A stretch of 64,000 nt of DNA. It comes from Atractiella rhizophila (Eukaryota). Both the position numbers and the translations under genes were made by a program. Location: the NCBI GenBank assembly GCA_021432655.1, contig MU271235.1, forward strand, positions 1 through 64,000. The letters are read 5' to 3'. The stretch's first letter is position 1. Each line of letters opens with the position of its first letter. Under the pieces are notes generated by a model, which did no database searches, had not been told where the DNA came from, and worked only from the letters and a program-made list of their open reading frames with translations. This document shows, one piece after another, positions 1 through 64,000 of this stretch.

Positions 1-602
1 TCCATGCTGCTTTAGCTGGATCCTTGATAGCGCTGTCCTGAGAGAATTTGGCATGTCTACGTTCAATAAGCTCCAAGGTCCAGCGACTCCTTTCAATTCA
101 AGTCGTGCTTCTGCTTTCTAAGTGGAACAGAGCCCACAAGTGAGTCTAAGCAAACTTCCGTTTGAATACTCCAAAACTGTCTGTCGTTAGGGAGGTACCT
201 TTACATCAATTGCTTCCTAAGTGGCGCCTCAAGCATCATTGTATAAATCGGGAATAGTTCAACAGAAGCATCCTTAGACCTCGATGACTACGTTAGGCGA
301 TGTAAGGAACCGACTTAATATCGACTATAGCCAAGGGTTCTAGTGATTTGATGAAACTTCCGTTTTCCCCAGAAAACTGGAAATCGGAACAAATGTTGAG
401 CACCACGGAAGAGAGACATTCAGCACGAATGCATGGAGCACAGATTATTAGAAAGCAGGATGGTGTCAATAGAAAAACGATTGCGAATACAATACAATGA
501 TACGCGTACTGTTTCCCGACACAGCTTACATTACCGAGACAACTTGAAACTCACAGAGTCTGCCATCGCAACACACAAGCACTAAAACGGAATGATTAAG
601 CA

Positions 603-3600
603 CTAACTCCAACTTGCAAACGTTCCACTCTCCATTTCTCCCGGTGTCCAAGCCCCCATGCCTCCTCCCCCGCTCATATTACCCACATCCCAAGGTGCAT
701 TCTCCATGGGCAAACCACCAAAGGCTGCACCACCTGCCGACAATTCGAACTGGGAACCAAAACCAGGGAAAAGGAAGTTGTTCCAAAGGCCTTGTTGGTC
801 CACTGTCGACCATTACACAATCAGCGTTGCGCATGAGAGAGTTAAGGAGTGGAAAACGTACGGAAGTTATCCATCTCGGCATCAGTCGCCAAGTTAAAGC
901 TTCCATTTGCGTTCCCGTTCACAAAAGTTCCTCCGTCTGCATTCATATCCATCCCCATCCCACCCTGAGGTTGTTGTTGAATCGCAAAGTTCTTCACCAC
1001 GCTCTCCAACCCCAATGCATTCCCTTCCTGCCCAACTACGTTGGTTTCCTGTCCAGCAACCAAACTTCCCTCCCTCGTACCTGCCGCACGGGTGCCGGTT
1101 CCCCTCCTCCCCTCCAACAGCATCTTGAGGAACTTGGCGTACAGTGCAGGAGTGTGCGTATCGTCCACGGCCACGGACTCAAAGAGGTCTATCACTTCTT
1201 GGACCAACAGGAGGAGCCTCGTCTCGGAACAAATAGATTCGAAGTCAGGTCGAATGCATTTGAGAAGGAAGACGGCGGCGTAAGAGAGGAAAACGAATTG
1301 AGCGTCAGTGGCGTAGCGCAGGTGGTTCTATTCCCTTTATGAAAACTATGAAAGGAACTCGGGAAAGCACTAACACGTGGACCGAGGATATCCTTTCCTA
1401 TGCGTATGATCCCGCTTGCATTCTCAAAGCACTGAAGAAATAAACCGTTGAGATCGATGGTCTCGTTTTCGTTGTCCCTCTTATCGAGAGCATTTTGGAA
1501 GCCAAAACTGAGGAGTAAAAGTTTGTAGTAGTGATCTGCTCACATGCTAAAGATCTGCTGGTTGGAAGGGGGACAAGACAAACAGTAAAACATCTTGATC
1601 GCCGCCCAATAATGAGGTGCGCGCAATTGAGCAAGTGCTTCGATTGGAACGCTCCACTCGTCCCTCCAAGAGTCGATCTGGGTAGAGAACGTTCTGAGCA
1701 GCATGGTATAGTCAAGATGAGGGTTTAGACCAGACGGTGTGGTTGTGTCCTTGTAGAGCGTCAATGAACNNNNNNNNNNNNNNNNNNNNNNNNNNNNNNN
1801 NNNNNNNNNNNNNNNNNNNNNNNNNNNNNNNNNNNNNNNNNNNNNNNNNNNNNNNNNNNNNNNNNNNNNNNNNNNNNNNNNNNNNNNNNNNNNNNNNNNN
1901 NNNNNNNNNNNNNNNNNNNNNNNNNNNNNNNNNNNNNNNNNNNNNNNNNNNNNNNNNNNNNNNNNNNNNNNNNNNNNNNNNNNNNNNNNNNNNNNNNNNN
2001 NNNNNNNNNNNNNNNNNNNNNNNNNNNNNNNNNNNNNNNNNNNNNNNNNNNNNNNNNNNNNNNNNNNNNNNNNNNNNNNNNNNNNNNNNNNNNNNNNNNN
2101 NNNNNNNNNNNNNNNNNNNNNNNNNNNNNNNNNNNNNNNNNNNNNNNNNNNNNNNNNNNNNNNNNNNNNNNNNNNNNNNNNNNNNNNNNNNNNNNNNNNN
2201 NNNNNNNNNNNNNNNNNNNNNNNNNNNNNNNNNNNNNNNNNNNNNNNNNNNNNNNNNNNNNNNNNNNNNNNNNNNNNNNNNNACACTGGCCTGTTGCGGG
2301 ACAACCGGAGCGAAGCTTTTCGAATAAAGGAGGGATGCCGGTACTTGTAAGATGGCGAGGCGGCACACCAGTAGCTTAGTTCTTACGGCGGACGATAAAA
2401 CTGTCTCTTCTATCACTGCTAGCTTCTTCGACACCGGAACAAGGCCTAAATAAAGCTCGTATAACCGTAGGTGTTGAGGAAAGATCTACGACTGAAGGTG
2501 TGAGGCTGTGAGCACCCGAGAGCTAGTGGGAAGGAAAAGTGTCAGTAAACGCGGCACCGGCGATCCAAAATATGGCTTGCTTTCCTGGAGATAGAGTGGA
2601 TCGTCGTCACGGCGCTCCCTCTCCACTTCCAACACGGCCGCTACTTCACCGTTCTGGCTGAGTAGCGGGGACTCGTTCTCTTTCCGCTGCTGCTTCCTGC
2701 TGTTCTGTAGCGACGCTCTATATCCACATTAAACAGGAGACTAGGCGCCAGGAAAAACCATTTACTCAGCTAACAAGCCTAAAGGATTCAGTGTGTTGTC
2801 CGGCAGACTATGTAAGCGGGGCGACGGTGGCTTTTCACGACTAGCATCCCGTACCGAAGGTTGAGTCGAACTGCGTCCTCGCCTTGAGTCATCATCAAGG
2901 CGTGGATCGATCGCAACAGGGAGCGGGCGAGTTGTGGGTGACAACGTTATTGGTGCTATGGGAGGCGTGCCCGTCAGCATGCCAGCGGAACTGGCCATAA
3001 CTCCAGGATGGGAGATGCTCTTGAGTACGACGTCTAGGGTTTGTTCCTTATATTCCGGTCATGAATAGCAGTTTGGTGGAGGAGAAAAGAAGAGCCACCA
3101 TTTTCTTGAGACTCGAAGCCATGGCATCGTGTTTCTTATTTGATCGTTTTCCACGCTGCGACTCCTCAAATATACATTCATGACCACCATTGGAGCTGAA
3201 CCCTCCGCCGATTAACTGTCTCATAACGGCAGAATAAAAGATTGACGCACCAACGCTTACAAGGCGGCCCGACATCGACCCCATCCTCCATCCTCGGCAC
3301 ACACCTCATCTTCAGTCTCCTGCATACCATACAAGCCCTCGCTCCCCTCGTTGTCTTTGGTTTCTTCGGTGGGGGTTCACCCTCCTCCTCTTTTTTCGCA
3401 ATCATACCATTCGATGGCCGATCCCTCTTCGTTCCCTTCCCATCACTCGACCCAGGAGTCAGTCCGTCGGCCTGGGGAGAAATGTCGCTCCCGCTCCCCC
3501 TGGTGGTGTGCTGGTGAGGGCTGCTGATGGTCCGACTTGCTGCGTTCCACATTCCTTCTCCACCTGGGACTGGAGGGATCCCATCGATAAAGTTCGAGGA

Positions 3601-3651
3601 AGAGGAGCTTTGGTTGTACATGTTAGGAGAGGAATCGAGTGGGTAATTCAT
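603..3651 (-). CDS. Zn(II)2Cys6 fungal transcription factor (priB-like), multi-exon; middle part lies in the N-gap and in a mirror-written block
   Basis: ATG at 3651 (MNYPLDSS). Zn cluster GARACMVCRRLKMRC...PPCKR followed by an intron. NTLNPLGLLAE|ASLQN. Middle homology region LFRIYFEHIGIHNSFLDADFHTPTLVGSRSPFLFTVICAVAARFY is recovered from the complement of 2283-2600. C-terminal exons (AVDDTHTPALYAKFL...; ...FASWS*) end at the stop at 603-605. Confidence 0.9.
2283..2600. other. Mirror-written (reversed, not complemented) block abutting an N-gap; holds a coding exon of the Zn2Cys6 gene
   Basis: The base-by-base complement read left to right continues the minus-strand frame from 2601: ...ERRDD-D-VTGQRPVGLASK(+1 a)AYFLPTAMNILPLRRVVIESRMPPAILTEKIVTIEEAVALFRIYF...KDLYLT. 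Confidence 0.93.
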
Positions 3652-5820
3652 CGGGGTTGTGCAGCCGGATCTCACAGAGAGATAGCAAAGATGAGAGAGC
3701 GTGTGAGAGTAATCTGTCAAACAAATTCCATTAGTATGAGCCATCTCAGACGTGACACCGTGCCACCGAACCATAAGCAGTGAAAGAGATAACTGGAGCT
3801 CAGTCTTATACGCGAGACAATGTCAGTTAATTCGGAATCTAAAACTTCCAGAACCCTGTGACTGCAAGCTGAAATGTTGGGTTCCGAACGCATTCCGTGT
3901 TTGAACAGGGTCAGAACGGAGTCAAGAGCATGTCATATTCGACCCTTGCACGACGAACATCCCGACCGCACCGTCGTACCTTTTTTCTTAGAAACAGACA
4001 AAGCTATGCTATTGTAGTGGTTGCCTTATAGACAAGTGTGCAGATCCAAATCCAGGAAACTCGCCCATCTTCGAACTTCCGAGGTACTTGAAGAACAAAA
4101 TCAATTCAACGAAGGGTTGGTAACGGACCCCTTAGAGCCCTGGTCCAGCCAAGAGATAGCAAGAAAAAGGTCATCATTATGAATGCCGCCTGTGGACGTG
4201 TTATGGTCAGCCCGACGGCAACGCCGAAGTGGAGCGACGCGCAATGAGGCTGTTTTCATTGGCTGCAAAGAGCTGGGGCAGCAGCAGCACAGATCTGGAG
4301 TACTTCAAAGAATGTGCGGGGCACAGAATCGTTTCATAGAATCCGAAACTGCCTTCAAGCACGGCACGCAAAGCACTGGCTAGAGTAAGTGGGAGAAAAA
4401 GATAGAGGTTCGGCTCCTCCCGCCTCTTATAATGTGAAGGAGAGTATATGGTTATCAAGACGGATTAAAAGACAACAGCATTTCGAATGACAGAACATGC
4501 AGAGCCCTTTGCGTTGTCAAGAGTTCACAATCTGGACTCACCCAAGCAAGTCTTTGCGCAACGATCTGCTCAACCTTGAGACCGGCAATCAACACAATTC
4601 CTGAGCGACAACAGTTCCCCTTGAGTCTTATGCCGTGTTGCTCTTCCTGTCCTTCCCCTCGATCCTCCTATCCACTCCGAATCCAATACAATTCCAATGC
4701 TCGAGTGTCAGCTCGGGTGGAACAAGTCTCCGTCCGGTGGTGCAGTTCCGGCGGCCGATATGGTGCGCGCGATAGGGTGCTGAGGGTCGCTGCTCGGATG
4801 GGGAAGCTGGGGAAGTCTGGGGAAATCGAAATCCAAAATTGTAGGCCAACTGCGGAGTTGGTCGGAGATCTTGATCCCTTGGGGGTTGGTTGATGTTACT
4901 CCTTACGATTTGGGACTTGCGACAGTAATATTTGTGGAGCAGGATGGAGCAGTATGGATGTTCAGAGGGACTAGAATACGTCAACGAAAAAACCCAAAGC
5001 AAGGTCCGTGTTTCAACCAAGCAAGCTTGGGACGATGCCCGAATCAATGAATAAAGAGCTCGCGCGCTCGTTGCTAATGCCACTGCAGCCCCATCGTTCT
5101 CCATCAATGATAGGCTGACGAAAAAACGAACCGAAATAACAAGCTTTCCTGCTTCAACTGCTTCTCCCCTCTCTTGCTGCAAATAACTCCTTCCTTGCAT
5201 TTGTGGTGGAGCATAACCGCATTTCAAACCGCTATCCTTTTCTACTTTTTATGTGTAGAATTGGTCGTTTTGCGCCAGTTCCCCATGACAGCCTGTGGAC
5301 TTCAGATGGCCTTTATGGTAAATCTTGTGGCGTACTATGCTTCGACATCAGCTCCATAAGAATTGAAATTGACTGTGGAATCTTCGTCTCTTCGCGAACT
5401 GCCTCGGGATGTAGAGTAACATAGAAGAGACAGCCAAATACTTTTGTGAGATCATGTTATCGTTAATTATTTGATCAAACAAATTTACTTGTGAAGTTCC
5501 TTGAAAGTTCCTCAGTCAGCCTAAATCCGCCAGTGTAGTGTAGGGAAGTGGAACATAGTGGGAAGCAAAGGGAGATACGCCAACTTGGTACCCGCTACTT
5601 CAAATTACTAGCAGAACGCTAGATATGCCTTTAGATCGAAGAAGGACACAATATTCTGACCCTACGTAACCTCGAACTGCTATTGCCACAATCAGAATGG
5701 ATGTGCCCTGTTCTAAGGAGAAAGGGTTAGAAGGTTCGAACATAGTAGTGTTGTCATGTCCAGAAGGTAATTGCTAGCACAGTTCCATTCTTACACTCCT
5801 TGTAAGTTCTTTCATTCAAT

Positions 5821-6699
5821 TTATCCCCAGCCGCTCTCTACGAGTTTTGCTTCTGCAGCATTGATGTGATACGTCATCCCGGAACCACCACAGATTCGCA
5901 CGAAACTATTGGAGACGACGTGCCCATCCTCGAATCCGAGACGAAAGCCCTACGCACAGACTCTGTTAATGTTGAAGGGGAACCCTGAAGAACCACTCAC
6001 TCCGTACATCCCAGGGATTGGCATCCAGATCTCCTCAAACTCCCGCAGCGCTCCAATAGGACACATCCTAAACCACTCCATATCCAGATCTCGTGGTCCC
6101 TCTTGTGGCACGAGCTTTCGCAGGTGCTCTTCAATTGCCGATATTTCACCTTCTGTCATTTCCTTCATGCGGCTCTTTCTATCGAGCGAGCCACTGAGTA
6201 GCTCGTAAAGGTGTTCGTGCCCCTTAGCTTTGGCGAGGTCCAGAGGGGTTTCTCCTGTTGTAGTTCTCGCGAAACCTAGCACAGTCCATTGTTAACTACG
6301 CAAGCACTGAAGGAGGCACGCACGAGTTCCACCAAGCGCAAGGATTCCCTCTACAAGTTCCCTCTGAACTCCTTGATCAGCAGCATGGTGTAAGATTGTC
6401 CAACCATCACCCTTCTTCGCGTTCAGCGCCTTCGAGTCGCTAAGTTTCACACAGTTGATGATATCATGAAAATTTGCTCCTTCCTTTTCCGCCCAAGAGA
6501 AAATCTTGCCCCATTGTCCCTTCTGCGCATAGGTGACCAGTCGGTTTTGCTCCTTCGCCCATTCCGATCTGTATGGTTGTGAATCGTACATGCAAACCCA
6601 ATGCAAGTCCTCAGGCGATTCTACAGATTTCAACTTCTCAAGTATGGGCAGGATATCTTCAAGTTCAGCCTGTGGCTGCTTCGATGGCGATGACCCCAT
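5821..6699 (-). CDS. Ankyrin-repeat protein with C-terminal W-x-P-x-PGMYGGF...R-x-x-GGSG domain; 3 exons
   Basis: Introns 6276-6323 and 5950-6000 (GT-AG) join GWTILHHAADQG...LGGTRFARTTTGETPLDLAKAKGHEHLYELL to WMPIPGMYG|GFRLGFEDGHVVSNSFVRICGGSGMTYHINAAEAKLVESGWG*. Confidence 0.85.
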
Positions 6700-8673
6700 A
6701 ATTCAACTGTTGACCCTGATTTCAAGTGATGGTGAGAGGGGCAGTCCCAGGCAGAGAAAGCCACGGTGGATTAAATGGTTCTTCGAACCAGCTGTTTCCT
6801 TTACCGCATGAGTCGCATGCGGAAGCAAATGCCAATGCCACTGTCAGTGGCAGTGCAATTGGAGTGTAACGAGTCTCCATGTATTAACAAAGCTTTCGTA
6901 ATACTGACCATCAAAAGCCATCATGAGCAAGAGTCTACACTAAACGTTCAGGGTGGGTTAAAACTCAGTCGGTAAGGACTGAAGCACCTCTGGTTTCGCC
7001 AGCCTGGAGCTCCTAAATTGCCCTGCTAGTAGCCTTGCAGATCGGAACTAGGGAACTTGAACGTCTCAAAGCGGTTACATGACTCAACGGAGCTTGAAGA
7101 CGTCGCCATTCATTTCATCATTTAGGAATTCTTGTCTGCTGTGTACAGAAGCGTTTACTCAACTATATTCACTGCCAGTCAATATTTCTTCCTTAAAGCT
7201 CAGCAGAACTCACCAAGCTCCAGAGTGGTTTCTCCTGACAGCGACGATTCCGGGATTTCTTCCCCTGCTCGTCGTATGGCAGTCGCCTATCGTCGAATTG
7301 TCTCAATCCCTCATTTGGAAGCAAGCCAAAAACTTACCCTTGTCATTAAACGTCGCGGTAGATCCCCCTAGCGGCGCAGAGCAATCAGTAGCGCTAGACT
7401 CAGTGATGCAGTTCAGTTCGCCGTCTTCAATTCATCGTCAGGGTTATCCTGTTTCATACGACACAACGACGTACTGAAGTAGGTGTGGTATGAAAACCAT
7501 CCGAAGCCATCGGGATTGGGAGGAAAGACCACACATTTTCCAATCACATTACATTACCTTAGCTCTCATCTGTTAGAGGCGACAAACCAGCCGTCAATCC
7601 GAAGACTTGCTACATATCACTTCAGAATTCCGCTTGGACCAGAAATCGACAAAAACGCTTACAGAAGGGGTGCCAGAGCAGTCCTCATTTGGGAAGAGCA
7701 ACATCTGGGCCTTGGCAGAAGCCAACGCGATATTGGAGGCTGCAATGAGAAAGAAACTGATCACCTTCATGTCGTCTTTGTTGCGTTGCTTTCAAGATAT
7801 CCCGCCTTTTTATCTCTTTCATTGTATCAGAGAGACAGTGACAGACGATTCTCCTCTTGTTCTCTCCAGGGTATAGCAGTCGGTGACTTTTAGTTTGCTC
7901 AGCATCGTTTGCTGATGATCTTTACCCCTACATTAGCCCAGACCCCACCATGACCGCATTACCGCTCTACCTCCCACGTCTCCTCACACTTTCGGTGGCT
8001 ACCTATTTCGTTGCCGTCATCAGTTATTCACTCGCATATTGTGATGGACGTATCTCCTTCCTTGAAACAGTCAGTTTTCCAGCACCGAAAATCAGTCGTC
8101 CGGCTTTGAGCGCTTGAATCCGCACTCCTCGTAGATTGCAATGGCAGGTCCACTGGAGATTGAATTGCCAACCAAGAAGTCATGTATAAAAATCAAGTAA
8201 CCAACCCCAACTACCCTTGTCCTTGTGCGCACGTTTCGACGATATTCGGTGTAGCGCCACTGTACTCGGTCTCATTCTGCTATGTGACGGTTAAACCTCA
8301 CGGTGAAGCAAAGACTCGTTCATGTGTTCAAAACACTGGTTGATCCGCGATTTCGGTAGAACTGCCTCCTCCTGGTCACATTTGTCAACATTGGTTGGCT
8401 TTCGTACCTATTGCCTTCGGTTATGGACTTTGGACTTTGAGAGAGTAGTCATCAGGCAATTTCGGCGAAGAGAATATTCATTGCACAAACCATCATACAT
8501 GTACTAGCATCATAAATTCCAAGTGAAATCATTTCAATCGTCATGTAGTTCAGAGAGACATTCTGAACATAAGGGTTCATGAACAGACCACGGCTGAATA
8601 TCAAAGTCATTAGGTGAATCTCACCGACATGGCGGGGTGAGTGCCTTGAGGAAAATTGAAAGTCGCAGTTGAA

Positions 8674-9637
8674 TCAGATCAGCACGAAATCGCCCCAATA
8701 TCCTCTTGCTAACGTCTGGCTAGATTGCACAAGCCTATACATACCCGTCTTGATGCTATCCAAGCAACGATTAACAATCAAACTGAACGGCAGAAAGGAA
8801 GCTCACGTTTGTCTGTCAGATCCCATGTACCCACTGGCGTTATATCGCATCAACACTTTTCCGCCTACCTTTTCCTTCGCTATGTATGAGAAGGAGCCAT
8901 TCGAACCGTAGGTGACGACGATTTGGTGTCGAATTGCTTTATTTGTAAATCTGAGATTCGCGTTGAACGGGTGAGAGGAAGAGGAAGAGGAACGGCAGAC
9001 GATGATGCAGGTATGCGAGTTGAACAGCCCCCTCCACAGCGAATATTATCAATGATTTGAATGTAACCGTTGATGAGATCGAGGGTGATGGTAGGTCCGT
9101 TGTCTCCATGTGAGAAGAGCTAGGAAGGAATGTCATTTGAAACGTTAGAGTGAAGGAGGAGACTTGCTTGGAAAAGGTGAAAAAAGTGCTGTGACCATCC
9201 CGTCTCGCTCGATATCCAATTGGTCCATTGGTACGTCCTCGTGTCTCCATCCGCCTGATCTGTTTCGATTGTCAAACTACACATTGGAGCGAGATTGATG
9301 GCTTACACGCATACAGAAACTCGTTTCGTTGCCGCGGGCTTCCTTCTTTACTCCCAGGATCCAACATGATGGTCGGATCCTGCGAAAGGTAGAGCCCATA
9401 GCAGTAGGTGATATGCGAAGTGGCATCGGCATTATCGCAGCCTTTGGTGAATATGCCGGTCATTTGGTAGCTCACAGTGGTGGTGGTAGAGGTGAAGAAG
9501 GTGATGTTGCCATACTGGATCGACGAACCGTCTGCTATGACCGTAACATCACGGGAGCGGAGGATGCCTTCGTCTTGAATAGGGAGGGAGGCAGCGAAGG
9601 CGAGGAAGAGTAGAAAGACTGAGGATATCAAGAGCAT
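8674..9637 (-). CDS. Secreted beta-jelly-roll / polysaccharide-lyase-like protein, 5 exons
   Basis: Signal peptide MLLISSVFLLFLAFAAS. The spliced product contains SPRQRNEFL, YQWTNWIS, HFFHLFQLFS, GPTITLD and IKTGMYR...YWGDFVLI*. The R-x-E, H-x-x-Q and K-x-G-x-YR motifs resemble PL7/PL20-type lyase folds (inference). Confidence 0.7.
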
Positions 9638-11327
9638 TTCCTCTTAAATTTGTCTGACTTCCGCTCTCTGTGTCCAGAACCCGAAGGCTCCAGCTCGTCT
9701 CGCATGAGCTTTTATATAACTCTCTACCCAGGTGCCCACGACAGTTTTGCTCGAGATACAGTAAGTAAGATTTCCGATGGCAGACCCTAGGTTATTGTGC
9801 CTTGGGGATATTCGAAATGTGCTATCCGTATTCGCAGCTGCCAGTTTTGGCCTTCATTAGGAAAACATCTTTGAAGGAAGTTGGGCATTGTGGCTTTCCG
9901 TTCTTGATGCGTTCTCAATACCGTGAAAGAACATTGAAAGCGTATGAGCGTGTGGCCGAGAGATAGATGACAGAGACGAAAGTTGACAAGATGGCTCATG
10001 GTACTACTAGGTTGCCAGATTAGCAGAGCAGAAAGCGAAAAGGCAAGCACGAAAGTCTCCCGTTCGGTGGCGACTAACGTTTGTCATCGTTCAATGTTTG
10101 CCTGTGAGCTTCTGTCGGAGTGGTAGCGACGGGAATCGGGAAGCGGGAAGCGGTAACGGTAACCAGTAACCAGAAAAGCACATTCTACCCATCGCCTGTG
10201 CTCCTTCACTCAATGTCAAAACCAACGGTGGCTGTGACAACTGAGAAAAACCACAGAAATTGACGATAGAAATAAAGGTCTTTGATGATTGCCAATTCTT
10301 GCAAACAGAAGGTGTCAGTTCCCGCTTTGGGCGAGATGTGCAACACGTTGGGCCGATGGCACCACTTGACATCAGTGGAGATATTGCTGGAGTTATGATG
10401 GTGAGCAGGCTGATCTTTAGGCCGACATCTTAACTCAAGAAGATGCAGCTCTCTGAGCGCGGACGTTCGTGTCCTGAATATTTCGACAGCGTGAGCCGCA
10501 GAAGGTACAAAGTTTCTGAGGGGAGTCTACACTAACCTCCTTCGCCACACGGTAAAGGTGACGTGATGGATTCCGTCGCACGCAATATTCCATGACACGC
10601 ATTGGAAATTTTGGGTCAAAAGTAACAGCCGTCAAGATTCAAGGTGCAGCCTTACTTGTATGGTTCCTTATGGCGCTTCATGCTTTTGGCAACGCAATGC
10701 CTTTCCACTGCCGCTCGATGAACCAGACAAGATGCAATCTGGGAGAGTCTGAGCAGCGTTCAAAGTATCCTGAGATAGACTATGCTTAGAGCGCGTACAC
10801 TGATGAGCGTGCTTTTTCAAGGCACCAACCGTGAGTGGATCTCGGTGATATGCGTCACTCTCATCGGTATTGTGAAAGAGAGATATGTCGCTCTAATTGG
10901 GGGATCTACGCGGTACTCGCTAATAATGGGAATGGGCGAGATCATCCCTCCAATTGATTGTCATTACTGTCGATGCATCAATGCATTTCAGCTCATATCT
11001 GCTGTGAAGCTGCTTCGGGTAGGATCACACACTCATCCTTCTTCCCAGTACCCAAACCAGGCCTAAATGGTGTCGTATTGGCGACTCAGACAGAAGAGAC
11101 GAACCCATAAACATTACAAATCAGTTCTGGGTTACATAGCTATTCCCTCACTCTTCCTTCCTTGCAATCACCTCCAAGTTGCAATCAGGCCCTTGCAGTA
11201 AACTCTACAGCTCCTCACTCTTAGGCTGAATTATGACAGCGGCCTGCGAAGAGATGCAGATGAGTCCCGCTTCTTTTACGCGTATCTCCTCCCGCGATCG
11301 AAAGGAATGAAAAAAGTACTTCACCAG

Positions 11328-13481
11328 ATGAGCGCCTCTCGCTTCGCTCCGCACGTCGAGAACTCCGCGACGCTCCTGCTGCCCGCCTCCAGCAGCGGCA
11401 AGCCACTCGTCTTCCTCAACCCCGTCCAAGAGTACAACCGGGACCTCTCCGTCGCCTGTCTCACCACATACCGTCACATAAGGCAGAGGGAGCTCCAAAA
11501 GTCTACCAAGAGAGACGACTTTTGTTGGAGGCCTTATGTCCTCGACGCACTGTCTGCTAGCGGGCTGAGGGCCATCAGGTATGCGAGGGAGATCAAGGAG
11601 TGTAGGTTGGTGGTCGCCAACGATCTGTCGAGGGAGGCAATGGAGGTCATCGAGCGAAATATCTCGCACAATCGCGTCGCTAATCCAAATAGCAATACCA
11701 ATGGAGACACAAACGCAGAAGGGGCGGAGGGAGAAGAAAAGAAGAAGGCGTTTTATACGCCTCAAGAGCGCCCAGCCTACGTCGTGCCCTCGCTCTCCGA
11801 CGCCCTCGTCCTCCTCTCCCTGTCCAGAATCAAACCCAGTCCCTCCTCCTCATTCCCTTACACCGGTCCTACATCTGGAAAAGCCTTCGATGTCATCGAC
11901 CTCGATCCTTACGGCACCTGCGCACCTTTCGTCGACGCAGCAGTGCAGAATGTCGCTGATGAAGGGCTCCTGATGGTCACCGCAACCGATATGGCTGTTG
12001 CAGCGAGCACAAATCATCACGAGAAATGCTATGGGAACTACGGGGGTTTGCCAACGAGGAAGGAGTGGTGTCACGAAGCCGTATATATCCCCTTTCTCCA
12101 CTGTGACTGCTCTTGGAGGGCAGAAACTAATAGGAAACCAATGAGCAGGCAATCCGCATGATTTTAAACACCCTCGCCACCTCCGCCGCTCGATACGGAA
12201 AGACCATCCGCCCTTTGCTCTCCCTCAGCATCGACTTCTACGTCCGAGTTTTCATTCGCGTCTCCCCCTCACGACAAGAAACGAAGGAGCTGGCATCTCT
12301 CACCTCTCTGGTGTACACGTGCGACCATTGCCATGCCCATTGGCTGCAGCCGTTCGGGAGAACGAGTTTGCCTCCCTCGGAAGAACAGGGTGGAGAGGCG
12401 GATGGGGAGGGCGAGGGAAAGAAGGGAAAGAAGGTCGCGAAGGGGAAGGGGAAGGGCGGTATCAAGTTTCACATACCTGCTGGACCCCCGGTCGAGACGA
12501 CGAGAGGAGGTGGGAAATGCGAGGAGTGTGGAGCTGGCTTTCACGTTCGTCTCTCTCTTCTCTTCTGTTGGCTGCATGAGGACAGAAAATGCTCATAGCT
12601 CATAACTGATTCCCGTAATAGGTTGCAGGCCCCATGTGGACGGGAAGACTACACGATCCGGACTTCGTCCAAGAAGTTTTAGAGACAGTAAAGGCGAGGG
12701 AGTCGCGTTCGTCCACGCCCGCAACCTCAACTGCAACAGGAGCAGAAACGTCAGCGACGGCGGAGGAGAATAATGGAAACGCGAATGGAGAGAAGGAGGA
12801 GGAACCGCTGAAACCCTTTGGGACGACGGAAAGACTAAAAGGGATGCTGCAGATCGCTGCTTCCGTACGTCTCTCCCCCACTATGAAGGGATGGACTAAA
12901 CCAATACTCCATGGTTGGTGGACATATGTAGGAGATTCAGACGCCTTTTTATTTCAGTCCATCGAGGATTTCAGGGATGTTCCACTCTCGCACTCCGCCG
13001 CTGGAGACGGTAACGTTAGTCTTCCACCCCTGTCCTCTTCAAGTGTGCCAATATTTACGTGACGGGTATATGCAACAGATCCGCCCTCCTGCATGCGGGC
13101 TACGCCGTCTCACGCTCACACGCCCTCCCCGGTTCTCTCAAGACTAATGCGCCAGTCTCCTTCATAAACGACGTCTGGCGTTTCTGGATAAAAGACTCCG
13201 AACCAGTCAACATGTCCAACATCAAGGAGACTTCTCCCGCACGGCAGTTGCTCCTGAAACCGATAACTCACGAAGTGAATACGAAGCGGCACGAGAAGGT
13301 CGAAGAGGTGCTTATGAGCAGAGTAAAGATCACTAAGTATCCAGCTAATCCGGAGCCTGGATGGGGACCGGGGAAAAAGGCGGTGGAGGGGAAAGGGAGG
13401 AAGAGGAGGAATGAAGAGGGGGAGGGGGATGGAGAATCTAAAAAACCGAGATTGGGGGAAGAGGTTGTAGCACCTTCATGA
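11328..13481 (+). CDS. TRM1: tRNA (guanine26-N2,N2)-dimethyltransferase, multi-exon
   Basis: Motifs VFLNPVQEYNRDLSV, VLDALSASGLRAIRYARE, FDVIDLDPYG, LLSLSIDFYVRVF, CxxC pairs, GPMWTG, SALLHAGY...SHA...SLKTNAP and YPANPEPGWGP. An alternative in-frame ATG lies at 11307. Confidence 0.96.
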
Positions 13482-13610
13482 CGGACGGCTGTAAATGGAG
13501 TTTCTACGTTGCATCTTGAGAAACGGAGTATCTGTGCGATGATATACATTCCAATTATAACATCCAGTGTCGTACATCCTGTGTAAGGGATATAAGTACA
13601 TTACTTGCAC

Positions 13611-16600
13611 AGCGGGGACTAGAGGTTAAGGTTGAAGCAAGGGTTGAAGAGAGAGACGCTAAGGAAGGGAAGGTGCAAAGGGCTGCTCGGAACAGCAGGA
13701 CTTTTAAGACGAGGAAACCGGCTCCTACAACGAGGGAAGGGATAGCAACACGGAGGAAGCCCCGCCAAACCTTGGCCACCCTCACCTACTACTAGGGAAC
13801 CCTAACGGGAGAAGAGGGTCCCACTGATCAACACGCCCACTACCCACGCTCCTTCCCCCGAAAGTCGCGCATCACCGCCTACATTCTGGGTGGGTCTACT
13901 ACTCAGGGTTGAGAAGTGGAGCACACGTCCAATGACTAGTCCAGGGAGGACAAGGTAGACCTGGTCACCAACGGAGAGCAGCACCGTTCTGTGTGTCCTC
14001 GGTTTTGGCGCGCTGCTGTTCTTTCTAAAGTATCAGCTAGCTGCTGAGAGACTCCTTTACGTTGTTTTCCCGTTTTGTGGCTCTTTACCATGCTCTTTGA
14101 GAGTTTTGGCTACTTAGAGGAACCCGGAGTCAAGAGTGTCGGTATTATGGAGGTCGACAATATGTCAGCTTACAATGTCGTAGTGGCACTAGGTCCTACT
14201 AGGCTGTAGGAGAGTAGTGGCTTATCACGCGCCAATTCCAAGGCACGTTGTAGTTTTCTAATGAGAGGTGTTTGGGAGGGGACGTTGTCCTTCTCTGCGC
14301 CTGATACCGGGGAAGTCTCTCGTCAGCGACACTTGTCTACGCTAGACTCAATTCGTCTACGTGCTGGTACTACCTTGTCGCGTCGATGAACCACTGGCTG
14401 TTGGCTTCGGACTACCCCATTTTCCGGTAACACACCGTCACCCAAAAATGATAGTTTCTCGTGAATGCGCCATGACCCTTCCTCAAGTTCCGTGCAGAAA
14501 CGCAGGCACCGCTAGTCGTTGGAGACAGAGGGAGGGTACGGAGGTTGATAAGAGGACAATGCTTGACCTTGTGTTGAGCGTCGCAGGAATCGATACGTCG
14601 GGCGCTTGCGGAAGTACAGGTAGTTCGGCTAATAAGGGTTCGAAAATGAGTTGAGAGGGTACCTACTAGAGTGCTAAATGCAGTTCGTTGGAGGACCGAA
14701 GCATCACCTCCCCTTTCTCCTAACCCAAATAGGCGACTTCTTCCCACACATACCAAACCACAATCCCGACTGTGATACACGCCAGCGGCTATCCGCTACG
14801 CAGACATCACCTCTATTTGGATTCACGTACTATACTGTACTTCTGATTGGACATCACCTCTATTTGGATTCTCTTATGAGACTCCAGTGGAGGTGATGAG
14901 AGACTAGATATATATGTTCGCCTTATTGTGACGGTGTCTCGCATCTCCTCTCGTCTACTTTGTACATTCTCTTGATCTTCCCCTTCACTGTCACCCTAAT
15001 GCGCCTCAATTATTCTCCTCCTATCCGTGTTAACCCGATTCACCCTACATCCGCGTTTACCCGCTGCCCGCGGCTAAACGTGACGACGCACTCGTCACCG
15101 CTGCCCTCTGCGTCACCGCTGCCTCTCTGCGTCACCGCTGCCCTCTGCGTCACCGCTGCCCTGCGTGCTGCGTCGCGCTGCCCTCTGCTCCTGCCCTCTG
15201 CGTCACCGCTGCCCTCTGCGTCACCGGTGCTGCCCTCTGCGTCATCCGCTGCCTTCTTAGTCACCGCTGCCCTCTGCGTCTCCGCTGCCCTCTGCGTCTG
15301 CCCTCTGCGTCAGCGCTGCCCTCTGCGTCACCGCTGCCCTCTGCGTCACCGCTTGCCCGCGGTTCAAGCGTCCCTTGCGTTTACCCGCTATCCTCTGCGT
15401 TAGGCCGCTTGTCCGTGGCTAAACGCCTTCTACGTTTGGACTGTAAACCAAGTCCGATGCTTCGATCTCCATGTTATGCAACTTCTTCCTGGACGACAGC
15501 TTTCCCACCTTGCTCAACACCGAGTCTGAGCACACAGAAGTGCTTCATGCACCTACCCCTTGAAATGCACGACCAGCACATACAACTGCTGTGCGAATGA
15601 CAACCCCGATAGCTCAGAGTCCAATAGCGTGAAGTTGCACTCAACCGGAGGTGGAAGGCCTACGCTAATAATCCTGGCCAAGCTTTGAAAGACCCATGAA
15701 ATCACCTCGCACTAACCCTGTTTCCGTGAGAGAGGCAGAGAGTCCGCCTGAAACGCCAGCTCTACCAAGCGTTCAAACCTATGCTACAAGAAGGGAGACG
15801 AGCGTGAGGGCAGCTACAATTACTTGCTGAAGTTGGAAAACTCCCACTAACCAGACTCCTTCTAGAGGCAAGCTTCGGTAGTACCAGGAAGTTGAGACAA
15901 TAACCAACAGAACCAACCGAGCGCTTACGGTGGGCAGGGCTGTAACGGAAGCGAGAGAGGTTGCAGAGAGCTAAAGTCCGGTTAGGACCTGGGCGGGTGA
16001 AAGCACGTCACCTAGCGTAGAATGCGATGGAATTTCCGTGAGGCTGAGTGCCATAACAGATGAGTCGGCTGTTAGCAGTAGGGGAACGAAAAATGAGGCT
16101 ACGAAGGAAACGCTGAGAGGAAGGTTTAGACGCGAGAGTTTGACCTCACCACCGGTACGAGCGTCCACCTGGATAGAGTACCTAAAGGGTCCGAGTCTTT
16201 GAGCAACGCTCGAGAAGACCCCTCCGCCTCATGTCACGTCGAGTGCAGCGTCAGTTCGTCCGTTAAACCTGAGCCCCAAAGAAGGTCCTTAATCCGCATG
16301 AGTTAGCTCAAGTGTTACAGCTGCTGCGGCGGGGACGAGGAGGCTGGTGATAGAAGCTCCTGTTGGTCCGATGGTAGCGGTAAAGAGTCTTGCCAAGAGT
16401 AGTCCGAGTCAGTTTTGTGAAGAATAATGCCATGATACAGCACGCGCTATCCCAGTTAGCGTTGCTCCAACAGAATGCCATGTAAGCGTGGCGCACAGTC
16501 CAGCGTCTGACAGAGTGCTTCCGAGAGGGTATGCAAAGGAACTTCTTCCGTGACCTGTACAATCCGCATGCCCCGTTAACCTAGCTTCTAAGAAACCGCA

Positions 16601-16872
16601 AGAACTAAACAAATCAAAAGAACCACAAAGTAAAGAACCTAAATAATAGGGAAGACTCGATATGCACGACTAAGCGAGACCTCTGCAACCCCACGCTTAC
16701 AATCTACGGGTCGACCAGCTCGTCACCTGAGGAAAGACAATCACAGGGTGAGTGAAACATAAGGGCAAAGGGTTGCAGAGGGCGAGTGGGTGCATATATT
16801 TCGACCAGATGGAGAAGACCTAAAGGGCTAGCACAAGACAGAAGGAAGTGCAACCCCCTTAGGTCAGGTTGT
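13611..16872. mobile_element. Ty1/copia LTR retrotransposon 3' half (IN-RT linker, RT, RNase H, probable 3' LTR); legible only in the complement
   Basis: The complement reads QWVFTIK..FKARLCVRGDQQ..YSPV..VHQADYSQAF..IYVKQPPGF..LKKGVYGL|VQA, YVDD (15580-15591), TRPDIAF (15931-15951), RILRYLKGT, YSDASFA, GGPISW, SSGEAEY, IFEDNQATI and QVADCLTK, with a stop at 16669-16671. Candidate LTR TGTTAGA...TCCAACA at ~16699-16872 with a TATA box (low confidence). Confidence 0.92.
14760..15444. mobile_element. Solo LTR (same family as 45940 and 48332) inserted into the copia RT; mirror-written
   Basis: The complement starts TGTTAGGG and ends CCTGACA. Flanked by a 5-bp TSD (aaacc as written, TTTGG in the complement). 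Contains a noisy 18-bp minisatellite at ~15090-15350. Confidence 0.92.
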
Positions 16873-17309
16873 CTTGTCTAGAGAAGATGCTCGTGAAACT
16901 TGACGACTCTGAAAGCAATGGAACATACGGGTCGGTTTTGCGTGTGTAGACGAACTCGAGTCGTTCAAGTTACAACTGTCTGTCTGTATAAACCGCAGTT
17001 AGCAGGTTGCGGTGAGTATTAGCGGAGATAACCACAAGTTCCCGGAACAGCCAACACCACTTCACCCCTGAGCTCCCTAACGGGATTATTTTACTTACTA
17101 CGTGACAACTACACACATTATGACCGGGTTCTTTACGTTGCGGCACGTATCGAGTAGCAACTTTTCCCTAATAATTTATAGCGGATAATGTTTCAGGTAG
17201 AGTGAAATAGATTTTACAATACCAAATATCCACCTAACCATTGATGATAATGATGTTTCGTCAGTTAGCATGGGCGAGGAACTTNNNNNNNNNNNNNNNN
17301 NNNNNNNNN

Positions 17310-20300
17310 TGACCGAATCAACTGCAGTCCCGATCGCGACAGTCGCTCCTATTGGTGATCCAAGTGGTCCAGGGCGTGGTCTGCCTCCGAGGGGACAACA
17401 GTATCGTCTGAACTCTTCGTTCGAGATTACTGATACTCCCGTACGTCAAAGCCGCTCCCTCTGCCTCACAATGCGAGAGGTCGCTTACTTCGACATTCCA
17501 GGCTACAAGGAGTTATGATTGGTTGATAGCGTCCGTCATCTCTATCTTCCTTTCCATCGCCATTGACGCAGACATTATCAATAGAGCAAAAACGGCCGCT
17601 CCTGATGGCTATTCCAGAAATCTAATCACAATCAATGGTCTTACTCCGGGACCCCTGATTGAAGGTGAGCATGCAATGTGTTGTTCTAGGAATTTTTAAT
17701 AACAGATGTTCTTCAGCCAACGTGGGAGACACTGTCATCGGTGAGAAAAGAGAATTGAAGCAGGTTGTGGCTGACTTGTTTTCCACAGTTAACATCACCA
17801 ACACATTGGCCTCTAGCACAAGCATTCATTGGTGATTCTTCTGATTCTCATTTGTTCCACATCTAAAGGTTGGCTAGGCACGGGATGTATCAGAATTCGA
17901 CTCCTTGGATGGATGGAGTACCTGGAATGACCCAAGTAATCCTCTCCTTACTGTAAGCTATACAGTGTTGACAACCTTTTCACATAGTGCCCTATCCCAG
18001 CGGCTGATGCCACCTCGAACGGAACTTTCGTCTACGAATGGGTTGCTCAGGATTATGGAACGTATTGGTTAGCTTTTTGCTACGTTCTTCAGCATGATAT
18101 TCAATATCCCGGTTAGGTATCACTCCCATTCTGCGGTTCAATACACCGATGGCCTGCAAGGCCCTCTCATCATCCATTCTCCGGATGATCCGCTGAAACG
18201 CGGCGTCGACTTCGATATCGAAGAAGTGCGTTCCTTCTCCCGAATTTAGGTCAAGCGTTAATACCCTACATTAGGTCATAATGATGGCGGATTGGTACCA
18301 CGACGAAGCATCCAATATTATCAACGAGGTGCGTTTGTATTTCCATACCCTTGATGCGTCACTAATCCCTACGCTACTAGCTCCTCGATTCTGGCTATCA
18401 AGGCTCCATCGCATCACCGTCACCTCAGTCAGCCCTCTTGAACGGCCAAGGTGAGATCTCTACACACCATCCTGATTAGGGGTTGATGTTAAATATTGCA
18501 GGAATTTACAACTGCTCCCTCATCGATGACAGCTTATCCGATGACACCAGCGGCAACTGTACAACGCCTGATGATTACCCTGTCTTTGCAGTCGACCCAG
18601 CCACTAAATATCGTATCCGTCTTATCAACTCAGGAAGCCACGCTCAATTTTACTTCTCTGTGGACGGACACACACTCAACGTCACAGAAGCAGATTCTAC
18701 TCCTGTCTCTGGAGCAGACGCTGTCCACCGTGTACCCATCCATAATGGCCAGCGGTATTCTGTGTCGGTTTCCCTTGCTTTATTCTCGTCCCTTTCTTCA
18801 CTGACGATAATTCATAGCATNNNNNNNNNNNNNNNNNNNNNNNNNNNNNNNNNNNNNNNNNNNNNNNNNNNNNNNNNNNNNNNNNNNNNNNNNNNNNNNN
18901 NNNNNNNNNNNNNNNNNNNNNNNNNNNNNNNNNNNNNNNNNNNNNNNNNNNNNNNNNNNNNNNNNNNNNNNNNNNNNNNNNNNNNNNNNNNNNNNNNNNN
19001 NNNNNNNNNNNNNNNNNNNNNNNNNNNNNNNNNNNNNNNNNNNNNNNNNNNNNNNNNNNNNNNNNNNNNNNNNNNNNNNNNNNNNNNNNNNNNNNNNNNN
19101 NNNNNNNNNNNNNNNNNNNNNNNNNNNNNNNNNNNNNNNNNNNNNNNNNNNNNNNNNNNNNNNNNNNNNNNNNNNNNNNNNNNNNNNNNNNNNNNNNNNN
19201 NNNNNNNNNNNNNNNNNNNNNNNNNNNNNNNNNNNNNNNNNNNNNNNNNNNNNNNNNNNNNNNNNNNNNNNNNNNNNNNNNNNNNNNNNNNNNNNNNNNN
19301 NNNNNNNNNNNNNNNNNNNNNNNNNNNNNNNNNNNNNNNNNNNNNNNNNNNNNNNNNNNNNNNNNNNNNNNNNNNNNNNNNNNNNNNNNNNNNNNNNNNN
19401 NNNNNNNNNNNNNNNNNNNNNNNNNNNNNNNNNNNNNNNNTCGTAGACACCAGCTCAGACACCAATGGAACTGCTTTCTACATGCGCGCGGAAATGGTAT
19501 GTTTCAGAGTATTCCTTCCTCTTCACTTGTGCTTACCGGTGGAAAAGAACACCGATTGCTTCGCTTACGTCGATCCCACTCTCAACACGACCGCCGTCGG
19601 TATCCTCTCCATTCAAGACGGAGGCAACAAGATTAAACACACATTCCCTCGTAAAGTTTCGGTAGCGAATGTCACATCGTCAGACTGGTCAGATGCTCTC
19701 TCCGACTGAATGCATCGATATGGACGGTGATGAATTGGTCCCAATTGTGGCCAAGGGACGCGCCGACAGAGGTTGGGAAGAGGATCGCCTTTGACTCCGC
19801 CTTCGGTCTGATTTCCCGTGGCTGGAGAGACTGAATTCAGGTTTATGGTTAACAGACAGTACGTCTTTATTATCTTAACCAACTCGCTCTGATGTCTCCC
19901 CTATTTGCAGCTCCCTACAGTATGCTTCCTCTAGCCGTCGCAGCTTGCAACTAATGAAGTTCCTAGCAAATTATGTCAACCAGCCCCTTCTCGCCACTAT
20001 CATTGCTGGTGGAAAAGCCAATGCAAGTGCGGTCACCACAGCAACGTTTGAAGATGAATTCTGGGTTGGTGACATCTTGGTACGTTCCCTTACCACTATT
20101 AAAAGGAAAATTTTGATTGATGATGCTTTGTGTAGATCAATAACCTCGTTCGTCCTGATTGTTTTAAGTTCTACTTAAGCTCATCGCGGCGCTGAAGGAC
20201 CAAAGGATTGACCATCGTATGCTCTTTAGTTTCTTGTTCAGTGACTTGCCTCATTATTGATCGCAGCGTATCATTTGCACGGTTTCACCTTCTACGTTGT

Positions 20301-20864
20301 GGCCAGGGGAACAGGCGAACTCTCACTGGCTGATGCCGCAAACTTGGAATTCAATACTACCAATCCAGTAAGAAGGGACACTGTCGTCATCCCCGGAGGG
20401 TAAGCCTATCATGCTTTTTTGTTCCGGACCTTTCTGAGGAAGATTCCAGAGGGCATGCCGTTCTGAGATTTGCGAATGACAACCCTGGAGTTTGGGTGGT
20501 GAGTAATCTCTCTTATTAGGGTTTCTAGTTCCAGATTGACTTATTTTCCGTCTCATAGGTGCATTGTCACATTGCGTGCGTGAACTCACATCACAAGGTT
20601 TACCCGGCTGACATCTTTGAGTCAGTTGGCATCTCGCTTCTGGATTCCTGGCGTAGGCATCTCCTTTTCTTCCAGTCCGTCAACGCTGACAGGTTTGGTG
20701 ACCACAGTGCTATCATCACCCGACCAAATGACATTGCTGCAATGACCATTCCATCGGGCAACAAAGCTTTATGTTCCAGAGTCCCTGCCTCCGATCTCTA
20801 TCTTACTGAGCCTGGGAAGAAGAGGTCGCTCGGACTCATCTCACGGAGGAAAATTATCCGATGA
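17310..20864 (+). CDS. Laccase-like multicopper oxidase (CAZy AA1), very intron-rich; 5' end lost in the gap
   Basis: All four copper motifs are present across introns: TSIHW|HGMYQ..WMDGVPGMTQ|CPI, GTYW|YHSHS, H|PYHLHG and NPGVWV|VHCHIA|WHLASGF. Also YRIRLINSGS and GQRYS. Probable sequencing frameshifts near 19700-19760. Confidence 0.93.
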
Positions 20865-22563
20865 GGGAAAATTTGAGAAGAGGACAAAGAAGAGGATGAG
20901 CGGGATGGATCTGGGAATGGGCATGATGGACATTAGGCCGCTTGGGAAGTAATCCTTTCGTTGCAATCGTTTTGTTGCAATGAATGTTGGAGAGACAGCT
21001 CCTTCGTTTGTTTTATTTCACAAAAGTACAAGAGAGATAGTTACTTTCGAATCATATTCATGGTTTGATCTCCAAGGAAGGGCATGCGACACTTGTCATC
21101 ATCGACAGCAATAGAATTTTGCTTATTCAAACTTTTGCTATTGCTCCAGTTACTTGATAATTAGAGCCGTGGTATGCGGTGGATTTTCCAAGGAAGGATT
21201 TCTGCACGAACTGGATTGTGTTACCGCAGTGATATTAACCTCTCGCGGCAGAGTAAAATGAAGAACAAGTCCACGACAGACAAAACTACTAGCATATCCA
21301 GCACCAATGGAAGAATGTGCTAGTTGGTAGAACTAAGGTTGATCAATGCTCAAATCTTAGATCCCCGACCTGAACGAAGTTTAGGAGGGTCTCTGTTTGT
21401 CGAGCTCAAACACGATCATCCGGTGACATTCCTGCTGCACGCAGCACTGCTAGCGATCGCAGTAAAAAGATTGTGCAATGGTTGTGTTTCGGCTTGCGTC
21501 GCTAAACCTTGACCGTGACCCTGACCACCTGGCCTTTGAAATGAGAGGAAGTGAGGATCCCCGTTGACTTCGAAAGGAGAGAAATGTGCGACCGCCAGCT
21601 CTCGAAAATCACATGTTTGTCTGGCCCTGCCTCCCTTTCACGATACCTTCAATTGTCTTCGACTGGAATACTGTATTTCCTTTTGGAGTTTTCTTTTTTG
21701 AAACCTGGGAACAGGAGAAGTGCAAATGTTGATGGCCGTCGCCAGGCTCAAACCTCCACCCACGCTGGTGGACGCTTCAGCTTCGACTGCAGAGAAAGAC
21801 GTTGGAAATGTCAACGGAGAGGAGGAGGAGTAACTGCTGAACCCGTTGGGGACCGAATTGAAAGGGAGCTGCAGATTGATGACAGCACTGATTTCCTATC
21901 CTCTCTTGCCCTCAATCCTTTAGTACACGAAAGAATAGGCGAAACCATTTGTGCAGTATTATGCAAGAGCATCTTTCTATCCAGCCTATCAGTTTCTGGG
22001 ATTGAGGATTCTCAAGGGGATCCTCGCGATCCGCTTCGCTCGCAGTAACATTTGTTTCTGGTCTCCTTCATTCTAATTGGAAAACGACATCTGGTTTTCC
22101 GGGATCAAGACTCGGCGCTTAGTCAACTGTCCAAAGGGCCTCCTCCCGCCAGTTACTTCTGAAACCAACGCACTGACACGAAGCGGCTTGAGAAGGTGGC
22201 ATGTCCAGAATGGAAATTACTAAGTATCCTTTAATCTGAGCGCAAGAAGGCAGTGGAGGATGGAAACTTGAAAGGAGGAATGAGGAGGAGGGATGATGAA
22301 GGAAGTCGGGACTGGAAGGGAAGAGGAAGTGACGTCCACTTCTCTTGGAGCCTCCTGCGACTTCTACGTAGTCCCTTGAGATATGGAGAAGGATGATGTG
22401 CGATGATATGTCCCAAGAGTATGATATCCAATGTTGTACATCCTGTATAAGGAATAAAAAGTACATAATTTCCATGCCAAAGAACGACAGTTTATGGTAA
22501 CCATCCGTGAAAGTCCACCTGCAGCCATAAATTTCGGATGAAAATAAGAACAGCAGGGTAATT

Positions 22564-24587
22564 TCACAATCTCGTAAGGTGAATGTTGGATTTGGTAGAT
22601 GACAATCCCTCAGACAAATAGTTGTTATATTGAGCCAACAGCGTCTGATCCCACTCCAACGGCATGCGTACCCCAGCGAACTGGGCCTCATGAGCCTCTC
22701 TTTCCCAAACAGCCCTCCGCTTCTTCTCCGGCTCTGCTCTGTTTGCAACATCGGAAGAGCTCGCCAAAGAGGCGAGAAAAGATTGCCACGAGTTCCTTTT
22801 CGCCTTGGTCGCCTCCAAACAATCCCTTCTTTCCTCAGCTGCTGCTGACGAACCTTCGCCAAAAATGAGTTGCCTCATTTTCTCCGTCTGCGACGAATCA
22901 CCGGATGACTTGCGCGATAGAGAAGGGAAAATAAAAGGCCCAAAGATGCGCTCAGCAGACTCGTTGGACGGCTTTCGAGGCCGTTTCTTCGAGTTGGAGA
23001 GCTGAGTATCAGCTGTGGATTTAGGAACTTCTGACGAGAGTGAAGTGACACTCTTCTGGGACGATGAACGTGGTTTAAATGGGAGAGGGAGCGAGAACCG
23101 ACTCTTTGAGAGGTGAGACATCGAAGGCTGAGTCGTCGGATTCGTCGATGCTGAGTAGACGCTCCGATTACCCCACCCATGTGGAGGATTGTGGAGGCTG
23201 CTTTGATCGCCCATGGAAAATGTCGATATGGACCTAGCGCCAGTCGAGGGATTGCCAGCGCGCGCTGGGAGGAGAGACTGTGCTGAGGCTAAAGAAGAGG
23301 GGTGGAGTTGGGGCTGAAGAAAAGGAAAATCGGTTGAAATAAAACGCGGGTGTTGCTGTAGAAGAGGATACTGAACATGTGCGGAATGAAGCTGAGAATG
23401 CGCTCCCAAGTTCGTCAGAGATAAAGGATGCTGCGGTGCTGGGAGAGAGCCCAAGCCCGTGTGTGGCGTGGATTGCAGAGACGTCAATGGGAGCAGTGAT
23501 ACTGACGGCTGCAGTCCACTTCGTTGCAAAATGTCCGAACCAATGAGGGATGGGAGCGGTGGGACTGACGTTAGTCTCTCATCTTGAGGGAGGACAAGTG
23601 AACGTTCATGTAGTGAGGGATCGTAAATGCTGGAAAGATTGGAAAGATTCAACGTTCTATTCAACTCGGATGCCTGCGTTCGGGTAGGTGGTTCAGTTGG
23701 CACCGCCGGTAAGCCCTGATTCTGCAGATGCAGAACAGAGTGTATCCAATCCGTCGACTCCGGCTGTGTCTCAGTGGGGATTTCGGAGGATGCAGGCGGG
23801 ACATGCGAGGGGACGGCAAGGTCTGAGGTAAAACAGGGCTGAGAAGAGAAAGGAAGAGCTGATTGGATACCAGGGGCTGGTTGCGTCCACGGAGACAAGG
23901 GCGGGCGATCGAAGTCTGGCATCCAGAAACTAGCTGGAACGTCCGCTAGACTTGTGGGAAGAGCAGTCGGCCAGCCGGGCGGAGCGCTGAACGAGGAGTA
24001 CATGTCTTGATAAAACTGATTGGCAGCGTCAGCGTATGTTTGTGGTTGAGCTGTCTGAAGGTTTGGCGGTGAGGATGCAGAAGGAGAGGCTGAGGCTGCT
24101 GTCGTGGGAGGAGATGATGTTGCAACGAGAGGGGAGAGAGGGGACTTCATATTGCTTGGACCAGCCTCTGCGGAATCCTCCGGGCGGTCTCTTCCCCACA
24201 ACCTTTTCAATATTCCAGCTGCTTCTACATCTCTCCCATTTGCCTCAGCAGATCTGTGCGCACAATTCAGTAAGCCTTCTTTGAAGGAAGAGAGGATGAC
24301 TACGGTGAGGTTCCCGGTGCCCACACCTATTCACGCAAATTAGAAAAATAATGGTGTGACTTTTTGATGACACTCACACATTCGATTCCCTTCAAAGCGC
24401 AGGTCGAGCAATGTCTGGTACGCGAGCACTACACGATTACTTTTAGCGAATGTGCAGAGATGTGATAAGAGCCATTGTAACGGACTTTGATCTTTTTAGA
24501 TTTACAATAGACGCAACTGACAGCTGGACGGTTCCTCTTCCTCTTCGGTTTGTCTTGCTTGGCTGTGGCCTCCTTTTCCTTATCCAT
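22564..24587 (-). CDS. Zn(II)2Cys6 cluster protein with a long Pro/Ser-rich low-complexity region
   Basis: MDKEKE..KRKRNRPAVSCVYCKSKKIK|CSRTRHCSTCALKGIEC|VWAPGTSP|SAEANG... splices into the long ORF ending at 22564. No recognisable middle homology region. Confidence 0.8.
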
Positions 24588-27146
24588 ATTCAAGCCAGAA
24601 TGGAGGTGAAGGGGCAAAAGGGTCGAGAGGATAAGAGTTGGGAATCAGTTCAAGGGGAACGGTGGAGTGCCCGAGGCTGTTCAACCGAAGTCACGGTTGG
24701 AAACTCCGTCGTTTTGTGTTTGTTGAATGCGTTCTGAGATGAGGAGAAAGCGACCATATGGTTCGGCGTCGTGATCGTTATCTCAAGCCATGTGTGTGGT
24801 GTGTTGACGTGCGATCATGACTCTGTTATCTGCACGTGAGTTTACAGCAAACCAGCAAAGCAAACAAAACGAGCCTGGGTCATGCGTCATTGCAGTATAG
24901 GTTGACCAAAGGCAACAAGATATCAAACCAGCAGGTGCGTTAGACTCCTGTGTCTAATAACTGTCCAAGCGAAAAGCTGTTCCCAAAGGCGAAGATACAG
25001 ACAAAGTAGAATAAAGACGCACACTCCAAGCAGGTACTGCTTGTGATGATCGTAAGCCGTTCTAAGGTTGCGCGACAATGCTTGGAAAGCATTGTACCAA
25101 CCACAACATACAATTGAATTGGACGTGTACTGACTTGGGAATGAACGCAGAGCTGAGGCAGAAGGGACTTCCGGGAACGGGACTTCGTGACGTTTGACTA
25201 TACTTATCAGACTGAATAAAGACGACGCGCCAGGAAACACCATTTGCTCAGCTGTTTAATTCTTGAACACCAGAAACGAAGTGCTCACGATCGACTCTCC
25301 CATGCTAGTCGGGCGCCATCCCTTAACATTAGGCGCCATGAAAGCGGATGGGTAAGTCCCATTATGTTCATCCAAGAGAGCTCCTGTAATGAAAAAGAAA
25401 ACAAAACCAATCCCATCAGTGCAGTTTTATAGAGCAGATAGCCCCATTGGATGTCGGTGGGTCGCAACGGATTTGACTCATTTTGCATGAATGGCCTCCA
25501 GTCAATTATTGCAATGCCAAATCGTCCAGAGCAGCGAAAGATCGAACTAAAAATGGAGCCAGGAACTCCTGAGGCTTCGGAGTGTGAAATGGAACTCGAA
25601 AGCTGATCGCCGTACTCCTTTTCCATTCTCCAAACGAGACTGACGCAGAAAAGCCATATTGGTCAAACATGAAAGAGCGCGCCGCCCGCTTGCACAACAA
25701 CGGATCATTGCCTATATATGTTGGATTCCAAGTCCAAACCAACAGGACGACCTTCAGTTCCCGCTATTGTGATCTGCGCAGCCTCTAGAACAGCTCTAGC
25801 TCACCGCTTTCAAGAATTCTCACAGAATCAGAAGAAAATTTGGCGCGTAATGTAACAGCAAAACACGCTCCATTACTTTTACTGCTGGGACCACTAGTTC
25901 CGCAAGGGCAAGGAATCAACTACACCTTCAGTGGTTAGGTCCTAAAAATCATACTCATCCTCACACAAAGGTCAATTAGTTGTTAAAAGCTGCTGAGCTT
26001 GAAAAATGACAGAAATAGGAGTCAGGGGCAACAAGTTGTCTTTTTATATAAATATCTCAGTTGGGTTTCCCGGCTCATTAGGACAGAAGGAGTCATCAAC
26101 TTGCGAACCGCCAACCGCAACTCCAAAACGCACAAGCACAAGAGATACTCTAAGATGCGATGCGATTTTCCTTTTTCGTTTCTAAAATCGCATGACAGTA
26201 CTTGAACAGGCTTTGGGCAGGAGCTCAGCTGCATGCTCAGATGAGCTGAAGCGAAATAATACAGTAGTTAAATCAAAAGGTTTGCTTGGCATCTCAACTG
26301 GTTTAAGATATGTGTTTAGCTATTGATGAGCTAGATTGAAACATACAATTGTTGGATTAGGTTGAATACCTTTCGTGACACCACTGTAGTTTGTACCATG
26401 ACTGCGTGGGACTCGGATTGGTGTAGAGCCAGGACACTGAGAACAAAAACAGCATAGCCTTGCATTTAAAGATCGCAAACACGAAGCAAATTAAACACAT
26501 TTGCGACATTTAACCACTTATGTCACTTAGTTCACTTCTATCTCGTGCGGTGAAGTCTGCTTTGATGCATTGTTGAATGCAACCAGAGACGACAGTCATC
26601 AAACAGGATGTGTAATTGTTGAGATATGGTAGTACAGAAAAATTACCAAGCTACTATCAAAAGTACACCACTAACGATGTTGCAAATTGTCAGTGCCATT
26701 TGGTGAAGCATGATGAATGCTTTATCATGACAGCTGACCCGGTTCTGGGCTGTAAGTTAGATCAGCTGATTTTCTACCTTATTGAGGTAAGAGCAGATAA
26801 CTTACCTGGCCGTGACATTTTATAAGTCTTCTAGTATCCTTGCAACGTAGTAAGTTAACTAAACCAAAATATCTAAAGGTGTCAATCTCAGAAACAAAGG
26901 CCCGAACTCTAAACAAGGAGGTGCATCTGGCATGCCATAATGAACGCCCTTATCATACTCCCCTTATCACACAGCCTTTTCAAGGGCACGTTGCCTATTT
27001 TTCAACTGGTTTTCGAAAGATTCTAGGGGCAGGGATAGATTTTGCAGGGTTTGTAGCGAGGGTAACGTTCTCCTCATAATGTATGGGACGCAATTGGCTG
27101 ATCGTTTGTGGCCGGCAGGGTACATAAGACGCAAGATCGCCTTGAT

Positions 27147-28280
27147 ATGTCGTGCGACCTCCCATCGATCTCGAAACCCAAAGAGATTGCCGCTCAAACG
27201 ACCATTCTGACGTTACCACCAGCCCTGTTCTCTTACATTTTCGAACTCCTTTTCGAATCCTACAAGACGTACACTTTAGCATCATTCCTCCGTCTTTCTA
27301 CAGTATGCAAGACTTTCAAAGGCGCCATAGACGTCGTTGGACTCTCTTCCATAATACTTTACCGTCCTTACCTTGTGCGGAGGTTTGAAGCCTTCATCCA
27401 TCAGCTCACTCTCGGCCTCGACAATGCCAGGATCGGAAACATCCGAGAGCTCATGGTGGATTTATCGGAGAGCGAGTGGATGGGAGGGGAGACAACGGAT
27501 GTTGTGCTGAGACTTTGGGAAGGATTGCCGTGTTTGCAGAGGTTAGGAGCAAAAGGATTCGATAGTCAAGACTTGCGCATTCCAAAAACTCTGGCGCTTT
27601 TGGAAAACGTAACGCTTAATTATCGATTTGGCAGGAACCTGCCGGTCCTAAGTTACCTTATACCGGCTTCAAATCATCACCCAAATCTCACTCATTTGTC
27701 ACTGAAATATGTCCAGCTGTCCCTGGCCGATCTAATGCGTTTACCATCCCTGCGTTCCCTTACGCTCGATTCATGCATCGTCGACTCAATCGCAGGCGAC
27801 ACCTCAATGATTACTTCTCCTTCCAATTCAAACGAGAAACATGATCTCAAGAGCCTCTCCATCTCCGGAGACTTCCCTTTCTCTTCAATTGACGCGTCGT
27901 ACTCGTTTTTCATGAGCATCTCGTCCGTCACTCGGCTGCATTGGAATGTCACGCCGTTACCTCCTTCGCGGTTTAAGGAAGTCTTTTCCCTCATGCCAAA
28001 CATCGCCAATGCCGAGTTTTGGTGGGGTACAGCGATGGAAGTGACGACGAGTGGGGAGATGTACCTCGCTCTTCCTCCGACCATTGTGCAGCTCAAACTG
28101 TGCTATCCTCCAGCATCCTCGCTGAGAAAGGCGTTAAGGGCGGGATTGATGAAAGAGTTGAGGCAGTTGACGATCTTACATCAAAGACAAGAGGAGGACT
28201 GGGAGATGGAGATGGAGGAGCTTTGTGAGGCCAGGGGAGTGGCTTACATGAGGTTACCGTATCGTTTCCCTTGGACTTGA
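27147..28280 (+). CDS. F-box-like / LRR (RNI-like) protein, single exon
   Basis: N-terminal ILTLPPALFSYIFELL...LRLSTVCKTF, followed by LxxLxL repeats (LTHLSL, LRSLTL, LKSLSI, LRQLTI). Confidence 0.75.
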   Translation: MSCDLPSISKPKEIAAQTTILTLPPALFSYIFELLFESYKTYTLASFLRLSTVCKTFKGAIDVVGLSSIILYRPYLVRRFEAFIHQLTLGLDNARIGNIRELMVDLSESEWMGGETTDVVLRLWEGLPCLQRLGAKGFDSQDLRIPKTLALLENVTLNYRFGRNLPVLSYLIPASNHHPNLTHLSLKYVQLSLADLMRLPSLRSLTLDSCIVDSIAGDTSMITSPSNSNEKHDLKSLSISGDFPFSSIDASYSFFMSISSVTRLHWNVTPLPPSRFKEVFSLMPNIANAEFWWGTAMEVTTSGEMYLALPPTIVQLKLCYPPASSLRKALRAGLMKELRQLTILHQRQEEDWEMEMEELCEARGVAYMRLPYRFPWT

Positions 28281-29908
28281 TTATACTGATATCTGTTAAC
28301 TTCCAGATTGTATAATTTTTCATTGGAGTTCCTTGTATGCGCTTTAATACCCCTTCACGGGATCTCAATATCCTGCAGAGAAGCTTCAACTTGTTGATAG
28401 ATGTTGTAGACCCGTTGTAGACCTGTTCTGGACCACGGTCATGTTCTTCGCTGTGTGCACATTACCTAGAGCTCGTACCTGTTCTTTGACTTGCAGTTCG
28501 TTGTAGATGTGTGTTGCAGATTTAGATCATGTTCCTCATGAACGAGTAACACGGCGCTACAGACAAAGCGGCGATTCACTTGCAAACATGAGATCGAGCG
28601 TTGTGCTGATTTTAACTCGATCCTTCAAGTTGAACACATGCGAGCTTAAGCTTTGTGCCTCTGACTTCCAGGTTTAGAGATGGGAATCGCAGATGACAAC
28701 TGTGCGAACAGCCTGTCGAGGTATCATAACTTGGAGACGTTATGCCAGAGGGTGCCATGGTAAATTCAGGGTAGGTTGTTGCTTCAAACTAGTACAATAT
28801 CAATCATACCTTGAAGGTCGTGTTGGGTCGTGCATCTTTTCATCTACTGACGCTTATTGTAATGTTGGTCAACTGTTTTTCATGCGATTTTTGTACCTCT
28901 TTTCAGAATTTTGATGCAATTCCATCGACAACATCACAACCATCGACCATTTTTGTGAGCACTTGCTGGAGTTTTGACGCTTCCAAGCACAAGCAAATCG
29001 CTTCACATATATTCCCATTAAAATACCATTGGATCATGGAGATTTTACTTTGGCAGTGTCCGCACATGAGCAACTTCGAGCATCCATCAGTATTACGAAT
29101 GCTCATTGTATCCAATAAGTGTCATTGCCATGTCGTAATATTGTTAGCCTCGGTGGCTTCAGCTCCTGGAGTGATTTTGTCATTTGGCCCGCGTAAAAAG
29201 CTCATCAAGCATTTGCTCAATCCTTGATTAATTTGCATGTTCGGCTCTATCAAGGAAGCAAATGGTTTTGCAAGCACGATTTCATTACATTGAGGATAGG
29301 CGGCTGATAGAGTGAATAGTCTGTTGAAAACTCAACCGTGGCAACTCAGCGTCAGAGTCTGAACTGTCGGACAGAGATTCTCTCCTCTCGTTTACCTTGC
29401 TTTCCTCCATGCCCTTCTCAGAGGTTTTGTGGATTAGCTTCTCATTGCGTCTTAGCGCAATGAATTCTGCTCCTCAATGTTGGAAATAGCAACTTCCTCT
29501 AGTTGAAAAAATTGCTTCAGATGCGACTACGTTTGTTGTTGGATCCCGGTGACAATACGTTCCGAGTGGAGCACGCTCATTTCTCTCAGCACTGGTCTAG
29601 CCGCATTCATCGAGGCGAGCGGAGAGCATGAAATCGACTTCCTCGCGCTCCCACATGCTCAGCTTCTTCTCTTTGTCCCCCACTTTGTTGCGGTCCATCC
29701 TTCCAAATCTTGAATCCCCGCTTGTCAACAGGATGGACTGCGCCAGGTTCGTTCTTGCGCCATAACAACCTTATCAATTGGGACCGGTGGGTATAAGAAG
29801 AAGCTGCCTCAGAAGCTCTCTTCAGGTCTCCCTTCTCGAGATCTCTGCTGCACAACTCGCCCATTTCAATTTAAATTTGGCGGTGTGAAATATTGAAGAA
29901 GCGGCATC

Positions 29909-30560
29909 ATGCTCTTTCGCGCATTTTCAATCCTCCTCTTCTTCTTGCAGGTCCTGCTCGTGAAAGCTCAAGACGGTGAGTGATTTTTGCCTGCCTTTGT
30001 ATGTTTCATCCTCATCCTAACATCAATGCGTGGTGACAGCGTCCACAATTGGGGATTTGAGTCCCGTCGCTTCCACTGTCGTCCCAGTGCCAACCTCTCC
30101 TTTGAACGACCTCTCCTCCGTGGGATGGAGCACGGTATCAGCTGTTCAGAGCGGCGTCGGTGTTTCAGATCAGGGATGGAGCACTGTAGCTGAGGCGGGA
30201 GACGGATGGAGCGTCGTGGGATGGACCACTTCTTCCCCCTCCAGTTCTGCGGCTTCTTCGAACGACGGAAACGAGAAGCTAGCGCTTGGTCTCGGGCTGG
30301 GTTTAGGGTTGGGTCTGGGCTTGATCTTTGGCGTGCGTGTCCCATCTACTGCGCTTTCGGACGCAGCGCTGATGCCTGTTCGACGGATAGCTCATCGCTG
30401 GCGTATTCGTACAAAGAAGGAGGATGAGGAAGGACTTTGAGAAGAGGACGGAGGCGCTGCAACGTGCTGTGGGAGAGGGAGAAGTGATGAAGTGTGTCTG
30501 CTCTGTTCCTTCTTATTCAAAAGCACGCTGATCGATAGTCGGATGTTCAGGCAAGTTTGA
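29909..30560 (+). CDS. Small type I membrane protein: signal peptide, Ser/Thr-rich ectodomain, single TM helix, basic tail; 4 exons
   Basis: MLFRAFSILLFFLQVLLVKAQD|ASTIGD...GWSTV..GWSTV..GWSVVGWTT...KLALGLGLGLGLGLGLIFG|LIAGVFVQRRRMRK...RMFRQV*. GT-AG introns were placed by eye. Confidence 0.7.
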
Positions 30561-31570
30561 ACGTGTTTGTTCTTGGTCAACGAAGTCATGAAATCTCGGA
30601 TGTGTGTACTTTTACGAGTGTGAGAGCAATAGGCATGGATGTTGCATCAGGAGTAAAGAACTTGAAGATGGATTCACGCAATCAGTCATGCTCCTATAAA
30701 CTTTAAGGCCGTAAAGGGGACGCACGGGGTGGATGTTGAACGGATGGGGAGGCATGAGGCATGTTTCGGAATTAGATTAGCTGATGATGCGATCAGTGTC
30801 GTTCGACTCCCAACAGCCCAAAAACTCGGTGGTATCACCTTGGGCACGTGGGTGCACAGTTCGCCACCTGGTCAGCTAATGTTCCTTTTTGGAGCAAGCC
30901 CTGACGCTCGCCTGACAACCTCCATGGTCCCAATATTCCTAACTCGAAATGCGCGACAAGAGTGGAGTTAATCATCATATACTGAACTTAACTGGATGCA
31001 ACTGTGAGCACAGAGGGAAGACAAGCCCAGCGGGCATCCAGCAGCAGCAGAAATGGTCCCCGATGGCGCATACAGAAACACGACATCTTAAACATCGATG
31101 GACAGAGAAGAACGACGGGAATCTGTACTTGTCCCGTATTGCAGTCTAACACACCAGACAAATAAATAGGTGAGAGCCAATCCTACGCGCCATTCGCGAC
31201 CTTCGCAGCCTGAGCAAACGGGCGGTTCGACGTTCGGCCAGTGGCATTCATTTCATCGGATCCACTTGCGCCATATAAAAGGGACTGTCTTGCCCTCATC
31301 CACATTCTAGCGTGACTCCTAACCCCGGTACAGAAGCTACTGGGAGGATAACTAGAAGCGGGATAGCATATCGACACCGCACGCCGCAAACGTGAACATC
31401 CGCTGAACAAGTGAATAACTGTCACGGCTGCAATCAAGCTCGTGACTTGGTGACTTGCCTTCTGTCGTTGTTTTTAGACCTGAAAATCACAAAATCCTCC
31501 AACGTCCCCCAAGTTGGCCATACCAGCAATATCGAGGTCAGGGTATTTGCAGGGGTATTAGATAGCCAGG

Positions 31571-37765
<6,195 letters not shown>

Positions 37766-38924
37766 TTTTCGTCCCCCTGCTGGATGATGGCTAAAAGTAC
37801 GATTGATGGTTTCAAGGAATTCGAAATAAAACTGGCTTCCCTTGCAAGGATATTTATACCATCCAGCTCTACCCCATTGCGCCTTTTTGTTTGCTTCGGG
37901 TATTTTGTCTGCTTCGGTAGGGGATGATGAAGCTGATTACGACAACGGCAATGGTGACCGTGACCAGAAGAGGCCAGAACCTATGCACATCATCCAGCTT
38001 TCAATTCTCAAGACGAAGCTCGCTGGGATGATTCAGCGCTGGTGAAAGTGGGAGGTCTAGCTCGAAACATTATTCGTGCTTCGTTATAAGAGGCAGCGGA
38101 ATCACCAACTTGAAACCACGGCAAAGAAGGCGACCTCAGCAGACAGGTATGGGAATTCGCAGGCTATACTTCTCTTTGGTCCGTCTCTCATCCAGCTCAC
38201 TCCAGCAGTCACAAAGCTCACTCAGCTGCTCCCATCGAACGACCACTGCGAGGACGACAGGATCGCCTCTCCTTCAAGAAGTTCCGTCCTGCCTAACAGG
38301 CATCCGCAATCTCTGTGCGCTAGGTAAACGGGTCGGGGCGACTGCACCACCAAGGAATACCAAAACCACAAAGCAGAGTTGCGGGGCGTCACGCGCGTCA
38401 GAACAGCTAAGGAGCGTGCTCAAGCGTAAACCTCTAAACCTCATTCAGTCAATTTCAGGCCTGTGCCACGCTCACGACAAAGAGCACGGGAGAGATAGAA
38501 ACGGCAGGAACGGCATCAACGCAAAGAGAAATTGCCTGCTTTCCCCTAACAGAAGTGGAGAGAAGCACAGCGGGAGTTAAGGTCTCTCATCCGTCTACCG
38601 TCAGATTCACTAGAGGATGATCGTATTCCATATCGGAATCCATGCAACGCCATCTACAATCTATGTAGCCTCGTCGACCGCTCAGGGCTGTCATCCCAAG
38701 GGCCTGTATTTGTCCTCTTGTCATCCTTCAGAGTGATGGGTGACTCCTAACGCCGATATTAATGAAGAGAAGAGGATTCTCGGTACCAACTTATCAATTT
38801 AGCGACGATTTCTTCATCGTACTAGTTTGACAGTGACTCGATTTGTGACCCTGCTTTTATGCCTTCATAAATCCATGAACATGGGTCTAGTTGGGTATCT
38901 ATCAGAGGTGGGGGCATTAGCGCA

Positions 38925-45094
<6,170 letters not shown>

Positions 45095-45939
45095 TTACCT
45101 CTCTCCCCGTTCACATTTAACGTTGCTGGATCATTGGATAAAGTACTATGATTGATTGTTTCAAGGAATTCAATAATAAACTGTGCCCACCTTACCGGTA
45201 TTTTTACTGACATTGTATACCATTACCATTTAAAGTAGTCTAGCCGTGGGCCTGTGCTGCCCTCTTTTAAATCAAACCGCCAACTTTCTGTCCTCACCAA
45301 TATCTGCTAGAGAAGACATTAAATAACTCTAGTTGATTCACGCAAAGATTATTACTATATTCACTCTCGGACTGAGCACATTTCACATCTGGATTACAGG
45401 CGCTTCGATCACAGAAGGGGTGTCAAAGTTGTGGCAGAAAAGACTGAAGTTAGTCATGAGCGCAAGATCTTTTCCGCCCTTCCAACAAATCGTAGAATGC
45501 GAAGTGACGTCATCGCTTGTTTTTACAACGCCATTCCCGCTCAGCAGATCAGCTGACTCAAGTGAGTTTTCACGCGTCCTAAAAGCGCAAAAACTTCACC
45601 CGCCCTCCCTCCGCATTTTTGCACTATCTCTTTATGCCTTAGCCTGTAGGGGTATGCCTGCTTTCCTTGCATCTCCCTGTAGCTTGGCATTCGGAGCTCG
45701 TTTTTGTGCAGGTTTCGTGCTTGCTTTGCAGTGCTTAGCTTGCATTCCACACGCCTCTTCACGTTGTACGAGGCACATGCTACCGATCTCTGACCGCTCC
45801 ACCCAACCTGGCTGAAGAGTAATGTGTGTTTCAGTAGTTAGAGTGAGCTGAAGAACAGATTTGTTGGATGAATCAATAAAATTAACTTTCCGGCTTGCAT
45901 GTCTGTGTGCCATGATGAATTAAAAAAATATGCAGCTTG

Positions 45940-46356
45940 TGTTAGGGCTGACACTATATGCGGTCACCGATGGGCAATGCGTCTGTAGTGGAGATATACC
46001 TAAGTGCATGATATGACATGAAGACTAACCTGTAGTGGAGATAAACCTAAGAGAATACTCTAAGGTCACCTCCACTACCCTCCGATCTATATATACAAGC
46101 GGAATAACACTGCCACAAAGTGCAGAGCAGAGCAGATGAAACACGTAAGAGAACTAAAAGGGGAAAGTAACAGTGGGATTACGCGGAGTTAATAAGAGGA
46201 GAATAGACACAAATGGGCTAAGAGGTGATGCAGGTGCAAAAAGGCGACAGGAGATGCAGAGTGGCAATGGGCACCAATTCGCAGGGAACGCAAACAGGCG
46301 ATAGGTGACCCAATCTGGCGAACAGGTGCCGATTTGCGTAAGATGCAAACCTGACA
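45940..46356. mobile_element. Solo LTR, short variant (417 bp)
   Basis: TGTTAGGG...CCTGACA termini and 5-bp TSD GCTTG. Reverse complement of 48332-49068 but with only about one minisatellite unit. Confidence 0.92.
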
Positions 46357-46527
46357 GCTTGCTGGGGTTTGAGACCCCCACCAAAAACTGCTTTTCAGGC
46401 TGCATCATTGCCACTTGCAGCTCGCAAGTCAGCCATCACCAAAGCAAAGCGGTCAAACTATGTTCCTGCCCTTGGTGTGCCATGTCCGCTGTCTACCTTA
46501 AGCTAACTGTCCCTTTCCTGATTTGCC

Positions 46528-48095
46528 ATGACCCACCAGACAGGTCGGCAAGTTGCTGCAGAGCAGGTTGTGCATCATAAACTACTTCAACAACTGCTTA
46601 AGCTCATCAACCCAGATGATGATTCGGATCACAGCTCAGGCTCAGATGGTGCTCCAGGCTCAGAACCTGCTCAAGGCAATGAAAGCAACGACCCTTTGCC
46701 CAGCCATAGCAGTAGTGAAGAATCCTCAGACAGCAGGGATAGCTCTACTGCAATCAAGGATGATTCCTCGAGTATTGAATCTTACTCTAAAGGCTCCAAT
46801 TTCGACCCTGTTACTCAAGTTCTCAAGATTCAGAGATATTTAAACCTTCAAACCCATGTCCAGGATGAAGCAGCATTCAGTACCAGTTATGTCACCAAGC
46901 TTTTTGGCCCCTATTACTCCAAGGAGCCAGAGAAGTTTCGCAAAGCCATTCGTATTCATCCAATCAGCTTCCAGAAGCTTCTAAAACAATTAAGCAACAT
47001 CCTATGTTTCAGAACAAGTCTCACAATTCTTAGTCTCCAGTTCAATATCAGCTTACCATTCTCTTCCACTGTCTAAGACACTATAACAATGCAGAATCAC
47101 TTAATTCCCTATCCTCCATTTTTAGCTGCAGCACCAGAATGTGTTAAGACTAGGGTTCTTCCTATCACACTGGGAAGCATACATTGCAGAAGATACTTAC
47201 CCCGGATTTTCCTATCATACATACTGGGGAAGCATGAAGGGAAAAAAATCCTTGTGAGGGGGTATCTGTGTATTTTACATTGTGGGGCATTGCGGGGCAC
47301 TCATGTGACCATAGCTGTCACGTTTGTCGCTTATCTCCAACAGAATGATAGAGCTATGTGATCACGGCAATCCTTCTATTGCCCTCCCTTGCCAAACTGT
47401 CCGTTTTTAGCCTAGACAGTCATCTTAGAGTAAGTATAAGGAGATAGTAAAAGAAATTGCAGGAGGTTGTGAAGAATGGCAGGGCGGATGGTGTATGGTT
47501 GATGGAACATTGATTAATATGTTCCAAAACCGCATATGGTGGGAGATGCATGGCGAAGAAAATCTACTTATTGTGAAGCATCAGGGTCAGTTTGCCTCAG
47601 TTCTCACTGAACCTACATTTGCTCTGTATTTATTTATAGATAGTTGTTCTGCACCTGATGCGAGGATTATTAATTATATGGTTGGTCATGTTGGAAGCAA
47701 AACCGATGGCACAGTTCGAAAGGTTAATAAGTTTCGATTTCTTACGATATCACCAGTGTGCTAATGATGCAAACACTGTCCATCTTCTCTCACTAGGATA
47801 AAGAATTGAGTGCTTCCTCATAATCGTCACTCTCAGGCTGCACTTCTTGCAGGTGATGAAGGGTGTTGGGCAGACTCAGAATACCCAATTGGACTGGTTG
47901 ATTATTCCCTAGGATCAAGAAACTGTGCAACAAGATAGTAATGCAACAGAACGTCTTTTCAATGTTCACCTTTCACAAATTTGCATTGGCACAGAACATG
48001 CCATCGGGTACCTCAACGGTCGCTTCCAATTACTCAAAGAATTGTGCCTTCTCCTTAACAATCAACAGCGGATCACAATGGTTCAAGATTGGATC
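46528..48095 (+). mobile_element. Decayed PIF/Harbinger (DDE_Tnp_4-like) transposase
   Basis: PEKFRKAIRIHPISFQKLL, GGWCMVDGTLI (~47484-47515), YMVGHVGSKTD, CWADSEYP (~47864-47887) and FNVHLSQICIGTEHAIGYLNGRFQLLKEL. Interrupted by stops and frameshifts. TIRs not found. Confidence 0.82.
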
Positions 48096-48099
48096 TGAG

Positions 48100-48230
48100 T
48101 GTTAGGTTTACATTTTATGCAAATCAGGGCCTGTTCGCCGGATTGCATCTCCTATTGCCGGATTGTGTTCTCCGCGAATCAGTGCCCCTTCACCTGTTTG
48201 CATTCTACGCACATCGGCGCGGTGCTAACA
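48100..48230. mobile_element. Short diverged LTR-related piece (TG...CA, 131 bp)
   Basis: tgttaggtttacattttatgcaaatcagggcctgttcgccggattgca aligns to the start of the 48332 LTR (tgtcaggtttgcatcttacgcaaatcggcgcccgttcgccggattgcg) and ends gctaaca. No TSD. Confidence 0.65.
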
Positions 48231-48331
48231 CAAGACAGTCATGGGTAGAGGTTAACCTGTCACAAAGAGATGTGGGCTCTATTGCGCTCAGAATGATGTC
48301 GGCAAATCACCCCTGCACATTGCTTGCATCT

Positions 48332-49068
48332 TGTCAGGTTTGCATCTTACGCAAATCGGCGCCCGTTCGCCGGATTGCGTCTCCTATCGCCCATTTGCGT
48401 TCCCTGCGAATCGGCGCCCGTTCGCCACTACGTCTCCCGTCGCCACTGCGTCTCCCGTCGCCACTGCGTCTCCCGTCGCCACTGCGTCTCCCGTCGCCAC
48501 TGCGTCTCCCGTCGCCACTGCGTCTCCCGTCGCCACTGCGTCTCCCGTCGCCACTGCGTCTCCCGTCGCCACTGCGTCTCCCGTCGCCACTGCGTCTCCC
48601 GTCGCCACTGCGTCTCCCGTCGCCACTGCGTCTCCCGTCGCCACTGCGTCTCCCGTCGCCACTGCGTCTCCCGTCGCCACTGCGTCTCCCGTCGCCACTG
48701 CGTCCCCGTCGCCACTGCGTCTCCCGTCGCCTATTTGCACGCAGTGCAAATCGGCGCCCGTTCGCCCGTTTGCGCCTACATCACCACTTAACCCAATTGT
48801 GCCTATCCTCCTCTTATTAACTCCGCGTAATCCCACTGTCACTTCCCCTTCTAGTCCTCTTACATGTTTCATCTGCTCTCCTCTACGCTCTGTGGCAGTG
48901 TTATTCCGCTTGTATATATAGATCAGAGAGTAGTGGAGGTGACCTCAGAGTATTCTCTTAGGTTTATCTCCACTACAGGTTAGTCTTCATGTCATATCAT
49001 GCCCTTAGGTTTATCTCCACTACAGACGCATCGCCTATCGGCGACCGCACATAGTGTCAGCCCTAACA
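48332..49068. mobile_element. Solo LTR, long variant (737 bp)
   Basis: TGTCAGG...CCCTAACA termini, 5-bp TSD CATCT, TATATATA box, and an internal duplicated ttaggtttatctccactacag. Confidence 0.93.
48423..48730. repeat. 18-bp minisatellite (cgtctcccgtcgccactg) x ~17 inside the LTR
   Basis: Directly visible near-perfect tandem array. Confidence 0.97.
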
Positions 49069-49999
49069 CATCTGTGCCAAAGTCAGCCGCATGTGACCCA
49101 GGAGTGTGGAGGAGACTCTTTCTGCCGTTCACAGTACAGAGTGTCTCTTCGATACCCCCCTCCCACTCCTTGCAGAATCGAAGAGATGCGACCACTGCCT
49201 TTCCGCTGCCTTTTTTTTAGTTTGGGCACGTCTCTTCGAACCAAACTCAACTTTTAGGTGATTGAAGAGACCTCGTTCATTTCGAGTTAAATTTTCCTGG
49301 TCATTCAGCTTTGAAAGGTCTTACTAAGACCTTCAATGTGTAGGATGCATAGGCATTGATGGCACAGAAAGATCTGTGACGTTTCTATGCTATGTGGCAA
49401 CAAGTGCGGAACGAGCCAGCCTGTGCGACGACAGGCACACATCCATCTGTACATTCTTCATCTCCCTTCCTTTCCTGCTTTCACTTCTTTCACCTGTCCC
49501 TTCTATTGTGGCACTGTACTTGATCACTGACCAAATCTCTTGAGGAAGAGGCTCGTGCTCCAGCCTCTTGATCCTTTATGTGCTCCATCAACCCTCGGCA
49601 ACCATACCACAGACCTTCCTTGCCATCCCTTTGTCCCGCAATTTACTCACTGTCCCACGGAGCCTCCTCTCCAACTCCCCACTCAATCATCGTTTCACCA
49701 CTCGTCCCTCTCATCCGTCATGGTCTCTCTCGCCTAACTATCCTCTCACCTTCAGAGTGCAAGAGTCAGAGTGGAGAGCAAAGGGGTACTACAGAGGATT
49801 GTGGAAGTGGCACTTCGAATGCTAGCACTTTTCTACACATGGCAACTATTTGATGGCTGTGTGAGTCTGCTCAAAAGGGCTGGTAGATGTTTCAATGGGT
49901 TAGTTCCACCATACTCCCTCTGTTCCTGGTTGGATGAAGGCTTAAGCATTAGAGCTGATGCTACCACGTAGAAACTCCGATTTTAACCCCTGTATCCCT

Positions 50000-51770
50000 A
50001 GAAAGCTTTCGTACCACCTGCCATAGCCTCCTCCCAATCCTAGCCCTGTGTTCTCGGCCTTGCCAACAATTTTTGAACAGAATCCGAACTACCGTCATTG
50101 CCTCTGAGTTACTCCACCCTCCCCAAGCGCACAGCTCCGGAATGCTCTAACCGAATTCTGTGTGCCAATATTGTGCACCACCATGTCGAGATAATTGTGT
50201 ACCGTAGAGCATCCAATCTGAGTGTCCAAGTGTGTGAAGGTCCTGATGGATCCAGTTCGTGACAACCTTTGTTGTAAGGGTATGAGAAAGATACATTCTC
50301 TCCCAGTCATTGATGTCACAGAGAAGAGGAGCATTGGAACTGGCCCATTTCGTGTCTGTCGCTTTGCGAACGAGGAGAAGGCGGAATAAGGCACGAACAT
50401 GGCATAAGATTGGCTCGTAGTGGTTTACATGGAGCAAAGGGATGTACTTTGCCAGTCTGCTGCATATTCTGACAGGGAATGATGAGTTCATAGCTATTGA
50501 CATGATTCGGGAGACAGCGTAATCCAATGTTCTGCTCAGGCCACAGACTATATTAGTTCTAACTTTGGTACAAGTGAAGGAAAACTGACACAAACAAATA
50601 TCTCATTACCTTCAAGTCCAAGAGCTCTGAAGTATGAAACATGCACAGAAAATTGATGAGGTATAAGAAATACCGTTGAGCGGATTGTTGCCAATGATTC
50701 GCAGCTTCAGGATTCTTTGCCGGTTTCATGATGAGGAGGTTGTACAGTCGGAACAGGGTTTGTTTCATAAGAGCTCGTGCCAATTCTGCAGCCTAACCTG
50801 CCATGAGAAGTCCACAGAAAATGTGATAATCCACACCTCTCCCCTTTCACCTTTCTCTTCTTCAAGCCCATCATGAAAGATGAGACTTCCACTGACATCG
50901 ATGGCCAACCCACCTTTTACCATCCGTCCACCACTGCTGATGTCCTCCTAAATCAATGCTAAATATTTTCGCAAAATGATTTGTGAACGCTGCCCGAACA
51001 GATTGAGCCACAATGAATGAGCGGTCTTCTCCCTCCTGTTCTTTCATACCACACTTTTTAACCAAGATTGACAAGCATCAATAATCAAATTTCTGTCCAA
51101 GGATTGAATATGGACCTTGAAAGTCAAAAATGAAAAGATGTCAGTTGCCAAATCAGCAGTGATGCCATGCAGATCAAAATTGTCGTTGTCTGCCATTGCC
51201 CATCTTTCAAACTTGTTGAGAGAACATTGAACAGCAGGGGCAAGCGAAACACACTTAATCCACGCTTTGATCCACCCATCATATGCAGCATTTGTGTTAT
51301 CTGAACAAGAGCTCTTCTACATCTCATGAGCATGTGCGAGGTATTTCACTCGCTTGGTCTCCACCACTGTCAATGCTTCCTCCTCTGTTACCTGTTCTGC
51401 CTTCTCCTTTTCCATTGCTGCCTCCTCTGAGTCCACTGCGACCCGAACTGCCTGCAGTTCCAGATCTTCATTGACTTTCATCTGGATCTGGATCTTCTAC
51501 GTATCTTGTTACCATTGCTGCTTCCACTACTCTGGTAATTTCTACATGTTGTTTGAAGGAGACAGAGGGATGAGGCTGCCCTATAGCATGCAGGTGATCT
51601 GGCTAATGCCGCTTGGAGGATCCAGGAGGAGGTTGAAGAAGACTTGCTTGGAGTCGGAGATGACTGAGAGTTTGAAGAAGAAAAAGATTTGGTGCTGACG
51701 AAGAGACGCTAATGTTGGAAGTTGATGGATTTTGCGGAATGGGAGAGAGACCAGAAGGCTGATGCTTTCC
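50000..51770 (-). mobile_element. Decayed tyrosine-recombinase gene, Crypton-like; limits approximate
   Basis: Fragments TNAAYDGWIKAW, QSVRAAFTNHF, PSMSVEVSSFMMGLKKRKVKGE, MARALMKQTLFRLY, YLINFLCMFHTSELLDLK, ILCHVRAL and LYGTQLSRHGGAQYW (cf. YGTHSFRRGG), then a stop and LCAWGGWS. Catalytic R, H and Y positions look degenerate. Confidence 0.7.
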
Positions 51771-51935
51771 AAGCCTTAACAATGTTTGAGATTTAGGAGT
51801 ATGGAATGAAGACTATGGTTGATTTACAGGAAGGAGTGTTGCTGTGACAGTGTTTCACGCTTAAACAACTCAAGCCAAGCATCCTCCTTTTAACTCCTTG
51901 TTTTACTCCACTTCTTTGACACTTTCGCTGTTGTA

Positions 51936-53844
51936 TTGTTTCGATCAGTGCTGAGTGCTCAAGCGCTCATCACTTCTCTAAACCAATTTAATTTCGTTTT
52001 CCTGTTTAATACCATCACCTTTTCTTCTGCTCCGCTAGCACTACTGCCCTCCATTCCACCTGACTTCAATACTGAATTGGAGCATCAGTTGGGCCTCACC
52101 GCAAGAAGTGACCAATGTCCTTTCCTTATACGGCAGCCTGATCGCTCAGATTATGATCATGTCCCCAGCACAACTCGTTCTGATCTTCTCCTCAATTCCA
52201 CGGTACTCCCAGACCCCAAACCAATCCTCCTCCCCCTCTCTCCCCAACTGGCCACCATTGTACCCAAGACATGGTCGGAACTCAAAGGAATCAAAAAAAA
52301 AATCGACTCTCCTTTCAATTTTACTCAACTTACGGGAGAAGACAACATCCCTCAGGCTTTTGTAAAGAAGACAAAAAAGGTGGAGGAGTTTTATGACTAT
52401 TTTGCATTACGGTCTGCTTTGAAAGGCGCTCCAATACAAGGGGCTAGACACAAAGAGCCTCCATCATTGCCGGCTCCATCATATGAGGAGCTGATGCAGT
52501 GTGATGATGCACACTGGAGGGACTTCATTGACAAGGTCAGTTATCTTCATTCACCATTACCTGGTAATATATATGTGCAACTCACTGACTGTTGCAATAG
52601 ATTAATGCTTTTTCAAAGTTTTTGGGTGAAAGTTCTTTGCCAAAAAGTGGGACCAAGGAGCAACACCTAAACCAACTTGTCACTTTCTTGGAGCTTCAGT
52701 CCTCCCTAAATGGTGAGGAGGGAGAACATCTTTGTCCTTCTTCTACACCTCCTACATAGTGTCACTTAGACTGTCATCAAGCCAAACAAATGTGCTCGTA
52801 TTGACTGGGATGCCCATATCTCAGGAATTGACAACTGGATGGAGTTTTCAGAACAATGGGAAAGAGAAGGCTCAGCAGCTGTTTTCCCTGATTACCATCC
52901 ACCTTTGAAGCGATTCGATAGTAACAGTTTGACAAATCAATGTCCGTCACTGCTTTTTAATCTTCAAAATAACGATTTGGTAAAGGATCTACTTGAGGAG
53001 TGCAGGTTGCCTAGAGCTCAAGTACAAATCTCTCCTCTCCCTCCTCCTATCCAACCAACTGTTTCTTCTCTATCCTCTAGACCTGGATCTCTGGTGCAAG
53101 GCAAGATGTGTCCTCATACAATTTCACCGCAACAACCTACTTCAAATGAAGTGTCTTTTCATTTCTCAGTACAACACATCACTCTGCCTATCGCTTTTCA
53201 AACACCGAACAATAGCTCTTCGTACAGTCCTTAACACCCTTTGGTTCCATCAACAATAGCTCCTATCCAATCCGATATTTGTCAGCCAACTTCCCACCAT
53301 ATCACCCCAACACCTCCACCTCTTGCAGCTTCTCCTTCATGGTTCTGCTTGAACGATGCAGGGCCTCTCTGCATCCCTTCTGGCCTGGCGGAGTGGGGAG
53401 ATGGAGAAGTGGTATCAAATGGCAAAGGAGTGTGGAAAATACAATGTAAATCGAGGCATCTTTGAAAAACGAAAGCAGGTGCAACACGAATCAGCTTACT
53501 TCCAGTCGGACGCCGAATTCTACAAGTACTATAAAAGATTACCAGGGAGTGTCAGCCCTTTAGATGATGCAATGGGGACATTTGTGGGAGGAGTGAATCG
53601 AAGGAAGTCTTGTGTGAAGGGGAAATTAGGTGGGAAGTGGCCACATTCGATTCTTGAGCAGTGCCGTCAGGATTTTCAAGCATATAGGACTCACCTTTCA
53701 GAGCAGCAACTCAAGACAAAGCAGGCTGAGATTCGAGTGTGGGTACATAATGGGCTAGGGCTCGGAAGCAGTTTCATGCCAGCAGAGAGAGATTTTTTCA
53801 TTGATCAGCAATGTCGATTTCTTGATGGAGAATCAGATGTCTAG
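51936..53844 (+). pseudogene. Multi-exon unknown gene divergent from the recombinase; C-terminus weakly GCR1_C-like; probably decayed
   Basis: Coding-like segments with GT-AG introns (DFIDK|...; TIKPNKCARIDWDAHISGIDNW...). C-terminal SLLAWRSGEMEKWY...FEKRKQVQHESAYFQSDAEFYKYY. A frameshift or stop lies near 53230-53370. Confidence 0.45.
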
Positions 53845-54391
53845 TGCTATGAAGCTACCTGGGTGAACATCCAATGACGAAGGAGCGAGAAGAAAGGGTG
53901 AAGAAAATCTTAGAAGGAAAGAAGTTGGGGATTAGTTGGGGGAAGATCTAGGAATCTGAGACCAACAAGTACTGCATAGATTAAATCAGGTGTTGTTTAT
54001 GCAATTGATTGATTAACAGAATTTGATGATATGGAGGAAGAGATCGATACAACTGAGAAAAAATTATCTCCCAGCATCTACTTCTCACTCTTATCCCCAC
54101 CACTCCTACCGTTCCTCCGTGTGTATTCACAACCAACTGTGACAGTGAAGTCATCTCAGCTCCCTCCCCCTAGCACCGGCTCGTCGTATCGTTTGGCATT
54201 GGCATTCAATACAGTCTGGCCCAAAGTTTTGGGAGGTGCTGTGACAATGACAATGCTGTGTTTCTAGCAAGAGATTTTCAAGAGGGCTGACACTTTACAG
54301 TATAATCGCTACTGCTTCTGATCACAGATCCACATTTTCAAGTAATAAGGGACTCAGCTCAATCACATGACTTACAACTGCCCGAAGGTAG

Positions 54392-57300
54392 AGCAGACCT
54401 GTCGCCCAAGTGGTCGGAGACCGTCGGGGTTAAAACTGGTCAAAAACTGGTCGACCAGTTTTGTGCTGCGGGGAAACTGGTCTATGTCGGGCGTGCCGTG
54501 TATCCAAGGCCACAAACATGGCCAAATCTTCCTTCGAAAGAAGAGAAGAGTTCTCAGAAGAAAGCATGAATGGAATGAGGAAAATAAGGAAGAAGGACGG
54601 ACCAACAAACCCTAAGCAAACGTGGGGGAAAGGACTGGTGTAGTTGTGCAAGTCCTTTCCTCCTTCTTCCATCTACCCATCTGCCATGCTTTCCTTCCCC
54701 ATCTTCTCATCCACCTAGCTTCCTCCGACATCCTCTATTCTCTGATCTGTGAGTGTGCTTCTGCAGCACGACGAAAAGGTGCGCCTCTCTTGTTACGTCT
54801 CATTCCTTTCCTCTTTGCATGCATGTTGTACTAACAATTATCTCCCAGTATTTTCTGTTTCCGCTTGCTTCTCACCTTCCGTCCACCAACTTCCACGGTC
54901 ACTGCTCTCTTGTGCCCCGCCCCTCTTCATCGCATCCACTCTGTCCCACCCTTCACACCTTCTCCCAGCAGAGTACCAGCTCATTGGACCTTATTCAATC
55001 GTCATGTCTGCGCTTTCTTCCAACATCTTCGATCCCCCTGTCGTGAAGGCGCTGTGCAAACAGGTGCTAGAGACCCACACTCGACAGAAGGCTGGGAATA
55101 AGAAGGGAAACTGGCTTGTGGACTGGGAAACAATGTGGACAAGTCAATCGGTCAATGATACAGTGGAGAAATGGAAGAAAAATAAAAGTATTATGGAGAA
55201 GAGGGGCGACTATTCTTTGCTGCCCAAGTGTTAGAATATAGGAAAATTGTTAACTGAGTCCTTGAGAGAGAGGTATGCTATTCTGTACTTATTTTAAAGT
55301 CTCTGGGTTACAAGTGAAATGTAGATTAACCAAGGAGCCATTCCCACTGGCTTTCCCCTCTATGACCTCTTTTCATTCCTCCCACTGCCGATTATGACCA
55401 TTTACGACAAAGAAACGTTTCTGACTGTCTGGAAAAATTTCTCGTTGAAAGTTGAAAAGCAGGGGCTGGCGCCAACTGGTTATCACTCAGTTTATGGGCT
55501 ATCATGCAATTTGAAAGCAATTGGTTGTTCTCTCAAATGTCAGACTCATGGCAAATGGAGCACAACCTCTGCTAACTTTTGGAGGAACTTTCAGCCATAT
55601 GAATTAGGTATTGGTGTATTTTTTAAAATTTAATAAACACATGACTAAGTTGCTTGCATAGATGGAATACCTTACTTCCAGGAGTCATCAGCTATCACTC
55701 CAGAGCTATTCAACTTTATTTATAACTACGGCCAAAGACTAATGTTGGCAAACTGGGAGAAGCGATTCAGCATGCGTAACTACTGTCTTTGCTTAGAAAA
55801 AACAACTTACACACTCTTTGTGTTTTGCAGAGCTACATTCGGAGCATGTCCAGCAGATTAAACGAGTTTGGCAACAGTACGCTATTGAAGAACAGATTCG
55901 TCACAAATGGCCTTCCGGCCCATTCAAGGCAAATCTTGAAGCAATTCCCAGCTGTTCTATCCAGAGCTGCCGATCCAATGATAAAAGCCGAAGCGATTAA
56001 TCCATCTCCATCATCTGACCTCATCAAGACAATCAATCAGAAACACTAAATTCAGCCCCTAAGACATTTTTCCATTCCAATACTTCAGGATATTTAAATT
56101 CCCTATGAACACTGGATAGAGTATGAGCATGGCCCAGAAAGCAACATGTATTTGAAGACCCTTACCGGTATGTATTTTGGCTTACCTTGGCCCTCTATCC
56201 TAATAAACCACCAGGTCTTTCGTTAGGCCTCTATGCAACCCTCAAGGTCGCCAAGAAGGCAAACATTTACACTACCGTGAGGGAGACTGGTGGTCGTCAA
56301 AAATTACAAGTTACAAATATTTTTGGTGGAGGATTGTTGACGATGGTAAATGAGGACCAAGAACATGTGGGATACGTAAGTTGTAAGGTTGCTGTCATCT
56401 GTAAATTCAAGGCCTAATGATAATAATCCAGGGATTTCTTGTTGGAAACTCACCGCTCGAAACGGGTGCACCACTTCAAGATTTTGCTCAACGTGCACGG
56501 CTCCTTGGAGTCGACTTTGAAGGTAGCGGGCAGGCATGTGTTGACCTCTGCTGTCAACATAGGAACAGTATCCTTCTCTATGTGCCCGAACTCTGGATTG
56601 GTCAGGATCTAGCTCATCTCGAAATGTGTGTCTTTGAAACAATTCCTCATATCAATCGAGCACGAGCAGATTTTGTTGTGGAATTTCAAGAGGCAATCTT
56701 GAAGAAGAAGGCAGACTTGCATGGTGGGGTTGCTGAGTATTATTCAGTTAAAGACTAAGCTTGGAGCGGCTTACAAAAGTTGAAGACAAGTTCAAGAAGA
56801 ATCCTGATCTTTGGAACAAGTTCTGTGCCACATTCAAGCTTCAAAAAGGTCACATTGCGAAGGGATGCCTTATTCCAAAGCATCAGCAACTCCCGTTTAC
56901 GACATCAAATAATGAAAACTGGCATAATGCAGCTGGCGAGCCATTTTGTGGATCAGCTTCTTCTCTTACAACTGTTCTGAGTGTCCTTCCCAATATCTTC
57001 TTATGCAAAAACCTCCTTGTCAAAATTAAGAACCGCTCTCAGCCAGCTGACTCACCATCACGAGCATTTCGGAAGAAGGTTATTGAGGCTGGTACCCACC
57101 ACATCTTTCTATGTGGATCGGAATCTTCGCCTGCAAGAAATCTTATACTCTTCAAGCCAGCCTAAACTGCTGGACATCTTTTCGAAGCACGAGTTTGGAT
57201 TGGTCAAGCGTGAAAAGCAGTATGTTTTCTGTACATGCTACTGGGAGTAGTACATTTATTGATATTCCATGAGTTTAGAGTTACAGGAGTTGACCTAGAT

Positions 57301-59700
57301 CGCTATAAAGCGAAGCAAAAGGAGCTCCTCCAAACTCTCAAACCAGATAATATCGAACACCCCGAAGTGATTGTTATGGCTGTCATGAATGGAACGGTTG
57401 TTATGAATAGTGAGCTTCCTGTGGACTCTGATGTTGAAATGGAGGTGTTTCAGAAGGCTGTAAGTCTTCTCTTTCCCAGTCTGCTGAACATGAGAATATA
57501 TTCATATTGAGCTATTATGGAAACCCGAGAACACTCCTTTACAACATTCTGTGATCAGTTCATCTTGCTTGCCAGAAAAGCGCATGGCGACCCAATTGGA
57601 TAGTGAGGATGATGCCAATACTACACTCGCCATCTCCTCCAAACGCCCTCATCTAAATCGAGGACTTTTGGAGCCAGATATCAAGCCATCTCCGCTACCC
57701 TCTTTTTGGAACTTTATAAAATCGAACCAGTCCCCATCTTCCACAAGTATGGATGTGGAAGCACAACTACGAATGTCTCCCAATCTCGAACGCCACAGAC
57801 CTTTACTTCAGCAACAGGCACTTCGTTTGCAGATTATCAGGAGAAGAGTACAATTCAAATGTACTCTGATGCCTTCTGGAAGCTTGCAGCCTGCCGACTC
57901 CAGTTCAAAGCTACTTCTTCAATGACGGAGAAGCAGCTGAAGTTGTTTGCTGAGAACTATAATAACCCCCAGCTTATCTTGAACCCTGCGTAATACAATG
58001 CAGAGAAGGGTGTTCCGAAAGACAAAATCATTCGCGATGGTTTGGTGCTCAAAAACGGTTTATTTGCAATCGAGAAGGAGGTTGCTAGTCGTATTCAGAG
58101 AGTAGCCAGAGGAGACTGTGAGTTTGAACACTTTTATTGACAAGAAAAGGAATTTACTAATAGTGTTGAGCAGCCATCAAGCCATTCTGGAAACTACAAA
58201 CGACACTCCCTCCACCAGTGAAAGTGACATACATGAAGCCAATAAAGAAGGGCAACCTTGGAGCTGTAAAGACTTGTGGTTGATGCAAGAAGCAAAAGGA
58301 TGGGTATGGTGAGAAGAATACAAACAACCACAAGCGCGATGTCTGTGACGACAACTTTATGCATTGGTCCAAAGTTCCGTACCCACTGCCCAAGACCAAC
58401 TTACGCAATGTCCCACTCTGCAAGAATATGTTGGGGAAGTGGAGCATAGACGAGAATGCGGTAAAGAAGTTTTTCACGGATATCAAGGATGGGAAAGTGC
58501 CACATGTTGATCAATCGGTGGAGATGGTCAACATGTGAGTTTTTATGGCAATGACATGGGTAGAGGAAAAGATGGACTGGGTTTTGACAAAAGAAAGGTT
58601 GCATATTGAAGCAGGGAAGAGAAAGTAGTGGTCCACTTAGTGAGTAGTCAGATGCGAATGGATATCTTTTGTGATCTTCAGTCCGGGACAAATAATGCAC
58701 CAGCCTCCCTTTTGAAATTTTTATAAAGATCACGTCAACTATTCTAAAGCAAAGGCAAATTTTAAGCTTTTATTTGATCAATTACAGCTGCAGTTGCAAG
58801 AGGACTGAATGCACTGTTGCGGAGTCAGACAATGTAAATATAATGTGAGTTGATGCTCTGCTTTGTTAATATCCCCTCAATGCTAATAATCCTTATACAT
58901 CGTGTTAGCTAGCTCTCAGGCCTCACATTCGATGCACTCACGCCTGAGATACGATGGATAATGGCGAAGTAATATGGAATCATATGTTTGACATATAGGG
59001 TGTGTATTTTTTCCTTCACTTTTTTTGATGTTTGCTCACTCTTATTACGCATTATGTGTAGTAATATCTAGCCCCCAAGCCCATTGCTCCTCGCCCTCAC
59101 GTCTAAAATACAATGGATAATAGCGAAGCAATGAGGAATTGTGTTTTTTGATGTATATGAGGTGCGTATTTTGTCCTCCGCTTGTTTTAATATTCGCTCG
59201 TTCTCAATACACATTATACGTCGTTGAAGCTACATCTCAAGCTTCCCATTCACACTACTCACATCTAAAATACGATAGATAATGGCGAAGCAATGTGGAA
59301 TTGCATTTTTGATGTATATGAGGTGTGTGTTTTGTCCTCTGCTTTTTTAATGTTCACTCATCGTTATTACATGTTATACAGGGCAACAACAGCATCATAT
59401 ATGCTGCCTTCAAGCGACTTAACAGGAAAACACATTGGGTATTGATGTCAGAAGGTGCGATCACATTTCAAGTTTTGACATACCCATATCTTTATTTATT
59501 TATTTTTTTTGCTTCAGAGACAGACACATTCCTTTTCATAGACACTGGATCAGTCTAAATTATGTCCATGATGAATCATTAATCATTACTACTTTTTTGC
59601 ATTCCATAATATTCGATGTCGACCACTTTTGTGTTTGCAGCCCGATGCGGCACAAATCTCCCCGAAATTGAGCGCAAAACCCTCGGGGCAACCAGTTTGC
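54392..59700 (+). mobile_element. ~5.3-kb DNA transposon with a decayed DxxH-type DDE transposase (Dada-like; MuDR/P/hAT clade)
   Basis: Flanked by the direct repeat cgaaggtag (54383-54391 and 59701-59709) with weak inverted termini (gcagacctgtcgccc vs gcaaactggttgccc). Spliced ORF ~55003-58500 contains LYATLKVAKK..GLLTMVNE, VDLCC..QDLAH and FTTSNNENWH. Several in-frame stops. Confidence 0.65.
58920..59380. repeat. Three diverged ~160-bp tandem repeats, subterminal in the DNA transposon
   Basis: The core ctcac..ct.a.atac.at.gataat.gcgaag.aat..ggaat recurs at ~58937, ~59096 and ~59258. Confidence 0.88.
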
Positions 59701-60130
59701 CGAAGGTAGGTATGAATTCTCCTCTGAGTTTTGGAGGCTGCGGATGTTAGTGACGGCCCGTGCGGAGCGGCGTCGATAAAGCCGACTTCGGCTCTTTGAT
59801 TAGATGCTTCCGCTCAAGAGACGCTGTGGATGCTGCGGATGCTGCGCAGGCGTCTCTTTGAAGAAATAAGACCTTTTACTGATGCGTCAGGATACAACGT
59901 AGGTAGGCGTGATTTCGTGATTTCATCCTGATCTCTTGAACTTTCATCGACTCTAATGTGGATGTATCTGATGCAGTCTGATGGCCACCGTCAACATCAA
60001 CAATCGATCTTCTGCCCGCCAGGCAGAACCAACCTTGAGCGCTATGGCCAATCTAATCATTGAAGCAACGTCCACCAGTTCGCTCCAGATCCGTTTCTCA
60101 ATTCTTCCCTCTTTCTTATCACTCTTACCT

Positions 60131-61648
60131 ATGTCAATTCACAAACTCCGGGTCACTTTCCACTTACCTTTGGATCGGACTCCTTTGACGGTGGCCTCAA
60201 AATTGTCCTATTTCTCACTTCAGAATACAGCCAACGACAACGGCACAGCAAATCTTAGCGTCACCTTAAACCGAAACGGTATCACAGTGCACCCTGTGGA
60301 TCCTCTAATGGGACACGATTCGGATCTGGATCATTTACCTCCGCAGCCGTTCACACACACGTTTCCTGTTCCTGCAGAAAACCGCTGTGAGGCGGTATCG
60401 GCCCTTGTCGCTTACTTCTCCTCAAATGGCTTTTCCCCACATGGTGGTGACGCATCATGGTGTACACGACCTGTAGACACCATACAACTCTCGCTCTCCC
60501 CAACTTCAGGGGCGAATCCTTGCTATATCACACGCCTCCCTCTCGAGCTCCTCCAAAGCATATTTGATTACGTCGCAGTCGACGAAAGAAATAGCCTCAT
60601 GTTTGGGGGAAATCTCGCTGCCGCTGCCTCGGGTTCCCAACTCTCTGACGTGTGCCAGCTGTGGAGGGCTATTTCGGTTGCTCATTGGGACGAGCCCAAG
60701 AATGCTAAGGAGAAGCACACTCGCTTGAAATTATATCCCGCTGCTGGACGTCTATGGAGGCACCTGAAGTTTGAAGATTTACTCACTGTTGAGGCGGTGA
60801 AAGAGATTATCGCAGGCTCACCCAATGTCAGAGAAGTGACTGTGGATGCATTTTGGAGTGGAAAAGAAGCAACGATGGTATTGCATGCAATTGAGGGCTT
60901 GAAAAGGCTAGAATCGGTGACCTTTTCACGTCGCGGTTCCAGAAAGTGGAGGAAGGACGAAGTGGAGGACTTTATGGAGAGAATGGGTGGGAGGGTTCGG
61001 GAGCTCCGTGCTTTGGAAGTGAAAGATTTGCCTCCTTCCTTGCCCTTTCCTTTAGCACCAACCAGCCTCCAATTGCATCCTGGTCTCATATCTCTGAGCC
61101 TGGAGTGGTATCCACCTCTCTCATCGATCTCCCTTCCACATACTCTCCGGAAGCTGCGAATCTACTGCATGTGTCCCTTCCCTCCCTCCATTTCAGGTTC
61201 CGTTATGCCGACTCTTCTAGAGGAACTCCAGCTCTTGCTTCACCCTTTCTCGAAGGATGGGCATACCTCAATCCTACCCACTCCGCTCGATTTGTCACAC
61301 CTAACCCACCTCAAATGCCTCTACCTTGACGGTGGCGAGGAATCTTCAAACTTGCTCCCCTACCGGTTCTTCAGCACTCTCACAAATGCGAAAGCGATGA
61401 CAATCATATCGCTTCAATACTGTGTGGTGGACTGGTTAGATTTTCCGGAATTCGTTCATTGCTTCTTGGGGGCCTGGGCGCCAGGGTTAGAAGGGGTGAT
61501 GAGGAGAGTTGGCATTCTCAGGCTTGAGTTATTCTTCGGAGACTGGCCGGAGGTGCAAATCAAGATTGCAAGGAGGACAATAGACCAGCTGAGTGAGGGC
61601 GAGAACACCACATCGTCAAGCATTTCGGAAGGTGGTACGGCGAACTGA
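60131..61648 (+). CDS. F-box-like / LRR (RNI-like) protein, single exon
   Basis: Internal F-box-like YITRLPLELLQSIFDYV...LSDVCQLWRAIS followed by LxxLxL repeats. The ORF is open from 59981; ATG 60131 is the likelier start. Confidence 0.78.
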   Translation: MSIHKLRVTFHLPLDRTPLTVASKLSYFSLQNTANDNGTANLSVTLNRNGITVHPVDPLMGHDSDLDHLPPQPFTHTFPVPAENRCEAVSALVAYFSSNGFSPHGGDASWCTRPVDTIQLSLSPTSGANPCYITRLPLELLQSIFDYVAVDERNSLMFGGNLAAAASGSQLSDVCQLWRAISVAHWDEPKNAKEKHTRLKLYPAAGRLWRHLKFEDLLTVEAVKEIIAGSPNVREVTVDAFWSGKEATMVLHAIEGLKRLESVTFSRRGSRKWRKDEVEDFMERMGGRVRELRALEVKDLPPSLPFPLAPTSLQLHPGLISLSLEWYPPLSSISLPHTLRKLRIYCMCPFPPSISGSVMPTLLEELQLLLHPFSKDGHTSILPTPLDLSHLTHLKCLYLDGGEESSNLLPYRFFSTLTNAKAMTIISLQYCVVDWLDFPEFVHCFLGAWAPGLEGVMRRVGILRLELFFGDWPEVQIKIARRTIDQLSEGENTTSSSISEGGTAN

Positions 61649-62380
61649 AGGAAGACTGATGGGTCGAGAATGGAGAAGGTGGAGGCCCCGGCCGGGATCG
61701 ATTTGAAGTTGGAACTGAAGAGAACAAGTCAAGCGGACGGAGTTATTTCTGCGTTTCGTAAGAATGGCTTTGCATGGCAGGGGCACAGGCTCATTCCCAT
61801 TCTTGATTCAAGCGAACATCATGTGCCAAGCGGAAGGCGTCCTTTGTTGAGATGTCTGCTTCGCTATCATGACGCAAGTGAAGTGCGTAGGTTTGGTAGG
61901 CACTGGTAGACCAAGGGGGCCCTTTTTTACCACTGAAAGAGTGTGAGTTAAATAAATGGACATTGAATAAGCAGCGTACGCTTGACGAAACGGTGCCGTA
62001 TCTACTTCGCACAGTTTCCGCACGCGGAGATGCTCAAACATATCGCTCTAATTTTTTCTCAACAACCGTTCTAATCGAAGATAGATGGAGAGGAAACTTA
62101 CAGCATCGCTTGACCTGGCTGTCTTCCGTACCTTCCCACAATCTACATCTCCCGCGTTCCAACTGTGCTCACCAAGTCCGCTGCGAAGATGACCTCACGC
62201 TCGACGGCGGGATACTTTGTCTGTATGCAAAATGATAAGATAACAGAGGAGCGAGAAGACAAACGTTTCTCTTGTCAGGTCAATGGTACACGAGACGGTT
62301 ATAAGGTATGTTGCTATGTTGCTATCCCTTTGACCACGGCTTCTACTGACAGCAACATAGTACCTTGCGTATTGTCTGAT

Positions 62381-62887
<507 letters not shown>

Positions 62888-63155
62888 TTACGTCTCTCCC
62901 CATTCACACTTAAAGTTGCTAGATCATTGGATAAAGTGCTTAATCGACTGTTTCAAGGAATTCAATAATAAAACCGTCCCGCCTTACGCGTATTTTACCG
63001 ACATTTTATACCATTTAACGTACTCTCTCCCTGCGCCTGTGCCTGTGTTGCCCTCTTATCAAATCAAACCGAACCGCCAGCTTTCTGTCCTCACCAAACC
63101 TGCTAGAAATGACTCTAATCGATTTCACACGAATGTTACTATATTCACTCTTGAA

Positions 63156-63654
63156 CTACGCAAATTTCACAAAGAAATTACGGGAGCTTCGATCGCAGTA
63201 GAACCACGTTGGTTCTCCTTCCACTCTCAAAGCCTTTTTAGCCGCCTCTACATAATCTTTGTCTCTCGCCCTTTCGAGCCCCTCGGGCGTGGAGTTTGTC
63301 GCGATGTACGCCACCCTTTCCATCGCGTAAGCTCTACCCTGGGAGGATGTTCCGTATTGCTCTTTCCTGTCCCCAAGATAATCCAATTAGCACTAGCAAG
63401 TGTGTTGGAATGGGAGAAAGTGCTTACGGCAAGCCCGCCTCCGCCCACCACCTAGGAAGGAGGTCCTCCATGACCCTGTTTTCAACATTGCCATTTCCAA
63501 AATGCTCTGTCGCGTATTTCTGGAGAACTTCACGAGGGATTTTCCAGCCGAAGCAATACTTGGGGTGAGAAGTGGAATCATAGAGCGGAGGCTCCTGGTC
63601 CAACTGCAGGGGAAACTTCAATTCCCACATCGCTCCTTCCCTGCAAACATCCAT
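63156..63654 (-). CDS. Small hypothetical protein, 2 exons
   Basis: A gtaagc...gacag intron joins ...PKYCFGWKIP...WWAEAGLP to KEQYG...YIATNSTPEGLERARD...EPTWFYCDRS...FA* in frame. Confidence 0.6.
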
Positions 63655-64000
63655 CAGTCATGAGGCTCCAGTGGTAGAGATAAAACAGGTACATTGTTGT
63701 AGCTTCGGCCTTAAGCTCAGTTCAGTTTATCGGGATGTGTTGATAATTCAGTTTGGTTGTTTGTTTGTCTGATTCGCACGTGTCGCATTGGGGAACGCGC
63801 ATATGAAATTGATAACGGCACCAAAACGTCTCCCTTCCTCGCTCACTGCCCTAATTGCCAAGCAGACGTCATAACACCACTGCCAGTATCACAGCCGAAA
63901 TGATTCGACACTGCACCAGGTGAACGTGGTAACTGGTAAACCGAGAACCGAGAATCCAGGTTCCAGGCGGACGAAGGGACCCACCGCGCGGGCACATTGA

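Follow-up and report, generated by a model that had tools for sequence, protein, structure and literature searches.

Among the closest described counterparts of the structure reported here is the gap-filling program PBJelly (English et al. 2012, PMC3504050), which, according to published descriptions (PMC3504050, PMC6733440, and PMC6240028), counts a run of at least 25 N as a gap, extends the flanks of gaps that it is unable to close, and brings short gaps up to a length of exactly 25 N. The present locus resembles the description in the one-sided extension of contig ends, in one remaining gap of exactly 25 N, and in another gap reduced to 513 N. However, the program as described there (PMC3504050) orients its extensions correctly, whereas here they are reversed and uncomplemented. 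A second counterpart is inversion misassembly, in which a block written in the wrong direction likewise adjoins a scaffold join. An inversion is a reverse complement, so its genes stay readable on the other strand, while the larger block described below is reversed only, and its information is therefore carried by no real strand.

The sequence analysed (the window) comprises positions 1 to 64,000 of the forward strand of contig MU271235.1 from Atractiella rhizophila (GCA_021432655.1). Positions 13611 to 17284 of the window, referred to here as block 1, are real DNA written 3' to 5' without complementing, which is an artefact of the assembly and not a biological feature. The block lies between a normal gene and a gap whose length of exactly 25 N had been noted in the original prediction:

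11202 to 13481, plus strand: gene for a TRM1-type tRNA (guanine-N2)-dimethyltransferase with short introns, supported by Pfam PF02005 and spliced contigs; the normal left flank
13611 to 17284, no strand assigned: mirror block 1, reversed and uncomplemented real DNA, recognized from loose contig ends, the k-mer score, and tblastx
17285 to 17309, no strand assigned: gap of exactly 25 N, directly right of block 1

Four exon frames of the TRM1 gene match PF02005 (E 7e-51, 8.7e-18, 5.8e-4, and 5.4e-5), spliced contigs of one public run (X3) place its GT..AG introns at 12080 to 12149, 12544 to 12622, 12864 to 12932, and 13014 to 13079, and normal sequence extends past the gene as far as 13610. Block 1 had been said to give nothing meaningful in six frames, and this holds: its longest ORF as written has 188 codons, an ordinary length that 109 of 2000 shuffles also reach. 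Reversed, the same block contains an ORF of 395 codons, a length reached by none of 2000 shuffles, the longest of which gave 305.

The direction of writing was also scored with a k-mer model trained on the window outside block 1, in which the sequence as written was compared with its reverse in 400-nt windows (k=4). Scores were 10.83 ± 5.25 outside block 1, where the windows themselves belonged to the training set, and -6.14 ± 4.31 inside it. The 11 windows with a score under -5 all have their first position within 13601 to 16801, and the change points of the score fall near 13581 and 17183. A low-parameter model (k=2) shows the same sign flip (9.16 outside versus -3.39 inside block 1). The flip is confined to block 1 and to a second, shorter mirror block described below.

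Public data for the same organism consist of Logan contigs of three runs (X1, X2, and X3), not raw reads. X1 and X2 are two DNA runs from one sample and are not demonstrably the source data of the assembly; the contigs differ from the window flanks by ~0.7% (10 other letters in 1364). Contig depth is 0 in four bins between 14008 and 16675 in all three runs, beside flanks of ~300 (X1) and ~200 (X2), and such an uncovered contig stretch proves nothing. The share of sampled words of 7300 to 17284 that is present in the runs (0.46, 0.44, and 0.26) carries no weight as evidence either.

The loose ends of these contigs are decisive. Contigs of X1 and X2 follow the window to 13610 and then continue with 172 extra letters, of which the 30 displayed are the plain reverse of 17255 to 17284 (30/30). 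The point where they part from the window, 13610|13611, is the exact left edge of block 1. Since the loose end at 13610 is the reverse of the far end of the block, block 1 must be reversed in place to give the true DNA, as the original prediction had proposed. With the block reversed in place, pol comes to lie on the minus strand. Correction by complementing the block in place was rejected because the loose end joins its far end to 13610. At the other edge, X1 and X3 have a 40-letter loose end left of 17310 that is unlike anything displayed within block 1.

The same loose ends bear on the notion that the sequenced isolate truly has mirror-written DNA at this position, which we regard as extremely improbable. 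It would have in its favor only the record itself, together with the prospect that the runs come from another isolate, as their ~0.7% differences allow, but at the identical junction the forward version is present in the same organism or a relative, and the same fault recurs beside another gap, in the second block. Selection, moreover, could not maintain a 395-codon frame in mirrored form. Polymerases make antiparallel complements, so that no known replication or repair route leads to a reversed, uncomplemented copy, and no enzyme is known that would produce one by parallel, uncomplemented copying.

When decoded, block 1 contains Ty1/copia retrotransposon sequence:

13611 to 14758, no strand assigned: decoded upstream pol, comprising a linker and the N-terminal half of RT, with homology at 14389 to 14646; adjoins the 25-N gap once corrected
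15484 to 16668, plain complement only: 395-codon frame for the C-terminal part of the copia RT (with YVDD) and RNase H, to the end of pol
16669 to 17284, no strand assigned: decoded 616 nt 3' of the pol stop, joining the TRM1 3' flank at 13610 in the real DNA

The plain complement of block 1 contains the copia RT/RNase H frame that had been predicted for it, with YVDD at 15580, TRPDI at 15931, RYLKGT at 16024, SSGEAEY at 16213, EDNQ at 16357, and ADCLTK at 16504. YVDD and the motifs of the RNase H region are typical of copia elements. After correction, the frame runs on the minus strand from 15411 down to 14227. Of 121 natural copia-type loci searched with it by tblastn, 116 give a match, the best at E 8e-40. 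Decoded block 1 as a whole yields 263 tblastx HSPs to 113 of the 121 loci, versus 0 for the block as written, which gave no hits in any of three controls. The 121-locus database retains one chance match (L001), the sole locus of a degenerate-motif scan of viral contigs, which was dropped as a comparator, its long frame being on the opposite strand.

Residues 865 to 1188 of the polyprotein of locus L002 align to the 395-codon frame (E 1.7e-51), and this alignment ends at most 35 residues before the end of the polyprotein (residue 1188 of 1223). With natural copia polyproteins as tblastn queries, positions 14389 to 14646 match residues 742 to 816 of L073 (E 5.4e-13) and residues 735 to 804 of L002 (E 2.5e-8), and both ranges fall within the RVT_2 domains of those proteins. 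The stretch from 13611 to 14758, earlier taken for intergenic DNA, is instead upstream pol with homology to the N-terminal part of RVT_2. L002 and L073 were checked in full; both encode copia polyproteins in which rve precedes RVT_2 (RVT_2 E 1e-61 and 2e-69), and the decoded sequence aligns with both halves of the RVT_2 domain of L002. All five natural segments that align to the 395-codon frame match RVT_2, three of them above the curated cut-off, suggesting indirectly, through natural homologues only, that the decoded frame belongs to RVT_2 (PF07727). The 616 nt past the pol stop have no homology to the natural copia comparators and no match elsewhere in the window.

These matches refute the reading that meaningless DNA was over-interpreted by chance, the most improbable of the alternatives considered and one with nothing in its favor. 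Such a reading would have to accommodate a frame length that the shuffles never attain, E values as low as those given above for natural copia proteins against nothing at all in the as-written controls, and the match of a mirrored repeat at E 0.0. That repeat, which had been described as the mirror image of an LTR found twice elsewhere in the window, has the following copies:

14759 to 15444, no strand assigned: mirror image of the LTR-like repeat, 686 nt, in opposite orientation to pol, with a degraded 18-nt tandem array at 15093 to 15358
45938 to 46356, minus strand: natural copy B, lacking most of the array but sharing the TGT...ACA ends of copy A
48332 to 49070, plus strand: natural copy A, bounded by TGT...ACA ends; its 18-nt tandem array occupies 48417 to 48731

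The description is upheld by blastn of the reversed window against the window, in which the reverse of 14759 to 15444 is 89.5% identical to copy A (48332 to 49069) over 742 columns and, in blastn as well, the reverse of 14759 to 15069 is 91.7% identical to copy B (46251 to 45939) over 313 columns. The mirror repeat is rich in indels relative to copy A, with 16 gap openings and 18 mismatches, and in this respect the original prediction of homopolymer-type indels stands, but only some of the indels lie in single-letter runs. The 18-nt array has 14.8 copies with 80% matches and 14% indels in the mirror repeat versus 17.5 copies with 98% and 1% in the natural array. Between natural copies A and B, substitutions predominate, with 26 mismatches but a single gap opening over 310 columns. 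The excess of indels in the mirror repeat would fit a long-read consensus and may in part reflect real divergence between the copies.

A natural copia polyprotein aligns on either side of the mirror repeat, which sets the two halves of RT ~690 nt too far apart. The repeat had been placed between TRM1 and pol as an LTR; it is actually within RT. Its candidacy as the terminal LTR of the decoded copia was rejected for this position, and because it is inside RT it is not that element's own LTR. By these alignments, the repeat is an insertion that splits the copia RT domain. It resembles a solo LTR in its length (~420 to 740 nt), its TGT...ACA ends, its three copies in the window (the mirror one included), and its lack of adjacent internal coding sequence. 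It differs from one in that a target-site duplication is not cleanly shown: no clean duplication is present at copy A or B, and the decoded copy has one of 5 nt only if two terminal letters are assumed to be lost.

The decoded element resembles Ty1/copia elements (Pseudoviridae) in that its alignment with natural polyproteins, YVDD included, extends from inside RVT_2 as far as the C terminus of pol. It differs from them in being a broken fragment, with its RT split by the repeat and its upstream end cut off by the 25-N gap. No flanking LTRs of its own were found in block 1, where the only repeat sits inside RT.

The second mirror block, absent from the original prediction, lies beside another gap:

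1770 to 2282, no strand assigned: gap of 513 N, adjoining mirror block 2
2283 to 2594, no strand assigned: mirror block 2, 312 nt on the right side of the 513-N gap, likewise reversed and uncomplemented, recognized from loose ends and the k-mer score

Public contigs part from the window exactly at 2595. Those of X1 and X2 cover 2595 to 3200 and have loose ends of 243 and 57 letters before 2595, which finish with the plain reverse of 2283 to 2312 (30/30 of the 30 letters displayed). The direction score of block 2 is -3.40, a value as low as which occurs in 0 of 1109 equal-length windows elsewhere. The cumulative k-mer score near 2283 to 2900 goes on dropping past 2594, where the contigs agree with the written sequence, so the curve alone cannot set the edge of this block. 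Block 2 lies within a gene spanned by spliced public contigs; the exon frame across 2594|2595 is open for 110 codons if the block is reversed versus 76 as written, which agrees with reversal, though weakly.

Both mirror blocks adjoin runs of N and join their flank seamlessly, consistent with gap extension in which the product was not properly reverse-complemented. Block 1 is very probably an artefact of gap extension written reversed without complementing, with block 2 arising from the same fault. A gap-extending program would have lengthened the contig left of the scaffold gap and output the extension 3' to 5' and uncomplemented, either by complementing but not reversing a minus-strand consensus, or by reversing a plus-strand consensus. 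The 25 N would then mark a gap that remained open, and block 2 would stem from the same fault, as an extension of the contig to the right of the 513-N gap. Reversed in place, each block gives the real DNA. The order for block 1 is then the TRM1 3' flank, 616 nt, RNase H and the C-terminal half of RT on the minus strand, the ~690-nt repeat on the plus strand, and finally the N-terminal half of RT with upstream pol, followed by the gap. Of the layout originally proposed, reversal in place and a minus-strand pol are retained, but the order is not, since the 3' end of pol lies toward TRM1, 616 nt from the junction at 13610.

We infer that long-read gap extension was the responsible step. Block 1 is better than raw-read quality, with the 395-codon frame intact and 30/30 identity at its end, and the case for a long-read origin therefore comes from the indel-rich repeat alone. 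PBJelly is a plausible candidate for the program, as judged from the 25-N spacer. It is possible, if somewhat doubtful, that the artefact had a different source, such as a different gap closer, patching by hand, or a script that handled sequence as if it were a quality string when flipping contigs. Quality strings get reversed, never complemented. A different source would agree with our having found no published report of such a fault in PBJelly, nor of reversal without complementing in other gap fillers or assemblies, and with a 395-codon frame kept open at an accuracy that does not require long reads. However, both blocks are seamless one-sided extensions into gaps, one of exactly 25 N, which is the behavior that the published descriptions attribute to PBJelly, and the differences in the mirror repeat are dominated by indels.

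Block 1 is a software error without biological meaning, and its value is that of a data-quality warning. No annotation or search tool can read ~4 kb of the 64-kb window, and such mirror blocks could pass for orphan or exotic DNA. Both of the extension blocks in the window are affected (2/2), and we consider the chances about even that the fault is systematic, such that all one-sided extensions into gaps of this assembly were written backwards and uncomplemented, as may also hold for other public assemblies finished with the same tool version. If so, the record would need correction, and genes and transposons next to gaps would be stored in databases in a form unreadable to searches. Other assemblies can be screened for such blocks cheaply, and without any reads, by means of the k-mer direction score.

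Block 1 (13611-17284) is a genuine mirror image along its entire length, with its letters reversed and not complemented. As written, its longest open frame is 188 codons, a length reached by 109 of 2000 shuffles; reversed, it contains a frame of 395 codons that none of 2000 shuffles reached (maximum 305). The motifs YVDD, TRPDI, RYLKGT, SSGEAEY, EDNQ, and ADCLTK follow one another in that order along this frame. Direction was also scored with a strand-symmetric k-mer model from the rest of the window, which compares a stretch as written with its own reverse and needs no second copy of the sequence. At k=4, 400-nt windows scored 10.83 +/- 5.25 outside block 1, values flattered by the presence of these windows in the training data, versus -6.14 +/- 4.31 inside. 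Scores below -5 (k=4) occur in 11 windows, which all start within 13601-16801, and the change points are near 13581 and 17183. The sign flips under a two-letter model too (9.16 outside versus -3.39 inside).

Features of the window around the mirror-written DNA
1770-2282, N run, 513 N
2283-2594, mirror block 2, 312 nt, beside the 513-N gap
11202-13481, intron-bearing TRM1-type tRNA methyltransferase gene left of block 1 (Pfam PF02005 on four exon frames)
15484-16668, plain complement read left to right, 395-codon frame
17285-17309, N run, 25 N
18821-19440, N run, 620 N (the last of three in the window)

Parts of 7300-17284 are present in three public sequencing runs of the organism, whose Logan contigs, and not raw reads, were compared with window positions 1-20000. 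X1 and X2, both from a single sample, look like DNA; X3 resembles RNA in that its contigs leave out introns, and the TRM1 introns were verified with such spliced contigs. X1 and X2 contigs match the window up to 13610 and continue with 172 letters unlike what comes next; the 30 of these that are displayed agree letter for letter with 17255-17284 read in plain reverse. The far end of block 1 therefore joins the TRM1 3' flank in the real DNA, and the block should be corrected by reversing it in place, as the original prediction had proposed in calling it an artefact. In the flanks of the block, contigs and window disagree at about 0.7% of letters, so the contigs may derive from another isolate or haplotype. 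Within the TRM1 intron 12544-12622, X1 and X2 contigs have 34 additional letters at 12565, an indel relative to the record. Before 17310, X1 and X3 contigs carry 40 letters unlike the 30 that adjoin the gap after correction, and real sequence is thus still absent at the 25-N gap. Around the 620-N gap, just 36 letters span the interval 18783-19441 in X1 and X2 contigs, which makes the gap far smaller than written; the two variant bridging forms (depths 223 and 107 in X1) indicate two haplotypes in the sample there.

The identification of the hidden sequence as copia reverse transcriptase (RT) and RNase H holds up through natural homologues. Comparators were 121 loci, namely 120 metagenome loci retrieved by searching for a nine-residue copia motif in degenerate form and one locus in a phage contig that matched by chance. 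The decoded 395-residue frame matches 116 of these at E <= 1e-3 (best E 8e-40); the loci were picked by a motif nearly shared with the frame, but the alignments nonetheless cover all of it. Its ten best matches show 31-35% identity over 300-374 residues. None of the 53 frames of at least 40 residues in block 1 as written matches any of the 121 loci, and tblastx gave 263 HSPs in 113 loci for the decoded block and none for the block as written. RVT_2 was found on all five natural segments scanned (three above the Pfam cut-off). In two of the loci, L002 and L073, the long frame encodes an entire copia polyprotein with Pol_BBD, gag_pre-integrs, rve, SH3_retrovirus, and RVT_2 (E 9.6e-62 and 2.2e-69, respectively), to which L073 adds a copia-type gag. 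As-written 15523-16530 aligns to L002 residues 865-1188 (E 1.7e-51) and 14437-14646 to residues 735-804, inside RVT_2 (E 2.5e-8); L073 gives the same pattern.

Between the two L002 alignments lie 60 residues of L002 versus 876 nt of block 1, an excess of about 690 nt that equals the length of a mirrored repeat (14759-15444), which is thus an insertion splitting the RT. As originally noted, this is the mirror image of a repeat found twice elsewhere: reversed, it aligns to 48332-49069 with 89.5% identity over 742 columns (E 0.0, blastn of the reversed window against the window), and its outer part to 46251-45939 with 91.7% identity over 313 columns. Its place inside the RT rules it out as a terminal LTR of the decoded copia. 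The natural copies start with TGT and finish with ACA, and none of the three copies in the window adjoins Pfam-recognised coding sequence; the repeat reads best as a solo LTR. At the decoded copy, a 5-nt target duplication can be seen only on the assumption that two terminal letters have been lost. The natural copies (45938-49070) are inverted and 1975 nt apart, frames between them have no Pfam match, and 48100-48194 (95 nt) partially duplicates the start of the repeat. Elsewhere in the window, two adjacent plus-strand sets of ABC-transporter exon frames (ABC_membrane and ABC_tran; 32845-37590 and 41203-44924) are probably tandem paralogues.

Order after correction (a corrected coordinate is 30895 less the as-written one)
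1. TRM1 flank
2. 616 nt between the TRM1 flank and the RNase H end of pol, without homology to the comparator loci or to the rest of the window
3. 15411 down to 14227, minus strand, RNase H and C-terminal half of RT
4. 15451-16136, plus strand, repeat
5. N-terminal half of RT and upstream pol
6. 25-N gap

The predicted arrangement survives in its outline, with the TRM1 flank first, pol on the minus strand, and the gap last; its inner order of intergenic DNA, LTR, and pol does not, as the repeat lies inside RT and upstream pol lies at the gap.

Mirror block 2 repeats the pattern. X1 and X2 contigs cover 2595-3200 and have no cover on 2283-2594, and the unmatched tails that they carry before 2595 (243 and 57 letters) finish with the plain reverse of 2283-2312 (30/30 letters). 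The k-mer score of the block is -3.40, as low as in none of 1109 equal-length windows elsewhere. Reversal lengthens the open stretch of an exon frame that enters from 2716 to 110 codons, from 76 as written, which weakly favours the reversal. The gap and block lengths sum to 825 (513 + 312), which may equal the original gap size. A minus-strand gene at 694-3713, set by spliced X3 contigs, crosses both; its introns are 47-59 nt (CT..AC), and its exon frames have no Pfam match.

Block 2 extends the contig right of the 513-N gap and block 1 the contig left of the 25-N gap. Both prolong a contig end seamlessly, and from one side, into a scaffold gap, and both of the two such extensions in the window are mirror-written. 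A program thus knew the sequence past the contig end and wrote its letters in the wrong order. Either a minus-strand consensus would have been complemented without reversal or a plus-strand consensus reversed; both routes would give the same outcome. Compared with the natural copy at 48332-49070, the mirror repeat has 18 mismatches and 16 gap openings, and indels in the 18-nt array amount to 14% versus 1% in the natural copy; between the two natural copies there are 26 mismatches and 1 gap opening over 310 columns. Such indel-dominated error fits a long-read consensus, a fairly good one given the intact 395-codon frame. PBJelly treats 25 or more N as a gap, extends the flanks of gaps that it cannot close, marks gaps as "overfilled", and brings short ones up to exactly 25 N (PMC3504050, PMC6733440, PMC6240028). 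The 25-N run fits this padding. Our literature search for a reverse-without-complement fault in gap fillers or assemblies found no paper describing one. Block 1 is almost certainly an assembly artefact; that PBJelly produced it is slightly better than an even bet. The block is no biological feature, and its value is as a warning on the quality of the record and as a recipe for detecting the same error elsewhere.
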